Positions 1 through 64,000 of a DNA stretch of 64,000 nt are shown here, piece by piece. The translations under genes and the position numbers were made by a program. The notes under the pieces were generated by a model. The model was not told where the DNA came from. It saw only the letters and a list, made by a program, of their open reading frames with translations, and did no database searches. Origin of the DNA: an uncultured Clostridia bacterium. Lineage in GTDB: Bacteria; Bacillota; Clostridia; TANB77; CAG-508. The DNA lies in contig CANQFS010000002.1 of the NCBI GenBank assembly GCA_947599825.1, positions 8,669 through 72,668 on the forward strand, given 5' to 3'. Within the stretch, counting starts at the first letter, position 1. Every line of letters begins with the position of its first letter.

Positions 1-10068: not shown

Positions 10069-10419
10069 TTATGCATTTTTAGGATTTATTTTTTCAATTT
10101 TTATTTTATAATTACTAATTGATTCTTTTAAATTGCTTATTTGCTTTTTATATAATTTTCTTAATTCTTTTTGCTCTTCTACAGATATATCTTCTTCTTT
10201 TATTTTATCATTTCTTATTAAATATTGTAATTCTCTTAACCTATCAAATGATACTATTTCTCCTATTTTTATTCTAGAAGAAAAATCTTCTCTTGCATAT
10301 ACTTCTTTACTATCATATTCTTGTTGCACTTCATATTTATTATTTCGTCTTAGAAAAAAATTTAATATCTTAGTAAAAAGATTTTCTTTTTTTGCTACTA
10401 ATTGATTTTCACTTTTCAT
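10069..10419 (-). CDS. Hypothetical protein
   Basis: A 116-aa ORF translationally coupled to the upstream 647-aa ORF through an ATGA overlap. Confidence 0.5.
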   Translation of the reverse strand: MKSENQLVAKKENLFTKILNFFLRRNNKYEVQQEYDSKEVYAREDFSSRIKIGEIVSFDRLRELQYLIRNDKIKEEDISVEEQKELRKLYKKQISNLKESISNYKIKIEKINPKNA

Positions 10420-12359
10420 ATTTTCTCTCCTTTTTGATCACTTAATAAATCTAATTCATTAAATTTATCTCTTAATTGACTTTCTTTTTCTTCTAGTCTT
10501 GCTTTTCTACTATCTAATTCTTTAAGACTTGGTTCTCTATCTTCTTTTGCTTCTTGATACTCATTAATCATATCTAATTCTTCTTCTAATGTGCTAACTC
10601 TAAAACTTTCTTTTATTTTTTTATAAAAGGCTATTCTATTTTTTATTTTTTCTTTTTTCTCTTGCAATTTTTTTGGTATAGCATTTAAAATTTCTTTGTC
10701 CCATCCACCTTTTTTAGATATAATTCCATCTTCTACTTCTATTGATATTTCTCCATTATTAGAAAACATTGAATGCATATTGCTATTTCCATTTTTAGAT
10801 ATTCCTAATAATGTATATATTCCCTTTTCATTAAATTTACTATTAAAGCTAAAAGCTGAAGATTCATCTTCACTTGTAATCTCTGCATAATGTGATAAAA
10901 TATACCTTTTCAATTTATTTCTCATAACTTCAGTTTCTTCTATAGCATTTGTATCTATATATCCTTTTTCTCCTAATTCATTTATATACGCTTCTGCTAT
11001 CATATTAGTAAATTGTATTTGTTCAGTTGGTATTTCTTTGTCTATACCATTAGATCTTTCATATCTTATTATCATATTTCTGTTTTGATATAGTCTATCT
11101 AATTCAGTTGGAATATTACTTTCATCTGGCCATTCTCCAATCTCATGTTTTGTTTTATCCCATTCTTTCCAAAGCTCACTTTTTTTATCTCTTGCATATT
11201 TTACATATCTTTCTTGCATATATTTTTGCTTATCTATTTTTCCAAATTTGTTTGAATCATATTTACTCTTTTTTGAAAACATTTTAAGTTCATCTATTAA
11301 TTCTTGCTTTTTTTGTGCCTTTTCTTCTGCTGACATATCTGAATTTTTAATTGAACTTATTTGAGTTGTATATGTATCTAATAATGCTTGTTGCCTTTGT
11401 TCTTCTTCAAATTCATTTTCAAAAGCTAATTTTACATCTTCTGGAATTTTATCTTCTTGTTGTTTTATTTGTTCAGCAATTTTCTGTTTTTCTTTAAATC
11501 TATATTTATCTGTCATATATAAATATTCATTTTCTTCAAATTCACTATAAACAACTGCATATTGTCCTTTATATGCAGTTGTAGTGGTTTTACTTGGAAA
11601 AACTGAACGTATATCAAAAAATCCCATTGTTCCAGATTTGGTTTTTTCCATACTACAATATGCATCAATAAGTTCACTACTTGGATCCCAATCCATACTT
11701 ATACTAGCTCCTGTAAAAGAGTTATAACTTCTGTTTATAGATTTTAAGATACTTTTCCTAAAATTTTCTTCACTTTCTTTACTTAAATCTGGCTTTTTAG
11801 CTTTTACACCTCTTAACCAAAATTGTACAATAGATTCTTTTATTTTGTTGTCTTCTTTTTCTGTTTCTATAGTTTCATCTATGGCTTGAAAAAATTTCTT
11901 TGTTTCTTCTGTGTTAATATCGCTTTTTGCCATATCAACTGACTTTTTAGTAGTTTCTTCTAAAAAGTCCTTTTTACCTTCTATTGCATAAGATAATAAC
12001 TCTTCTGCTGTAGCATCAAATAATAATTGATTTATAACTATATCTTTTATTTCTTTTGGCATATTTTCATTAATTGATATCAATGTATCAAGTACTGATT
12101 TGTTGCTAGAATCAAATAATTTTAATGTGGATTTCTTTGCACATAAAATATATGCATTTTTCTCCTCATCTGATAAGCCCCATAATTCTCTTTTTTCTTC
12201 TAATTGCTCTTTTGAAAACATATTTTTAGATTCATAAGTTTTTTCTGCAATAGAATATGCAAATGTCAATAAATCTTCTTTTGACATTTTTTCTAATATA
12301 TCTTTTTTTCTTTTATCGATTAATTCCTCATCATACAATTCTTCATATTCTTTGTCCAT
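10416..12359 (-). CDS. Hypothetical coiled-coil protein (E/K-rich)
   Basis: A 647-aa ORF with no recognisable catalytic motif. Confidence 0.5.
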   Translation of the reverse strand: MDKEYEELYDEELIDKRKKDILEKMSKEDLLTFAYSIAEKTYESKNMFSKEQLEEKRELWGLSDEEKNAYILCAKKSTLKLFDSSNKSVLDTLISINENMPKEIKDIVINQLLFDATAEELLSYAIEGKKDFLEETTKKSVDMAKSDINTEETKKFFQAIDETIETEKEDNKIKESIVQFWLRGVKAKKPDLSKESEENFRKSILKSINRSYNSFTGASISMDWDPSSELIDAYCSMEKTKSGTMGFFDIRSVFPSKTTTTAYKGQYAVVYSEFEENEYLYMTDKYRFKEKQKIAEQIKQQEDKIPEDVKLAFENEFEEEQRQQALLDTYTTQISSIKNSDMSAEEKAQKKQELIDELKMFSKKSKYDSNKFGKIDKQKYMQERYVKYARDKKSELWKEWDKTKHEIGEWPDESNIPTELDRLYQNRNMIIRYERSNGIDKEIPTEQIQFTNMIAEAYINELGEKGYIDTNAIEETEVMRNKLKRYILSHYAEITSEDESSAFSFNSKFNEKGIYTLLGISKNGNSNMHSMFSNNGEISIEVEDGIISKKGGWDKEILNAIPKKLQEKKEKIKNRIAFYKKIKESFRVSTLEEELDMINEYQEAKEDREPSLKELDSRKARLEEKESQLRDKFNELDLLSDQKGEKI

Positions 12360-12537
12360 ATAAATATTTCTCCTTCAAATTTAATTATGTAATTAATTTA
12401 TCATACATCTTTGTAATATTCAATCGTTGTAATAAAAAAATATTATATTTGTTATTGTCTTGTAATATTCTTTAATTTTGAGTTACTATTATCAATGAAT
12501 AGTCGTGAAAATATGAAAAAAACAAATTTAGAAAAAA

Positions 12538-12560
12538 AGATTTGGAATTCCTCCAAATCT
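12538..12560 (-). terminator. Terminator hairpin
   Basis: The sequence agatttgga-attcc-tccaaatct, flanked by an A-run and a T-run. Confidence 0.5.
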
Positions 12561-12566
12561 TTTTTT

Positions 12567-13046
12567 CTAAATAAACCATAATAAAATGACTGCAGCAATC
12601 ATTGTTGCTAAACCTCTTTCTGGATCAGATACTTTCTGCTCTTCGCTTACATGTTGTTCTTCTACAACATTTTCATCTACAATATCTACTACTGCTTTAT
12701 CTACTCTATTAAAATTAAAACGAACTTCAAATTCTTTTTCTTCTTTTGCTTCTATTTTATCTATTTTTATGTATTTTGTTCCCATTAAAATATTATTTTT
12801 TGAATAACATTCTATTTTTATGTATTTATTTTCTATTTTATTTTCTGTTTGATTTATAACTTTTCCCTTTGCGAAGCCATTTACCGAGGTTGCTTGTACT
12901 TCTATTTGCATAGGAATAGTTGTTTTGCTTTCTACACTTTTATATTTATAAGTTGTATTTATTGCAAAATAAATTATAATTTGTGAAAATAGAAAGAAAC
13001 CTAAAACAAGTAAAAAATAGATAAAAAATGTTTTTACTCTTGCCAT
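12567..13046 (-). CDS. Hypothetical membrane-anchored protein
   Basis: An N-terminal TM helix, a beta-rich ectodomain and a C-terminal TM helix. Confidence 0.5.
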   Translation of the reverse strand: MARVKTFFIYFLLVLGFFLFSQIIIYFAINTTYKYKSVESKTTIPMQIEVQATSVNGFAKGKVINQTENKIENKYIKIECYSKNNILMGTKYIKIDKIEAKEEKEFEVRFNFNRVDKAVVDIVDENVVEEQHVSEEQKVSDPERGLATMIAAVILLWFI

Positions 13047-13069
13047 ATTTAATTCTCCATTCTATTTTT

Positions 13070-13726
13070 TTACATCTTTCTAAATACGCCTGCTACTTTT
13101 CCTAAAATTTCACAGTTTGGCACAATAATTGGATCCATAGTGCTGTTTTCTGGTTGAAGACGAATATGGTCTTTTTCTTTATAAAAGGTTTTTACAGTTG
13201 CTTCATCTCCAATTAATGCTACTACAATTTCTCCATTATTTGCTACATTTTGTTTTTTTACTAAAATATAATCTCCATTTAAAATGCCCGCTTCTATCAT
13301 ACTTTCGCCACGAACAGTAAGCATAAAGCTTTCACTGTTTCCAACAAAATCGATTGGAATTGGGAAAGTATCTGTAATATTTTCTACTGCTAAAATTGGC
13401 TCTCCTGCTGTAATTTTACCAATGACTGGTACTTCTACCATTTCTCTACCAGAATAGAAAGATTTATCTTCTTTCTTCTTTGTAGTATTGTCTGCACCTT
13501 TTAATAGACGTAAAGTTCTACCTTTTTGGTCTTCTTTCTTAATATAACCTTTTTCTACTAATTTTGCTAAATAGCCATGTACAGTTGCTGTAGAATTTAG
13601 ACCTACTGCTTTTCCTATTTCTCTAACAGATGGTGGATAGCCTTTTGCATCTACTTGTTTTTCAATAAATTTTAGAATTGCTTTTTCTCTCTTGTTTAAT
13701 TCCATAGGATCTTTTTTGGTTCTCAT
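13070..13726 (-). CDS. lexA: LexA repressor
   Basis: An N-terminal winged HTH and a C-terminal S24 peptidase region (VRGESM...GDEATVKTF). Confidence 0.85.
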
Positions 13727-13747
13727 TTACACATCACTCCTAATTTT

Positions 13748-13775
13748 TTTGTTTATCATATCATAAAAACAAACG
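13748..13775 (-). promoter_or_regulatory. lexA promoter with an overlapping palindrome (candidate SOS operator)
   Basis: The minus strand reads TTGACA-17-TATGAT. The inverted repeat TTTGTTT-N12-AAACAAA overlaps the -10 element. Confidence 0.35.
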
Positions 13776-13895
13776 ATTGTCAAACAAAAGTTTTAATTTT
13801 TTGAAATTTTTTTATTATACTATAAAAAGTGACTAAAAATTCTACGTCAATTTCAATTTCTTCAATGATAGACTTTTCTAAAATATAAAAAACAA

Positions 13896-13940
13896 GCCTA
13901 AGATTTTCTTAAAATTTCCATTTGCTAGAAAATCTTAGGC
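13896..13940 (-). terminator. obg terminator; one copy of a dispersed palindromic element
   Basis: The stem gcctaagattttct/agaaaatcttaggc, with a U-run on the minus strand. Similar copies occur at 23365 and 51755. Confidence 0.55.
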
Positions 13941-13987
13941 TCACCATATTTATTTAGTAAGAAAGCCAAGATAAAATTTTTGCTTTT

Positions 13988-16413
<2,426 letters not shown>

Positions 16414-16572
16414 AGTATTTTCCTCCTGTTTTATAAAATTTGTTCAAATTTTTCTTCTAGTTTTTTAAATTCTTTTATATATTTTGTTTTTATATTATGA
16501 TATATTTTTCTTGATGTTGCTTCTTCCAATTTTGTATATGCATTTTTATAATCTGTTTTTCTTTCTTGAAAC

Positions 16573-16890
16573 CTACTCATATTTTTTGCCCTCTCTTTCA
16601 ATTGAATTTAAAAGTTCTTCTTTTGTAATATCTTGTATAAAAAGTAAGTCTATGGAATAAGGAATATCTAATAAATCAAATTCATTTTTCAAATTAATTT
16701 TTTCTTTTTCTTTTATACAATTTTCCACTACAATATCAATATCAAAATTTGTTTTATAGTCTCCTCTGGCTCTAGAGCCAAATATTTTGAATTGATAATT
16801 TTTATGTTTTTCAACTATATTCTTTATTTTATGATATGTTTGCTCTGATAATCCATATTTCATTTTTTCCACCTTTTTCCTCTTTTTCAT
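16573..16890 (-). CDS. Nucleotidyltransferase-domain protein (MNT-like, Pol-beta superfamily)
   Basis: The motif GSRARGDYKTNFDIDIVV. Confidence 0.65.
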   Translation of the reverse strand: MKKRKKVEKMKYGLSEQTYHKIKNIVEKHKNYQFKIFGSRARGDYKTNFDIDIVVENCIKEKEKINLKNEFDLLDIPYSIDLLFIQDITKEELLNSIEREGKKYE

Positions 16891-16987
16891 TATAACTAAT
16901 TTTGGTATTTTTTACAAGTACATTCCTAAAAGTTTACTAAATAGAATTTTTTATTTGTATAATCAGTATAAGTTTCTTTTGAGATGA

Positions 16988-17018
16988 TAGCAAAATAAAA
17001 AGACTATCATTTAAGATA
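16988..17018 (-). terminator. rpmA terminator
   Basis: The imperfect hairpin aagactatc-attta-gatagcctt followed by a U-run. Confidence 0.4.
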
Positions 17019-17027
17019 GCCTTTTAT

Positions 17028-17297
17028 TTATGCTTGTGCTTCCTCTACGGGATAAACACTAACTTTTTTCTTATCTTTGCCAAGTCTTTCGAATTTTACA
17101 TTTCCGTTTACTAGAGCAAATAGAGTATCATCGCTTCCGATTCCTACATTTGTTCCTGGATGGAATTTGGTTCCTCTTTGTCTAACTAGAATATTTCCGG
17201 CAAGTACAAATTGACCATCTGCTCTTTTTAGTCCAAGACGTTTTGATTCACTATCTCTACCGTTCTTAACACTACCTTGACCTTTCTTATGAGCCAT
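17028..17297 (-). CDS. rpmA: 50S ribosomal protein L27
   Basis: Starts [16 protein letters not shown]. There is no N-terminal propeptide extension. Confidence 0.9.
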
Positions 17298-17341
17298 GTT
17301 TTTTCACTCCCTTCTTATAGGTTACTTGTTCTCTTTATTTT

Positions 17342-17812
17342 TTAAGCTTCTACTTTTTCTGTTTTTGTTGTAGTTGCTTTTTTAGTTGTTGTTGTTTTAG
17401 CTGTAGTTTCTTTTTTTGCAGTTGCTACCTTTGCACTTGCAGTTTTTGTAGTAGCTTTTTCTTCGCTAGCTGCTACTTCTGCTTTTGCAGTAGTTTCTTT
17501 TCCTGCTGATATTTTAGTAATTTCTACTTTGGTAAATGGTTGTCTATGTCCTTGTGTTCTTCTATAGTTTTTCTTTGCTTTGTATTTGTAAACAATAATT
17601 TTCTTTCCCTTACCATGTTCTAGAACTTTACCTTCTACTTTAACACCTTTTACATAAGGAGCACCAACTTCTACTTTTTTGTCATCAGATACTAGAACAA
17701 CGTTATCAAATGTAACTTTTTTACCTTCTTCTACATCTAATTTTTCAAAAAATACTACGTCTCCTTCTGCTACTTTGTATTGTTTTCCACAGCTTTCAAT
17801 GATTGCGTACAT
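17342..17812 (-). CDS. rplU: 50S ribosomal protein L21 with a K/T/A-rich C-terminal extension
   Basis: Starts [14 protein letters not shown]. The L21 core is followed by a low-complexity tail of about 55 aa. Confidence 0.85.
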
Positions 17813-17917
17813 ATAGTACACCTCCTCTTATTTGCAATACTCGCTAAGCATAAAATACTAGGCAGCTAACATATTTGTTAGCATTTTAGGCCCGACTCAG
17901 GCGGCTTACAAGTTAAT

Positions 17918-17946
17918 ATTTTAACATATTTATCCTGTTTTGTCAA
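17918..17946 (-). promoter_or_regulatory. rplU promoter, followed by a structured leader of about 95 nt
   Basis: The minus strand reads TTGACA-17-TAAAAT. The leader (17822-17915) contains GCCGCCTGAGTCGGGCC and a hairpin, and may be an L21-leader-like element. Confidence 0.45.
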
Positions 17947-18050
17947 CGATTATTAGCAAATTTTACAAAAACAGTATAGCATTTTCATATTCTTTTAATT
18001 TAAGCTTCCGTTTTGATATTTTTTCTTTATATCTATTATAACACTAAATG

Positions 18051-18764
18051 TCAACAAATTTTATATAATTTAAAATCTAAATAATCACTGCTAATTAATT
18101 TGAAATTGATGCCTTCTATATTTCCTTCTATAGCTTCTTTGTGGGAAGCACCATGCAAATGCCCATAGTAGCAAGTTCTAATATGATATTGTTTTAATAA
18201 ATCTAAAAATTTAGAGTCATAAATATATTCATTCTTTTTGCAAGAATTTGATAGTGGTGGATAATGCATAATGGCTATTATTTCTTTTTCTTCTCCATAT
18301 TTTTCTATAGCACTTTTAATAGATAGTTCTAAGCGAGAAACTTCTCTTGCAATCATTTTTTTACTATTTTCTGAATCAAGCAAAGCCCAGCCTCTTGTTC
18401 CTACAAAAATTTTATTTTCTATTTCAAAACTATTGTTAAATAAAAAATCCACATTTTCAATTTTATTTTCTTCTAAAAAACGTTTCATAGCGGTAACTGT
18501 CGTCCACCAATAGTCATGGTTTCCTTTTAATAAAATTTTTCTTCCTGGCAAAGTATTTAAAAATTCAAAATCTTTTTTTGCTTCTTCTAAATAAGTAGCC
18601 CATGAAAAATCACCAGCAAGAATAACAGTATCTTCTGGTTTTACTTTTTTTAACCAGTCTTCTTTTATTTTGTTAGCATGTCCTTCCCAGTTTGGTCCAA
18701 ATATATCCATTGGCTTATCTTCTGAAAAGGACAAATGTAAATCTCCTATAATATAGATTGACAT
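18051..18764 (-). CDS. Metallophosphoesterase
   Basis: The motifs GDLHLS, GDFS and GNHDYWW. Confidence 0.75.
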   Translation of the reverse strand: MSIYIIGDLHLSFSEDKPMDIFGPNWEGHANKIKEDWLKKVKPEDTVILAGDFSWATYLEEAKKDFEFLNTLPGRKILLKGNHDYWWTTVTAMKRFLEENKIENVDFLFNNSFEIENKIFVGTRGWALLDSENSKKMIAREVSRLELSIKSAIEKYGEEKEIIAIMHYPPLSNSCKKNEYIYDSKFLDLLKQYHIRTCYYGHLHGASHKEAIEGNIEGINFKLISSDYLDFKLYKIC

Positions 18765-18818
18765 ATTTGTTCTCCGTTTTTCATAAAAAGTGTATTTTGA
18801 TTGTAATGATATTATTTT

Positions 18819-19817
18819 TTAATTTTCACTTATTTTCAAATTTGGTATGGCATTTAGTTCTAGGTTGGAAGTAATGCCATTTATAAAGTTATAGTAACCT
18901 GCTGAAGCTATCATAGCAGCATTGTCTGTGCATAATATTGGTTCTGGATAATAGATTTTCATTTTATGTGTTTGTTCTAATTCTAAAAATCTACTTCTAA
19001 TATAACTATTTGCAGATACTCCTCCTGCCAATGCAATGGTGTTTATTTTAAGGCTTTCTGCTGCTTTTAGTGCGTTATTTACAATTACATCGGTTACTGC
19101 TTTTTCAAAGCTTGCTGCTAAGTCTGCCTTGTTTATGTCTGGCGTTTTATGATGCAAATTGATTACCGCTGTTTTTATTCCACTGAAACTAAAGTCTAAG
19201 TTTTCAAAATAGGTTTGTGGTAGTTTTATATTTGGCGTTCCTTGTTTTGCAAGTTTATCTATTTTTGGTCCACCTGGATAGCCTAAATCTATTACTCTTG
19301 CTACTTTGTCAAATGCTTCTCCAATAGCATCGTCTCTTGTTTTTCCTAATATTTCAAATTCTTTATAGTCTTTTATATGTACTAAATGCGTGTGTCCCCC
19401 TGAAATAATTAAGCACAAAAATGGTGGTTTTAGGTCTTTATGCGTAATATAATTTGCTGCAATATGCCCCTCTATGTGGTTTGTTGCAACAAGTGGAATA
19501 TTGCTTGCATAACTTAAGGCTTTTGCATAAGATACCCCAACTAAAAGTGCTCCTACTAACCCAGGGCCATAGGTACAGCTAATTGCATCTATTTGCTCTA
19601 ATTTCATGTCCGCTTCTTCTAATGCTTTTTTTGTTACATTTGAAATAGCTTCTACGTGATTACGCGAAGCTATTTCTGGTACTACTCCTCCAAATTTTTC
19701 ATGAATTGGAACTTGTGAACTGATTACATTTGATAAGACTTCTCTTCCATTTTTTACTACAGCTACAGATGTTTCGTCGCAGCTTGATTCAATTCCTAGT
19801 ATGTATATATCCTTCAT
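18819..19817 (-). CDS. tsaD: tRNA N6-adenosine threonylcarbamoyltransferase TsaD
   Basis: The Kae1/YgjD N-terminus [16 protein letters not shown], and 332 aa. Confidence 0.9.
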
Positions 19818-19918
19818 TTCTTTTTCCTTCTCTTTTTAATTACCCCTATTCCTTATTTTTCCTAAAGTTTAGATTTTCTTAGCCTTTTATTACTTAAGAT
19901 ATTTTTATTCCGCTTTTT

Positions 19919-20665
19919 TTACATCATAAACATAAAAAATATTGAACCAACTAATTTTGTAATTCCTTGATATACTAAATTTATTATTGGTGAGATGATA
20001 GTTCCTGTAAGCCCTGTAATCCATAATACCACAAAAACAATATAAAATATTTGTGAATAACGTGCAAACCATTCTTTTGCATTATATGGTAAGAAATGAT
20101 TTAGTATTTTAGAACCATCTAATGGTGGAAGTGGTATTAAATTGAAAACTCCTAGTCCTACATTGATGATAATAGTTATTTGTATTAAGCTTAAAATAAT
20201 GCTTCCTAATTGTGTAAAAGTAAATGAATATGCAAATGTTATGATTGCAAAATACACAATGGAAAATATAATTGCTAAAAGTAAATTCATAGCTGGACCT
20301 GCAATAGAAACAATTGCTTCTCCTGCTGTCATACTAATATTACGTTTGAAGTTTCTAGGGTCTATTTCAACTGGTTTTCCCCAACCAAATCCTGCAAATA
20401 CTAACATAATAGAGCCAATTGGGTCTAAATGAGCAAGTGGATTTAGGCTTAATCTTCCTTGTCTTCTTGGAGTGTCATCTCCTAGCCTATCTGCTGCAAA
20501 GGCATGTGCATATTCATGAAAGGTAATGGCAATTAAAACAGCAGGTAATGTTAATACTAAATTAAGTAATGCATTTGTGTCATTTAAATATCTTCCTAAT
20601 GACATGATTACTAAAATTGCCATTATTATATATAATGTTCTTCTATCCATTCCAAATTGAAACAT
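19919..20665 (-). CDS. M50 family (site-2 protease-like) zinc metalloprotease
   Basis: An HEYAH motif within a TM helix. The protein is polytopic. Confidence 0.7.
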   Translation of the reverse strand: MFQFGMDRRTLYIIMAILVIMSLGRYLNDTNALLNLVLTLPAVLIAITFHEYAHAFAADRLGDDTPRRQGRLSLNPLAHLDPIGSIMLVFAGFGWGKPVEIDPRNFKRNISMTAGEAIVSIAGPAMNLLLAIIFSIVYFAIITFAYSFTFTQLGSIILSLIQITIIINVGLGVFNLIPLPPLDGSKILNHFLPYNAKEWFARYSQIFYIVFVVLWITGLTGTIISPIINLVYQGITKLVGSIFFMFMM

Positions 20666-20684
20666 ATTTTACCTCTTTTCTAAA

Positions 20685-22175
20685 TTAGTTTAGTGGCTTC
20701 ATAGTTGGGAATAATAAGACATCTCTTATTGATGCAGAGTCTGTTAAAAGCATAACTAAACGGTCTACTCCTATTCCTAATCCTCCTGTTGGTGGCATTC
20801 CATATTCTAATGCATTGACAAAGTCTTCGTCCATCATGTTTGCTTCTTCGTCTCCTGCATTTCTTGCTTCTACTTGTTTTTTGAATCTTTCATATTGGTC
20901 GATTGGATCATTTAGTTCAGAATAAGCATTTCCATATTCTCTAGTTCCAATAAATACTTCAAAGCGCTCTGTTAAACGTGGATCTGATGGTTTTCTTTTG
21001 GTTAATGGAGAAACTTCTACTGGATAATCGTAAATAAAGGTTGGTTGAATTAAGGTTTCCTCTACTTTTGCTTCAAATACTTGATTTATAATTTCTCCTC
21101 TTGTTAATTTTAGTTCATCTAGTTCTACATTTAAACTTTTTGCTGCTTTTTTTGCTTCTTCATCTGTTTCAATTTCGTTAAAATCTACTCCTGTTACTTC
21201 TTTAATGCTATCTATCATAGAAATTCTTTTCCATGATGGTGTTAAGTCAATTTCTGTTCCTTGGTAAGTTATTTTTGTTGTTCCTAATACTTTTAGAGCT
21301 ACTTTTGAAATAATTTCTTCAGTAATATCCATCATATCATTGTAATCTTCATAAGCAGAATATAACTCAATATTTGTAAATTCAGGATTGTGCTTAATAT
21401 CCATTCCTTCATTACGGAACATTCTACCCATTTCATATACTTTATCAAAACCGCCAACTATAAGTCTTTTTAAGTATAATTCATTTGCAATTCTTAAATA
21501 CATATCCATGTCTAAGGTGTTGTGATGTGTAATAAATGGCCTTGCTGCTGCTCCTCCGGCAATGGTATTTAATATTGGGGTTTCTACTTCTAAATAACCT
21601 TTTTCATTTAGTATGTTTTTAATTTCTTGTAAAATTTGAATTCTTTTTAAGAACGTATCTTTTACTTCTGGATTCATAATTAAATCTACATATCTTTGAC
21701 GATAACGTAAGTCTGTATCTTTTAAACCATGGTATTTTTCAGGAAGTGGTCTTAAAGATTTTGAAAGTAAAGTTACTTCTTTTGCATGAATAGAAATTTC
21801 ACCTGTTTTGGTTTTAAATACAAAACCAGTAATTCCAATAATATCTCCTATGTCATCTTCTTTAAATTGTTTGTAACTTTCTTCTCCTAGCTCGTTAATA
21901 CTAACGTAACTTTGAATTTTTCCATCTCCATCTTGAATATGGCAGAAAGATGCTTTTCCCATGATTCTTTTTGCCATAATTCTTCCTGCTACGGTTACGT
22001 CTTTTCCTTCTAATTCATCATAATTTTCTACAACTTGCTTACTTGTATGAGTACGATTGAATTTTGTAATAGTAAATGGATCTTTTCCCTCTTGTTTTAG
22101 TTTTTCTAATTTATCTTTTCTAATTTGTATTAGTTGATTTACATCTACTTCTAGTTCTTGATTTTGGTTTTCCAT
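20685..22175 (-). CDS. lysS: Lysine--tRNA ligase (class II)
   Basis: An OB anticodon-binding domain plus the class II motifs. The start was chosen at MENQNQ. Confidence 0.85.
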
Positions 22176-22488
22176 AATTACATTCATTCCTTTCAAGGCA
22201 TAAAACAATTTTCTAAATAATTACTATTTGGCAATTATTTAAAATTTTTTGCTCGCATTAATATATTTAGGTTTTTTATAAAGGCTCTACCTATAAACCT
22301 TTTACCATTTCTTACCTATGACATTATTTTTTTGACTCTAAGTAATGTTTTGATTTTTTACTTTTCTATTATATAGTATTTTTTCACAAAAGTAAACGAT
22401 ATTTCTTTATTTTTGTAATAAATCACTTGCTACGTTTTATTTTCTATAATAATTGTAACTATATGTGTTGGCTATTTTAGTAGTAAAA

Positions 22489-22521
22489 GGAGAAAGCAAG
22501 GAAATTGCATTTGCTTTCTCC
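22489..22521. terminator. Bidirectional terminator
   Basis: The stem GGAGAAAGCAA/TTGCTTTCTCC, T-rich on both sides. Confidence 0.6.
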
Positions 22522-22528
22522 TTGCTTT

Positions 22529-23206
22529 TTACTCTTCTTTTTCGTAAACATAGCATTCTAAATATTTCCGGCCAAACTCTAATGCTTTTTCATGAGTAGA
22601 CATGTAGACATCTAATTTTTCATCTGAAATTGCACCACCTCGGTCTTCTACTATGAACCACCCTTCATTTGGCATATCTGCTAAGTCTGGTATGTAAATA
22701 ATAGTTCCTAATTCGTATTTCTTACCAGCAGCAATAGTACACCATTCTGTTGCTTTTTTACCAGATGCTGTAATTCCATCTGTTTTATTGCAACATTTCT
22801 CACAAGGACAATAAGATGAAATATTGAATGTTCCTACTTCTGGAGTAATTCCATCAACATTGATTCCATAAGGCAATTCTTTTTCGATGTTTAACGATTC
22901 TACTTGTTCTTTTTCCTCTACTACTCTTGCTTGTTCTCTAACAAGTAATTCTTCAGGAACTTCCAAGGAATCAATATAGTTGTTAAACATTTCTCTTATA
23001 GATAATTGTGGTTCTTGATAAAGAGGAAGGTCTACTTGTGGATACTTTTCTTCTAAATTATGGATACTGATTTCTCCATATATTAGTACTATTAACGATA
23101 TAATTCCAATAATGGCTAAATATATTGTTAATAATTCTTTTACCCACTGAAGCATAAGTTCTTTAAAAAATGCATTTTGCTCTCTTCTTATTGCTGTTAT
23201 ATTCAT
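22529..23206 (-). CDS. 3D-domain cell-wall protein (YuiC/YabE-like)
   Basis: An N-terminal TM helix and a C-terminal 3D domain (TASGKKA...GTIIYIPD...EDRGGAI...LDVY). Confidence 0.65.
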   Translation of the reverse strand: MNITAIRREQNAFFKELMLQWVKELLTIYLAIIGIISLIVLIYGEISIHNLEEKYPQVDLPLYQEPQLSIREMFNNYIDSLEVPEELLVREQARVVEEKEQVESLNIEKELPYGINVDGITPEVGTFNISSYCPCEKCCNKTDGITASGKKATEWCTIAAGKKYELGTIIYIPDLADMPNEGWFIVEDRGGAISDEKLDVYMSTHEKALEFGRKYLECYVYEKEE

Positions 23207-23364
23207 TTTTTCTCCTTTTCTAAACCATATGTATGGTATTTATACTTCTTTTACCGGTTACTTCTTTTATTATACCATATTTTACATAACATTGCAAATG
23301 TGGTTAATCTACTCCTACTAAGCTTTTTATGAATTCTATTTTTCTTACAATAATTAAGCTAAAA

Positions 23365-23420
23365 AAAAGCGAGCCTAAGATTTTCTAACAAATGGAAATT
23401 TTAAGAAAATCTAAGGCTCG
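23365..23420 (-). repeat. Dispersed palindromic element (GCGAGCCTAAGATTTTCT...AGAAAATCTTAGGCTCGC)
   Basis: Nearly identical to the copy at 51755 and to the inverted copy at 13896. Confidence 0.55.
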
Positions 23421-23478
23421 CCATATTTATCGTCTGCGGAAAGTCCTCCTTCAAGGAGAACTTTCCTACTATATAAAA

Positions 23479-23520
23479 AAACTGTTATATAAATAGTCTG
23501 CCTATTTATATAACAGTTTC
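23479..23520 (-). terminator. Strong terminator of the SleB-like gene
   Basis: An 18-bp stem (aaactgttatataaatag/ctatttatataacagttt) followed by a U-run. Confidence 0.65.
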
Positions 23521-23579
23521 TTTTCTACTATTTTTTTGATGTAGAAATTGAGAATTTCATTTGATTTTAAGAATTTATT

Positions 23580-24683
23580 TTAAGATTCTTCACTTAATTC
23601 CCAAGCTGAGAATTCATGCCATTCAGATGTGTAATATAATTGACCATAATTACATTTTTTCGAAAACCATACAACATTTTCTGGAAAAACTCTTTTTCCT
23701 TCTAGCAATTCTATTGCTATACCGATTTCTTCTTCTGTTGGACCATTGTTCCAATTTTTCCCTCCTACAGAAGTAAATTGTCCATCTTGATATATTACTC
23801 CTTCAATTGAATTTTTAAATTGATTTGTTTCATCATTAACACGATTTAACACAACATTACCAACTCGATATTTTTCCATTTTGTCACATATTCCAGCTTC
23901 TGCATATATAATCTTAGCTAAAAGATTTACATCTTCTTCTGTATATTCCATTGCTATTTGTGATTCTAAAAAATATTCACCTGGTTTTTTTTCGTCATTT
24001 TCTACACAATTGCAAATCAATTGTGGTCGTGCAAATCGTTCACTTAATTGTTGGTCTTCTTGTTTTGTACCTGTGCTTGCAAATTGTAGTTCTAAGAAAA
24101 AATCATCTTGTACTTTTCGGTTATATTTGTTCATATCCATTTGTGTTTTTAATAAGTCTTTTTTGAGAATGTTTACCGTTTGTTTTATATCTATTCTAAA
24201 ATCTTTTATATTCTTTATTTTTGAATTTGAAAATATTAATTGATCTAGAGTTGAATAATTTAGATTTTCTGATGTTTTTGAAACCTGATAAGCTAACTCT
24301 TCTATGTCACTAGATTTTAGAATTGAATAAGAAAAATCTACTGTTCCTTTTGTTTTTGGAACTTGATAAATTAATTCTCCTATATTTTTTGGTTTTAGAC
24401 TTGAAATAGAAAAGTCTTTTGATTCTTCCGATTCTGGAGCTTGATAGGTTAATTTTCCTATATTCCTTAGTTTTAGATTTGAACAAGATAATTTGGCTAA
24501 TTCTTTTGATTTCGGAACTTGATAGGTTATTTCTCCTATATTCCGTGTTTTTATGGTTAAATATGCTAACCCTTCTATGGTTTTCATTTTTAACCCAAAA
24601 TAGATTACCATTACCGTAAATAATACAAATGAAAAAATGATTTTTTCCTTTAGATTATAATACCGACTATCTGTTTCTAACAT
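23580..24683 (-). CDS. Cell-wall hydrolase, SleB/CwlJ family, with N-terminal 26-aa tandem repeats
   Basis: A C-terminal Hydrolase_2-like region (AKIIYAEAG...VGNVVLNRV...FTSVG). There are four NIGE(I/L)TYQVPK repeats with a 78-nt DNA period at about 24235-24552. Confidence 0.65.
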   Translation of the reverse strand: MLETDSRYYNLKEKIIFSFVLFTVMVIYFGLKMKTIEGLAYLTIKTRNIGEITYQVPKSKELAKLSCSNLKLRNIGKLTYQAPESEESKDFSISSLKPKNIGELIYQVPKTKGTVDFSYSILKSSDIEELAYQVSKTSENLNYSTLDQLIFSNSKIKNIKDFRIDIKQTVNILKKDLLKTQMDMNKYNRKVQDDFFLELQFASTGTKQEDQQLSERFARPQLICNCVENDEKKPGEYFLESQIAMEYTEEDVNLLAKIIYAEAGICDKMEKYRVGNVVLNRVNDETNQFKNSIEGVIYQDGQFTSVGGKNWNNGPTEEEIGIAIELLEGKRVFPENVVWFSKKCNYGQLYYTSEWHEFSAWELSEES

Positions 24684-24877
24684 GTTTCCTCCTTTAGATG
24701 CATATCTCCATATTATGGAAATATTTATTTAACAACGACTTTTCTATTATAACACTTATTATTTTATTTTGCAAGCGTTTTTTGCATATTTTTTATGTTT
24801 TTTTACCATATTTTTACATATTTTATAATATTATTTCTAAAAATTTTTATTTATTTAGCATATATATGTAAATTATG

Positions 24878-26497
24878 TTATGATGCTCTCAATTGCTTTG
24901 CATGTTCTATTGATATATCATTAATATCTCCACTAGCAATTCTTGCAATTTCTTTAAGTGTTTTTTCTTCATTTAATTTTTCTACCTTTGTTTTTGTTTT
25001 ATTTTCTTCTACTACTTTACTTATGTAAAAATTGTGTTCTCCTTGTGCCGCAATATTAGCTAAGTGTGTAATACATAAAATTTGATGGTTTTGTGCTATT
25101 TTCTTCATTTTTTTACTTACTGCTTTGGCGGCATGTCCACTAATTCCGGTATCTATTTCATCAAAAATAAGAGTAGGAATTCTATCTACTTCACTTAAAA
25201 CAGATTTTATCGCTAGCATTATTCTTGACATTTCTCCACCTGAAGCAATTTTGTTTAGTGGTTTTTCTTCTTCTCCAATATTTGTAGAGATAAGAAATTC
25301 TATGTTGTCTAATCCATTTTTATTAAATTCTTCTCTTTTGCTAACTACAATATGGCATTTGGCTTGCTTCATTTCTAAATCAGCTAATTCTTGATTAATA
25401 CTTTGTGTTAGTTTTTCTGCTGCTTTTTTTCTTAAATCACTCATTTGCTTTGCTAAAATATTCATTTGCTTCTCATTTTTTTCTTGTTCTTGTAATCTTC
25501 TTTGGTTTTCTTCTTCACTATTTTCTATTTGTTTTACTTGCATTTCTATTTCGTTTTCATATTGTAAAATTTCTTCTATACTATTTCCATATTTCCTTTT
25601 TAAAGAATAAATAGTATCTAATCTAGTTTCTATCTCTTTTCGTTCTACTTCTTCAAATTCTGTATTTCCTTTTAAATTGTTGATATCTCTTGCAATTTCT
25701 TGTACTTCGTAATATATATTTTTAAGTTCTGTTAGTTTTTCTTGATAATTTTTATCAATATCTTCAATTTTTTCTAATGCTCTTATGGCTTCACTAATGC
25801 TATCTATTGCATTTTCGCCTAATGCTTCATCTGCTATATTTAAGCTATCTTCTATTTTTTCTGCATTTAGCATTATTTTACGTTGTTCTTCTAATGATTC
25901 TTCCTCTCCTATTTTTAGATTTGCTGTTTGTATTTCTCTAATTTGATATTGTAATAAGTCTAACTTTCTTTGTTTTTCTTTTTCATCTCCATAGTTTTCT
26001 TTTAGTTCTTTTTTTAACTGCTCATTTTTTTCGTATAACTTACGATATTCTTGTTTTATTTTTATGATTTCTGTTCCAAGGAAACTATCTAAATAACCAA
26101 TATGAGAGTTACTATCTAATAAAGTTTGGTTTTCGTTTTGACCATGTATATCTATAACTTGTTTCATAAATTCTTTTAATTCATTGACAGTTACTAATCT
26201 TCCATTGATTTTACAAGAGTTTCTCCCATTTTGATAAATTTCCCTTGATACAATAATATTTCCATCAATTGCATTTTCATTTTCTGGTAAATAAATGCAA
26301 GCTTCTACATATGAACATTCTTCACCACTGCGAATCATTTCTTTAGAAAAGCGATTGCCACAAATGATGCCTAGTGAATCAATAATTAACGTTTTACCTG
26401 CTCCTGTTTCGCCTGTTAGAACATTAAAGCCATTTTCTAAATTGATGCTTAAATCATCAATAATTCCTATGTTTTTAATTTGTATTGTACTAATCAT
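24878..26497 (-). CDS. recN: DNA repair protein RecN
   Basis: Starts MISTIQIKNIGII with Walker A GETGAGKT, a long coiled coil and a C-terminal SMC-like motif. The RBS is GGAGG 7 nt upstream. Confidence 0.85.
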   Translation of the reverse strand: MISTIQIKNIGIIDDLSINLENGFNVLTGETGAGKTLIIDSLGIICGNRFSKEMIRSGEECSYVEACIYLPENENAIDGNIIVSREIYQNGRNSCKINGRLVTVNELKEFMKQVIDIHGQNENQTLLDSNSHIGYLDSFLGTEIIKIKQEYRKLYEKNEQLKKELKENYGDEKEKQRKLDLLQYQIREIQTANLKIGEEESLEEQRKIMLNAEKIEDSLNIADEALGENAIDSISEAIRALEKIEDIDKNYQEKLTELKNIYYEVQEIARDINNLKGNTEFEEVERKEIETRLDTIYSLKRKYGNSIEEILQYENEIEMQVKQIENSEEENQRRLQEQEKNEKQMNILAKQMSDLRKKAAEKLTQSINQELADLEMKQAKCHIVVSKREEFNKNGLDNIEFLISTNIGEEEKPLNKIASGGEMSRIMLAIKSVLSEVDRIPTLIFDEIDTGISGHAAKAVSKKMKKIAQNHQILCITHLANIAAQGEHNFYISKVVEENKTKTKVEKLNEEKTLKEIARIASGDINDISIEHAKQLRAS

Positions 26498-26522
26498 AAA
26501 AAACCTCCATATACGAAATAAT

Positions 26523-26565
26523 GTTTGTATGAATGTATTATACAAACAGATTTTTGTTTTGTCAA
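26523..26565 (-). promoter_or_regulatory. recN promoter with a 27-bp palindrome over the -10 element (candidate SOS operator)
   Basis: The minus strand reads TTGACA-17-TATAAT. The palindrome TGTTTGTAT-N9-ATACAAACA spans the -10. Confidence 0.4.
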
Positions 26566-26656
26566 TAGTTTTTTTAATTTTTTATAAAATATTTGAATTA
26601 TATTATTAACGCAAAATAGAGAATATTATCACATTAATGATAATATTCCCTATTTT

Positions 26657-28885
26657 TTATTGCCAATTTAAAATTGGATAGCCTGAATTTTTTGTTGATT
26701 CTATTTTCCATGCATTTTTTTTTGTATTTAATAGTTTTACAAATTCAGCTTTTTTCATGTCTTCTGCTGACTTTGCTTCCGAATTTTCAACAGCTTCATC
26801 GTGTATCCCACATAACATATTAAGTGGTGTTGCAGTAGAAAGTGTGTAACAATAATTAACTGATGATGATGCTACATTCTCTCCTAATATGGTTCCTACA
26901 TAAAGGTTTCCTGTAATATTGCCTAAAGTATAAGAGCTCATCAAACTACCAGAATTTGAACCAGTTAGACCTCCTACCCAGTTATTTCCTATTATATCTT
27001 TTGTGTTATAACAACTTTCAATTTTTCCTCTTATATTATTACCAATTATTCCTCCTGCATAATCTCCTCCCTTAATTATTCCTGCATTGAAAGAATTAAT
27101 AGTATTAGCTTCCAACTGTACTCCTGCAATACCTCCTACTTGACTACCATTATTTACACTGCTTATACTTCCTGAATTAACACTTTCTTTTATAGTTCCA
27201 TTTTGTTGATTTGCACCAACAAGTCCACCAACATATATATATCCTGTTATTGTTCCATTATTGATACATCTAGTAATTATATTTGAGTTCTCACTAATTC
27301 CAATAATTCCCCCTACATAACTATTTCCAGTAATAGTAGAACTATAATTGTTACAGCTTATAATGTTACTATTTTTACAAACTCCTACTATTCCTCCCAC
27401 GTAATCATTAGCTATTATTGTATTTGTACCTAAATCTATGTTTTGTATAGTTGCATCAGAAACCCAACCAAATAATCCAACCCCATCTAAATTTTTATTA
27501 TTGATATAAATATTTTGGATAGCATTATGCCAACCATTAAAGTTTCCTTTAAATTGATTTTCTTTTGTACCTATTGGAACCCATTGATTTTGTTCATTTC
27601 CTTGTAAATCAATAACAGCTGTTTGTGTAATTGTTTTTCCTTGATATGTTGTACCTTCATTAACACTGTCTCTGAATTTTTCAAATTCTTCTTTTGTTTT
27701 TATTTCATAGTCTTCTATGATTCCTGTAGTTGACGTTGCTGAGTTTCCTGCTTTATCTTTTACAATAACATAGCAGTCTTTTGCTCCAAAAGTGGTTCCT
27801 ACTGTAATACTGTTACTATTATTTGAATTATCATATTTTTGTCCTTCAATGTAGAACTCATAACTTACAATTCCTGATTCATTATCTTGTGCATTGGCTG
27901 TAATAGTAACTTGTTTATTAGTAATATTACCTATTGTTAAACTTACACTTGGATTTACATTATCTGTTACTTTTCTACTTGTATATTTTCCTCCATTTTT
28001 TCCGTCCCATAAACGTGCACATACATAATCATTATGGTTTAAATTTTCCACTTTTGTACCTGTGTTCCAGTCACTTTCTTTTATATTGCTAACATCTGTT
28101 ACTACTTGGTATTGAATCTTTAAATTGCTATCTATTTGCTCAGCTTTACTAATAGTTGTACTTGCTGTATGTGAACTTGCATTCCATGTTGGTGCTGCTA
28201 TGATTAAGTTTCCTGTTTCTGCTGTTGTTACTTGTTCAGTTTTTCTTGTTACTTCTGTTTCTACTGTTCCATTTTCATTTTTTACTTCTACTTTTATATA
28301 ATACTCTGCATTTTGATTTAAATTTTCAAATTTATATTCTCCAGTTTCATTTGTTTTTTGGGCATTTCCATAGTCTCCGCTTATTGTATCTTTTATGTAG
28401 AAGGTATATTCTTTCGCTCTTTTTGCTTCTACTGTTACGCTTATACTATTGGTTGTATTTGTTACTGTTAGGTTTACAATTCTTGGTTTTAGCTTTCCTG
28501 CTTTTCCTTCATATATTATTAATAAGTTTCCATTTTTTTCTTCTTGCAATAAATATGTGTATTTATCATCTACTATTATATATGTATTTTCTTCATTTTC
28601 CTCTTCTACACTTGTAATTTCATTATTTTGTAACTTTCCATTACCTTGTAAATATTCTAAGTAGTCTTCAATTGTTACTTTTCCGTTATTCTCAACTGCT
28701 ACAGTTGCTTTCCTTATTTCTAATTCTTCTGTTATGATTATTATTTCCTGTTCTTCTTTTTGTTTTTGTGCTCTTGTTATTAAGCCGTTTTTTCCTATTG
28801 TTACTTGCAAAGTCACCCCTGATAGTATAATTAATATAATAATTGTTATTACTAATGATATTAAAGTGATTCCTTTTTCTTTCAT
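26657..28885 (-). CDS. Prepilin-like N-terminus surface protein with Fn3-like and GLUG-repeat domains
   Basis: The N-terminus MKEKGITLISLVITIIIL looks like a class III signal. It carries a D..SGI..Y Fn3-like domain and multiple YVGG(I/L)(I/V)G GLUG motifs. Confidence 0.55.
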   Translation of the reverse strand: MKEKGITLISLVITIIILIILSGVTLQVTIGKNGLITRAQKQKEEQEIIIITEELEIRKATVAVENNGKVTIEDYLEYLQGNGKLQNNEITSVEEENEENTYIIVDDKYTYLLQEEKNGNLLIIYEGKAGKLKPRIVNLTVTNTTNSISVTVEAKRAKEYTFYIKDTISGDYGNAQKTNETGEYKFENLNQNAEYYIKVEVKNENGTVETEVTRKTEQVTTAETGNLIIAAPTWNASSHTASTTISKAEQIDSNLKIQYQVVTDVSNIKESDWNTGTKVENLNHNDYVCARLWDGKNGGKYTSRKVTDNVNPSVSLTIGNITNKQVTITANAQDNESGIVSYEFYIEGQKYDNSNNSNSITVGTTFGAKDCYVIVKDKAGNSATSTTGIIEDYEIKTKEEFEKFRDSVNEGTTYQGKTITQTAVIDLQGNEQNQWVPIGTKENQFKGNFNGWHNAIQNIYINNKNLDGVGLFGWVSDATIQNIDLGTNTIIANDYVGGIVGVCKNSNIISCNNYSSTITGNSYVGGIIGISENSNIITRCINNGTITGYIYVGGLVGANQQNGTIKESVNSGSISSVNNGSQVGGIAGVQLEANTINSFNAGIIKGGDYAGGIIGNNIRGKIESCYNTKDIIGNNWVGGLTGSNSGSLMSSYTLGNITGNLYVGTILGENVASSSVNYCYTLSTATPLNMLCGIHDEAVENSEAKSAEDMKKAEFVKLLNTKKNAWKIESTKNSGYPILNWQ

Positions 28886-28921
28886 TTGTTTTTTCCTCCA
28901 TTAACTATAATTTTTATTAGT

Positions 28922-29392
28922 TTATTTTTTTACTATTGTAAAATTATAAGCATTTGCACAATCTTTACTTAGTCCCATATTTAATTGTGTTTTTGCTCCT
29001 GCATTTAATGGTTCTATTAATCCTTGTGTTTTTTCTATTTCATTTCCATCTTTATCTAGTAAAATTAGTTCTACTGCAATTAGTTTGCTCTTTTCATTTT
29101 TTGTATTTACTACATCTGCTAGTACTACTGATTGTCCATTTTTATATGTTAATTGAATATTGCTTATTTCTAATCCTTCTACTATTTTTGGTTCTTTTAA
29201 TTTTGTACTTGTATTATATTTTGTTCCGTCTTCTAATACTTGAACATACTCTTCTACTTTTTCGTTTTGTGTTACTGGTTTTTCTATATTGTTTTCTTCT
29301 TTCTTTGGTTTTGTGCAAAAATAAATAATAGCTATTGTTATTACTCCTATTAATATTAGAATTCCTATAAATTTCATTTCTTGTTTTTTCAT
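28922..29392 (-). CDS. Hypothetical membrane-anchored protein
   Basis: A TM helix and a beta-rich ectodomain. Confidence 0.45.
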   Translation of the reverse strand: MKKQEMKFIGILILIGVITIAIIYFCTKPKKEENNIEKPVTQNEKVEEYVQVLEDGTKYNTSTKLKEPKIVEGLEISNIQLTYKNGQSVVLADVVNTKNEKSKLIAVELILLDKDGNEIEKTQGLIEPLNAGAKTQLNMGLSKDCANAYNFTIVKK

Positions 29393-29643
29393 TTGTTTCT
29401 AACTCCTTTTTTATTTTATTATAGCTTTGAATTTTTTTAAACTCAATAAATTGCCTATTTTATGGTAATAACTTTTTTACATAATTTTCTAAAAATAATA
29501 TTTTATATAGATTATGTATATAAGTTTTTACTATTTTAATTATATTTTGTGTAGATTGTTTTGTTAATATTTACTATCTATTTATTATAAAATTGTAACA
29601 TTTTACTGTTTTTGCTCCGTTTCAAAAAAAGGTGCAAAAATAA

Positions 29644-29667
29644 AAAGCCTTGTTTTTTAACAGGCTT
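29644..29667 (-). terminator. Terminator after rplQ (end of the alpha operon)
   Basis: The sequence aagccttg-ttttttaa-caggctt with a U-run on the minus strand. Confidence 0.5.
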
Positions 29668-29760
29668 CTTATTTCTTATATGTAGTTTAAAAGGTTGACC
29701 ATTTTTACTTTTTTGACCTTTTATCCTTTTACTACAATTTTTTAACACCAAATTAATAAA

Positions 29761-30285
29761 TTAAACTAATTGTAAAATAACTACTTCTGCTGCGTCTCCT
29801 CTTCTTTGTCCTACTTTTACAATACGTGTGTATCCACCTACACGGCCTTCGTATTTTGGAGCAATTTCATTGAATAGTTTTGCAGGTAAGTCAATGTTAT
29901 TTCCCTTTTCGTCTTTTACTTTATTAAGCATTCTCATCATTTTTCTTCTTGCATTTAATCTTGTTGGCATATCTTTTTGTCTTTTTTCTACTTTTTCTTC
30001 TTTTACGACTCTTAGATATTCTTTGCCATTTTTACTTTTTACTAATTCTGTTTCTTTATTTCCTTTGCTATCTAATTTTGCTTTTACAACTTTTACATCT
30101 ACTGTTTCAAAGTTATCTTTTTCTTTAATTGCTAAGGAAATAATGCTATCAGCCATTGCTTTTAATTCTTTGGCTCTTGCTTCTGTGGTTTCAATTTTTT
30201 CATGTAAAATTAAGTCTGTTAATCCACTTTTTAGCATTGCTTTACGGATATCAGTTGTTCTACCTAATTTTCTGTTGATTGCCAC
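29761..30285 (-). CDS. rplQ: 50S ribosomal protein L17 (with an internal insertion of about 50 aa)
   Basis: A GTG start after AAAGGAGGAG. It has conserved N-terminal ([13 protein letters not shown]) and C-terminal ([17 protein letters not shown]) regions. Confidence 0.8.
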
Positions 30286-30377
30286 TTTATTCTCCTCCTT
30301 TTCCTCGGTAAGGAACACATCTTTTTCTCATCTTAGTTTTTAAGTGTCTCCCTATCTTTTAATAATTATTATTTCTT

Positions 30378-31325
30378 TTACTCTTCTTCTTTGGCAAAAT
30401 CTAATCCTAATGAATGTAGTTTGAAGGTTACTTCATCTAATGATTTTTTACCTAAGTTTCTTACTTTCATCATTTCAGACTCTGTCATATTAGTAATATC
30501 TTCTACTGTTGAAATTCCAGCTCTTTTTAAGCAATTGAATGATCTTACAGATAATTCTAAGTCTTCAATTGACATTTCTAGAACTTTCTCTTTCTTATTT
30601 TCTTCTTTTTCTATCATTACTTGCGTATTTTTAGCAGTTTCTGATAAATCAATGAATAATTCTAAATGACTTGTCATTACTTTAGCAGCCAAGCTTAATG
30701 CTTCATAAGGTGCTAAACTTCCATCTGTCCATAATTCAATGGTTAATTTGTCATAGTCTATATTTTGACCAACTCTCGTATTTTCTACTGCATAATTTAC
30801 TTTCTTTACTGGTGTGTAGATAGAGTCAATTGGTAATACTCCTAGAGGTTGATTTTCTTTTTTATTTTTCTCTGCTGAGTTATAACCTCTGCCCATATCT
30901 ACTGTCATTTCCATTTGAAGATTTGCTCCTTCTGATAAGGTAGCTATATGTAAATCTGGATTTAGTACTTCTACAGAGCTATCTGTAATGATATCTCCTG
31001 CTTTTACTTCTCCTTCTCCTTGCACGTTAATACGAATTATTTTTTCTTCATTTTCATGAAGTTTTAGTCTAACCATTTTTAAATTTACTATGATTTCTGG
31101 TACATCTTCTACTACGTTAGGAATTGTAGAGAATTCATGCACAACACCTTCAATTTTTACACTTGTGATTGCAGCACCTGGTAATGAAGATAAAAGGATT
31201 CTTCTTAATGAGTTTCCTATTGTTACTCCATAACCACGTTCTAATGGTTCACAAACAAATTTTGCATAATTTGCTTCATTATCAATTTCTAAGCATTTAA
31301 TATTTGGCCTTTCAAATTCTATCAT
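30378..31325 (-). CDS. rpoA: DNA-directed RNA polymerase subunit alpha
   Basis: 315 aa, starting MIEFERPNI. It has an alpha NTD and a CTD. Confidence 0.9.
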
Positions 31326-31474
31326 TTTTACCTCCTATTTTTTAGAAGTTAGAGGCTTGGGACTAAATTTTTCTATATTTTAATCCTTTTTCCTTTTTCT
31401 TCTTACTTCTTATTTTCTTTTTTAGAAGTTTTTACGACTGATTTTTCTAAATTCTAATTACTAACTTCTAATTA

Positions 31475-32101
31475 TTATTTAGAGTAAAGCTCTACTATTA
31501 AATGTTCTTCTACTGGTAGGTCTATTTCTTCTCTTGCTGCTAATCTTACGACTTTACCACTTAATTTTTCTACGTCTTTTTCTAACCATTCTGGAACAGG
31601 TCTTGCTCCGTTTTCTTCTACGTTAAGCTTGATTGCTCCATTGTCTTTTCTTATTTCTCTTACTGTAACAACATCTCCTGCTTTTACTAAGTAAGATGGA
31701 ATATCTACTTTTTGTCCGTTTACTTCAAAAGCTCCGTGTGTTATCATCATTCTTGCTTGTGCTCTTGAGCTTCCATAACCTAATCTGTAAACTACGTTAT
31801 CTAATCTACTTTCTAGGATTTGTAGTAAAACTTCACCAGTTTTTCCTTTTGTTTTAGAAGCCATATCAAAATATCTTCTAAATTGTTTTTCGCTAACTCC
31901 ATAAAATGCTTTTGTTTTTTGTTTTTCTCTTAATTGAGTACCATATTCAGAAAGTTTCTTCTTTTTTTGTCCATTTTGTCCTGGTGCATAGTTTCTTCTT
32001 GAAATACTGCATTTGTCTGTATAACATCTTGAACCTTTTAAGAATAACTTTTGTCCTTCTCTACGGCAAATACGGCATTGTTCATCTTTGTATCTTGCCA
32101 T
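31475..32101 (-). CDS. rpsD: 30S ribosomal protein S4
   Basis: 208 aa with a Cys cluster and an S4 domain. Confidence 0.9.
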
Positions 32102-32198
32102 GTTCTATTTCCTCCTTTTTTTATTGTAGGAAACTCATTTTTCTGCCATTACCAACAGGTTTATGCCAGATTTCAAAATGCTTTCCTCTTTATATATT

Positions 32199-32597
32199 TT
32201 AAACTCTTCTTCTTTTTGGTGGTCTACAACCGTTATGTGGAATTGGAGTAACATCTTTAATGCTACTAATTTCTAAACCAGCTGCTTGTAATGAACGGAT
32301 AGCTGCTTCACGTCCTGAACCAGGTCCTTTTACAAATACTTCTACTGATTTTAAACCATGTTCCATTGCTGCTTTTGCAGCTGTTTCTGCAGCTTCTCCT
32401 GCTGCAAATGGTGTACTTTTTCTTGAACCTTTGAATCCTAATTCTCCGGCACTTGCCCAAGAAAGTGCATTTCCTTGAACATCTGTAATTGTAACGATTG
32501 TATTATTGAAACTAGAATGAATGTGTGCCATTCCTTTTTCGATATTTTTTCTATCTCTTCTTCTAGTTGTTGTTCTTTTTGTTACAGGCTTTGCCAT
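32199..32597 (-). CDS. rpsK: 30S ribosomal protein S11
   Basis: 132 aa. Confidence 0.9.
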
Positions 32598-32667
32598 TTA
32601 ATTTTACCTCCTTAACTATTGTGTTATTATAGTATTTAAGGCTTATCCCTTTTTCTAATACTATTTT

Positions 32668-33033
32668 TTATTTTTTGCTTTTACTTACTAATTTTCTTGG
32701 TCCTTTTCTTGTACGAGCATTTGTTTTTGTTCTTTGTCCTCTTACTGGAAGACCTCTTCTATGTCTAATTCCTCTGTAGCACCCGATTTCAGTAAGTCTT
32801 TTAATGTTTAAAGCAACTTCTCTTCTTAAGTCTCCTTCTAATACCATTCCGTCCATTGCTTTTCTGATTGCTTGTTCTTGCTCTGCTGTTAAGTCTTTTA
32901 CTCTTGTATCTGGATTTACTCCAGCTTCTTTTAATATTTTTTGAGAAGTTGATAGTCCTACACCATAAATATATGTAAGTCCGATTTCTACTCTCTTTTC
33001 TCTAGGTAAATCTACTCCTGCTATACGAGCCAT
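32668..33033 (-). CDS. rpsM: 30S ribosomal protein S13
   Basis: 121 aa, starting [10 protein letters not shown]. Confidence 0.9.
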
Positions 33034-33242
33034 ATTTTTTTAGCACCTCCAAATTTTATTTTTTATTTTGTTTTATGGTTTGTTTAAATAAAAAGCTTGA
33101 AAGGTGAAATGCGCTGGATAAAGGAACCAGCCTTTCTACTTTTCTTTTAAACATGTATATAAACACAAATTTGATTCATAGTTTCTTTTGAAACTACAGC
33201 CGCTTCCAAACTTGTGTTAATATCTTTTTTTGGTATGTAACT

Positions 33243-33356
33243 CTACCCTTGTCTTTGTTTGTGTTTTGGATTTTCACAAATAACCCTAATAACACCTTTT
33301 CTTTTGATGATTTTACATTTTTCGCAAATTTTCTTTACTGATGGTCTTACTTTCAT
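33243..33356 (-). CDS. rpmJ: 50S ribosomal protein L36
   Basis: The 37-aa product [37 protein letters not shown], found by manual translation; the ORF falls below the track cutoff. Confidence 0.85.
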
Positions 33357-33507
33357 TCTAAACACACCCCCTGTAATTTTTTTATCTTATATTTTTATGT
33401 ACTACATTATGATGTGTGAGGTCAGATGTATAAGATAACAGGCTAAATGAAATTTACACATCTCACGTCGCACCTCATAATAAAACCGTAGTATATAATT
33501 TTTACTT

Positions 33508-33726
33508 TTATTTTGCTCTCCAAGTAATACGACCTCTTGTTAAGTCGTAAGGAGAAAGTTCTACTTTTACCTTGTCTCCTGGTAGAATTTTAATGTAGTT
33601 CATTCTTAATTTTCCAGAAATGTGAGCCAATATTTGATGTCCATTTTCAAGTTCTACTTTAAAATTTGTATTTGGTAATGTTTCTACAACAGTACCTTCT
33701 ACCTCGATTACATCTTCTTTTGACAT
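33508..33726 (-). CDS. infA: Translation initiation factor IF-1
   Basis: 72 aa with an S1-like fold. Confidence 0.9.
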
Positions 33727-33799
33727 TGTATATTCATTCCTTTCAAGTTACAAAACATTTTGAAAAAATTATTGTTCATAATTTTGCTAATAATTATTT

Positions 33800-33975
33800 T
33801 TTATAATTATTGCTCATGATTTTGTTTATGATTATTGCTCATAATTATTTTTTTATAATTTTGTTTATAATTATTGCTCATAATTATTTTTTTATAATTT
33901 TGTTTATAATTATTGCTCATAATTATTTTTTTATAATTTTGTTTATAAGTTTGCTTATAATTGTTTTCAAAATTC
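33800..33975. repeat. 39-bp tandem repeat of about 4.5 copies in the map-infA spacer
   Basis: The unit is ataattattgctcataattatttttttataattttgttt. It creates a spurious 74-aa low-complexity ORF. Confidence 0.7.
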
Positions 33976-34057
33976 CTTGATTTTTCTATGTTTTTACGCG
34001 TTTTAAGATACAATTTTGCAATTGTATCCATAATAACTACTATAGTATATAATATTT

Positions 34058-34828
34058 TTATATTTTTGTCAAGATTTCTGGCTCATTTTCTGTAATTAAA
34101 ATTGTATTTTCATAATGAGCTGCTTTTTCTTCATCTTCTGTTACAATAGTCCACCCATCATCTAGTACTAAAATTTCATCAGAGCCTGCCATTACCATAG
34201 GTTCTACAGCAAGTGTCATACCTGGCTCTAATCGAATTCCTCTTCCTGCTCTTCCATAGTTTGGAATTCCTGGATCTTCATGCATTTGTCTTCCAATTCC
34301 ATGTCCTTGAAATTCTTTTACAACATTAAAACCATTTTTTTCTACAAATTCTCCAATTGCATGAGAAACATCTCCAATACGATTGCCTTTTTTAGCATAT
34401 TTTATTCCTTCAAAAAAAGCTTGTTTTGTTACTTCAATTAGTTTTTGTGATTTTTTATCTATATTTCCTACACTATAGGTTCTAGCACAATCTCCATTAA
34501 ACCCATCTTTATAAGCTACCAAGTCAATGCTAATAATGTCTCCTTCTTTTAAAATAACTCTTTTTGATGGAATTCCGTGAATAACCTCATCATTAACAGA
34601 TGCACAAATAGCACCTGGAAAGTTTGGCACTCCTTTTTGTCCACTTGGATAGCCTTTTTCCGCAGGAATTGCTCCATATTTTCTCATTGTATTTTCTGCA
34701 ATTTTATCTAACTCCCACGTAGACACTCCTGGCTTAATTGCTTCTTCTACTGCTTTTTGCGCTAATGCTGCTATTTTACATGCTTCTCTCATTTTTTCTA
34801 TTTCTTGTTTCGATTTAATTGTTACCAT
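34058..34828 (-). CDS. map: Methionine aminopeptidase type I
   Basis: 256 aa. Confidence 0.9.
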   Translation of the reverse strand: MVTIKSKQEIEKMREACKIAALAQKAVEEAIKPGVSTWELDKIAENTMRKYGAIPAEKGYPSGQKGVPNFPGAICASVNDEVIHGIPSKRVILKEGDIISIDLVAYKDGFNGDCARTYSVGNIDKKSQKLIEVTKQAFFEGIKYAKKGNRIGDVSHAIGEFVEKNGFNVVKEFQGHGIGRQMHEDPGIPNYGRAGRGIRLEPGMTLAVEPMVMAGSDEILVLDDGWTIVTEDEEKAAHYENTILITENEPEILTKI

Positions 34829-34907
34829 TTTTTCTTCCTTTCTTCAAAGGGGTGTCCCAAATTGTCCCATTTGTCGCAATTGGGGACTGTCCCAAATTGT
34901 CCCTGTC

Positions 34908-35573
34908 CTAATTGTCCATCAAATATTCTTTTACTTCTTTTGCTACGTCTTCTGAGGTTTTGCCTGAGTGCAAATTTAGTTTTACAGCATATAATAAGTC
35001 TTGTGCTTTGTAATAATTGACTAATTGGGCAGATGTTTCGTGATATGTTTTTAATCTTTGCTTTACTGTTTCTATGTTATCATCTTCTCTTTGTACTAAT
35101 TTACTTTGGCAAATATCGCAGATTCCTTCTTGTTTTGGCTTTTTGAATTCTAAATTATAGACTTCTCTACAATTTATGTTTGAGCATACTCTTCTTTTCA
35201 CAATTCTATCTATAATATCTTCGTCAGATAGTTCTAATTCTACTGCTATGTCTATTTTCTTTCCTTGCTTTTTTAAAAAAGTATCAAATGCTTCTGCTTG
35301 CACGATGGTTCTTGGAAAGCCATCTAATATGACACCATTTTTACAATCTGGCTCTTGCAATCTTTGTTCTACAAGTTTTATTGCTAAATCATCTGGTACT
35401 AAATTTCCTTTTGATACATAAGATTCAATTTGTTTTCCTATTTCTCCTGCTTTTTTTATATAACTTCGAAATAGTTCTCCACTGGATAAATGCGTAATTC
35501 CTAATGATTCAGATAACATTTTTCCTACGGTTCCTTTTCCTGAACCTGGTTTGCCTAACATGACAATATACAT
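34908..35573 (-). CDS. adk: Adenylate kinase
   Basis: A P-loop GKPGSGKGT and a zinc-binding lid CxxC...CxxC. Confidence 0.9.
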   Translation of the reverse strand: MYIVMLGKPGSGKGTVGKMLSESLGITHLSSGELFRSYIKKAGEIGKQIESYVSKGNLVPDDLAIKLVEQRLQEPDCKNGVILDGFPRTIVQAEAFDTFLKKQGKKIDIAVELELSDEDIIDRIVKRRVCSNINCREVYNLEFKKPKQEGICDICQSKLVQREDDNIETVKQRLKTYHETSAQLVNYYKAQDLLYAVKLNLHSGKTSEDVAKEVKEYLMDN

Positions 35574-35734
35574 TTGCTACTTACTCCCTTCTCTTTTGCT
35601 TTTACTTTACTATTATACCATTTTTTAGCATACAAGTATACTATTTTTTATAAAAAAATAGATGCTTTTATTTTGCATCTATTTTTCTATTTTTCAATTT
35701 TTAATTCACAATCTAGTTTTAAAAAGAAGCAAGC

Positions 35735-35840
35735 AGTGCTAGGAAAGCTAGGCAAATAACCGGAGGCGTACGTGCTGTAGCCAAAGGATTATTTGACCGA
35801 CGCTTGACAACGCAATGCGATGCTTATTTTTCAAAACTAT
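35735..35840 (+). repeat. E-family repeat element copy 1 (TTGCTAGG...hairpin...TTGACAACGCAAtGcgATGC)
   Basis: Shares conserved termini with the copies at 38935, 45632 and 45215 (inverted). Confidence 0.55.
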
Positions 35841-37153
35841 TCTAAGAATCCTTTGTAATGTCTCATTACAAGTTGAGATTCTAATTGTTGTACTGTTTCT
35901 AAGGCAACACCTACTACAATTAAGATTGATGTTCCACCAAAGGCAATATTTAAGTTGGTAAATCTAAGTAGCATTGGAATAATCGCAATTACTGCTAAGA
36001 ATAAACCTCCAAATAGTGTAATTTTTGAGATAATAGAGCTTAAATAGTCTGTTGTTGGCTTTCCTGCTCTAATTCCTGGTATAAATCCACCATTTTTCTT
36101 AATATTGTTTGATACTTCTGCTGGGTTGAAAGTAGCATAAGTATAAAAATATGTGAAGCCTAAAATTAGTAGTAAGTATACTATTGCGTTTGCAATTGAG
36201 TATCCTACTGGAACATTTGATGTTGATGTTGCAATAGAGAATTTATAAATTACACTCCAGAACCCTGTTTCGCTTGCAATGTTTGGTACAAACATTTGAA
36301 TTATCATGGCTGGGAATGTCATAAATGATGAAGCAAAAATAACTGGCATTACACCTGCCATAGCAAGTTTTAATGGAATGTTCGTATTTTGTGCTCCTAC
36401 CATTTTTCTTCCTACTACTCTTTTTGAATATTGTACTGGGACTCTACGTTCTGCTTGTTGTACAAATACAACTCCTGCAACTAAAATAATTGCTCCTATA
36501 ATAATTCCTAGTCCAATTAGTAGTCCTGTTGTTGAGAATATTCCTGTTCCAAATATTAAATCCCAAATTGTTGTTAATCCTGATGGAAGACCTGCTATAA
36601 TACCAACAAAGATAATCATAGAAATTCCATTTCCAATTCCTTTGCTTGTTATTTGGTCTCCAAGCCACATTAAAAGTGCTGTTCCTGCCATTAATGAAAT
36701 AACGACAGTTGCTCCTGTTAAGAAGCCTGTATCCATAAAGATTCCAGAAGAACGATAAGATAGGTAAATTCCTAATCCTTCGATTAAAGCAAGGATAACC
36801 GTTACTAATTTTGTATAACGATTGATTTTTTCTCTTCCTTCTTCTCCACCTTCTTTGGTTAATCTTTCTAATGCAGGGATAACCATTGCTAATAATTGAA
36901 TAACAATAGATGCTGTAATGTATGGGCTAATTGACATTGCAAAAATAGATAAACGAGAAAAAGCTCCTCCTGAGATTAAATCTATTAATGATGCCATTCC
37001 TTGATTATTAAATGCTTCTGCAAGTGCAAAGTTATTTACCCCTGGAACAGTAATGTAACAACCTAATCTAAATACAACGATTAGAATTAGGGTATATAAT
37101 AATCTTTTTCTAACATCTGGCGTTTTTAACGCATTTTTTATTGTTTGAAACAA
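35837..37153 (-). CDS. secY: Preprotein translocase subunit SecY
   Basis: 438 aa with 10 TM helices. Confidence 0.9.
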   Translation of the reverse strand: MFQTIKNALKTPDVRKRLLYTLILIVVFRLGCYITVPGVNNFALAEAFNNQGMASLIDLISGGAFSRLSIFAMSISPYITASIVIQLLAMVIPALERLTKEGGEEGREKINRYTKLVTVILALIEGLGIYLSYRSSGIFMDTGFLTGATVVISLMAGTALLMWLGDQITSKGIGNGISMIIFVGIIAGLPSGLTTIWDLIFGTGIFSTTGLLIGLGIIIGAIILVAGVVFVQQAERRVPVQYSKRVVGRKMVGAQNTNIPLKLAMAGVMPVIFASSFMTFPAMIIQMFVPNIASETGFWSVIYKFSIATSTSNVPVGYSIANAIVYLLLILGFTYFYTYATFNPAEVSNNIKKNGGFIPGIRAGKPTTDYLSSIISKITLFGGLFLAVIAIIPMLLRFTNLNIAFGGTSILIVVGVALETVQQLESQLVMRHYKGFLE

Positions 37154-37588
37154 CTAAATCACCTCTGTCTTTCCACCTAAAGCTTCTATTTTCTCTTTAG
37201 CGCCTTTAGTGAATCGAACAGCTTTAACAGTTAATTTCTTTTCTAATGTACCAGTTGCAATTACAACGATACCATCGTTTGCTTTAGATATAATTCCATC
37301 TGCAATTAAACTTTGCGCAGTTACTTCGTCTTTGCTTGATTTGTTAAGCATTGTTAAAGTTACTTCTGTGTAATTTTTTGCATGAATATTTGTAAATCCT
37401 CTTTTTGGTAATCTTCTATATAATGGTGTTTGACCTCCTTCGAATCCACGTCTAACTCCTCCACCAGATCTTGCTTTTTGTCCTTTATGTCCTCTTCCTG
37501 ATGTTTTTCCTAGACCAGAACCGATTCCACGTCCAACTCTTTTCTTTGTTTCTGTTTTTTGTGCTGGTTTTAATTCGTCTAATTTCAT
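37154..37588 (-). CDS. rplO: 50S ribosomal protein L15
   Basis: 144 aa. Confidence 0.9.
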
Positions 37589-37696
37589 TTTAGGATTACA
37601 CCTCCTCTTTTTATTTGTGGGATTTTTCCCTTTTATACAGTATCAGAATGAAAGTTTCATCTTATCTATTCTTAATTCTGACTTTTTCATTAATAT

Positions 37697-37729
37697 ACAT
37701 TTCTTTTTCTCTTTGCTAAAAAGAAATGT
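37697..37729 (-). promoter_or_regulatory. Perfect 12-bp hairpin in the S5-L15 spacer
   Basis: The stem acatttcttttt/aaaaagaaatgt with loop ctctttgct. No U-run follows, so it is more likely a processing or structural element than a terminator. Confidence 0.35.
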
Positions 37730-37749
37730 ACAAGATTGAAAGATTTTCT

Positions 37750-37860
37750 ATTAAAAATAATATTTTAAATATTCTAAATATTATTTTTAATATTCTAAAT
37801 ATCATTTTTAATATTCTAAATATTTTTTTAATATTCTAGATATTATTTTCAATATTTTCT
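37750..37860. repeat. Tandem repeat of about 21 nt, 5 copies, where rpmD (L30) would normally sit
   Basis: The unit is attctaaatatNatttttaat, between rpsE and rplO. Confidence 0.65.
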
Positions 37861-38350
37861 ATAAAATTTCTTCTACTTTCTTTCCTCTTTTTGCTGCTAC
37901 TTGTTCGATTGTTTGCATTTTCTTTAATCCTTCGATTGTAGCATATACTACGTTTCTTGGGTTATTTGTTCCTAATACCTTTGTACGGATATCTCTGTAT
38001 CCTGCAAGTTCAATAACTGGTCTTACGCTTCCTCCTGCTATGATTCCAGTACCTTCTGCTGCTGGTTTTAGCATAACGTTTGCGCTACCAAATTTTCCAA
38101 TATATTCGTGTGGTATTGTTGTTCCTACAATTGGAACTTCTATTAAGTTCTTCTTTGCTTCTTGAATTGCTTTCTTGATAGCATCTGGAACTTCTGCTGC
38201 TTTTCCATTTCCTACTCCTACATGTCCTGCTTCGTCTCCTACAACAACGACTGCACTAAAGCGGAAAGTTCTACCACCTTTTACAACTTTTGCAACTCTA
38301 TTGATTGCAACAACTTTTTCTTTTAATTCTGGTGTATTTTCTTCGTGCAC
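37859..38350 (-). CDS. rpsE: 30S ribosomal protein S5
   Basis: A GTG start after GGAGGG ([27 protein letters not shown]). Confidence 0.85.
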
Positions 38351-38359
38351 TGTATTTTT

Positions 38360-38455
38360 CCCTCCTTTTTTCTTAAGGTAAGGGAACACATCTTTACTTT
38401 TACGTCACTTTCCTTAGTAACAAGATTTGTTTCCTATTATGAATAAGTGATGCAG
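38360..38455 (-). promoter_or_regulatory. L-family structured leader element upstream of rpsE
   Basis: The sense strand reads CATCACTTATTCATAATAGG...AAAGATGTGTTCCCTTACC...GGAGG. Confidence 0.5.
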
Positions 38456-38492
38456 TAATTTAATGTTCTCCTTATTCTTTTTTCTTTTTAAT

Positions 38493-38852
38493 TTAAAACT
38501 TTAATCCTGCTTCTCTTGCAGCATCTGCTAATTCTTTTACAACTCCGTGATAAATATATCCTCCTCTGTCATATACAACAGATTTGATATTTTTATCTAA
38601 TGCTCTTTTTGCTATTAAAGTACCTACTTCTTTTGCAGCTTCTTTATTGGCATGTTTATTTTTTACTTCTTTATCTAATGTAGAAGCTTGTGCTAAAGTT
38701 ACTCCTTTAACGTCATCAATGACTTGAACAAAAAGATTTTTATTGCTTCTATAAACACATAGTCTTGGACGTTCAGCAGTTCCACTGATTTTTCTGCGAA
38801 CTCTAATATGTCTTCTAGTTCTTTCTAATTTACGATTTACTTTAGTAATCAT
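38493..38852 (-). CDS. rplR: 50S ribosomal protein L18
   Basis: 119 aa. Confidence 0.9.
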
Positions 38853-38934
38853 ATTTTTCTCCTTTCTACTAATGTAACAGCATTAGTAATTTAGATAGTT
38901 TATAAGTTATTATGAAACAAAGCAAAAGTGGTAT

Positions 38935-39035
38935 ATTGCTAGGAAAGCAAATAAAAATTTTTGAGATAATACGAGTTTGTATATCGAAAAAATTTTTATG
39001 CAGCTTGACAACGCAAGATGCCGCTTTTCATTTGT
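38935..39035 (+). repeat. E-family repeat element copy 2
   Basis: Reads ATTGCTAGGAAAGC...long AT hairpin...GCTTGACAACGCAAGATGC. Confidence 0.55.
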
Positions 39036-39037
39036 TT

Positions 39038-39577
39038 CTACTTCTTACCTGCTTTACCTTCTTTTCTTCTAATATGCTCATCTGCATATTTAATACCTTT
39101 ACCATGATATACTTCTGGTGGTCTCTTTGTTCTTACTACTGCTGCTGTTTGACCAACTGCTTCTTTATCTATTCCTTTAACTATAATTGTATTTGGGTTT
39201 GGAACATCAAATGTAATTCCTGCAGGTTCTTCCATTTCTACTGGGTGAGAGTAACCTAAATTCATTACTAATTTCTTTCCTTGTTTTTGTGCTCTATATC
39301 CAACACCAACAATTTGTAATTCTTTTTGATATTCATTACGAACACCTTCTATCATGTTTGCTATTAAAGTTCTTGTTAATCCGTGTAAACTTCTATTTGC
39401 TGCTTCATCATCTGGTCTTGTAACATGAATTACATTTCCTTCAATTGCAACACTCATGTTTTTGTGGATTTCTCTTTCTAATGTTCCTTTAGGTCCTTTT
39501 ACCGTTAAATGTGTTCCATCTAATTTTACTTCTACACCTTCTGGTACGGTAATAGGTTTATTTCCTATTCTTGACAT
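39038..39577 (-). CDS. rplF: 50S ribosomal protein L6
   Basis: 179 aa. Confidence 0.9.
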
Positions 39578-39607
39578 GACTGGTTTTCCTCCTTTATTTA
39601 TTTTATA

Positions 39608-40006
39608 TTACCATACGTAAGCTAGTACTTCTCCACCTAATCCTTCATTTCTTGCTTCTTTATCTGTTTTTATTCCTTTTGAAGTAGAAATTAAGGCTAT
39701 TCCTAGTCCATTTAATACTTGTGGTAATTCGTCCTTTGATGCATATACTCTTAGCCCTGGTTTGCTAATTCTTTTTATTCCGTCAATGACTCTAGCACCT
39801 TTTTCATCATATTTTAATGTAACTCTTATGATTCCTTGTGCATCATCTTTTATTTCTTCAAATGATTTGATATATCCTTCTTCAAATAGAATTTTAGCAA
39901 TTGCTTTTTTCATATTAGAAGCTGGAACATCAACAGTTTTATGTTTTGAACTATTAGCGTTTCTAATTCTTGTTAGCATATCTGCTATTGGGTCTGTTGT
40001 GTTCAT
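39608..40006 (-). CDS. rpsH: 30S ribosomal protein S8
   Basis: Starts [18 protein letters not shown]. The longer ORF on the track was trimmed. Confidence 0.88.
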
Positions 40007-40037
40007 ATTAAATATTTCCCTCCTTTTTTCCTTTATT

Positions 40038-40223
40038 CTACCAACTTGCTTTTTTAACTCCAGGAATTTCACCTTTATGTGCTAATTCTCTAAAACATAC
40101 ACGGCAAATTCCATATTTTCTAATATAAGCATGTGGTCTTCCGCAAAGTTTGCATCTATTATATTCTCTTGTTTTGTATTTTTGCTCTCTTGCTTGCTTA
40201 ACTTTTAAAGATTTCTTAGCCAT
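40038..40223 (-). CDS. rpsN: 30S ribosomal protein S14 (Zn-ribbon type Z)
   Basis: 61 aa with CxxC...CxxC. Confidence 0.9.
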
Positions 40224-40357
40224 TAGCTATTTTCTCCTTTCACTAATTTGACAGGGGGACTCATTTTACATTTTTGTCACTTTCACTTGGGCTAAGGTAT
40301 GTTTTCTCCCTTGTGAATGAGTGTTCAAATGTTTTACTATTCTCCTGCTATTTAATT
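40224..40357 (-). promoter_or_regulatory. L-family (subfamily B) structured element between rplE and rpsN
   Basis: The sense strand reads CATTTGAACACTCATTCACAAGGG...ACATACCTTAGCCC...AAGTGAC, paralogous to the element upstream of rplN. Confidence 0.5.
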
Positions 40358-40897
40358 TTAATTTTTGAATGGCATTCCTAATAATGTTAGTAATTCTCTT
40401 GCTTCTTCGTCTGTTTTAGCGGTAGTAACAAATATAATATCCATACCTCTAATTTTATCTACTTTATCATATTCGATTTCAGGGAAGATTAATTGTTCTT
40501 TTACACCCATAGAGTAGTTTCCTCTACCATCAAAAGAATTTTTTGATACTCCTCTAAAATCTCTTACTCTTGGAAGTGCTACATTAAATAGTTTGTATGC
40601 AAAATCATACATTTTTCCTTGTCTTAATGTAACTTTGCAACCCATATTAACGCCTTCTCTTATTTTGAAAGCAGCAATTGCTTTCTTTGCTTTTGTTACA
40701 ATTGGTGTTTGACCAGTTATAAGTTTAATATCATTGATTGCGTTTTCTAATGACTTTGGATTGTCTTTGATATCTCCTAATCCAACATTGATTACGATTT
40801 TTTCTAATTTTGGAACTTCCATAACTGATTTATAATTGAATTTTTTCATTAATGCTGGAATTACTTCTTTTTGATATTGTTCTTTTAATATTTCCAT
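40358..40897 (-). CDS. rplE: 50S ribosomal protein L5
   Basis: 179 aa. Confidence 0.9.
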
Positions 40898-40933
40898 AAT
40901 CTATGTATTTCCTCCTTTCATTTGACACAAGTC

Positions 40934-41242
40934 TTATTTAATTTTTGCGTTGCATTTTTTACAAACACGTACTTTTTGATCTTTTTCTATTTCATAACCA
41001 ATTTTTGTAGCCTTTCCACATTTTGGGCATACTACATTTACTTTACTTGCGTGAATAGCGCATTCTACTGGTATAATACCGCCTTCTTCACCTTGTTTTC
41101 TTGGTTTTACATGTTTTTTTCTAACATTTATACCTTTTACTATAATTTTCTCTGTTTTTGGTATTACTTCTAATACTTCTCCTGTTTTACCTTTATCATT
41201 TCCAGATAAAACTTTAACGTTATCACCTTTTTTTATTTTCAT
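40934..41242 (-). CDS. rplX: 50S ribosomal protein L24 (with a C-terminal CxxC...CxxC)
   Basis: A KOW domain plus CPKCGK...CKKCN. Confidence 0.88.
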   Translation of the reverse strand: MKIKKGDNVKVLSGNDKGKTGEVLEVIPKTEKIIVKGINVRKKHVKPRKQGEEGGIIPVECAIHASKVNVVCPKCGKATKIGYEIEKDQKVRVCKKCNAKIK

Positions 41243-41373
41243 TTTTCTTTTTTCACCTCTTTTTTTAGAATTTTAACTTCTATTAAAGAAACTTTTTTTA
41301 ATAATTCGCATATTAATTTTTAATGCTTTAACTTGTAAGTGCAAATATTTATTAATAATTTATTGCTAACAGA

Positions 41374-41742
41374 TTAAAGAACTTCTGGAGCTAAAGATAA
41401 AATTTTCATATAATCTTTATCTCTTAACTCTCTAGCAACAGGGCCAAATATACGAGTTCCTCTTGGGTTTTTATCTTCTCTTATAATAACTGCTGCATTT
41501 TCATCAAATCTTACATAGGATCCATCTGCTCTTCTAATTGGCTTCTTTGTTCTTACTACTACTGCTTTTACAACATCACCTTTTTTTACAACTCCACCAG
41601 GTGTTGCAGTTTTAACAGAAGCAACGATTACGTCACCAACACCAGCATATTTACGATAAGATCCACCTAAACATCTAATGCACATAATTTCTTTTGCACC
41701 AGTGTTATCAGCTACTTTTAATATGGATTGTTGTTGTACCAT
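41374..41742 (-). CDS. rplN: 50S ribosomal protein L14
   Basis: 122 aa. Confidence 0.9.
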
Positions 41743-41947
41743 TTTCGCTTTTCCTCCTTTACTCTATCTTGTTTCAATTATCTAACGGTGACACATCTTT
41801 ACCTATGGTCATTTCTTTTTGGATAAGATATGTCCCACGCCGAGCTTTTTACATTATTTATACCTTTTGGTCACTTCTACACGGGCTAAGGTATGTTACC
41901 TACCCTTGTGATTAAGTGTTCAAATGGTTTGAATATTCCCTATTTTT
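41743..41947 (-). promoter_or_regulatory. L-family long composite element upstream of rplN
   Basis: It contains both the subfamily-B core (CATTTGAACACTTAATCACAAGGG...CCTTAGCCC) and the subfamily-A motifs (GGGACATATCTTATCC, AAAGATGTGTCACC) ahead of the GGAGG. Confidence 0.5.
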
Positions 41948-42217
41948 TTATTTTATAATAGCCTTTTCTACTATTTTTACAACTCTGAATCTTTTATCTT
42001 TTGATAAAGGTCTTGTTTCCATGACTTGTACTTTATCTCCGATTCCACATTCATTGTTTTCATCATGAGCTTTTAATGTATAAGTTCTTTTTTGAATTTT
42101 TCCGTAAGTTTTATTTTTCTCGTTTGTCTCTACAGCTACTACTACAGTTTTGTCCATCTTATTAGATTTTACAATCCCTGTAAAAGTTTTACGAAGATTT
42201 CTTTCTTCCATATTCAA
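41948..42217 (-). CDS. rpsQ: 30S ribosomal protein S17
   Basis: The true start is probably MEERN, 2 codons in. Confidence 0.88.
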
Positions 42218-42242
42218 ATCTCCTTTCTTTCAATGTTTTCCT

Positions 42243-42455
42243 TTATTTATTGTCTTCTAATTTTCTTTCTGTTAATACAGTATTGATTTTTGCAATGTCT
42301 TTTTTCACTTCTTTAATTTTCATAGGATTATCTAATCCGTTTGTTGCTAAGCTAAATCTTAGTTTGAATAATTCAGATTTTAATTCTCCTAATTCTTTTT
42401 CTAGATCTGGTGAAGACATTTTTCTTATTTCATTAATCTTCATCACTCTCACCAC
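42243..42455 (-). CDS. rpmC: 50S ribosomal protein L29
   Basis: The true start is probably MKINEIRK. Confidence 0.85.
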
Positions 42456-42873
42456 CTATTTCAGTTTCTTTTTTAACAAATTTACACTTAACAGATAGCT
42501 TATTTCCAGCAAGTCTTAGTGCTTCTCTTGCTGTTTCTTCAGGTACTCCTGCTATTTCAAACATAACTCTTCCTGGTTTTACAGCTGCTACCCAATATTC
42601 TACTGCTCCTTTACCTTTACCCATACGAGTTTCTGCTGGTTTCTTTGTTATTGGTTTATCTGGGAAGATTTTTATCCAAACCTTTCCACCTCTTTTAATA
42701 TAACGAGTCATAGCAACACGGGCAGATTCAATTTGGTTTGTTGTAATTAAACCTGCTTCTAATGTTTGAAGTCCATATTCACCATCTGATACATAATTTC
42801 CTCTTGTTGCCTTTCCTCTATTTCTACCTTTTTGTTGTTTTCTATATTTGGTTCTTTTTGGCATTAATGGCAT
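42433..42873 (-). CDS. rplP: 50S ribosomal protein L16
   Basis: 146 aa. Confidence 0.9.
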
Positions 42874-43532
42874 TATTTGTCTCCTCCTTCCACTTTCTTT
42901 TTAGCTGGAAGAATTTCTCCTTTATAAATCCAAACTTTTACACCGATTTTTCCATATGTTGTATCTGCTTCTGCAAATCCATAGTCAATATCAGCTCTTA
43001 AAGTTTGAAGTGGTATGGTTCCTTCTTTGTAGAATTCTGTTCTTGCCATATCTGCTCCACCTAATCTTCCAGATACTGAAGTTTTAATTCCTAAAGCACC
43101 TGCTTTCATTGTTTTTTGCATACATTGTTTCATGGCTCTACGGAAGGAAATTCTTCTTTCTAGTTGTCCTGCAATGTTTTCTGCAACTAATTGTGCATTA
43201 ACATCTACATCTTTTACTTCAACAATATTTAAGTTTACTTCTTTTCCTATCATTTTTTGTAATTCATTTTTTAATGTTTCAGCTAAGTTTCCACCTTTAC
43301 CAATTACTAATCCTGGTTTTGCTGTGTAAACATTAACTTTTACAAATTTAGCAGTTCTTTCAATTTCAACTTTTGAAATTCCGCTAATATATAATTTTTT
43401 CTTTACATACTCACGAATTTTGTGGTCTTCTACTAGGTAGTTTGCAAAGTCTTTTTTGTTTGCATACCATTTTGAATCCCAGTCTTTTATAACACCAACT
43501 CTTAATCCATGAGGATCCATTTTTTGTCCCAT
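42873..43532 (-). CDS. rpsC: 30S ribosomal protein S3
   Basis: 219 aa, starting [13 protein letters not shown]. Confidence 0.9.
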
Positions 43533-43551
43533 TGTATATAAGCTCCTTTCT

Positions 43552-43920
43552 TTAATCTCTTTCTCTTAATACGATTGTAATATGGCTTGTTCTTTTACGA
43601 ATTCTAACAGCAGAACCTTTTGCAGCTGGTCTAATTCTTTTTAGAGTTGGACCTTGGTTTGCATATACTTCTGCAACGTATAATTTTTCATGTGCCATAT
43701 GGTGATTGTTTTCAGCGTTTGCAATAGCTGATTTTAATAATTTTTCTACTATTTCAGAGGCAGCCTTTGGTGTAAATTTAACAATTGCTAATGCTTCATC
43801 TACACTTTTTCCTCTAATTAAATCTATTACGATTTTTACTTTTCTACTTGAAATTCTAGCATATTTAAGGGTTGCTGCGGCTTCTGGAATAATAACTTCT
43901 TGCATTTCTTCTTTTTCCAC
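43552..43920 (-). CDS. rplV: 50S ribosomal protein L22
   Basis: A GTG start 8 nt after GGAGG. Confidence 0.85.
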
Positions 43921-43926
43921 GTTATT

Positions 43927-44017
43927 TTCCTCCATTCCTCGGTAAGGGGACACATCTTTCCCTTATGTCATTCCTCTAGGGACAAAATATGTCCCCTTCT
44001 TATGAATAAGTGATGTC
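43927..44017 (-). promoter_or_regulatory. L-family structured leader element upstream of rplV
   Basis: The sense strand reads TGACATCACTTATTCATAAGAAGGGGACATATTTTGTCCCTAGAGGAATGACATAAGGGAAAGATGTGTCCCCTTACCGAGGAATGGAGG. Confidence 0.55.
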
Positions 44018-44061
44018 AGTATTTTTGTGTTCGCCCTATTTTTACTTTTATTTTTATTTTT

Positions 44062-44340
44062 TTACTGTTTTGTTGTTGTTTTCTCTCCTGCATGACCTTT
44101 AAAAGTTCTTGTTGGAGCGAATTCTCCTAATTTATGACCTATCATTTCTTCTGTAATATAAACTGGCACATGTTTTCTACCATCATGAACAGCAATTGTG
44201 TGTCCTACCATTTGAGGGTATATAGTAGAAGCTCTTGACCATGTTTTTAATACTTCTTTTGCTCCTGTTTCGTTCATTGCTTCAATTCTTTTTAATAGTT
44301 CTGGAGCAACAAATGGAGTCTTTTTACTTGATCTTGACAT
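44062..44340 (-). CDS. rpsS: 30S ribosomal protein S19
   Basis: 92 aa. Confidence 0.9.
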
Positions 44341-44356
44341 ATCTTATTTTCCCTCC

Positions 44357-45184
44357 TTATTTTCTTCTCTTAACAATCATTTTGTTAGATTTTTTATTTT
44401 TCTTTCTAGTCTTGTATCCTAGAGCTGGTTTACCCCAAGGTGTCATTGGTCCTGCGTGTCCTACTGGAGCTCTACCTTCACCACCACCATGAGGGTGATC
44501 TACTGGGTTCATAACAGAACCTCTAACTGTTGGACGAATTCCTAAATGTCTTGTTCTTCCTGCTTTACCTAGTTTTACGTTTTCATGATCTGTGTTTCCT
44601 ACAGTTCCGATAGTTGCTCTACATCTTGTCATAACTAATCTCATTTCTCCAGATGGAAGTCTTACGTGAGCATATTTTCCTTCTTTAGCCATTAATTGTG
44701 CTTCTTGGCCAGCTGCTCTTACCATTTTTCCACCTTGGCCTGGATTTAATTCTATGTTATGAATCATAGTACCTACTGGAATTGCTTCAATTGGCATTGC
44801 ATTTCCTGGTTTAATATCTGCTTTTTGTCCAGATACTACTTTGTCACCATCGGTTAGTCCTACTGGTGCTAAGATGTAGCTTAAAGTTCCATCTTCATAT
44901 TTTATTAAAGCGATGTTAGCACTTCTGTTTGGGTCATATTCAATACCTACTACAGTTGCTTCCATATCATCTTTGTTTCTTTTAAAATCAATTACTCTAT
45001 ATTTTTGTCTATTTCCTCCACCTTGGTGACGAACTGTTACTCTACCATAAGAGTTTCTTCCTGCTTTTTCTTTCTTTACTGTTAATAAAGATTTTTCAGG
45101 AGTTTTTTTGGTAATTTCGTCAAATGTAGAAACTGTTGTGTTTCTTAATGATGGGGTTGTTGGTCTAAAGTGTTTCATTCCCAT
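44357..45184 (-). CDS. rplB: 50S ribosomal protein L2
   Basis: Starts [11 protein letters not shown], with AAGGAG 7 nt upstream. The N-terminal extension on the ORF track was rejected. Confidence 0.88.
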
Positions 45185-45214
45185 TTTGTTTCTCCTTTCG
45201 GATTTATGAAAAAC

Positions 45215-45302
45215 TTCGTCTTGCGTTGTCAAACTTCGCTTCGAAATTTCTTGGTGTACCAATGTACACCTGCGGATTTCTTGCTCGTTTTCCTAGCAAT
45301 AC
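45215..45302 (-). repeat. E-family repeat element copy 4, in inverted orientation relative to copies 1-3
   Basis: The plus strand reads GTCTTGCGTTGTCAAAC...GGTGTACCAATGTACACC...TTTCCTAGCAAT. It forms an inverted pair with copy 3 around the small ORF. Confidence 0.55.
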
Positions 45303-45410
45303 TCGTTTTTGCTAAATCCTCTTACTTTCTTAATATTTACGGTTATTTTTCCTGCCCCGCATTAGCAGATATTCTTTCTTTTCCGAGTTATTTCTCGATA
45401 AAATCTTTAT

Positions 45411-45584
45411 TTATCTTTCTTCTCTTCTTTTTAAAATTTCTTCTCCATTTACAAATCTTTCTAATGCTTTGTCAAATATTTCTTCTTGATTTTCTGGTGG
45501 TAAACAATATTTTGCTATAAATCCATCTTCTGGAATTTTATTTCTTTTTAAGAATTCTTTTCTTTTTTCACTTGTTTCGCTCAT
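45411..45584 (-). CDS. Small hypothetical protein (57 aa) inserted between rplW and rplB
   Basis: An ORF flanked by inverted E-elements, with RBS GGAAGGTG. No homology was recognised. Confidence 0.35.
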   Translation of the reverse strand: MSETSEKRKEFLKRNKIPEDGFIAKYCLPPENQEEIFDKALERFVNGEEILKRREER

Positions 45585-45631
45585 ATTTTTCACCTTCCTC
45601 TATTTTTAGACAAACGAATCAAAATTAGTAG

Positions 45632-45745
45632 ATTGCTAGGCAAATTTAATAATTAACACCTGAGGCGTACGTGTGTACGTTGAAGGTTTAATTATTAAAT
45701 TTAACGACGCAAGATGCTGATTTTCATTCGTTTAGGCTAAGCACC
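45632..45745 (+). repeat. E-family repeat element copy 3
   Basis: Reads ATTGCTAGGCAAAT...18-bp AT-rich stem around CGTACGTGTGTACG...TTAACGACGCAAGATGC. Confidence 0.55.
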
Positions 45746-46084
45746 CATGAATTCATCAATTGAATCTTTGTATTTCTTTGTCATTTTTGTAGCTTTTCCG
45801 CCTTTAGCAAGATATGTTTTTTCAGCTGGATTAGTATCAATTGTTACAATTGCTTTTTTCCAATCTGAAGTTTTTCCTTCATATCTTCCCATTCTTTTCA
45901 TTTTTCCTTTTACAGTAACAGTATTTACTTTTAATACTTTTACTTCAAATAATTTTTCTACTGCGTTTGCAATATCAACTTTTGTTGCTTTTTTATTTAC
46001 TTCAAAAGTGTATTTTCCTTCTTGCATTCCATCATTACTTTTTTCTGTTATAACAGGTGCAATGATAATATCTTCTGGTTTCAT
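45737..46084 (-). CDS. rplW: 50S ribosomal protein L23
   Basis: 115 aa. Confidence 0.9.
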
Positions 46085-46707
46085 TATGCATACACCTCCT
46101 CTAATTTCTTAACAGTATCTAGAGTAATTACTAAATTTTTGTATTTTAATAAGTCATATACGTTGATAGTATTTACTAATGTAGTTTTTACTCCTTCAAT
46201 GTTTCTTGCAGATTTTTGAACGTTTTCGTTCTTTTCTGGTAATAACATTAATGTTTTACCTTCTACTTTTAAGTTATTTAAAATCTTAACCATTTCTTTG
46301 GTTTTAATTTCTTTCATATCTAATTTGTCAACTACTACTAATTCATTTTCTAATACTTTTGAGCTTAGAACTGATTTAATAGCAAGTCTCTTTTCTTTTT
46401 TATTTACAGTGTAGCTGTATGAACGTGGTTTTGGTCCTAAAGCGATACCACCTTTAATCCATTGTGGTGCTCTAATAGAACCTTGTCTTGCTCTACCTGT
46501 TCCTTTTTGTCTCCATGGTTTTCTTCCACCACCGCTAACTTCTGATCTTGTCTTAGTACTTTGTGTACCTTGTCTTTGATTTGCTAAGAAGTTTACAAGT
46601 ACGCTATGTACGACAGCTTCGTTTGGTTCAATTCCAAAAATAGCTTCGTTTAACTCTACTTCTTTTACTTTCTTTCCTTCTATACTATATACGTCTATTT
46701 TAGGCAT
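46084..46707 (-). CDS. rplD: 50S ribosomal protein L4
   Basis: 207 aa. Confidence 0.9.
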
Positions 46708-46724
46708 TTACTTTTCCTCCTTCC

Positions 46725-47354
46725 TTATGCTTTTACACTTGTTTTTATTTTTAAGATAGCACCTTTTACTCCTGGTACACTACCTTTAACTAAAATTACG
46801 TTTTTATCCATATCAACACGTACTACGTCTAAGTTTTGGATTGTAATGGTTTGAACTCCCATGTGTCCTGGTAATTTCTTTCCTTTAAATACTCTACCTG
46901 GTGTTGAAGTTGGTCCCATTGAACCTGGTCTTCTGTGATACATAGAGCCATGTCCCATTGGTCCTCTACTTTGACCATGACGTTTGATAACACCTTGGAA
47001 ACCTTTTCCTTTTGAAGTTCCTTGAACATCAATTTTATCTCCAGCTACAAAAGTATCAGCTTTAATTTCATCTCCTACTTTATAGCTTTCAATTGAATCT
47101 ACACGAAATTCTCTTAAGTGTTTCTTTGGTGTAACACTTGCTTTTGCATAATGTCCTTTAACTGGTTTGTTTACTTTACTTTCTTTTACTTCTCCGAAGC
47201 CTAATTGAACTGCGTCATATCCATCTGTTTCAACTGTTTTAACTTGTGCTACAACGCATGGTCCTACTTCGATTACAGTAACTGGAATAACTTTTCCTGT
47301 TTCATCAAAGATTTGAGTCATTCCTATTTTCTTTCCTATAATTGCTTTTTTCAT
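46725..47354 (-). CDS. rplC: 50S ribosomal protein L3
   Basis: 209 aa. Confidence 0.9.
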
Positions 47355-47450
47355 TTTAAATTTCCTCCTAACTTATATTGGCTAATATGTTTCATTTAAT
47401 ATTAGCTTGTAAATTAGCTTATTTAAGTATTGCTAATTTTGTTTTTTAAA

Positions 47451-47777
47451 CTATAATTTGATTTCGATATCAACACCAGCTGGTAAATCAATTTTCATTA
47501 AACTATCAACTGTTTTTTGTGTTGGATAAAGAATGTCAATTAATCTTTTATGTGTTCTCATTTCAAATTGCTCTCTTGAATCTTTGTGTTTGTGTGGAGA
47601 ACGTAAGATTGTAACGATTTCTTTTTGTGTTGGTAATGGAATAGGTCCTGAAACTTTTGAGCCTGTTCTTTTAGCAGTTTCTACTATTTGTTCAGCAGAC
47701 TTTTCTAGAAGTTCAGCATCATAAGCTTTTAGTCTTATTCTCATTTTCTCACTTCCTACTTTGTTTGATGTTGCCAT
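47451..47777 (-). CDS. rpsJ: 30S ribosomal protein S10
   Basis: Starts [20 protein letters not shown] with GGAGG 8 nt upstream. The ORF-track extension was rejected. Confidence 0.88.
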
Positions 47778-47784
47778 TTGTTTT

Positions 47785-47878
47785 TCCTCCTTTTTCTTCG
47801 GTAAGGGTACGCATCTTTCCTTAACGTCATTTTCACTAAGGATAAGATACATTCCCTTCTTGTGAATAAATGATGTCA
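47785..47878 (-). promoter_or_regulatory. L-family structured leader element upstream of rpsJ
   Basis: The sense strand reads TGACATCATTTATTCACAAGAAGGGAATGTATCTTATCCTTAG...TTAAGGAAAGATGCGTACCCTTACCGAAGAAAAAGGAGG. Confidence 0.55.
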
Positions 47879-48202
47879 TTTTTTTGATGCTCGCCTTCCT
47901 AAAATATTTTGCTAGCAGAAAGTTTTAAAACGCACCCTGGTGTTTCTTTATTTACCAATATAAAACCCAATGATTGCATGAAAAACGATTCTAAGAATCG
48001 CATGTTTATCTAGTACGGAGCTTTTCTTCGCTATCGCTTGAAAATTCCTACTATCTAAAAATCTTGGGATAAGTGCTTTTATTTTTTTATAAAACTTACC
48101 GCCTGGTCTAAGCCATGACATACTCCATAGAAGTTCCCTCCACCTTACGCATTGTTAAGATGTAGCCACATTCTACTTCATCGCTTTGTTTACATGCTTA
48201 TT

Positions 48203-48231
48203 TAGTATACAATGGATTTCCGTAAATGTCA
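48203..48231 (-). promoter_or_regulatory. S10-operon promoter
   Basis: The minus strand reads TTGACA-17-TATACT. This implies a 5' UTR of about 420 nt. Confidence 0.55.
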
Positions 48232-48396
48232 AGGTTTTTTTGTAATTTTTTTGTAAAATTTCCAGAAAATTTTTATAAGCAAATTTGAATTTAATTATAA
48301 AATTTAATTGTGTTTAAAATTGTGGGTTGAAAATTTATAAAAAAATAAGATTGTATAATTTATATTTTTTACAATCTTATTTTTAAAATTTATCTT

Positions 48397-49518
48397 TTAA
48401 TTAGCTTGTTTTAGTTCTTTTTTCATTTTTTCTAATTCTTTTTGATTTGTCCCTGTCACTGCTTTTATTATTTTATCATCTAATTTTAACTTTATCATTT
48501 TTCTTATTGTTTCTATTCTATTCTCTATTTTTCCTTCTATTTTTCCTTCTTCTATTGCCTTTACTCTTATTTCTAGCCTTTCTCTTCTTTCATTTTCATG
48601 TATCCTTTCTGCTAATGTCATACTTTTTTCCTCCTTCTTTGCTTTATTTAATACTGTTTCTAGCTGTTCTTGCTCAATTATTCCCTCTGCTTTATATCTT
48701 ATTATGTCTTTTATTTTTTCTAAATTTTTATTTTTACTTGCTTTTAATATTTCTTCTACATTCTTTACAAACTCTACTGAATTTTCACTTTTTTCTAGTA
48801 ACATTACTTTTGATAATATATTATCTTCCTTTAATAGTTCTTCTTTACTATATGCGTGAATATCTACCAAACTTATTTCTTCTTTTTCTTCATACCATTT
48901 TGCTTCTTCTTTTAGCTCTTGCATACTTAATTTTGCATTCCACTTCTCTTCTCCTGTATAAATGATAATTGGTATTATTAATGGATATTTATACGATTTT
49001 CTTTTTCTTTCCTTCTCATCTATTATAACTCGCATAATTTCAATACTATATTCCATCATTCTATATGCTATAGAATAGTCTATTGTTGACTGATGTTCTA
49101 TTAAGAAAAAGATGTTTTTACCTTTTATTTTATATATAATATCAGATTCTCTATCTTGATAATTACTTGTAATAAATCTATTTGAATATAGTTCTATTTC
49201 TTCCTTTATTTCTTGTTTTGGTTTTAGGGCTTTATTTATTAGACTTAATGCTTCTTCTTTTGTCATTAATATATCTCGAATTATTTTATCATGTTCATTA
49301 TTTTTGTCATAGATATATTCTGCTGGCTCTTCTTTCAGTATACATTGTTTTTCTTCTGGCTCCATTAATTCATATAATTCATCTAAATATGTTTCTTTTC
49401 GTTCACTAAAATATTTGTAGTTCTTCTTTTTTAATTCTTCTTTTTTATTTCTTAGTTCCTCTTTTTGCTTTTGAAATTCTTCATATTTTAGATAATCTTT
49501 GTATGTAATTTTTAGCAA
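48397..49518 (-). CDS. Rpn-family recombination-promoting nuclease / putative transposase (YhgA-like)
   Basis: A PD-(D/E)xK-like core (DIIYKIK...IFFLIEHQS) and a C-terminal DUF4351-like repeat region (IEEGKIEGKIEN). Confidence 0.65.
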   Translation of the reverse strand: MLKITYKDYLKYEEFQKQKEELRNKKEELKKKNYKYFSERKETYLDELYELMEPEEKQCILKEEPAEYIYDKNNEHDKIIRDILMTKEEALSLINKALKPKQEIKEEIELYSNRFITSNYQDRESDIIYKIKGKNIFFLIEHQSTIDYSIAYRMMEYSIEIMRVIIDEKERKRKSYKYPLIIPIIIYTGEEKWNAKLSMQELKEEAKWYEEKEEISLVDIHAYSKEELLKEDNILSKVMLLEKSENSVEFVKNVEEILKASKNKNLEKIKDIIRYKAEGIIEQEQLETVLNKAKKEEKSMTLAERIHENERRERLEIRVKAIEEGKIEGKIENRIETIRKMIKLKLDDKIIKAVTGTNQKELEKMKKELKQAN

Positions 49519-49782
49519 ATTTTACCTCCTATGTTTGTTACGCTATCTTTACTACATTATTAATATAAATTTAAAAGTTAAGTTATTTTTTCTAATACCT
49601 CCTTTCTCTCCCCTTTTTTATTTTTTTCTTGATTTTTTTTAGAATCAATTTTTTGATATTAATTTTTTGAACCCAATATTATTTTTATAGTTCTATTAAA
49701 GCACATAAATAGCAAAAAAGCAAGAATTTTTCATCGCCTTTTTTTGACAAAATTCTATCTTTATATTTTGTATCCAAATCTT

Positions 49783-49817
49783 TCCAAATTTGCATTTTTC
49801 GCATATTTGTAGTATAA
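49783..49817 (+). promoter_or_regulatory. Promoter for the small plus-strand ORF
   Basis: Reads TTGCAT-17-TATAAT with a TG extension. Confidence 0.4.
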
Positions 49818-49860
49818 TAATAGTATATAGGCAAAAGTCTATGCATAAGGAGGAAAAAAA

Positions 49861-50077
49861 TTTGAGTGCTAACTTAAGTAACTACAATGTTCGGAATTTA
49901 ATGGTAAACAAGGAGAAGAATTCGGATTTTCTTGATGAATTTCATGAGAATGAAAAATGTCGGGATTGTAAAATTCTTAGAGTTCTTGTATCTGGGAATT
50001 ATTACATCTATACCTTTGAAATTTCAAGTGCCGAACAAAGAGAAGAATTAAAAAGAATTCAAGATGATTGGATCTAA
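49861..50077 (+). CDS. Small hypothetical protein
   Basis: A TTG start 8 nt after AAGGAGG. An upstream ATG at 49841 is the alternative start. A terminator follows. Confidence 0.4.
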
Positions 50078-50090
50078 CTTTTTTCTCCCG

Positions 50091-50113
50091 AGGGGCTTCT
50101 TTAGAAGCCCCTT
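50091..50113 (+). terminator. Rho-independent terminator
   Basis: The stem gaggggcttc/gaagcccct with loop ttta, followed by a T-run. Confidence 0.65.
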
Positions 50114-50190
50114 TTTATATTATAAAATAAAAACATACAGAATAATTTTACTTAATAATTCATATATATAATAGCAGGAGGTTGTATTTT

Positions 50191-51672
50191 ATGTTTCAAA
50201 AATATATTTTAGAAAATAGACGAAATATTGTTAGTAGTGTTTGTGATTTAATCACTTTCCCTAGTATTTCAGAAGAAACAAATAATCCACATTTTCCATT
50301 TGGAAAAGCGTGTTCTGATAGTTTAAAGTATTTTTTAAGTTTAGCAAGTTCATTAGGCTTTCGTACTAAAAATGTAGATGGCTATTGTGGCTGGGCTGAA
50401 TTTGGTGAAGGAGAAGAACTTATTGGCATTATTGGTCATTTAGATGTTGTTCCTGCTAAAGAAGAAGATTGGAGCTACTCACCTTTCGTTCCTACTATTA
50501 ATAATAATTGTATTTATGGTAGAGGTGCTATAGACGACAAAGGGCCTGTTATTGCTTCTCTTTATGCTATGAAGGCTGTTATGGATTATTCAAAAGAGAA
50601 TAATATTCCTATTAAAAAAAGAGTAAGATTGATTGTTGGCTTAAATGAGGAAAAAGATTGGAAATGTATTGATTACTATAAAGAACATGAAGAAATTCCT
50701 ACTTTAGGTTTTAGTCCAGACAGTGATTTTCCTTGTATTTATGCAGAAAAATCAGTTATTTCTATTCAGTTATGTGAAAAGTTGTCGGCAATCCAATATA
50801 CACTTCGCAATAGATTCTCTAGGCAAGAAAGTCAATTGAGTATTGAAGAAATTGACTGCAATCAAAATGCTATTAACGTTGTGCCTAAATTTTGTAGTAT
50901 AACTCTATTTTTAAAAGATAACAAATATATGTCTGAACTTATTTCTACTTGTAAACAGACAATAGAGGAATGTAACTATGATATTGATTTATATAAAATT
51001 GATGAGCACCATTTAAAGCTTTCTTCTTACGGAATAGCGTCTCATAGTGCTCACCCTGAGTTAGGAAAAAATGCAATTTCAAAATTGATAATTGCGATTT
51101 CTAATATCTTTTCAAAATGGCACATTTCTTTTCCTCTATTTGAAGATTTTTGTAAATTAATTGGTGACGATTATACAGGAAAGAATATAGAATTAAATAT
51201 AGAAGATGAGTCTGGTGCTCTTACATTAAACCCTTCCCAATTATTTATAAAAGATAATAAAGTATGTATTAGCATAAATTTGAGGGTTCCTGTTCATACA
51301 AAGCCAGAAGAAGTAATTGATAAATTTAAAGAAAAGTTTGGTTGCGAGGTCTCTGTTCTTAAAATTCAACCTGCTTTATATATAGAAAAAGATAATTTTT
51401 TAGTACAAAAATTATGCTCTATTTTTAATGAAGCTTGTAATTCTCATTTTGAACCTATAGCTATTGGTGGTGCTACCTATGCTAGGGCATTTCCTAATTG
51501 TATATCTTTTGGAATGAATTTTCCAAAAGATAAAGATATGTGTCATCAGGCAGATGAATTTATTGAAATTAACAAACTTATACTAGCATGTAATATTTAT
51601 GCAAAGGCAATTTTTGAATTGTTGCAGTCTTCTGATTCTTCGTCAAATACTATGATTTCAGAGAATGGTTAA
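50191..51672 (+). CDS. M20 family dipeptidase (PepV-like)
   Basis: The motifs HLDVVPA and GRGAIDDKG. The start sits 9 nt after AGGAGG. Confidence 0.75.
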   Translation: MFQKYILENRRNIVSSVCDLITFPSISEETNNPHFPFGKACSDSLKYFLSLASSLGFRTKNVDGYCGWAEFGEGEELIGIIGHLDVVPAKEEDWSYSPFVPTINNNCIYGRGAIDDKGPVIASLYAMKAVMDYSKENNIPIKKRVRLIVGLNEEKDWKCIDYYKEHEEIPTLGFSPDSDFPCIYAEKSVISIQLCEKLSAIQYTLRNRFSRQESQLSIEEIDCNQNAINVVPKFCSITLFLKDNKYMSELISTCKQTIEECNYDIDLYKIDEHHLKLSSYGIASHSAHPELGKNAISKLIIAISNIFSKWHISFPLFEDFCKLIGDDYTGKNIELNIEDESGALTLNPSQLFIKDNKVCISINLRVPVHTKPEEVIDKFKEKFGCEVSVLKIQPALYIEKDNFLVQKLCSIFNEACNSHFEPIAIGGATYARAFPNCISFGMNFPKDKDMCHQADEFIEINKLILACNIYAKAIFELLQSSDSSSNTMISENG

Positions 51673-51754
51673 TTTGTAGATTAAAAATCAAACATACTAA
51701 TATTAGCAAATTTTAATTAATGGCTGTCCAAATGAATTGCCAAGTAAAAAAGCG

Positions 51755-51810
51755 AGCTTAGGATTTTCTAACAAATGGAAATTTTAAGAAAATCTAAGCT
51801 TCGCATAATT
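51755..51810 (-). repeat. Dispersed palindromic element copy (degenerate)
   Basis: Reads GCGAGCTTAGGATTTTCTAACAAATGGAAATTTTAAGAAAATCTAAGCTTCGC, matching the copies at 23365 and 13896. Confidence 0.5.
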
Positions 51811-51863
51811 CTTCTCTACGCCCAAGTCTATCGTCTTCGGCGATGACTTTCCTAGAGTATAAA

Positions 51864-51887
51864 AACCTTCCTTTATTTAGGAAGGTT
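51864..51887. terminator. Bidirectional terminator between pepV and spoVG
   Basis: The stem aaccttcc/ggaaggtt with loop tttattta. Confidence 0.6.
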
Positions 51888-51900
51888 TTTGATTTTTATA

Positions 51901-52182
51901 TTATTCTGCTGATTCTGATGTTTCTTCAGTTTCTGGAGCTTCATAAGCTTCTAATATAGCTTTTTGAATTTTCTCTCTTGTCTCAGCATTGATTGGATGA
52001 GCTATATCCTTGAATTCTCCGTTTGGAGTTTTTCTGCTTGGCATAGCAATAAATAATCCATTTTGGCTTTCGATAACTTTAATATCATGTACTGCGAATT
52101 CGTTATCGAATGTTACAGAAGCAACAGCTTTCATTCTGTTTTCTGAATTTACTTTTCTTAAACGTACATCTGTAATTTGCAT
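51901..52182 (-). CDS. spoVG: Septation protein SpoVG
   Basis: Starts [38 protein letters not shown], with RBS AGAGGTG. Confidence 0.9.
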
Positions 52183-52506
52183 TTTAAGCACCTCTTTCTA
52201 CTGTTTTTAATATTTGTACATTTCTTATGTACAATAATATTATTCGTCAAAAATATATTTTTTCCTTCTGTTTTTTACAAATTTTCAAAAAATATTTTTT
52301 CTTATTTTTTATTATGCACACTTTTTTCTAAAAAATGCATACAATACACTAGAACTTTTATAAAAGTATTGAAAACTAAATAAAAAAATTATATAATAGC
52401 TTATGAATTTAGCTAATATTAATATTTCTATGGATATTTTTTATTATAAAATTTGAAAGTATATTATTTTAATAAATACAATAACTATAAAAAGGAGGCA
52501 CTTCTA

Positions 52507-53886
52507 TTGACTAACTTAGATGAATTAAAACAATATAAATCTATTTATATGATTGGCATTGGTGGCGTTAGTATGAGTGGGATTGCAGAAATTTTAAAGC
52601 ATTGGGGCTTTACTGTTATTGGCTCTGATTGGGCTGAGTCAGAAACTACAAAAAAATTAAACTTAGACGGCATTCATGTTATCATTGGTCATGATGTAAA
52701 TATGGTTGCTAAAGCTGACCTTGTTGTTTATACTGCTGCTATTAAAGAAGATGATCCAGAACTTGTAAAGGCTAAAGAACTTGGTATAAAAACTATGGAA
52801 AGAGCTGATTTTTTAGGTCTTCTTACAAAAGCTTTTGATGATACTATTTGTATTTCCGGTACACATGGAAAAACAACAACTACCTCTATGGTTTCTATGT
52901 GCTTCTTAGAAGCAGGTTTAGACCCTTCTATTCAAGTTGGAGCTACTTTAAAGGCAATTGATGGAAATTACCGTATTGGAAACAGCAAGCATTTCATTAT
53001 TGAAGCATGCGAATATGTAGAAAGCTTTTTAAAATTTTATCCTAAAGCAGAAATCATTTTAAATATTGATAATGACCATTTAGATTATTTTAAAAATATT
53101 GAAAATATCAATCAAGCTTTTATAAAATATGTAAAACTTTTGCCAGAAGATGGCTTATTAGTAGTCAACTTAGATAATGAATATTGCTCTCATTTACATG
53201 AATATACCAATGCAAAAGTAATTACTTATGGTGTTCAGAACGAAAAAGCAAACTTTTTAGCACGAAATATTACCTTTGATAAAAATGGTTTTCCTCGTTT
53301 TGATGTTTATTACAATAACCGTTTTTATAGTTCTTTTGAATTATCTGTTCCAGGTGCACACAACGTACTAGATGCTTTAGCTTGTATTAGTTTGTGCGAT
53401 GCTTATGGAATTTCAAAATCAGATATAAAATCTGCATTAAAAAAATATACTGGAGCTTGCAGGCGTTTTGAATATATAGGTCAATTTGATGGTGTTTCTA
53501 TTTATGATGATTATGGTCACCACCCTACAGAAATAATAGCAACAGCAAATGCTTTAAAAAAGAAAGTTTATAATCATTCTTGGGTTGTTTTTCAACCACA
53601 CACTTATAGTAGAACATCAAATTTATTAGATGATTTTGCTAATAGTTTAACTTATTTTGATAATATTATTATTACTGATATTTATGCAGCAAGAGAAATA
53701 AATACTTATGGTATTTCTTCTAATGACCTTGTTAATAAAATTAAAGAATTAGGTAGAAAAGCAATTTACATACCAGAGTTTCAGGATATTGTTTCTTATT
53801 TAAAAGAAAATGTAGAAAAAAATGATATTATTCTAACTTTAGGCGCTGGAACTATTACAAATGTTGGACCAATGCTATTAAAATAG
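52507..53886 (+). CDS. murC: UDP-N-acetylmuramate--L-alanine ligase
   Basis: A TTG start 8 nt after GGAGG, the motifs GIGGVSMSGIA and GTHGKTTTT, and 459 aa. Confidence 0.85.
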   Translation: MTNLDELKQYKSIYMIGIGGVSMSGIAEILKHWGFTVIGSDWAESETTKKLNLDGIHVIIGHDVNMVAKADLVVYTAAIKEDDPELVKAKELGIKTMERADFLGLLTKAFDDTICISGTHGKTTTTSMVSMCFLEAGLDPSIQVGATLKAIDGNYRIGNSKHFIIEACEYVESFLKFYPKAEIILNIDNDHLDYFKNIENINQAFIKYVKLLPEDGLLVVNLDNEYCSHLHEYTNAKVITYGVQNEKANFLARNITFDKNGFPRFDVYYNNRFYSSFELSVPGAHNVLDALACISLCDAYGISKSDIKSALKKYTGACRRFEYIGQFDGVSIYDDYGHHPTEIIATANALKKKVYNHSWVVFQPHTYSRTSNLLDDFANSLTYFDNIIITDIYAAREINTYGISSNDLVNKIKELGRKAIYIPEFQDIVSYLKENVEKNDIILTLGAGTITNVGPMLLK

Positions 53887-53893
53887 AAAAGAA

Positions 53894-53986
53894 GGAAAGA
53901 TTTGGGACGCGTTCATTTCTTTCCATCTTTTTCTTTTATTGTAAATATATAAAATGGAAAGATTTGGACGCGTCCCAAATCTTTCC
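53894..53986. repeat. REP-like palindromic elements (GGAAAGATTTGGGACGCGTCCCAAATCTTTCC), two copies
   Basis: A partial copy at 53894-53924 and a near-perfect palindrome at 53956-53986, between the convergent murC and spoIVB genes. Confidence 0.6.
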
Positions 53987-53987
53987 A

Positions 53988-55233
53988 TTATGTTTGTGAC
54001 ATTTGTTTTAACATCATGTCGGCAAATACGCCATAGCCTGTAGTTGGATCATTTACTAACACGTGAGTTACTGCTCCTACTAATTTTCCATTCTGTATAA
54101 TTGGAGAACCTGACATTCCGTTGAATAATTCCTCCTGTTTTTTCTAATAATTCACTGTCTATTACTTTAATTAGCATACTTTTATTATCTTTTTGATTAT
54201 TTGTATAAATTTTTTGTATTTCTATTTCATATTCTTTTTTATTGCCTTGTTCCAATTCGCATATAATTTGCGCTTTTCCTGTTTTTATTTCACTTCTATT
54301 TGCTACTTCTATTTCTTCACTAGAAAGTTGAAGTCTACTTTTATTTGTTAATTTTCCAAAAATTCCAAAGCTAGTATTTTTAGCAATTTCTCCTATTTTT
54401 ATTCCGCTTTCAATACTTCCTCTAATTTCACCTGGTTTTCCCTTTTCTCCTTTTTGCACAGATATAATATCAGTAGTTACTAATTCTCCATTACTTATAG
54501 TAATTAACTCTTCTGTATCTATATCAGTAATGCCATGTCCTAAAGAAGCAAACATTCCTGTTGATGGTACATAGAAAGTAGCTGTTCCTACTCCTGCTGC
54601 TGCGTCTCTAACCCACAAACCTAATTTATAATCTTTTTCCTTTGTTTGAACTGGCAAAATACTTGTTGTTTCCTCTTTTTCATTTCTTATATATTTAACT
54701 GATATTTCTTTCCCTTTTGACTGATTTACCGTTTCTATTAAATCATTTGTAGATAAAATTTGTGTATTATCTATAGATATAATTCTATCTCCCTCTTTGA
54801 TTCCTGTATTTTCATAAGGTTTTTGTCCTTCTATTTCTGTCATTCCAACTACTAGCACACCCTCTGTGTATAATTTTAAACCAATTGCATTTCCTAGTGG
54901 AATTACTGTTGTTTTAGGAATTACATTTACTGATATTTCTTTTACAGCAAACATGTTAAATAAATTTAAATTCAAGTCTATTTTCCCTATTTCTTGTAAA
55001 TTGCTGTTTTCTGTTGTACTTGAAGTCATTATTAATTGTCCTGCTTTGTATTGTCCTATATTTGGATTAGAATTTCCTACTTCTTGTATTTGAATTCCTA
55101 AAAGTTTAACGAAATTTAATTTTTCTCCTTGCATCAATAATATATTTTTAGGAAATAAAGTGATATTGGCAATATAAATGTATAAAATTAATAAAATTAT
55201 TAAAATTAACATTATTTTTATTTTTCTCTTCAA
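53988..55233 (-). pseudogene. spoIVB: SpoIVB peptidase (S55), disrupted by a frameshift just upstream of the catalytic GMSGSP motif
   Basis: The track ORF 54049-55233 has an N-terminal TM helix and a PDZ domain. The catalytic motif [40 protein letters not shown] is encoded in the +1 frame from about 54125 to the stop at 53988. An apparent extra C sits in caaCggaatg. Confidence 0.6.
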
Positions 55234-55317
55234 TGTTATCCTTCCTTACATTTATTTTTTATTTATTTTAACCACTTTAGCTATTTTTATAAAATTATTT
55301 TATGAAGATACAAAAAA

Positions 55318-55353
55318 ATAAGATTTGAGTTATAATTTTAACTCAAATCTTAT
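55318..55353. terminator. Bidirectional terminator after the giant adhesin gene
   Basis: The stem aagatttgagtt/aactcaaatctt, flanked by an A-run and a T-run. Confidence 0.6.
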
Positions 55354-55428
55354 TTTTTTAGTTTGTATTTTACACACTTTTTTATTTGCTATGAGTCTTA
55401 ACATTTAGTAGAAAATGTTCTTAAAGTA

Positions 55429-58400
55429 TTAATATCCGCATATTAACTGTCCTTCTTTGTTGCAATTTAATATACCTACCTCACATTTTCCACCATAATG
55501 TTCGTTACACTTATCTCCTGGTGTTGCTTTTTTTTCATGCCAATCCCATACAGAATTTCCTACCAAATGGCCGTTTTCACATTTATGGAATTCATGGTTA
55601 TCATATGGAGTATATAATTGAGCTCCACACGGTCTATAACACGTTCCTTCCCAAGGTTGACCACTTTCATGTTCTATATGTTTATGGTAACATGAATCAG
55701 TATGAACGTGTTCAACTTTAACTGTACCTTTAGAGTAATCTATATTACTTATATTTCCCGCATTATCCTTTACCCATGCATAATAGGTTATATTTACACT
55801 TAAACTAAATGAATTATATCTTTGGAAATATGAAGGTTGTGCAGTAGTTGTTGTTAGCGCATATCCTGCTATTCCTGAGCCATCTCCATCTGTTGCATTT
55901 ATCCAAGCAGTAGTACCTGATGCAGATACAGAATTAACAGTTGGTGGTGTTTTATCAATATTAGTAATTTGTCGTTGTGCTATTCCATTATATTGTCCTG
56001 TACTATCTACTATTTTTGCACAGAAGGTGTTATTTTCATCAAATACTTGAGTTGATGTATTACTCCATGTTCTTCCACCATCTTTGCTTGTTACTATGCT
56101 AAATTCGTTAGATATGTTTGCACTTGCTGTTACAGTTACATATTGATTAGTCCAATCATGTGGGGTATAAGTAATTGTTATGTTTGATGATAATGGTACT
56201 GTTTGTGTTGTAATTCTACTATTTGAATTTATATTACTAATATTTCCAGCTCCATCTCTTACCCATGCATAGTATGTTGTTGATTGTGTTAAATTACCTA
56301 TTGTATTTGAAGACGTGAATTGACCTAATGCTGGTTTTGAAGGAGTTGTTGTTACTGCATATCCTGTTACTTGTGAGCCTCCTACATCTGTTGCAGTTAT
56401 TGTTGCGCTATTGGTTGTTGTTTCTACTGCATCAACAGTTGGTGGCATTTTATCTATATTACTAATTGCTAATTGCGCCATTCCATTTGATTGTCCTGTA
56501 CTATCCTCTAGTTTTGCATAGAATGTTCCATTGCTATTAAATGTTTGACTTGTTGCATTTGTCCAATTTCTTCCATTTGTACTTGTTTTTAATGTATATC
56601 CATCTACTGTTGTATATGCAAATGCTACTACGTTTCCATTAGTCCACTTTTGTGGATTATATGCAAATGTTATATTTCCTGTTGCTGATGTTACTTGTAC
56701 TTTAAATGTATTTTTAGAATCAACATTGTTTATATTTCCTGCATTATCTTTTACCCATGCATAGTATGTTATATTTTGTTTTAAGCCTGTAAATGTATTT
56801 GTTGTTTTGAAGCCTGTTGTTGGTTTTGAATTATTCGTTGTCATTGCATATCCTGCTATTCCTGAGCCTCCTGCATCTGTAGCTATTATTGTTGCACTAT
56901 TGCTTGTTACAGATACATTACTTATGGTTGGTAGTATTTTATCAATATTGGTAATTGATAATTGTGCCATTCCATTTGATTGTCCTGCACTATCTACTAA
57001 CCTTGCATATACTATTCCATTATTATCTAATGTTTGACTTGCTGTAGTGGTCCATGAAATTCCATTCTTACTTGTTTGCAATGTGTATCCACTTATAGTT
57101 GCTGTTGCTGTTACTGTTACACTTGCATTGGTCCAAGTGGTTGGAGTATAGGTGAAGATTATATTTCCTAATGATGATGCTACTTCTCCTACTGTAAATG
57201 GACTTCCATCACTTATATTTCCTGCTTTATCTATTACCCATGCATAGTATACTGTATTTTGCTTTAAGCCTGTAAATACATTTGATTCTTGGTAGCCATC
57301 TGTTGGTCTTGTATTTGTTTCTGTTATTTTATATCCTGCTATTACTGAACCACCTGCATCTGTTGCTATTATTGTTGCACTATTAGTTGTTGTTTCTACT
57401 CTTTGAATAATTGGTGGTGTTTTATCTATATTGTTTACTGTTAATTGTGCTACTCCATTTGATTGTCCTGTACTATCTACTAGTTTTGAATATATTGTAC
57501 CATTGTCTGTTAATGTTTGTGTTGTCGTTTTCTCCCATGTTATTCCATCTTTACTTGTTTCTATGGTGTAATCATTTTCCGTTGTGTCTGATGTTACTAC
57601 TACATCTCTATTTGTTGGGCCTTGTGGTTCATACTTAAATGTTATATTTCCTTCTGATTTTGCTACACTTCCTATAGTGAATTTTCTTCCTTCACTTACA
57701 TTTCCTACATTATCTTTTACCCATGCATAATATGTTGTATTTTGTGCTAGATTTTCAAATACATTTGATTTTTGGAATCCTGCTACTGGTTTTACATTTG
57801 CTTCTGTTATTGCATATTCTGCTATTCCTGAACCGTTTGCATTATCTGTTGCTATTACTGTTGCTCTATTACTTGTTATTTCTACATTACTGATTGTTGG
57901 TGCTATTTTGTCTATATTTGTTACTTTAACTGATGCTGTTTCACTTGTATAGTCTTTTATTCTTGCATATACGGTTCCATTTTGTGTTAGTTTTTGACTT
58001 GACGTATCTTGCCATGTACTTCCATCTGTACTTGTTTGTAGTGTCATTCCTCCTACATTTGTTGCTGTTACTATAACATCTCCATTTGTCCATGTACTTG
58101 GTGTTACATTAAATATAATATTTCCTATTACTTTTGTTGTAAATTGTTGACTCTTACTTATATTTCCTATTTCATCTTTTACCCATGCATAGTATGTTCT
58201 TTCTGGTATTAGTCCTGTTTGAGTTACTGTTATTTGAGATTGTTTTGTGCAGTTTGTGAAGCTTGATGGTGCTACATTTGCTTCTGTTACTGCGTAACCT
58301 ACTATATCATTTACATCTCCTACTGCTCTTATTGTTACTGTAGTTGGTGTTGGGGTTACTGATGTTATTACTGGCTCTGTTCTATATGTATATAAGCTAT

Positions 58401-59748
58401 TTTCGGCTTCCGTATTTATAAATATTAATTCATATCTTTTTCTTGCTAGTGCTGTTAAATAGTCTTTTCTTAAATTTGTACTACTTAATCTATTTGTTGC
58501 TTGTATGTTTTTCTCATATTCATCTGTGTTTTTGTTGTATTGTGTTATTTTTCCTCTTATTATGTCGTTTATATCATAAGTTTCAACACTATTTACCATA
58601 CAATAGTAACATTTTTCATTTGCATGTGGATAAAAATGTACTTCTTTTACTTCATCTGTTTGTCCTGGTACTAATATTGTTTCAGAAGATATTGTTTGTC
58701 TTTCAAAATCAACATTGTTGTATGCTTGTATTACTTTTTTATCTTCTTCTATTATCTTTTTACATGTTGGCAAATGTACTTGTCCATCTTCTGTTATTAC
58801 ATATATTGAATCTTCTGATATAAATTCTTTATTTTTATCATTTGTAATTATACAATAATTGTTATAATATTTACTTCCTATTGGAATTCCTTGCATAAAG
58901 CTTGCTACTGCTATGTTACTGGTTATTTTTTCCCAATCTTCTTCGTTAAATATTGGCATTACAAATTCATAAGTATGTGCACTTGTGTTGAAGTTTGCTA
59001 TTGCTGTTGATAGATTTGATATAATTGATTTTCTTATTACAGAAATTCTATTTTCTTGGAATGTTGACCCTTCTTTTGTTGGGTCATTGTCTTCATTTAA
59101 TAGAAATATTTCTTCTTCTCCTGTGTTTACTGCAAAATCATTAATTGGGTTTCCATCGCTGTCTAATGCATCTATTTGTGTTATATTTCCTAAATGACTA
59201 TTAATCCATATACTAAAATCATAAGCATTTTTGTAATATTGCACTGCACTATTACTGTATAAGTGCCCTCCTGTTGTCATACTATTTACAAATTTTAATG
59301 TGTCGCTGTCTGTAATATATTGCTTTTTATTATTACTATTCCAAAAATAACCTACATTGTCTTTGTATATTTTTCTGTTGTTATGAACAGTATATTCATA
59401 TTCATTACGAGATGCATTAGAACCACCATCTAAAGTAATTAATTGTTCTGTTAAAATTTCTCTTTCTATTAATGCTCCATCATATATTAATGAAATAGCA
59501 TTTCCATTTCCATCTACTTTTATATCACTAACATTGCTAGGATTTATTAGTGTTCCTGTCTTTGTTTGATATTTTCCGTCTATTATTCCATAGATAGTAA
59601 TAGTGTTATCTAGTGTGTAATTTACTACAAAATCATTGTTTCCTTTTTTATATCTACATGAATAATAAATAAATGGTTTTAGCCCATATTGATAGTCTTT
59701 TATGATGTCGTTGTAATATTCACTGTAAATGTAATAACCATCATACAT
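55429..59748 (-). CDS. Giant repeat surface protein (1439 aa): about 7 Fn3/Ig-like repeats and a Cys/His-rich C-terminal domain
   Basis: Repeats of about 130 aa, each with IDK(T/I)PPT(I/V), GSGIAGYA(V/L)T and TYYAWVKDNAGNIS. The C-terminal 100 aa carry at least 12 Cys and many His. There is no signal peptide of its own, but the upstream ORF supplies one in a neighbouring frame. Confidence 0.7.
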   Translation of the reverse strand: MYDGYYIYSEYYNDIIKDYQYGLKPFIYYSCRYKKGNNDFVVNYTLDNTITIYGIIDGKYQTKTGTLINPSNVSDIKVDGNGNAISLIYDGALIEREILTEQLITLDGGSNASRNEYEYTVHNNRKIYKDNVGYFWNSNNKKQYITDSDTLKFVNSMTTGGHLYSNSAVQYYKNAYDFSIWINSHLGNITQIDALDSDGNPINDFAVNTGEEEIFLLNEDNDPTKEGSTFQENRISVIRKSIISNLSTAIANFNTSAHTYEFVMPIFNEEDWEKITSNIAVASFMQGIPIGSKYYNNYCIITNDKNKEFISEDSIYVITEDGQVHLPTCKKIIEEDKKVIQAYNNVDFERQTISSETILVPGQTDEVKEVHFYPHANEKCYYCMVNSVETYDINDIIRGKITQYNKNTDEYEKNIQATNRLSSTNLRKDYLTALARKRYELIFINTEAENSLYTYRTEPVITSVTPTPTTVTIRAVGDVNDIVGYAVTEANVAPSSFTNCTKQSQITVTQTGLIPERTYYAWVKDEIGNISKSQQFTTKVIGNIIFNVTPSTWTNGDVIVTATNVGGMTLQTSTDGSTWQDTSSQKLTQNGTVYARIKDYTSETASVKVTNIDKIAPTISNVEITSNRATVIATDNANGSGIAEYAITEANVKPVAGFQKSNVFENLAQNTTYYAWVKDNVGNVSEGRKFTIGSVAKSEGNITFKYEPQGPTNRDVVVTSDTTENDYTIETSKDGITWEKTTTQTLTDNGTIYSKLVDSTGQSNGVAQLTVNNIDKTPPIIQRVETTTNSATIIATDAGGSVIAGYKITETNTRPTDGYQESNVFTGLKQNTVYYAWVIDKAGNISDGSPFTVGEVASSLGNIIFTYTPTTWTNASVTVTATATISGYTLQTSKNGISWTTTASQTLDNNGIVYARLVDSAGQSNGMAQLSITNIDKILPTISNVSVTSNSATIIATDAGGSGIAGYAMTTNNSKPTTGFKTTNTFTGLKQNITYYAWVKDNAGNINNVDSKNTFKVQVTSATGNITFAYNPQKWTNGNVVAFAYTTVDGYTLKTSTNGRNWTNATSQTFNSNGTFYAKLEDSTGQSNGMAQLAISNIDKMPPTVDAVETTTNSATITATDVGGSQVTGYAVTTTPSKPALGQFTSSNTIGNLTQSTTYYAWVRDGAGNISNINSNSRITTQTVPLSSNITITYTPHDWTNQYVTVTASANISNEFSIVTSKDGGRTWSNTSTQVFDENNTFCAKIVDSTGQYNGIAQRQITNIDKTPPTVNSVSASGTTAWINATDGDGSGIAGYALTTTTAQPSYFQRYNSFSLSVNITYYAWVKDNAGNISNIDYSKGTVKVEHVHTDSCYHKHIEHESGQPWEGTCYRPCGAQLYTPYDNHEFHKCENGHLVGNSVWDWHEKKATPGDKCNEHYGGKCEVGILNCNKEGQLICGY

Positions 59749-59791
59749 TGTGTATAAAATAGCAGGTATGAATTCTTTTAAGGTATCTGCA

Positions 59792-60073
59792 TTATATCCG
59801 ACTACTTCCTAATTCTGTTCCTAGTGAATTATAAAATGAAGATATGGAGGCTTCTATGTCTCTAACTTTAGAATCATTTATTGAGGAATATTTATTATTA
59901 ATAGTATTTAATTGAAAACTTCTTATTGCATCATAAGTTGCTGTTAATAGTTTATTGTCGAATTCTGTTTGCACAGATATAGTGTCTATTTGTGCTTGTA
60001 TGTAAGAGGTTACAACAATTGAAACTGGCAACATTATGATTACAAATATGATTGCTAAATACTGTATTTTCAT
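59792..60073 (-). CDS. Small signal-peptide ORF, possibly the N-terminus of the giant protein separated by a frameshift
   Basis: 93 aa, starting MKIQYLAIIFVIIMLPVSIVVTSYIQAQ. Its stop overlaps a stop in the frame of the downstream gene. The downstream frame is open from 59810 through the ATG at 59748. Confidence 0.5.
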   Translation of the reverse strand: MKIQYLAIIFVIIMLPVSIVVTSYIQAQIDTISVQTEFDNKLLTATYDAIRSFQLNTINNKYSSINDSKVRDIEASISSFYNSLGTELGSSRI

Positions 60074-60136
60074 TTGTTTCCCTTTCTTGTTTTTTGAAAA
60101 AAAATAGTGGAGTAGTTGTGCTCCACTTTGTTTATT

Positions 60137-60661
60137 TTACTTTGTTCCGTTTACGGTAACAATTCCTGCATGTCGAGCAGCAATTTGATAAGTATCATTT
60201 CCTGTTAATTGATATAGAAAGTTTTTTAGCAATTGTGAAATGGTTTGATTTGTGTTTTTTGCTGTAACGGATACTCTGTCGCCTTCTTTTAAGGTTATTC
60301 GTCCATTTTTTGTTAAATCTTCTTCTACTTGTGTAGTGTATAAATGATAATATAAGTTTTCTCCTATTTTTGTCATTTCTGCTTGTGTTGTTTTTACACC
60401 AGGGTTTTCATCTAATAATTGTAGTTCTACTTCTACATCAAAAGAGTTTCCTGTTGATGCTATAGTTGATATATATTTATCATATTCATCTAATGTCAGT
60501 TTTCCTGTGGTTCTAACCTTGTCTACAAATTCTGTAGTAGCTGTTTGTACGGCTAATTTTGATACATCATCTGTTCTATCAGACATGGACATGAGTGGAA
60601 AAACAAACATTAAGATAGCTGCTAAAAAAATTGCTACAATGGTAATTAAACTATCTCCCAT
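60137..60661 (-). CDS. Small N-terminally anchored protein of the filament-like operon
   Basis: 174 aa, starting MGDSLITIVAIFLAAILMFVFPLMSM. Confidence 0.55.
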   Translation of the reverse strand: MGDSLITIVAIFLAAILMFVFPLMSMSDRTDDVSKLAVQTATTEFVDKVRTTGKLTLDEYDKYISTIASTGNSFDVEVELQLLDENPGVKTTQAEMTKIGENLYYHLYTTQVEEDLTKNGRITLKEGDRVSVTAKNTNQTISQLLKNFLYQLTGNDTYQIAARHAGIVTVNGTK

Positions 60662-60676
60662 TTTTGTTTCCTCCTT

Positions 60677-61423
60677 TTAATTTATTTTGGTAAAAATAAT
60701 AATTCTTTTCTTTTTTTCTTTGACTAAACTGCTTACAGTTGAGCCATCTTGTGTATCATTTGCCTGATTGCTAGAATAGTTATATTCTCCTATGGTTTCT
60801 ACAAATTTTGTATTTCTATGTTGGTTAATAAAACCTGAATATGTAATATAATTACTGTTGTTATTTGGGTTTTTATAGATTCCTCCCCATAAAAAGCAAT
60901 CTAAATTTTCTTTTGTTTTGTCTAAGCTACCTGTCCAAGGTTCGTGTCTTGAAGTTTCTTCTTCTACGTCAAAGGAAAATATTTCTTTGCTTCCCTCTTT
61001 ATTGTAACCACCTGAAAAATACGAATTATATTTTGCATTCATCATACTATCGTAAGAGTTTCCCCACAATATAGTATTTGTACGTGTTTTATATGTAGAA
61101 GGTGTTGTATATAAAGTAAGTGGCTTTGTATTACTAAATTCTCCTGTTGTTTCATCATAATTACCTTCACGGAAACATACGGTATAATTTTCCTGATAAT
61201 ATTTATATAAAGTTGGTAGGATTGTTTCTAGTCCTACAATTCTGTTTTGAGCAGCCTTACCGGTAGCTCCTTGGTAATCATAATAATTTGTTTCGTCTGA
61301 CGTATATAGTACAACGTCTGAAACTGATTTTACATTGCTAAATACTGTCATTCCAACAGATAAGGCTAGTGCAAAGACTAGAACAGCAAATCCCATCAAT
61401 AAGGCTTCTGCTGCATTTTCCAT
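60677..61423 (-). CDS. MENA-motif pilin-like protein D
   Basis: Starts MENAAEALLMGFAVLVFALALSVGMTVF. 248 aa. Confidence 0.6.
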   Translation of the reverse strand: MENAAEALLMGFAVLVFALALSVGMTVFSNVKSVSDVVLYTSDETNYYDYQGATGKAAQNRIVGLETILPTLYKYYQENYTVCFREGNYDETTGEFSNTKPLTLYTTPSTYKTRTNTILWGNSYDSMMNAKYNSYFSGGYNKEGSKEIFSFDVEEETSRHEPWTGSLDKTKENLDCFLWGGIYKNPNNNSNYITYSGFINQHRNTKFVETIGEYNYSSNQANDTQDGSTVSSLVKEKKKRIIIFTKIN

Positions 61424-61440
61424 ATTCTTTTATTCCTTTA

Positions 61441-61884
61441 CTATTTTTTTACAATTCCAATTCCTACTACGTAACCAGAGTTTGAATCATAACTAAGTGA
61501 TACTGTATAAGTGTTTCCTGTTTTAATTTTTGCTTTTACGTCAGAAATAGCTTGAGTAGTAACAGCTTCAGTTGACACTGTAGTTGGTAAAGTAAGTGAA
61601 CCAGAATCTTGATAAACAAGTTTAATATGTCTTGAAACATCATCTGGATAATCTTGATTATGACTTCTTACTTTCTCACATAAAGCTCTTACTTGTGTTC
61701 CTGATCTTGTTCCTTCATAAGCTAAAAATGGTTGGTTATAAGCGTCCCTTTCTTGTTCTGATACACTTGAGCTTTGTTGTATTGTTTCAATTACATTACC
61801 TACAATCATAACACCTAATGAAATGATAATAATAGATATTAAAATAGCTCCTGCAATTATTAATGCTTTTGATGCATTTTCCAT
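61441..61884 (-). CDS. MENA-motif pilin-like protein C
   Basis: The start was chosen at MENASKALIIAGAILISIIIISLG. The track ORF carries an unlikely 17-aa basic extension. The C-terminal half is beta-rich. Confidence 0.6.
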   Translation of the reverse strand: MENASKALIIAGAILISIIIISLGVMIVGNVIETIQQSSSVSEQERDAYNQPFLAYEGTRSGTQVRALCEKVRSHNQDYPDDVSRHIKLVYQDSGSLTLPTTVSTEAVTTQAISDVKAKIKTGNTYTVSLSYDSNSGYVVGIGIVKK

Positions 61885-61999
61885 AATAATATTCCTCCTT
61901 TGTTTTTTATGTTTTTTATTATTGTAAGGGAACATATTTTTATATTTTATTTTTTTTATATTTTATAATGTGTTCCTCTTAAAATTAATACCAATATAA

Positions 62000-62428
62000 T
62001 TAAATTTGTTCAAATAATAAATATTTGATTTGCTTTGTTTTTTCATGATATTCTTTTTGGGTACAAATAAATTTTATATTGCTATAGTTTTTTATAAATT
62101 CTTCTGCACCTAAAGCATAAATCGCTTCCATATCAAAAATAATATCTGATTCTAAAAACTTAACTTCAATACGAATTGAGTTTTCTTGGTTTTCAATATA
62201 TCTATTATGTTCATCTTTTGATATTTCATTTTTTTCGTTTTCGTCCATTGCTTTGTGAATTAAACTCATTAGAGATGAACCTAATATTTCCTCTTGCGTA
62301 TAACTTTCATATTGCTTATTCTTTTGGTTTGCTATAATTTGCATTTTTTGATAAGAATAATAGGTATAAAATAGAATAGCAAGGATAATTAAAAATGTTC
62401 CTATTATAACAAATAAGTTTTTTTTCAC
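62000..62428 (-). CDS. Small membrane-anchored protein
   Basis: Starts MKKNLFVIIGTFLIILAILFYTYY. Confidence 0.5.
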   Translation of the reverse strand: MKKNLFVIIGTFLIILAILFYTYYSYQKMQIIANQKNKQYESYTQEEILGSSLMSLIHKAMDENEKNEISKDEHNRYIENQENSIRIEVKFLESDIIFDMEAIYALGAEEFIKNYSNIKFICTQKEYHEKTKQIKYLLFEQI

Positions 62429-62510
62429 TTTTGCGTTCCTTCTTTTATTATAACATGTTTTATTTCTTTATGCAATTACATTTTATAAGTTTTTTTGATA
62501 ATTTTCGCAT

Positions 62511-63002
62511 TTATTTTTGCTTTTGAAAATTAATATACATAACCCTTTTTGTTATTGGGCTTACCTTAACATCAACACAGGTGTATGTACTTAAATTGTT
62601 AGTTCTTAGAAATTCATTTTTTTGTTCTTGAGTTTTCTTTTCAAAGTTTGTATCTTTATCTACCTGTACTTGCACATAATAAGTATTTGAATTATAACTA
62701 GTTTGCTCTGTTAATTCATAATCCATATTGTTTTGTCTTGCAAGATTTGTAACACTTATAATGTCATGTGCTGTTACTGTAATAGGTTTCTGTGTAGTTT
62801 TTCCATCTTTTTCTGTTACAATTGAACCGAAATATTTTAAATAATTTTCATTCCACTCTGCTGTTTTGTCTGCTTCCATTTGTTCAGTTGTACTTTTTCC
62901 AAGTTGAGAGAAAGTAGTAAACAAAATGGCACCAATACTAATAATTAGAACGCCAACTAATACTCCAGCTGCCATAAGTAATGCTTTTGATGCATTTTCC
63001 AT
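62511..63002 (-). CDS. MENA-motif pilin-like protein B
   Basis: Starts MENASKALLMAAGVLVGVLIISIGAILF. Confidence 0.6.
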   Translation of the reverse strand: MENASKALLMAAGVLVGVLIISIGAILFTTFSQLGKSTTEQMEADKTAEWNENYLKYFGSIVTEKDGKTTQKPITVTAHDIISVTNLARQNNMDYELTEQTSYNSNTYYVQVQVDKDTNFEKKTQEQKNEFLRTNNLSTYTCVDVKVSPITKRVMYINFQKQK

Positions 63003-63044
63003 TATTCACACCTTCCCTTTCTTAAGTATATAATTTTTGCCTAT

Positions 63045-63668
63045 TTACAAAGAGTAGTTCATTTTAATTACTCTGCCTGTATTTTCATCATGTTCGAAAC
63101 TTTCATATTTGAACATTTTTGTTTTTATTTGTTCTGCTAAATTTTTATAAGTATTATATTCTGCTACCTTGCTTTGATACTGATCTGGTAAAAAGCCTAA
63201 GCTTTCAGCATCTGTAGTTCTCATAGTAGCTAATTGGCTAATTAATCTTGAGTAAACTGATGTAGCATAAATTCGCTCATTTCCCAATTCTTCTACTTTT
63301 GCATTTACCTTGTTTAACTCATTTTCAAATGTAGTAGATGTATATGTTCCTTTTCTAAAGTAATTTCTGTTTAAATCATTATTAATTTTTATAGATATTT
63401 CTATTTTTGTATATCCTTCATTTTCTGCTTCTGTTTTATTATAGTTATTTATTTTATTTATAAGAGATAATATTTCACTTCCATATAAATTTCTAGCATA
63501 AACTTCATATTGATTGTTAAATTCTGCTATTTGTTCCTCGCGTGTTACACTTTTTTGTGTTTGTTGCATTCCTTTTAAAGATGTAAAAGATGCTACAAGT
63601 AACGAAATAACAATTAAAGAGATTAAAACTGAACCTGCCATAATAAGTGCTTTTGATGCATTTTCCAT
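63045..63668 (-). CDS. MENA-motif pilin-like protein A
   Basis: Starts MENASKALIMAGSVLISLIVISLLVASF. Confidence 0.6.
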   Translation of the reverse strand: MENASKALIMAGSVLISLIVISLLVASFTSLKGMQQTQKSVTREEQIAEFNNQYEVYARNLYGSEILSLINKINNYNKTEAENEGYTKIEISIKINNDLNRNYFRKGTYTSTTFENELNKVNAKVEELGNERIYATSVYSRLISQLATMRTTDAESLGFLPDQYQSKVAEYNTYKNLAEQIKTKMFKYESFEHDENTGRVIKMNYSL

Positions 63669-63681
63669 GTCTTATACCTCC

Positions 63682-64000: not shown

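Follow-up and report, generated by a model that had tools for sequence, protein, structure and literature searches.

Among described dispersed repeats, those of the REP/BIME and REPIN-RAYT systems of Enterobacteria and Pseudomonas are close counterparts of the elements analysed here, being multi-copy extragenic imperfect palindromes that lie mostly just after stop codons; REPINs, in addition, form hairpins of ~100 nt and are inherited vertically with copying within the genome. The effects proposed for REP and REPIN elements in one published account include those on termination, mRNA stability, and supercoiling (PMC3733652). Integron attC sites share other properties with the present repeats, since they are defined by a folded single strand with conserved unpaired bases and variable terminal structure, are strand-specific, span a comparable range of lengths (~60-140 nt), and directly follow the stop codon of the preceding ORF. 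Non-coding dispersed repeats of ~100-150 bp that fold into hairpins also include the Correia/NEMIS elements of Neisseria, the enterobacterial ERIC, and the pneumococcal BOX/RUP, which are co-transcribed with neighbouring genes and exert orientation-dependent effects on mRNA. Bidirectional intrinsic terminators, lastly, have the same succession of A-run, hairpin, and U-run, readable on either strand.

A 64-kb stretch of DNA from an uncultured Clostridia bacterium, analysed in full and hereafter termed the window, had been predicted to carry four copies of a dispersed repeat within its ribosomal superoperon. All four are present, in the orientations originally given (Table 1). A covariance model (CM) built from 121 family members and searched against the 64 kb with filters off returned exactly four matches and none elsewhere in the window (E 2e-22 to 1e-14), the runner-up matches being the reverse strands of the same copies at no more than 32 bits. 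Of the four, copy 1 has diverged most. Pfam confirmed SecY and Adk beside copy 1, L6 and L18 beside copy 2, and L2 downstream of copy 4; with gene identities assigned in this way, copies 1-3 proved antisense to ribosomal-operon genes as expected (secY/adk, rplF/rplR, and rplW, respectively). The proposed conserved ends stood as a shared pattern, but not to the letter: copy 1 deviates, beginning GTGCTAGGAAA and finishing ...ACGCAATGCGATGC, while the actual ends of copies 3 and 4 are TTTAACGACGCAAGATGC and ...GCAAGACGAAG. In the consensus of 144 copies, the conserved 5' end reads GTAT(A)TTGCTAGG. The short termini are barely above chance (TTGCTAGGMAA with at most one mismatch gave 7 matches vs 3.1 expected), and the combined terminal pattern was found in the window at the four sites only. 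The copies are also longer than first delimited, as pairing runs ~20-22 nt past the conserved core on both sides.

Table 1. Repeat copies and accompanying features in the window (positions count from its first nucleotide).
Feature	Position	Strand	Site and remarks	cmsearch (bits)	Fold (kcal/mol)
Copy 1	35718-35836	+	Core 35736-35816; between secY stop codon (35837) and adk start (35573), antisense to both	74.8 (E 1.3e-14)	
Copy 2	38918-39037	+	Subfamily A1; 3' foot abuts rplF stop codon (39038), rplR start at 38852; antisense to both	108.5	-29.2 (z -4.0)
Copy 4	45200-45317	-	Sense orientation; 3' foot ~15 nt upstream of rplB start codon (45184), directly before RBS	95.0	-26.7 (z -3.9)
Leader-like RNA motif	45335-45410	-	Between 57-codon ORF and copy 4		
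57-codon ORF (MSETSEKRKEF...)	45411-45584	-	Strong RBS; between copies 3 and 4		
Copy 3	45615-45733	+	3' foot abuts rplW (L23) stop codon (ORF end 45737); antisense to rplW	101.7	-36.0 (z -6.85)

Beyond the window, a pattern derived from copies within a ribosomal operon matched at least 118 genome loci, at least 115 of them true matches, all in MAGs of uncultured gut Clostridia; nhmmer identified 182 copies in 865 kb of loci, where as many as 5 copies share 3 kb, compared with the 4 of the window. Against Rfam 15, the window gave two tRNAs only at the gathering threshold, and permissive scans over the copies yielded chance-level matches only (E at least 0.1). The similarity among copies is highly significant and coincides with no Rfam sRNA or leader family, and the family is apparently undescribed. 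Present annotations miss these elements, which can cause breaks in assemblies or misguide ORF calling; the covariance model provides annotators with a tool to flag them, and they may be usable as lineage markers for CAG:508-like Clostridia.

In our best reading, the repeats constitute a new REP/REPIN-like family of dispersed hairpins, unrelated in sequence to REP/REPIN. The explanation as a whole, in which the four copies are members of a large, lineage-specific family of dispersed, hairpin-forming palindromic repeats of ~120 bp, is on balance probable. The repeats differ from REP and REPIN in several respects: the consensus of 144 copies lacks a GTAG or CGTC tag; the repeat unit, instead of two inverted REPs of 20-40 nt, consists of a single 120-nt hairpin whose asymmetric internal loops are conserved; the stems differ by subfamily; the elements sit inside ribosomal-protein operons with a 95% orientation bias; and no flanking RAYT was found beside them in the loci searched.

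Each copy forms a single long imperfect hairpin, with a core of ~80 nt and arms of ~20 nt giving a total of ~120 bp. From the 5' side, an A-run is followed by a locus-specific outer stem and a 4-bp P1; a conserved loop rich in purines (UAGGM / RACRAC) then leads to P2, which is long and variable, and beyond it lie a GA/GA loop and the apical stem, with a U-run at the end; the forward strand is the G-rich one, 5'-TTGCTAGGM...RACRACGCAAG-3'. When 144 copies are aligned to the CM, pairing holds in 95.8% of pair cells, vs 78.4% in shuffles and 36-48% in slid controls, and double changes occur at 21 of 24 pairs. Stem sequences differ completely between subfamilies, while the asymmetric loops are conserved, the unpaired bases U23, A24, G25, and G26 on one side and A170, C171, A173, and C174 on the other being near-invariant. 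The basal helix carries an A-G mismatch, the paired base of the hairpin being GUAUUGC/GCAAGAY, and the outer 6-8 bp are locus-specific yet complementary.

The two strands are not equivalent. The fold is -37.6 kcal/mol for the forward strand vs -28.7 for the reverse, with the forward strand more stable in 111 of 121 copies; its advantage over the complement, about 8.5 kcal/mol, is due to conserved unpaired purines and G-U pairs, and the asymmetry is shared evenly between the basal and inner halves. The GC skew is +0.18 in the element and -0.23 in the flanks, and U-rich runs follow the hairpin on both strands, about equally good. A hairpin followed by a U-run resembles an sRNA 3' end, and the better forward fold, the G-U and tandem G-A features of the kind common in structured RNAs, and a conservation exceeding that of the flanking genes would suit a ~120-nt antisense sRNA, or its 3' end, acting on mRNAs or binding a protein. 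We nevertheless consider such an RNA unlikely: no promoter was found at a fixed offset from the copies, the 5' flanks are locus-specific, sense copies lie inside 5' UTRs, tandem copies leave no room for promoters, and Rfam gives no match. The antisense sRNA genes suggested in the original prediction also sit poorly with paired outer stems that reach the neighbouring stop codon.

Near-identical subfamily members occupy many gene junctions, both within and between genomes and in many species, with subfamilies A1 (18 copies), B1 (12), and A2 (8) retaining at least 92% identity from one junction or genome to another. The same junction, conversely, holds different subfamilies in different species, and occupancy of orthologous junctions is patchy (11/11, 7/10, 5/10, and 0/13, depending on the junction). 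Orthologous copies are 93-100% identical, vs 67-93% for their flanks; copy 2 and its orthologue in L048 are 100% identical between flanks of 82-93%. Tandem back-to-back and partial copies exist, and one close relative carries an inverted, truncated remnant of the element at the same site. Such recurrence of near-unchanged subfamily sequences at different junctions points to a copy-and-paste or gene-conversion process, by which, judging from sequence comparison, the family is propagated or homogenised; a simple cut-and-paste model does not account for the outer 6-8 bp, which are locus-specific and complementary.

The MITE-like character first proposed was borne out only in part. Recurring subfamilies, patchy occupancy, and tandem or partial copies mark a dispersed repeat, but direct target-site duplications are absent (at the hairpin boundaries, 2-6 nt direct repeats are no commoner than in permuted pairs), the arms make up a structured hairpin with conserved asymmetric loops instead of simple terminal inverted repeats, and no autonomous partner or transposase ORF lies between inverted pairs in the loci searched. 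Integration scars, also suggested, find no support, the copies being complete hairpins conserved beyond the flanking genes. The repeats likewise depart from Correia/NEMIS, ERIC, and BOX/RUP in that no target-site duplication or related insertion sequence was found, and in having locus-specific outer stems and, in place of conserved terminal inverted repeats, conserved loops. In the loci searched, neither an enzyme nor an autonomous element could be tied to the repeats. The family offers a clean natural system for asking by what route hairpin repeats spread when they leave no target-site duplications and lack an obvious transposase, and why they persist, being more conserved than ribosomal genes.

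The forward-strand hairpin could instead be the folded ssDNA substrate of a HUH/Y1 transposase (RAYT or IS200 type) or of a tyrosine recombinase, in the manner of integron attC or CTX-phi attP, so that the conserved unpaired bases would be recognition or cleavage features and any RNA consequences side effects. Structure retained while stem sequences vary, near-invariant unpaired bases with a basal A-G mismatch, strand-specific folding, and attC-like placement directly after ORF stop codons all argue for this, as do an element flipped in situ between close relatives and a partial copy in L118 that ends exactly after TAGGC beside a duplicated block. One element-bearing genome also encodes a single-copy Y1_Tnp gene (L088:5577-6305; PF01797, E 3.5e-13), the only match of tblastn searches with IS200/IS608/RAYT queries over ~0.9 Mb. 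However, this gene has no flanking copies, the nearest being 2.6 kb off; the loci of 40-43% identical homologues (L142-L146) contain none; and it resembles a Y1 subclass that is not known to have REP partners (PMC6006769). As for a recombinase, no integrase, attI, or cassette array accompanies the repeats in the window, they are flanked by core housekeeping genes whose order is conserved, and the copies occur in both orientations. The attC R-box core (RYYYAAC/GTTRRRY) is absent from the consensus, read by eye, as is GTT/AAC pairing. For most copies, moreover, the folding strand would lie on the leading-strand template, the opposite of the IS608 paradigm. Overall, an ssDNA substrate appears rather unlikely.

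The placement of the copies is highly regular. The model 3' end lies a median of 0.5 nt from the stop codon, and stop-adjacent copies are antisense to the gene in 118 cases vs 8 sense (~95% antisense), a bias in which transcription direction is inseparable from replication direction in these loci; of the 163 copies whose two neighbours were called, 131 are antisense to the pair. The mRNA of most stop-adjacent copies consequently carries the weaker complement, the strong arm facing antisense. Copies reside mainly in highly expressed operons for translation, fatty-acid metabolism, and glycolysis; their neighbours, mostly ribosomal and translation genes, include those for S7, S12, L14, L11, L24, S14, L1, L10, BCCP, L2, L23, L6, L18, and others. 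The ribosomal-gene enrichment may be inflated, because the search pattern came from ribosomal-operon copies and the loci, at least 118, are a part of the matches. Such strong enrichment, together with a sense copy ahead of rplB in every genome examined, beside a conserved leader-like motif, might indicate ribosomal-protein autoregulatory sites, namely rRNA-mimicking leaders reused at many junctions. This is very improbable, given that the element also flanks accB/fabZ/fabF, eno, ackA, pyrG, tkt, and def, that stop-adjacent copies are overwhelmingly antisense to the mRNA, and that no known leader family matches.

Most copies are found between co-directional operon genes, in spacers with 40-55 nt from core to next start codon. 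These spacers are often too short for a promoter, and sense transcription must therefore read through the weaker orientation. The same arrangement makes it quite unlikely that the copies are ordinary intrinsic (bidirectional) terminators or mRNA-stabilising hairpins, vertically inherited at each junction and in no way mobile. The layout on both strands, the position directly after stop codons, seven copies between convergent genes, and one sense copy after a transketolase gene, followed by a 180-nt spacer, are in keeping with terminators; yet the copies lie inside tight, read-through operons lacking an intervening promoter rather than at transcription-unit ends. At 120 nt they are also far longer than such terminators, with multiple helices, sequence-conserved asymmetric loops, and strongly asymmetric strand stability, and near-identical sequences recur at unrelated junctions while one junction holds different subfamilies across species. 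A generic terminator scan did not call the repeats, owing to its stem and loop limits.

Within the favoured REP/REPIN-like interpretation, we infer an orientation-dependent effect on transcription, with selection presumably maintaining the orientation bias. In the sense direction, the strong hairpin and U-run would attenuate or terminate operon transcription; where the strong arm faces antisense, antisense RNA polymerases would be stopped before entering the gene, and read-through of the complement would give the mRNA a hairpin between cistrons or at its 3' end. In sense orientation, the few copies that immediately precede the RBSs of rplB, rplC, pyrG, and ackA may act as leader hairpins or attenuators. 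A more far-reaching, doubtful but conceivable extension is that the repeats are lineage-wide one-way transcription valves, a hairpin module that some dedicated mechanism copies onto the stop codons of nearly all highly expressed genes. G-U pairs and tandem G-A mismatches would then present a strong hairpin and U-run to polymerases arriving from the antisense side, and the weak complement would permit sense read-through, shielding operons from head-on antisense transcription. Few parts of bacterial genomes are as compact and conserved as the operons for ribosomal proteins, and it is unusual for structured repeats of 120 nt to be scattered through them in over 100 species of a gut lineage that is abundant but uncultured. 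The family may also serve to determine whether strand asymmetry in a palindrome can make transcription or mRNA processing direction-dependent.

The L23-L2 spacer contains further features (Table 1). Copies 3 and 4 form an inverted pair in this spacer, copy 3 being its first member, and the pair is kept in 11 of 11 genomes having the junction. Sense copies precede rplB in 7 genomes; such copies directly upstream of essential genes are hard to square with strong termination by the forward hairpin. The 57-codon ORF matches no Pfam family and is absent from the other loci examined, its cargo position being empty or occupied by an unrelated ORF of 96-134 aa in other genomes; 5 metagenome contigs encode a protein identical to its product, in each case among the same neighbouring genes. 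The leader-like motif gave chance-level Rfam matches only (E 0.55 and 1.8). It combines a CGRG...CYCG hairpin with a second helix, UGCGGR...YCCGUA, is kept in all 6 of the L23-L2 spacers examined, and has two covarying pairs in its alignment-derived consensus fold.

The shared ends and differing interiors that the original prediction described at four sites in the window were confirmed by reading the sequences. The short termini alone barely exceeded chance against a shuffled AT-rich background (TTGCTAGGMAA with one mismatch, 7 observed vs. 3.1 expected), whereas the combination TGCTAGG...ACGCAA with a hairpin between the two occurred in the window at these four sites only. A covariance model derived from 121 family members, run on the window with filters off, recovered exactly four copies in 64 kb (108.5, 101.7, 95.0, and 74.8 bits), the remaining matches scoring no higher than the reverse-strand echo of these copies. 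All four lie inside the ribosomal superoperon, which spans 10 kb, the model detecting none in the other 54 kb, and no decayed copies were found in other long operon spacers of the window (L14-L24, L5-S14, S10-L3). The neighbouring genes are all encoded on the minus strand; the proposed antisense placement of copies 1-3 and the inversion of copy 4, which is therefore sense, were thus upheld.

Positions of the repeat copies and of other features in the window and in collected loci (L-numbers) from other genomes or metagenome contigs
Feature	Sequence	Positions	Strand	Context
Copy 1	window	35718-35836	+	between secY and adk (Pfam-confirmed); antisense
Copy 2	window	38918-39037	+	between rplF and rplR (Pfam-confirmed); antisense
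Copy 3	window	45615-45733	+	after rplW (Pfam-confirmed); antisense
Copy 4	window	45200-45317	-	before rplB (Pfam-confirmed); sense
Leader-like RNA motif	window	45335-45410	-	between the small ORF and copy 4
57-aa ORF	window	45411-45584	-	between rplW and rplB; strong RBS
rplE-rpsN spacer	window	40221-40360		137 nt, without repeat
S10 ORF	window	47451-47879	-	142 aa
Y1_Tnp gene	L088	5577-6305	+	between recD2 and a comF-like gene
Variant subfamily	L102	5960-6315		in tandem with standard copies
Variant subfamily	L118	6650-7170		in tandem with standard copies
Site differing in element state	L140	7509-7560		compared with L139 and L088
Site differing in element state	L139	7258-7377		compared with L140
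Site differing in element state	L088	2834-2953		compared with L140

Each copy is predicted to fold into one long hairpin, the forward strand being the one that starts TTGCTAGG. Along this strand, the order is A-run, outer stem, basal helix P0, P1, asymmetric loop, P2, GA loop, apical stem, and U-run, with a core of 78-86 nt (mostly 80-82) among the collected loci. P0 varies by subtype (GUGGUAU/AUGCCGC, UUAGUAU/AUGCUGAU, or AAAC-GAG-UA/GA-CGAA-GUUU), yet it is always paired, while P1 comprises 4 bp, namely UUGC/GCAA and occasionally UUAC/GUAA or UAAC/GUUA. In the asymmetric internal loop UAGGM faces RACRAC; a canonical K-turn was rejected here, the 3' strand having four bases too many and the key A being replaced by C in 60% of copies. 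The long P2 has a wholly different sequence from one subfamily to another, the internal loop above it presents GA on each strand, and the apical stem takes the form RYRUAC-loop-GUAYRY, the U-run coming after the hairpin.

Covariation among 144 copies, aligned with the covariance model, supported this fold: standard pairs filled 95.8% of pair cells vs. 78.4% in shuffles, only 36-48% were paired in a control with the structure slid by 1-3 columns, and both-sided changes occurred in 21 of the 24 pairs. Pairing extends approximately 20-22 nt beyond the conserved core, and the outermost 6-8 bp are locus-specific but complementary (true flank pairs 90-100% paired vs. 45-70% when permuted). Such outer stems suggest that copying proceeds either by insertion into the middle of palindromes already present or by outward extension of the palindrome through template switching.

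The two strands are not equivalent. The forward strand was on average 8.8 kcal/mol more stable than its complement and folded better in 111 of 121 copies (119 of 121 with DNA parameters); with longer flanks the values were -42.4 vs. -33.9 kcal/mol, and the difference was shared evenly by the basal and inner halves. The alignment accounts for this asymmetry, since conserved G-U pairs and purine-purine mismatches of the forward strand correspond to C-A and pyrimidine mismatches in its complement. Forward-strand GC skew was +0.18 (G-rich) in the elements vs. -0.23 in their surroundings, and background mutation bias is therefore not the source of the asymmetry. Skew tracks gene direction in these short loci, so that GC skew does not separate transcription from replication orientation.

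An exact-pattern scan of species-representative genomes, with a pattern derived from copies in the ribosomal operon, yielded at least 118 loci, all but three chance matches stemming from uncultured gut Clostridia MAGs (human, chicken, rabbit, goat, and mouse hosts among the matches listed), and nhmmer counted 182 copies in 865 kb of loci. Element-bearing organisms include Clostridium sp. CAG:508 and a Candidatus Scatovivens. The alternative of an annotated sRNA or leader family found no match in Rfam 15, whether for the window at the gathering threshold or for the copies at permissive ones. A loose pattern gave 15 matches in viral contigs, every one a chance match lacking the hairpin, and literature searches by topic and by conserved sequence strings retrieved nothing relevant to the element.

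Across these loci, the copies form a dispersed family of hairpin repeats with a strand-specific structure, located at the stop codons of highly expressed operons and in one orientation in approximately 95% of cases. Among the 163 copies with both neighbours called, 131 were antisense to both. Each copy converges on one neighbouring gene, and the model's 3' end lies a median of 0.5 nt (interquartile range -1 to 4) from that gene's stop codon, which runs into the hairpin's terminal A-run; the other end lies a median of 76 nt from the next gene's start. Stop-adjacent copies were antisense in 118 cases vs. 8 sense, approximately two of the latter apparently reflecting spurious ORF calls. According to Pfam checks, the neighbours mainly encode ribosomal proteins and translation factors, together with accB/fabZ/fabF, enolase, and similar genes, the degree of ribosomal enrichment being uncertain because the pattern that collected these loci came from the ribosomal operon and the number of loci is a lower bound. 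A minor class consists of sense copies immediately upstream of an RBS, found before rplB in seven genomes, that of the window among them, and likewise before rplC, pyrG, ackA, and rpsH.

Selection probably keeps this orientation. The strong forward hairpin with its U-run, if it faced sense, would hinder transcription of the operon; facing antisense, it could halt polymerases running against the operon, and the mRNA would retain its weaker complement as a hairpin, either intercistronic or 3'. Many copies lie with their core 40-55 nt from the next start codon and without a promoter, so sense transcription must traverse the reverse-oriented copy. The element is not an ordinary terminator, since transcription has to pass through the operons in which it lies. 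The sense copies that precede rplB and a few other genes argue against absolute termination by the forward hairpin; there they may act as leader hairpins or attenuators.

Three subfamilies (18, 12, and 8 copies, with identity of 92% or more across 70 nt or more) occupy many different junctions, both within single genomes and between species, and different subfamilies can fill the same junction in different species. Comparison of the same intergenic sites in relatives, as originally proposed, revealed patchy occupancy: 11/11 for L23-L2 (rplW-rplB), 6/7 for S12-S7, 7/10 for L6-L18, 5/10 for L14-L24, 0/13 for L24-L5, and 0/6 for L1-L10. Orthologous copies exceed the flanking, mostly coding, DNA in conservation (window vs. 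L048, copy 100% and flanks 82-93% identical; L121 vs. L122, 96% and 67-78%; L054 vs. L126, 94% and 79-81%). As stems are unrelated between subfamilies, function cannot require a particular stem sequence; identity within subfamilies therefore suggests either that the copies were made recently or that they are still being homogenised.

Tandem, partial, and variant copies are also present. The variant subfamily has the basal helix TTGACAAGGCAAAA ... ACACYAATGTC, and in L118 a block of approximately 225 nt is duplicated, one standard copy ending exactly after TTGCTAGGC. At the rplF-rplR junction of L108, a complete copy apparently interrupts another one close to its apex, and the interrupted copy lacks most of its second arm, reflecting either nested insertion or duplication followed by deletion. 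Two close relatives with an identical Y1_Tnp protein differ in element state at one site (L140 vs. L139 and L088): in one, a complete copy in sense orientation follows the transketolase gene, and in the other this position is taken by a remnant that is inverted and has lost internal sequence. Elements can thus invert and degenerate without leaving their site.

No direct target-site duplication was found flanking the copies, contrary to the MITE reading, and no transposase occurs between inverted pairs in the loci; a composite transposon, suggested by the inverted pair of copies 3 and 4, was rejected, its cargo being small, variable, and without transposase. The single-copy Y1_Tnp (IS200-like, PF01797; 242 aa) in L088 belongs to an element-bearing genome, yet no copies flank it. 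In its C-terminal extension it is similar to a Y1 subclass without known REP partners (PMC6006769), and as the element's partner it is only a lead. More distant homologues (~40% identity) occupy differing housekeeping contexts in other metagenome contigs, and their loci contain no copies. The reading as small antisense RNA genes lost ground, searches of both strands having revealed no promoter at a constant distance from the copies. A terminator-promoter cassette was also rejected: the element end holds a -35-like TTGMTT, but -10-like hexamers 17 nt downstream are not enriched, and many spacers leave too little room. At its 5' end the forward strand, TATATT(G)CTAGGAA, is similar to the left arm and centre of B. 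subtilis dif, with no XerD-arm counterpart, and this similarity is a lead only.

In its working, the element is nearest to REP/REPIN and other hairpin repeats, but it lacks their GTAG tag, target-site duplication, and flanking RAYT. Like integron attC sites it is structure-defined, strand-specific, and stop-codon-adjacent, but without R-box core, integrase, or cassette context. Since these defining features are missing, it is filed as an extragenic hairpin repeat outside every named family.

In the L23-L2 spacer, the sense copy adjoins a conserved leader-like motif, present in 6/6 such spacers examined, with a covarying hairpin CGRG...CYCG, a helix UGCGGR...YCCGUA, and a possible CUGC/GCAG pseudoknot. 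Rfam gave only chance-level matches for this motif, possibly a leader of rplB (L2) not described before. The 57-aa ORF encodes a protein found identical on 5 metagenome contigs; it was rejected as an element component, as it belongs to no Pfam family and is not conserved in other genomes, where the position between the inverted pair holds an unrelated ORF of 96-134 aa (MDKQE...) or nothing. The gene strand of the rplE-rpsN spacer folds better than shuffles (z -3.2) and may form a separate structured leader. Finally, the Pfam S10 domain spans only residues 47-141 of the S10 ORF, so that the ORF either has an extended N-terminus or was called from a start too far upstream, and the same 142-aa call recurs on metagenome contig L001.

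Follow-up and report, generated by a model that had tools for sequence, protein, structure and literature searches.

ERIC/IRU, Correia/NEMIS, RUP, and B. cereus bcr1 are small non-autonomous MITE-like repeats that are co-transcribed with their neighbours and may affect the expression of the latter. The REP/REPINs of RAYTs and the PATEs of the IS200/IS605 type are hairpin-based, and their structure is strand-specific (G.T-tolerant on one strand). Their 'peel and paste' mode inserts them orientation-specifically by a short motif, leaves no classical duplication, and makes seamless loss possible. Among structured RNAs, the r-protein leaders (S10-Clostridia, RF03136; the S8, L4, and S4 operators) lie 5' of S10-spc-alpha cistrons, with conserved helices by the Shine-Dalgarno sequence (SD). 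No structured RNA is commoner in operons of this kind (PMC7247131). Translational riboswitch and attenuator platforms carry an anti-SD-like strand with two exclusive, co-varying SD-like partners near the real SD.

We analyzed a 64,000-nt stretch of DNA from an uncultured Clostridia bacterium (GCA_947599825.1 CANQFS010000002.1:8669-72668; hereafter, the window), in which a structured repeat, family A, precedes several genes of the S10-spc-alpha operon. Like ERIC/IRU, Correia/NEMIS, RUP, and bcr1, which are ~100-150 nt long, family A is multi-copy, with strain-variable sites, decayed copies, and stable folds. In contrast to these repeats, it is 100% sense, ends in an SD, was found before translation and secretion genes only, contains a strand with two co-varying partners, and lacks good terminal inverted repeats or a clear, variable target duplication. 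Family A resembles the REP/REPINs and PATEs in its hairpin-based, strand-specific structure; by analogy, a peel-and-paste mode would fit its insertion beside GGAG and its sense-only bias. However, it has neither the paired similar subterminal hairpins at its ends nor the GTAG-type head of the REP/REPINs, and it lies 5' of genes, whereas REPs usually lie 3' of them. It shares structure, operon context, and conserved helices by the SD with the r-protein leaders, but is one family before many genes, at unconserved positions and with no Rfam match. It likewise shares the two-partner strand with the riboswitch and attenuator platforms, but its anti-SD is occupied and its SD free in both predicted folds, no aptamer-like conserved core was identified, and its copies are mobile and decaying.

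Architecture of Family A and Its Copies in the Window

The family A unit spans ~120 nt (about 115-135) from an SD-like motif, R1, at the 5' end to the real SD at the 3' end, in the order R1, P1-5', seg2, seg3, P1-3', seg4, a conserved short tail, and the SD. R1 is purine-rich (AGGAGAACAUUA) and lies, without a usable start codon, at the 5' edge of almost all copies. The P1-5' strand pairs with the interior of the element, seg2 is a G-rich strand (GGGGACAUAUCUU) with seg3 as its short local hairpin partner, and seg4 is a C-rich, anti-SD-like strand (AAGAUGUGUCCCC). The unit ends in a functional SD, located 6-10 nt 5' of the start codon of the next gene. The tail and SD are conserved across different junctions, and 39 of 41 copies have their helix end 23-35 nt before the start codon. 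The element was shown to supply or duplicate the SD and, where units lie in tandem, the SD that ends a unit was shown to double as R1 of its successor.

An nhmmer profile that was based on the full rpsJ, rplV, and rpsE copies of the window returned these three copies with E = 5.5e-33, 1.5e-32, and 1e-27, values that arise by construction, and also matched a fragment before rplQ. Additionally, it detected a copy in the rplE-rpsN gap and two partial matches in the rpsQ-rplN gap, which had been overlooked in a preliminary description of the window. In total, the window contains three intact copies (rpsJ, rplV, and rpsE), a degenerate copy (rpsN), a composite (rplN), and a stub (rplQ), as listed in Table 1. 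No copy was found in the window before Obg, TsaD, MreB, or the class I Trp/Tyr-type and class II Asp/Lys/Asn-type aminoacyl-tRNA synthetases.

The four stretches reported in the preliminary description lie on the minus strand where it had placed them and are clearly homologous. The gene map, a minus-strand S10-spc-alpha cluster with long gaps at the copy sites, agreed with it, and its view of the elements as a paralogous family whose members each end at the SD of their gene was supported. The partial copy that it noted before rplQ is a real match, which we now read as an internally deleted stub.

Table 1. Family A copies, their parts, and a neighboring leader candidate (positions in the window).
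Feature	Position	Strand	Match	Details
Candidate S10-Clostridia leader (RF03136)	48096..48189	-	weak Rfam match	outside the repeat
rpsJ copy, full	47786..47900	-	covariance model 87.7 bits	subfamily A1, 'AUG/GCG' variant; 5' of rpsJ
rpsJ copy, R1	47900-47886	-		AGGAAGGCGAGCAUC
rpsJ copy, P1 5' strand	near 47878-47862	-		
rpsJ copy, seg2	47856-47844	-		long helix, 5' strand
rpsJ copy, seg4	47818-47805	-		AAAGAUGCGUACCC, then tail UUACCGAAGAAAAA
rpsJ copy, SD	47790-47786	-		GGAGG; rpsJ ATG at 47777
rplV copy, full	43929..44037	-	87.5 bits	A1; rpsS-rplV gap; best preserved of the window's copies
rplV copy, parts				R1 AGGGCGAACAC; seg2 AAGGGGACAUAUUUU; local hairpin arm UGUCCCU; seg4 AAAGAUGUGUCCCCUU; tail ACCGAGGAAU
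rplV copy, SD	43933-43929	-		GGAGG; rplV GTG at 43920
rplN composite	41753..41941	-	38.9 and 34.5 bits	rpsQ-rplN gap; nhmmer 41921-41863 and 41836-41785
rplN composite, 5' part	41941-41852	-		A2-type (R1, P1, local hairpin), without its own seg4
rplN composite, long hairpin	41836-41788	-		core only
rplN composite, tail and SD	41757-41753 (SD)	-		tail GAAACAAGAUAGAGUAAAGGAGG, SD at its end
rpsN copy, degenerate	40234..40347	-	66.3 bits; nhmmer E = 1.7e-8 (40344-40241)	A2 subfamily; rplE-rpsN gap; P0/P1 and local hairpin kept; long-helix complementarity gone (seg2 GAAAACAUACCUU, seg4 AAAAUGAGUCCCCC)
rpsN copy, SD	40237-40234	-		GGAG; rpsN ATG at 40223
rpsE copy, full but decaying	38361..38473	-	71.4 bits	A1; rplR-rpsE gap; intact counterparts at the same junction in L019 and L007
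rpsE copy, parts				R1 AAGGAGAACAUUA; seg2 mutated to GGAAACAAAUCUU; seg4 AAAGAUGUGUUCCCUU
rpsE copy, SD	38365-38361	-		GGAGG; rpsE GTG at 38350
rplQ stub, internally deleted	30294..30353	-	nhmmer E = 5e-4 (30328-30292)	rpoA-rplQ gap; R1/seg2-like AGGGAGACAC, seg4 AAAGAUGUGUUCCUU, A1 tail ACCGAGGAAAAGGAGG, SD
rplQ stub, SD	30298-30294	-		rplQ GTG at 30285

Downstream Genes and Turnover among Related Genomes

At the element-bearing operon loci, all 44 model matches (E<0.01) lay inside the operon span, with its 227 gene starts, and all were sense; no match at this threshold occurred in the 62.7 kb outside the span at the same loci. Family A was found almost only before translation genes. The preliminary description had held that many genome-wide copies unrelated to ribosomal genes would favor a simple MITE. 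Copies outside the S10-spc-alpha operon do exist (in L002, L005, L011, L012, and L013, and as the rplL stub in L023), but all of them are 5' of translation or secretion genes (rplL, rpsG, tuf, secA, and rimO), which is unlike a simple MITE. The 12 true matches of an unbiased genome-wide pattern scan were likewise all 5' of translation or secretion genes. One would expect selfish insertions to keep away from genes that are essential and highly expressed; the 12-of-12 pattern, which resembles a regulon, argues against a mobile-repeat reading.

The pattern scan and a covariance model located ~48 sense copies in 19 of 92 related sequences, the window included, in a biased sample made up of loci, not complete genomes, of element-bearing organisms, most of them chosen for containing this operon. 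The family thus extends past the window, with ~45 further copies contributed by related metagenome and MAG loci, and occupies at least 17 junction types. Among 80 related metagenome operons, the element was present in just 8, which fall in two separated identity groups, and 72 were without a copy. L019, which shares 97% mean amino-acid identity with the window, has copies at rpmC-rpsQ, rplX-rplE, and rpsH-rplF, where the window gaps are just 25-36 nt with no copy, and it has no copy at rpsQ-rplN, which is occupied in the window. The nearest relative of a copy was mostly a paralog in the same genome (L019, L007 (90% identical), L064, and L072). Tandem arrays were present in L016 and L064, and a nested copy in L013; decayed and internally deleted copies were frequent, and a stub of the rplQ kind also occurred in L023, 5' of rplL. 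Family A was shown to have been copied to new junctions within genomes and then lost again, including by internal deletions that leave R1+seg4 stubs.

Same-junction copies diverged about as much as synonymous sites (0.94/0.96, 0.81/0.82, 0.87/0.88, and 0.76/0.76), and host-level constraint on them is weak. The long helix was conserved at 88.5% in these copies, as compared with 66.5% in the rest of the element and a synonymous benchmark of ~0.79, indicating that some constraint persists after insertion. Family A is lineage-restricted, occurring in a group of uncultured gut Clostridia. Rfam, collections of phages and plasmids, and viral contigs contained no match to it, and we found no prior description of it in the literature.

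Several MITE traits were present, namely multiple copies, insertion polymorphism between close relatives, and subfamilies. Terminal inverted repeats of clear MITE quality were not seen in the copies. R1 and seg4 are complementary, with ~11 of 15 positions matching in one A3-type copy as counted by eye, but the match relies on G.U pairs and mismatches and leaves the tail and SD outside. No clear site-specific target duplication was detected around the copies. The units are flanked by AGGAG-type motifs, and the comparison of filled and empty sites fits a duplication, an internal SD-like motif, or SD-microhomology recombination alike. In the window and all fetched loci, no transposase, recombinase, or autonomous element sharing ends with the copies was found, nor any Y1 transposase domain among the scanned ORFs. 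A REP/REPIN identity is not supported by inspection of the alignments, which display the R1-P1-seg2-seg3-P1'-seg4-SD layout with no inverted doublet.

A second, unrelated hairpin repeat, family B, resides in other gaps in both orientations. With its long hairpin and both orientations, it looks far more REPIN-like than family A, and its presence is a sign of permissive spacers.

Alternative Pairing of One Strand

The strand seg4 was shown to be able to pair either with seg2 (a 13-bp helix) or with R1, and both partners co-vary with it, although common ancestry within two or three subfamilies makes the covariation counts too high. The long helix was 88.5% paired and P1 78.7%, as compared with 35-56% for slid controls. 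Against within-subfamily permutations, the cognate duplexes were more stable for seg2:seg4 (-17.5 vs -16.2 kcal/mol), R1:seg4 (-8.7 vs -7.8 kcal/mol), and P1 (-8.2 vs -6.5 kcal/mol), and in each case 0 of 5000 permutations was as good. In the 'AUG/GCG' lineage, seg2, seg3, and seg4 changed coherently, and R1 changed in step as well, as read by eye from the rpsJ-copy sequences. The R1:seg4 pairing is predicted to close a fully nested rod with P1 and the local hairpin.

The long-range pairing of AAGGGGACAUAU with AUGUGUCCCCUU put forward in the preliminary description is present and forms the fold of lowest free energy in both the rpsJ copy (z = -3.4) and the rplV copy (z = -4.76; MFE -33.7 kcal/mol). 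The local hairpin that the description offered as the alternative is also real, and one strand does have alternative partners. The rpsJ and rplV copies are predicted to fold into ~22-bp hairpins. The sense strand folded better than the antisense strand (mean -25.0 vs -22.1 kcal/mol, p = 2e-5), and the pairings included 86 G.U as against 40 A.C.

Origin and Possible Function

On balance, and with confidence only a little better than even, we favor the reading that family A is a proliferating, SD-carrying structured intercistronic repeat and not an autoregulatory leader tied to one gene. Of the three suggestions made in the preliminary description, MITE-like insertions that carry an RBS with them fitted best, as near-identical genomes differ in occupancy, copies group by genome, and the tail next to the SD is preserved from junction to junction, but clear MITE ends were not seen, and no transposase was found in the window or the fetched loci.

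It is possible, though rather unlikely, that family A is instead an RNA switch, acting in cis and dispersed over many genes, that marks out a regulon of the translation apparatus. The anti-SD mimic seg4 would be held by the SD mimics seg2 or R1 until a common trans factor displaced them. Free 30S subunits that bind the decoy SDs are one candidate for this factor; others are a small molecule, or a ribosomal or other RNA-binding protein, which would recognize the conserved GGGGACA/UGUCCCC helix. Once released, seg4 would cover the real SD, so that less of the downstream r-protein, EF-Tu, SecA, or RimO would be made, and mobility would be the regulon's way of recruiting cistrons. Such a switch would account for the placement of each copy directly 5' of a translation or secretion gene (the loci outside the operon and the L023 stub included), the strictly sense orientation with tight spacing to the start codon, the mutually exclusive pairings that each co-vary, and a helix sequence conserved more than pairing alone requires. 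In the predicted free ensemble, the SD was ~60% unpaired, with seg2 available or not. Blocking both seg2 and R1 raised the predicted probability of the SD pairing with seg4 from 0.09 to 0.39, which favors a switch, but lowered SD accessibility only from 0.60 to 0.46, a weak masking for which both partners must be blocked together. The predicted folds did not include the SD-sequestering state of a translational switch. Near-identical genomes differ in occupancy, most clade operons are without a copy, decayed, truncated, and nested copies are common, and overall same-junction divergence equals the synonymous rate, all of which speak against a switch. Furthermore, the copies have no obvious conserved ligand pocket, no Rfam match, and no intrinsic terminator, as no U-tract follows the long helix in their sequences.

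We consider it improbable that family A is an intercistronic mRNA processing and stabilizing module. The transcript would be cut in the spacer, and R1 with the hairpin would shield the new 5' end from 5'-to-3' exonuclease, in the manner of the Bacillus 5' stabilizers (STAB-SD), thereby uncoupling the stability and expression of single r-protein cistrons. The position of R1 at the edge of almost all copies without a usable start codon, the very stable sense folds (mean -25 kcal/mol) immediately 5' of the RBS, and the length of the rpsJ and rplV hairpins, sufficient for a double-strand-specific RNase, are consistent with this proposal. However, the nested fold is predicted to engage R1 with seg4, so that R1 would not be free for 30S binding, and turnover, tandem and nested copies, and element-free relatives are all left unexplained.

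That the copies are classical r-protein autoregulatory leaders, mimicking the rRNA site of the downstream-encoded protein or of a single protein (L4, S8), is very doubtful and largely refuted by their distribution: the sites 5' of r-protein genes, the conserved structure, and the abundance of such leaders in these operons count for this earlier suggestion, but one element is found before 17 or more different genes as well as tuf, secA, and rimO, most related operons are empty, positions are not kept between close relatives, drift is near neutral, at about the synonymous rate, no copy overlapped an Rfam hit, whether with the gathering score as cutoff or with E relaxed to 5, and a separate, weak S10-Clostridia leader candidate lies 5' of the rpsJ copy. 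This candidate, ~200 nt 5' of that copy, scored 28 bits where the gathering score is 35.1, with E = 0.0013 in a 701-nt search. If it is real, the canonical operon leader is separate, and the repeat sits between the leader and rpsJ.

For the proliferating, SD-carrying repeat that we favor, the transcript would fold up on itself as a separate domain in which the decoy SD-like sequences and the anti-SD-like strand are both buried, while the real SD would stay exposed beside it, in line with its ~60% unpaired state in the free ensemble. Insertion before an essential gene would therefore be tolerated only in the sense orientation and as long as the pairing holds. The repeat may have spread by SD-targeted insertion or by SD-microhomology gene conversion, and its confinement to sites before r-protein genes, tuf, secA, and rimO could reflect selection or a target preference, for which consensus-strength SDs or very high transcription are candidates. 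A strand that can choose between two co-varying partners is a typical trait of RNA switches and argues against a plain mobile repeat. This pairing, together with the narrow range of genes that the repeat precedes, leaves room for a regulatory role.

Family A in the ribosomal-protein operon

Ribosomal-protein operons belong to the most compact and conserved gene arrays of bacteria, and their regulation relies on tight translational coupling. The window (G+C about 29%) carries an S10-spc-alpha cluster on its minus strand, running from rpsJ to rplQ, with unrelated genes beyond. This operon is unusually loose, many of its junctions (the gaps between two operon genes) measuring 100–555 nt, where equivalent junctions in ribosomal-protein operons are normally shorter than 40 nt. 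The flanks hold genes for SpoIVB, Obg, two aminoacyl-tRNA synthetases, MreB and similar proteins, indicating a sporulating Firmicute host. Among public sequences, the nearest belong to MAGs of uncultured Clostridia recovered from rabbit, rumen and human gut.

The preliminary description had placed related structured elements before rpsJ, rplV, rpsE and, in part, rplQ. All four stretches were found where it had put them and aligned with a mean column identity of 70%. With a profile built from the three full copies, the rplQ fragment was also recovered, along with a diverged copy between rplE and rpsN (E = 1.7e-8) and two partial ones between rpsQ and rplN. Weak matches outside the operon (E > 0.01) were all unconvincing, so the remaining 46 kb of the window are free of this element, which we call family A. 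The suggested comparison with Rfam yielded no corresponding family: the copies had no match at gathering score in the window or in seven relatives, nor at E values up to 5 in the operon.

The family A unit spans the SD-like segment R1 (AGGAGAACAUUA and variants), found before nearly every copy, to the real SD. Between them lie, in order, the 5' strand of helix P1, the G-rich seg2, seg3, the 3' strand of P1, the C-rich seg4 and a tail. Both seg2 and R1 are SD-like, and seg4 is anti-SD-like. The main helix ends 23–35 nt before the start codon in 39 of 41 copies. Tail and SD are conserved across different junctions (CCCCUUACCGAGGAAAAGGAGG in subfamily A1, CCCCUGACAUUAGAAAAGGAGG in A2 and A3), indicating that family A carries its own SD; within tandem arrays, each unit's SD doubles as the R1 of the following one.

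Several other signals were rejected. The sole candidate start of a leader peptide after R1 is AUU, and inspection showed neither its frame nor its stop to be conserved between copies. On inspection the element contained no −35/−10 pair at proper spacing for an internal promoter and no U-tract for a terminator, and P1 lacked the G·A/A·G pairs of a K-turn. The motif GGGGACA was not generally enriched in the window (3 matches against 1.8 expected).

Distribution in related genomes

An exact-pattern scan for AAAGATGYGTNCCCTTACC, with one genome per species, returned 25 loci, the chance expectation for a pattern of this size being estimated at about 35 matches. True copies accounted for 12 of the 25, every one in uncultured Clostridia MAGs. 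The other 13 were chance matches, mostly in unrelated bacteria and with surrounding sequence unlike the element; two of them sit in Clostridia-type MAGs, without the element. The true copies precede ribosomal-protein genes of this operon, and copies at other loci precede rplL (two loci), rpsG, tuf, secA and rimO.

We gathered 80 operon loci of the clade via the L24 protein and searched all sequences with an iterated nhmmer profile and a covariance model. This search, which the preliminary description had proposed, located the element in related genomes, with about 48 sense-strand copies in 19 of the 92 sequences (window included). Among the copy-bearing MAGs are CANQTK01 'Lapin-012 bin114', CANSJQ01 and CAKPHG01, as well as the assemblies behind L064 and L045. 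Antisense matches all overlapped sense copies because of the palindromic helix, except for a core-only hairpin of ambiguous orientation in L018, a distant Oscillospiraceae locus. In the element-bearing operon loci, 44/44 model matches fell inside the operon span, which covers 133 kb and 227 gene starts, and the 62.7 kb beyond it had none. Among the 80 metagenome operons, family A is present in only 8. Together with the MAG loci they form two groups, one with identities of at least 91% and one of about 80–85%, which are separated by many operons without the element. Viral contigs and phage and plasmid collections contained no copies, and thus gave no sign of such a vector. The literature on r-leaders and gut structured RNAs (including PMC7247131 and PMC8040213) offered no matching description.

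Turnover of the copies

Family A behaves like a proliferating repeat and not like a fixed leader. It occupies at least 17 junction types. The related locus L019, whose proteins are 97% identical to those of the window, has copies at rpmC–rpsQ, rplX–rplE and rpsH–rplF, where the window gaps measure 25–36 nt; conversely, its rpsQ–rplN gap is 80 nt, compared with a 205-nt composite in the window. The seemingly empty rplX–rplE and rpmC–rpsQ sites of the window keep short pieces of the element ends and are thus deletion remnants. Copies are usually most closely related to a paralog at a different junction of the same genome (L019, L064, L072 and, at 90%, L007). Tandem arrays were found in L016 and L064, one core hairpin nested within another in L013, and internally deleted stubs before rplQ of the window and rplL of L023.

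The divergence of same-junction copies is about equal to that of synonymous third positions. Values for copies from two genomes and for the synonymous third positions of the flanking genes were 0.94/0.96, 0.81/0.82, 0.87/0.88 and 0.76/0.76. Between same-junction copies, the long helix was 88.5% conserved and the rest of the element 66.5%, with synonymous sites at about 0.79.

Pairings and predicted folds

RNAalifold predicted no pairs from the 38-copy alignment, probably because helices compete, and we therefore counted named helices and tested duplex energies by permutation within subfamilies. The long helix, formed by seg2 (GGGGACAUAUCUU) and seg4 (AAGAUGUGUCCCC), comprises 13 bp and was 88.5% paired over the 38 copies. 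It shows compensatory changes at several positions, such as U-A in 17 copies versus C-G in 15, and A-U in 32 versus G-C in 4. P1, consisting of the 5' strand and an interior loop, was 78.7% paired; as it crosses the long helix, the two would form either a pseudoknot or alternatives. In A1, the local hairpin seg2:seg3 was 93% paired, and R1 is likewise complementary to seg4. The claim of the preliminary description that alternative structures lie near the SD held, since seg2 also takes part in the local hairpin and seg4 has both R1 and seg2 as partners.

For all four pairings, cognate strands gave more stable duplexes than permuted ones: −17.5 versus −16.2 kcal/mol for seg2:seg4, −8.7 versus −7.8 for R1:seg4 and −8.2 versus −6.5 for P1 (each p <2e-4), and −5.75 versus −5.35 for seg2:seg3 (p 0.014). 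One lineage, comprising rpsJ, tuf and secA copies, changed CA to UG in seg2, G to A in seg3 and U to C in seg4 with the helices preserved. Read by eye, its rpsJ copies have a matching A-to-G change in R1; the tuf copy is a less clean fit, and the secA copy lacks R1. The R1 offset varies between copies and MAFFT does not align R1, which defeats a column-wise test of R1:seg4. All-against-all mutual information mostly reflects the division into subfamilies and cannot serve as independent evidence. The copies belong to two or three such subfamilies, so that tallies by sequence exceed the count of independent events.

It is the sense strand that carries the structure: folding is more stable there than on the antisense strand (−25.0 versus −22.1 kcal/mol, p = 2e-5), G·U pairs outnumber A·C (86 versus 40), and one U·G is kept in 34/38 copies. 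From the four supported pairings, two global folds are possible by prediction: a nested rod (R1:seg4, P1 and seg2:seg3), or a long hairpin (seg2:seg4, the P1 pseudoknot being optional). The choice made by RNAfold differs copy by copy. Without constraints, the predicted ensemble leaves the real SD about 60% unpaired. When seg2 alone was blocked, SD accessibility stayed the same (0.58), as R1 takes over the pairing; blocking both seg2 and R1 lowered it to 0.46 and raised SD:seg4 pairing from 0.09 to 0.39. The modeled ensembles thus show that the element keeps its anti-SD-like strand paired and leaves the SD free, and an SD-masking switch is predicted to be thermodynamically possible but weak.

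Other insertions and neighboring features

A second repeat, family B (about 110 nt), is unrelated to family A and has 46 matches in related loci. It is a single long imperfect hairpin (core GCAUCUUGCGUYGUYAA...CCUAGCA), looks REPIN/MITE-like, and has no Rfam match. Whereas family A is orientation-locked and SD-linked, family B occurs in both orientations and at variable positions, in other junctions of the same operons. Its presence in spacers, together with whole genes inserted in some relatives, indicates that insertions are broadly tolerated in these operons. In relatives, the large insertions were inspected for transposases and contain other genes: an Hpt protein and a hybrid histidine kinase/response regulator between secY and adk in L072, and a DUF4160/DUF2442 pair between adk and map in L045.

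In the 555-nt rplW–rplB gap, two inverted family B copies flank a 60-aa ORF (MSETSEKRKEFLKRNKIPEDGF...) with its own SD, inside the ribosomal-protein operon and with no Pfam match. Since relatives also have family B copies there, this gap may be a composite insertion. The 270-nt rpsE–rplO spacer, at the usual place of rpmD, contains no L30 ORF and has four or five 21-nt tandem repeats of the AUAUUUAGAAUAUUAAAAAUA type. Three 39-nt tandem repeats (96% identical) in the map–infA gap lie within a 74-aa ORF built of NYKQNYKKIIMSN repeats, which is doubtful as a real gene. The adk–map spacer has GGGACA-type motifs at roughly 10-nt spacing (GGACAGGGACAAUUUGGGACAGUCCCCAAUUGCGACAAAUGGGACAAUUUGGGACACCCC), four exact plus GGACA and GCGACA variants; this hexamer is the core of the family A G-rich strand.

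A sub-threshold match to the Rfam S10-Clostridia leader RF03136 (28 bits; gathering score 35.1), with its conserved single-stranded motifs present, lies 200 nt upstream of the rpsJ copy and is separate from the repeat; RF03136 was not detected at gathering score in seven related loci. Directly upstream of the operon leader region is a gene for a YhgA-like putative transposase (Pfam Transposase_31, E = 2.8e-29), rejected as a family A mobilizer because it shows no visible link to the repeat. Relative to typical L17 proteins, RplQ (about 175 aa) contains a long internal insertion rich in lysine and glutamate. Outside the operon, we noted two small palindromic repeat families, one terminator-like (AAAAAAGCGAGCCUAAGAUUUUCU...AGAAAAUCUUAGGCUCGC) and one of type UGGAAACUUUUGGACGCGUCCCAAAUCUUUCCA, and a 1439-aa ORF with about six repeats of roughly 483 nt.

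Coordinates of features in the window and in two related loci
Feature	Sequence	Coordinates	Strand
rpsJ start codon (ATG)	window	47777	−
rplQ stop codon	window	29761	−
Diverged family A copy, rplE–rpsN	window	40344-40241	
Family B copy	window	45617-45728	−
Family B copy	window	45206-45312	+
Family B copy	window	38920-39032	−
Family B copy	window	35727-35831	−
rplW–rplB gap	window	45180-45740	
60-aa ORF	window	45593-45411	
rpsE–rplO gap	window	37589-37858	
21-nt tandem repeats	window	37739-37869	
map–infA gap	window	33807-34031	
adk–map spacer	window	34830-34912	
RF03136 candidate	window	48096-48189	−
YhgA-like putative transposase	window	48397-49518	−
RplQ	window	29761-30285	−
1439-aa ORF	window	55429-59748	−
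Small palindromic repeats (two families)	window	13886-13944, 23363-23421, 51746-51804; also 15287-15395, 53955-53987	
Hpt/histidine kinase insertion	L072	15268-18977	
DUF4160/DUF2442 insertion	L045	15717-16227	

Interpretation

The best-supported reading, which we hold with slightly better than even confidence, is that family A is a proliferating, SD-carrying structured intercistronic repeat. If only insertions that provide an essential gene with a functional SD persist, the sense-only orientation and the fixed start-codon distance would follow. Pairing would be maintained if harm came from an unpaired CCCCUU strand or from exposed decoy SDs, or alternatively if the copying process required the hairpin. 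A unit running from GGAG to GGAG is compatible either with insertion next to an SD or with gene conversion/deletion through SD microhomology. We rate family A as a structured intergenic repeat of a known kind with unusual properties, found in none of the Rfam, phage, plasmid and literature searches.

The main rival, a dispersed regulatory switch, appears rather unlikely. Three observations keep it in play and are poorly explained by a repeat: the exclusive association with ribosomal-protein genes, tuf, secA and rimO, the dual co-varying partners, and the greater conservation of the long helix when same-junction copies are compared. An mRNA processing and stabilizing module seems improbable. 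There is likewise a slim chance that family A is a mobile riboregulator, which would put translation-apparatus cistrons into a ribosome-sensing feedback loop and recruit genes by insertion. R1 and seg2 would then act as decoys for free 30S subunits or a dedicated RNA-binding protein, and their occupation would free seg4, the anti-SD mimic, to mask the real SD. Strand-specific insertion beside strong SDs would recruit new genes, with the non-template strand, exposed in operons under very high transcription, as the target. We know of no described precedent for such a transposable, self-targeting translational operator. Repeated autoregulatory leaders, an option of the preliminary description, are essentially excluded by the number of junction types, the shifting positions at 97% identity and the near-synonymous divergence.

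The ribosomal-protein operons of this uncultured low-GC gut Clostridia clade are riddled with structured insertions, among which family A is unusual in its sense-only insertion, its replacement ribosome-binding site and its observed occurrence solely before translation and secretion genes. If merely tolerated, it shows the form of insertion that survives before an essential gene, self-closing and with its decoy SD and anti-SD strands neutralized, and would be a natural portable RBS/insulator cassette. If regulatory, it would represent a regulon assembled by a mobile RNA operator. On either reading, family A gives rise to false leader predictions when RNAs are screened comparatively, and it marks very recent genome change in these organisms.

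Follow-up and report, generated by a model that had tools for sequence, protein, structure and literature searches.

The ribosomal protein genes rplW and rplB, which encode L23 and L2, are separated by a spacer of 552 nt (positions 45185-45736) in the window, the 64,000-nt stretch of a Clostridia contig analysed here, and every gene in this part of the window lies on the minus strand. The gene coordinates bear out the spacer length given in a first-pass annotation made from the letters alone, which had further read the contents of the spacer as a small foldback or transposon-like cassette set into the S10 operon. We find four parts within it: two members of a repeat family here called E (copies D and C), a 57-aa gene (ORF57), and a hairpin (H1) with a pseudoknot 5' of rplB (Table 1). 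Two further E elements, A and B, lie elsewhere in the window.

Table 1. Features of the rplW-rplB spacer and the E elements of the window, by position in the window
Feature	Position	Strand	Basis
rplB (L2), 275 aa	44357..45184	-	Pfam PF00181 and PF03947
Shine-Dalgarno of rplB, AAAGGAGAA	45190..45198	-	seen in the sequence itself
E element C, orientation opposite to D	45193..45325	better fold on - (mRNA sense)	R1 94.4 bits, E = 7.6e-22
Hairpin H1 and H-type pseudoknot (H1 = 45383-45398)	45339..45398	-	found in 12 of 12 relatives
ORF57, orphan small protein gene, 57 aa	45411..45584	-	ORF list; three helices predicted
Shine-Dalgarno region of ORF57, GAGGAAGGTGA	45589..45600	-	seen in the sequence itself
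E element D, IS5-type MITE hairpin	45606..45740	better fold on + (antisense to operon)	R1 110.8 bits, E = 3.4e-26
rplW (L23), 115 aa	45737..46084	-	ORF list and Pfam PF00276, E = 1.5e-32; stop TAG at 45737-45739
E element B, between rplF and rplR	38909..39044	better fold on + (antisense to operon)	R1 113.5 bits
E element A, between secY and adk	35710..35844	+ (better-folding strand)	R1 88.4 bits

The E element is an imperfect hairpin of ~135 nt. A covariance model of the family (R1) picks out four copies and no more in the 64 kb (E-values 3e-20 to 7e-27), and each of them folds as one long imperfect hairpin (z-scores -3.8 to -9.1). The base of the D hairpin overlaps the stop codon of rplW, and the end of the C hairpin directly adjoins the Shine-Dalgarno sequence of rplB. 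The two strands of a copy fold unequally: D reaches a minimum free energy (MFE) of -47.4 kcal/mol on the plus strand and -34.2 on the minus strand, and B reaches -40 and -28.4 kcal/mol, the better value again falling on the plus strand, antisense to the operon. The motif pair CTTGCG..N..CCTAGCAA, for which the chance expectation was 0 in 100 shuffles, occurs at 45220-45299 on the plus strand and at 45633-45713 and 38936-39017 on the minus strand, and a fourth, slightly divergent copy lies 3' of secY. The first-pass annotation had described D and C as terminal inverted repeats of roughly 100 nt. They are inverted and share motifs and architecture, as it said, but each spans ~135 nt, they are only 51% identical, and they do not qualify as the terminal inverted repeats of a transposon; at its outer end the rplB-side copy has the sequence TCGTCTTGCG instead of the GCATCTTGCG that was claimed. 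Its two solitary copies, offered as possible derivatives, do belong to the same family, as their matches to R1 attest.

The model itself derives from more than 120 loci with the motif pair, collected from species-representative genomes, from which an alignment of 82 non-redundant copies (A3) gave R1 with its 49 base pairs. Across 100 related loci R1 finds 148 copies, with a maximum of five in a single 8-kb ribosomal locus, and the family ranges over Clostridia, Bacilli, Saccharibacteria and Proteobacteria. In the model-based alignment 84.7% of cells are paired, against 63% in column shuffles and 39-46% with slid partners; alignment fitted to R1 favours the structure, and the margin over the slid-partner controls is still large. 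Compensatory, two-sided change is present in 47 of the 49 consensus pairs. The internal loops are conserved and asymmetric, and both the tandem G·A motifs and the conserved U·G and G·U pairs are confined to the better-folding strand, while A-tracts and U-tracts, forming A-rich and U-rich arms, flank the long hairpin on both strands. Searches of Rfam returned no match to the window at gathering thresholds, nothing relevant for 45150-45800 at E-values up to 10, and nothing relevant for eight loci from six phyla at E-values up to 1. No E element was found in E. coli, BLAST gave no match in phage genomes, and 15 pattern matches on viral contigs proved on inspection not to belong to the family.

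Several known structures were compared with the E hairpin. The structured strand UUGC-UAG-GA-AAGC opposite GCUU-GA-CAAC-GCAA resembles a K-turn in its tandem G·A pairs and 3-nt bulge, but four extra bases (CAAC) on the non-bulged strand do not fit the canonical motif. An integron attC site has RYYYAAC and GTTRRRY boxes, in this order from the 5' end of the folded strand; in E the GTTRRRY-like box is the 5' one and its partner is TTKCC, so that the box order is wrong, and the copies around the ORF are inverted whereas attC sites next to cassettes stand in direct orientation. An outward promoter in the Y arm (TTGACA-N18-CATAAA) is not borne out, as same-locus copies do not keep its -10 hexamer and a promoter scan scored no higher than shuffles, and a mini-ORF starting from the conserved ATGAAAA is missing in the AAAATAA subfamily. 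A scan for terminators with the consensus called the small apical hairpin and not the whole E element, a result to be read with the arms in mind, which hamper the in silico judgement of activity.

The origin of the family can be read from young copies in other phyla, which have inverted termini of sequence CAGGCTGTTGAAAAAC and are flanked by 4-bp YTAR duplications. A Geopsychrobacteraceae chromosome holds four near-identical 146-bp copies at unrelated loci, with sharp ends CAGGCTGTTGAAAAAC...GTTTTTCAACACCCTG and 4-bp direct repeats (CTAG, TTAG, CTAG and ATAG) whose variable first base is the same on both sides. A copy on a Pseudomonas veronii plasmid has TTAA on either flank, related copies on Pseudomonas megaplasmids have flanks TTAA/TTAA and TTAG/CTAG, a Methylophilaceae copy has TTAA/TTAA flanks that include the upstream stop codon, and two Saccharibacteria copies are flanked by TAG/TAG and TAA/TAA. 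A scan of metagenomes for these termini revealed many short elements of 94-270 bp, many copies of which have matching YTAR flanks, together with seven elements of 1298-1445 bp that have the same termini and YTAR flanks. Two of the seven carry ORFs for IS5-family transposases (NF033581, with 277 and 259 bits where the cutoff is 140), with Pfam DUF772 and DDE_Tnp_1 domains. The termini CAGG[C/G]TGTTGAAAAAC thus stand both on 140-146-bp E-type copies and on IS5-family elements of 1.3-1.45 kb, and R1 recognizes 140-bp MITEs with intact termini, such as the one at locus L157 (50.7 bits, E = 2.5e-9).

Because R1 links the window copies to young MITEs, and these in turn lead to IS5-type insertion sequences, we assign the E family, by sequence comparison, to the MITEs derived from IS5-family insertion sequences; like other MITEs, its ~135-nt elements are short, non-coding and present in many copies. 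In the four window copies, intact IS5-type termini or recognizable target-site duplications were not found, and the outer arm is degenerate and partially conserved (ATGAAAA/AAAATAA; compare GTTGAAAAA), so that their identification as MITEs draws on family membership under the covariance model and on the GTTGAAAAA-like outer arm. The near-identical Geopsychrobacteraceae copies, and the presence of C in the window and not at the related locus L008, lend indirect support to mobilization by an IS5-type transposase. A search of Clostridia loci for half-elements beside a transposase yielded only truncated or interrupted copies. Although MITEs of this class are already known, the E family itself has apparently not been published before: a literature search by sequence strings and descriptors, which may have passed over other accounts, found no description of it, and we know of no named MITE family with the E sequence.

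E elements of this clade are not placed at random but follow the stops of ribosomal and other housekeeping genes. Where a copy is intergenic, its conserved core mostly starts 20-25 nt 3' of the stop of an ORF on the same strand, an upstream same-strand ORF of at least 60 codons being present in 84 cases, and the palindrome either starts 0-3 nt past the stop codon or supplies the stop itself (...EFEK*). Ten upstream genes that we checked encode S12 (two, one of them in Kangiella), S7, L14, L5, L11, IF-1, S13, L10 and NusG, to which the window adds L23, L6 and SecY. Between co-directional genes one orientation prevails by 62 to 13, and convergent gene pairs outnumber divergent ones by 22 to 6. 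Since TAA or TAG is part of the YTAR target, an element that inserts at a stop codon leaves the gene intact; this overlap accounts for the tolerance of insertions, yet not for their enrichment after stops.

Orientation is accompanied by an asymmetry between strands. Of 126 copies, 108 have their better fold antisense to the upstream gene (mean MFE -39.6 versus -31.8 kcal/mol), and isolated mismatches within the Watson-Crick helices of the gene-sense strand comprise 118 C·A against 4 G·U. Cytosine deamination on an exposed sense or leading strand would predict sense-strand G·U mismatches, the opposite of what is observed, and on this reasoning from mismatch counts and GC skew we reject mutation bias as the cause. 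Since the asymmetry is present already in the young mobile copies at L026, L045, L047 and L089 (the structured strand reaches -31 kcal/mol in L026 and -24 in L045, its complement -24 and -20), it appears to be a property of the element itself. A simple role as an mRNA-stabilizing hairpin does not fit the E elements well, because three of the window's four copies fold better on the strand complementary to the mRNA.

Between ORF57 and element C lie H1 and then the pseudoknot, in which a CTGC/GCAG stem (45365-45368 and 45352-45355) carries a GCGGG loop (45356-45360) that pairs with CCGT (45339-45342) 3' of an A-rich linker. Both stand on the mRNA strand 5' of rplB in every case. Over the 12 relatives the share of paired cells is 97.6%, compared with 34-50% for slid partners, and two-sided compensatory change affects 7 of 14 pairs, an example being the replacement of GCGGA/TCCGT, found in most relatives, by GTAGA/TCTAC in L008. 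Rfam, leader families included, contains no match. From its conservation and position, the structure is a candidate cis-regulatory element that probably serves as the leader of rplB.

The proposal that the spacer contains a 57-aa ORF with its own ribosome-binding site (RBS) holds, in that the strong site GAGGAAGGTGA precedes the frame. Its homologues form four clusters only, all between rplW and rplB: homologues of ORF57 fill the slot in the window and in L005, L012 and L008, and a divergent one with the same motifs fills it in L048. No match was found in Pfam, NCBIfam or PHROG, only three hits came from a profile search across 1.84 billion representative proteins, and neither a remote homologue nor a PDB fold match to the AlphaFold2 model (three helices, pLDDT 72, which is moderate confidence) was recovered. 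This orphan status, the moderate model confidence and a central stretch of 85 nt that is nearly invariant between the window and L008 while its flanks diverge would also suit a frame that is non-coding and conserved as an RNA-level element within the leader. We consider this quite unlikely given the strong RBS, a frame left uninterrupted in each of the four clusters by indels that come in multiples of three, an excess of synonymous over nonsynonymous codon differences in the conserved core between the window and L008 (five to three), and the divergent homologue in the same slot of L048. There are weak signs of purifying selection in these comparisons, and the most reasonable view of ORF57 is that of a real small protein, albeit an orphan, encoded by a lineage-restricted gene, so far as sequence can tell, in a variable small-ORF slot.

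How these parts came together was judged from twelve gut Clostridia MAG loci whose L23 is 75-100% identical to that of the window. Across these relatives a constant portion of the spacer comprises, in order, H1 and pseudoknot, C-type element, Shine-Dalgarno and rplB, and the segment between D and C varies. A C-type copy precedes rplB in L005, L015, L042, L048, L062, L074, L078, L083, L085, L102 and L103, and a D-type element lies 3' of rplW in most relatives (L005, L062, L102, L103, L048, L074 and L078). Elements D and C occur without the ORF in L062, L074 and L078, and with an unrelated ORF of 96 or 134 aa in the slot in L102 and L103; L042 has C with another unrelated ORF (119 aa), and L015 has C alone. 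The slot of L015, L062, L074 and L078 contains no ORF of at least 30 aa, save one of 30 aa in L015, which extends across the leader and E element. Conversely, L008 and L010 have ORF57, lack C, and show an unrelated AT-rich hairpin where D would be; since C is present in more distant relatives, its absence there looks like loss. Within the family, D is nearest to the post-rplW copies of L005 (0.98) and L102 (0.78), and C to the pre-rplB copies of L042 (0.80) and L083 (0.70) and also those of L048 and L062. Because D and C are identical at 51% of aligned positions (in the model-based alignment) and each is nearest to same-position copies in other MAGs, they are not paired ends.

These observations bear directly on the transposon-like insertion that the first-pass annotation had proposed. 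Part of that proposal survives, in that the E elements are transposon-derived and the S10 operon is unbroken, but they do not make up a composite or foldback unit with the ORF. That D, ORF57 and C entered the operon together as one such transposon, with ORF57 perhaps as its own DNA-binding protein, would agree with inverted family members on either side of an ORF with its own RBS and with the transposon origin of the family; we nonetheless judge it highly improbable, as D and C each group with same-locus copies elsewhere, the ORF occurs without C (L008, L010), and D and C occur without ORF57 (L062, L074, L078, L102, L103). The unit is likewise not bracketed by a duplication, no direct repeat of at least 4 nt being found at the outer ends (~45190-45204 versus 45728-45745), nor is there an empty rplW-rplB junction among the 12 relatives; the ORF57 family, for which copies elsewhere had been suggested as a check, was found at the rplW-rplB locus only and matches no transposase or DNA-binding family. 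We therefore favour, with a probability of roughly 0.7, the reading of the spacer as an old, vertically inherited mosaic of four parts rather than a single mobile unit, in which D and C are independent copies of the IS5-derived MITE.

For this mosaic we propose the following working, in which the whole spacer would be transcribed within the S10 operon mRNA and ORF57 translated from its own Shine-Dalgarno sequence. Each hairpin would close on itself, with the upstream stop at its base and the next ribosome-binding site after it, thereby leaving the operon unbroken. Copies A, B and D would present their weaker-folding strand in the mRNA, probably avoiding a very stable sense hairpin, and insertions into operons may survive only where the weaker fold falls in the mRNA. 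Copy C would be the conserved exception, recruited into the rplB leader with its stronger fold directly behind the pseudoknot, and the two may act jointly in processing or attenuation.

A greater role for the elements themselves must be weighed against this account. The conserved loops, compensation at the same positions, spread across phyla and ribosomal enrichment exceed what a decaying selfish MITE would predict and point to a function for the host or the element. It is thus possible, although in our estimate unlikely, that the E elements here are mainly exapted host elements, serving, on the antisense strand of highly expressed genes, as a polar terminator or insulator that counters antisense transcription, or else as a structured single DNA strand in replication-transcription conflicts, with C and the pseudoknot forming a regulated rplB leader. 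Such exaptation would be consistent with retention at the same position and compensatory substitutions among MAGs that share only 75-88% identity in L23, with asymmetric internal loops and single-strand tandem G·A motifs that are conserved, with the mismatch asymmetry of 118 to 4, with the orientation bias of 62 to 13 and hairpins that abut stop codons, with enrichment after ribosomal protein and translation genes (S12 in Clostridia and Kangiella alike), and with the A-tracts and U-tracts that flank the hairpins. Against it, the asymmetry in the young copies at L026 and L045 may have been inherited from a master element, a simple terminator scan does not call the E elements, and a strong terminator in the sense direction just 5' of rplB would be harmful. 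In its broadest form, which we hold with equally little confidence, an IS5-derived MITE would have been exapted in several phyla to give highly expressed operons a strand-specific structure, its functional fold lying antisense to the upstream gene, where it would either stop antisense transcription in a polar manner or form a hairpin of single-stranded DNA in replication-transcription conflicts; the inverted C, together with a pseudoknot not described before, would serve as a leader for the distal S10 operon.

Among known systems, the nearest are the IS5-family MITEs (DDE_Tnp_1, 4-bp YTAR), which the E elements resemble in being non-coding, multi-copy and 135-146 bp in length, and in the CAGGCTGTTGAAAAAC termini and CTAG/TTAG/TTAA duplications that young members share with the 1.3-1.45-kb elements. 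They differ from them in that the window copies have no recognizable termini or duplications, the element is wholly a covarying hairpin whose asymmetric loops are kept across phyla, and it is biased in orientation and in placement behind the stops of ribosomal genes. The REP/BIME, REPIN, Correia (NEMIS), RUP, BOX and ERIC repeats are likewise intergenic palindromes; they are co-transcribed with operons and prefer gene 3' ends, REP hairpins stabilize upstream mRNA, and RNase III processes Correia elements. E elements share the palindromic form, the position inside operons with presumed co-transcription, and the preference for gene 3' ends, and they differ in sequence, in having the better-folding strand antisense to the upstream gene, and in termini and duplications that are of IS5 type rather than RAYT-associated or TA. 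REP and REPIN can be set aside further, as E has no GTAG-type head and a different length. Chunjie, a MITE from Geobacter uraniireducens, measures 178-235 bp, with 21-bp TIRs and 9-bp direct repeats, and is distinct from the E family with its ~140 bp and 4-bp YTAR repeats (PMC3184786). As for ribosomal protein leader RNAs, the segment 45339-45398 resembles them in lying in the rplB 5' leader and in being conserved across the clade and covarying; it differs in matching no Rfam leader family and in having, in most relatives, a MITE hairpin between the pseudoknot and the Shine-Dalgarno sequence.

For annotation, the 0.5-kb "hole" that small-genome gut Clostridia have in their S10 operon breaks down into four identifiable parts, which guards against its misreading as a mobile cassette. 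The E family offers a tractable case of MITE tolerance or recruitment inside essential operons, and the rplB-proximal pseudoknot is a new regulatory RNA candidate. We anticipate that three features will repay follow-up: the conserved hairpin that follows ribosomal genes with its strand asymmetry, the pseudoknot near rplB, and the variable rplW-rplB small-ORF slot, which is a candidate site for orphan small proteins riding on ribosomal operon expression. In L042, L102 and L103 the ORF in this slot runs through the hairpin and ends in ...EPGE*.

Upstream of rplB, our analysis revealed a hairpin and an H-type pseudoknot that are retained in all 12 relatives compared, with compensatory changes in each of the three helices. 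The structure has no match in Rfam and represents a candidate new leader of rplB or of the distal S10 operon. The rplW-rplB spacer of related metagenome-assembled genomes (MAGs) varies from 220 to 940 nt, and the same slot is occupied either by a divergent homolog of ORF57, the 57-aa orphan ORF of the window's spacer, or by differing small ORFs of 119, 96 and 134 aa that show no kinship to one another. The slot ORFs of L042, L102 and L103 (L-numbers denote our collected loci, from genomes carrying the E motif or from metagenomes) run through the conserved hairpin and end in ...EPGE*. In L008, from a lineage that bears ORF57 and lacks element C, the E copy that lies before rplB, element D after rplW is replaced by an unrelated AT-rich hairpin, which R1, our 49-base-pair covariance model of the E element, does not recognize.

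Coordinates of the leader structure, spacers and E-element variants
Feature	Location	Strand	Remarks
Hairpin and H-type pseudoknot	window 45339-45398	-	upstream of rplB
rplW-rplB spacers of related MAGs	L042:1972-2597; L102:694-1372; L103:2190-3116; L048:1123-1655; L085:4821-5191		
Unrelated AT-rich hairpin	L008:443-600		~130 nt; AATGAATAAT-type repeats; D position
Copy 100% identical to window element B	L064:5771-5906		CANPVM010000008.1, rabbit-gut MAG Lapin-001__bin26
E element with ~50-nt apical-region insertion	L072:6760-6946		187-nt model match
Truncated E elements, left halves only	L060:4829; L101:4041		

All four E copies of the window fall within the S10-spc-secY/adk ribosomal cluster (35.7-45.7 kb), with none in the remaining ~54 kb. 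The identical copy of element B in L064 is preceded by an L6 C-terminus that is likewise identical to the window's. The window probably derives from the L064 MAG or from another uncultured Clostridia genome of the same species, with a GC content of ~29%. At four loci (L086, L080, L104 and L038), the last few codons of the upstream protein lie inside the element, whose AAAAATAA serves as the stop codon (...EFEK*, ...QFQK*); because the reading frame enters the element and stops there, the E element provides both the C-terminus and the stop codon of the gene.

The E type is only one of numerous MITE families spawned by the IS5-type group, as many unrelated elements of 94-270 bp in our metagenome loci (L151-L270) share the terminus CAGG[C/G]TGTTGAAAAAC and YTAR flanks. 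In three Oscillospiraceae loci (L020, L046, L097) and one from Faecalibacterium (L043), E elements lie within repeated units, and the recurrence of the same terminator-like hairpin or flank on both sides of them suggests head-to-tail arrays, that of L043 containing an assembly gap.
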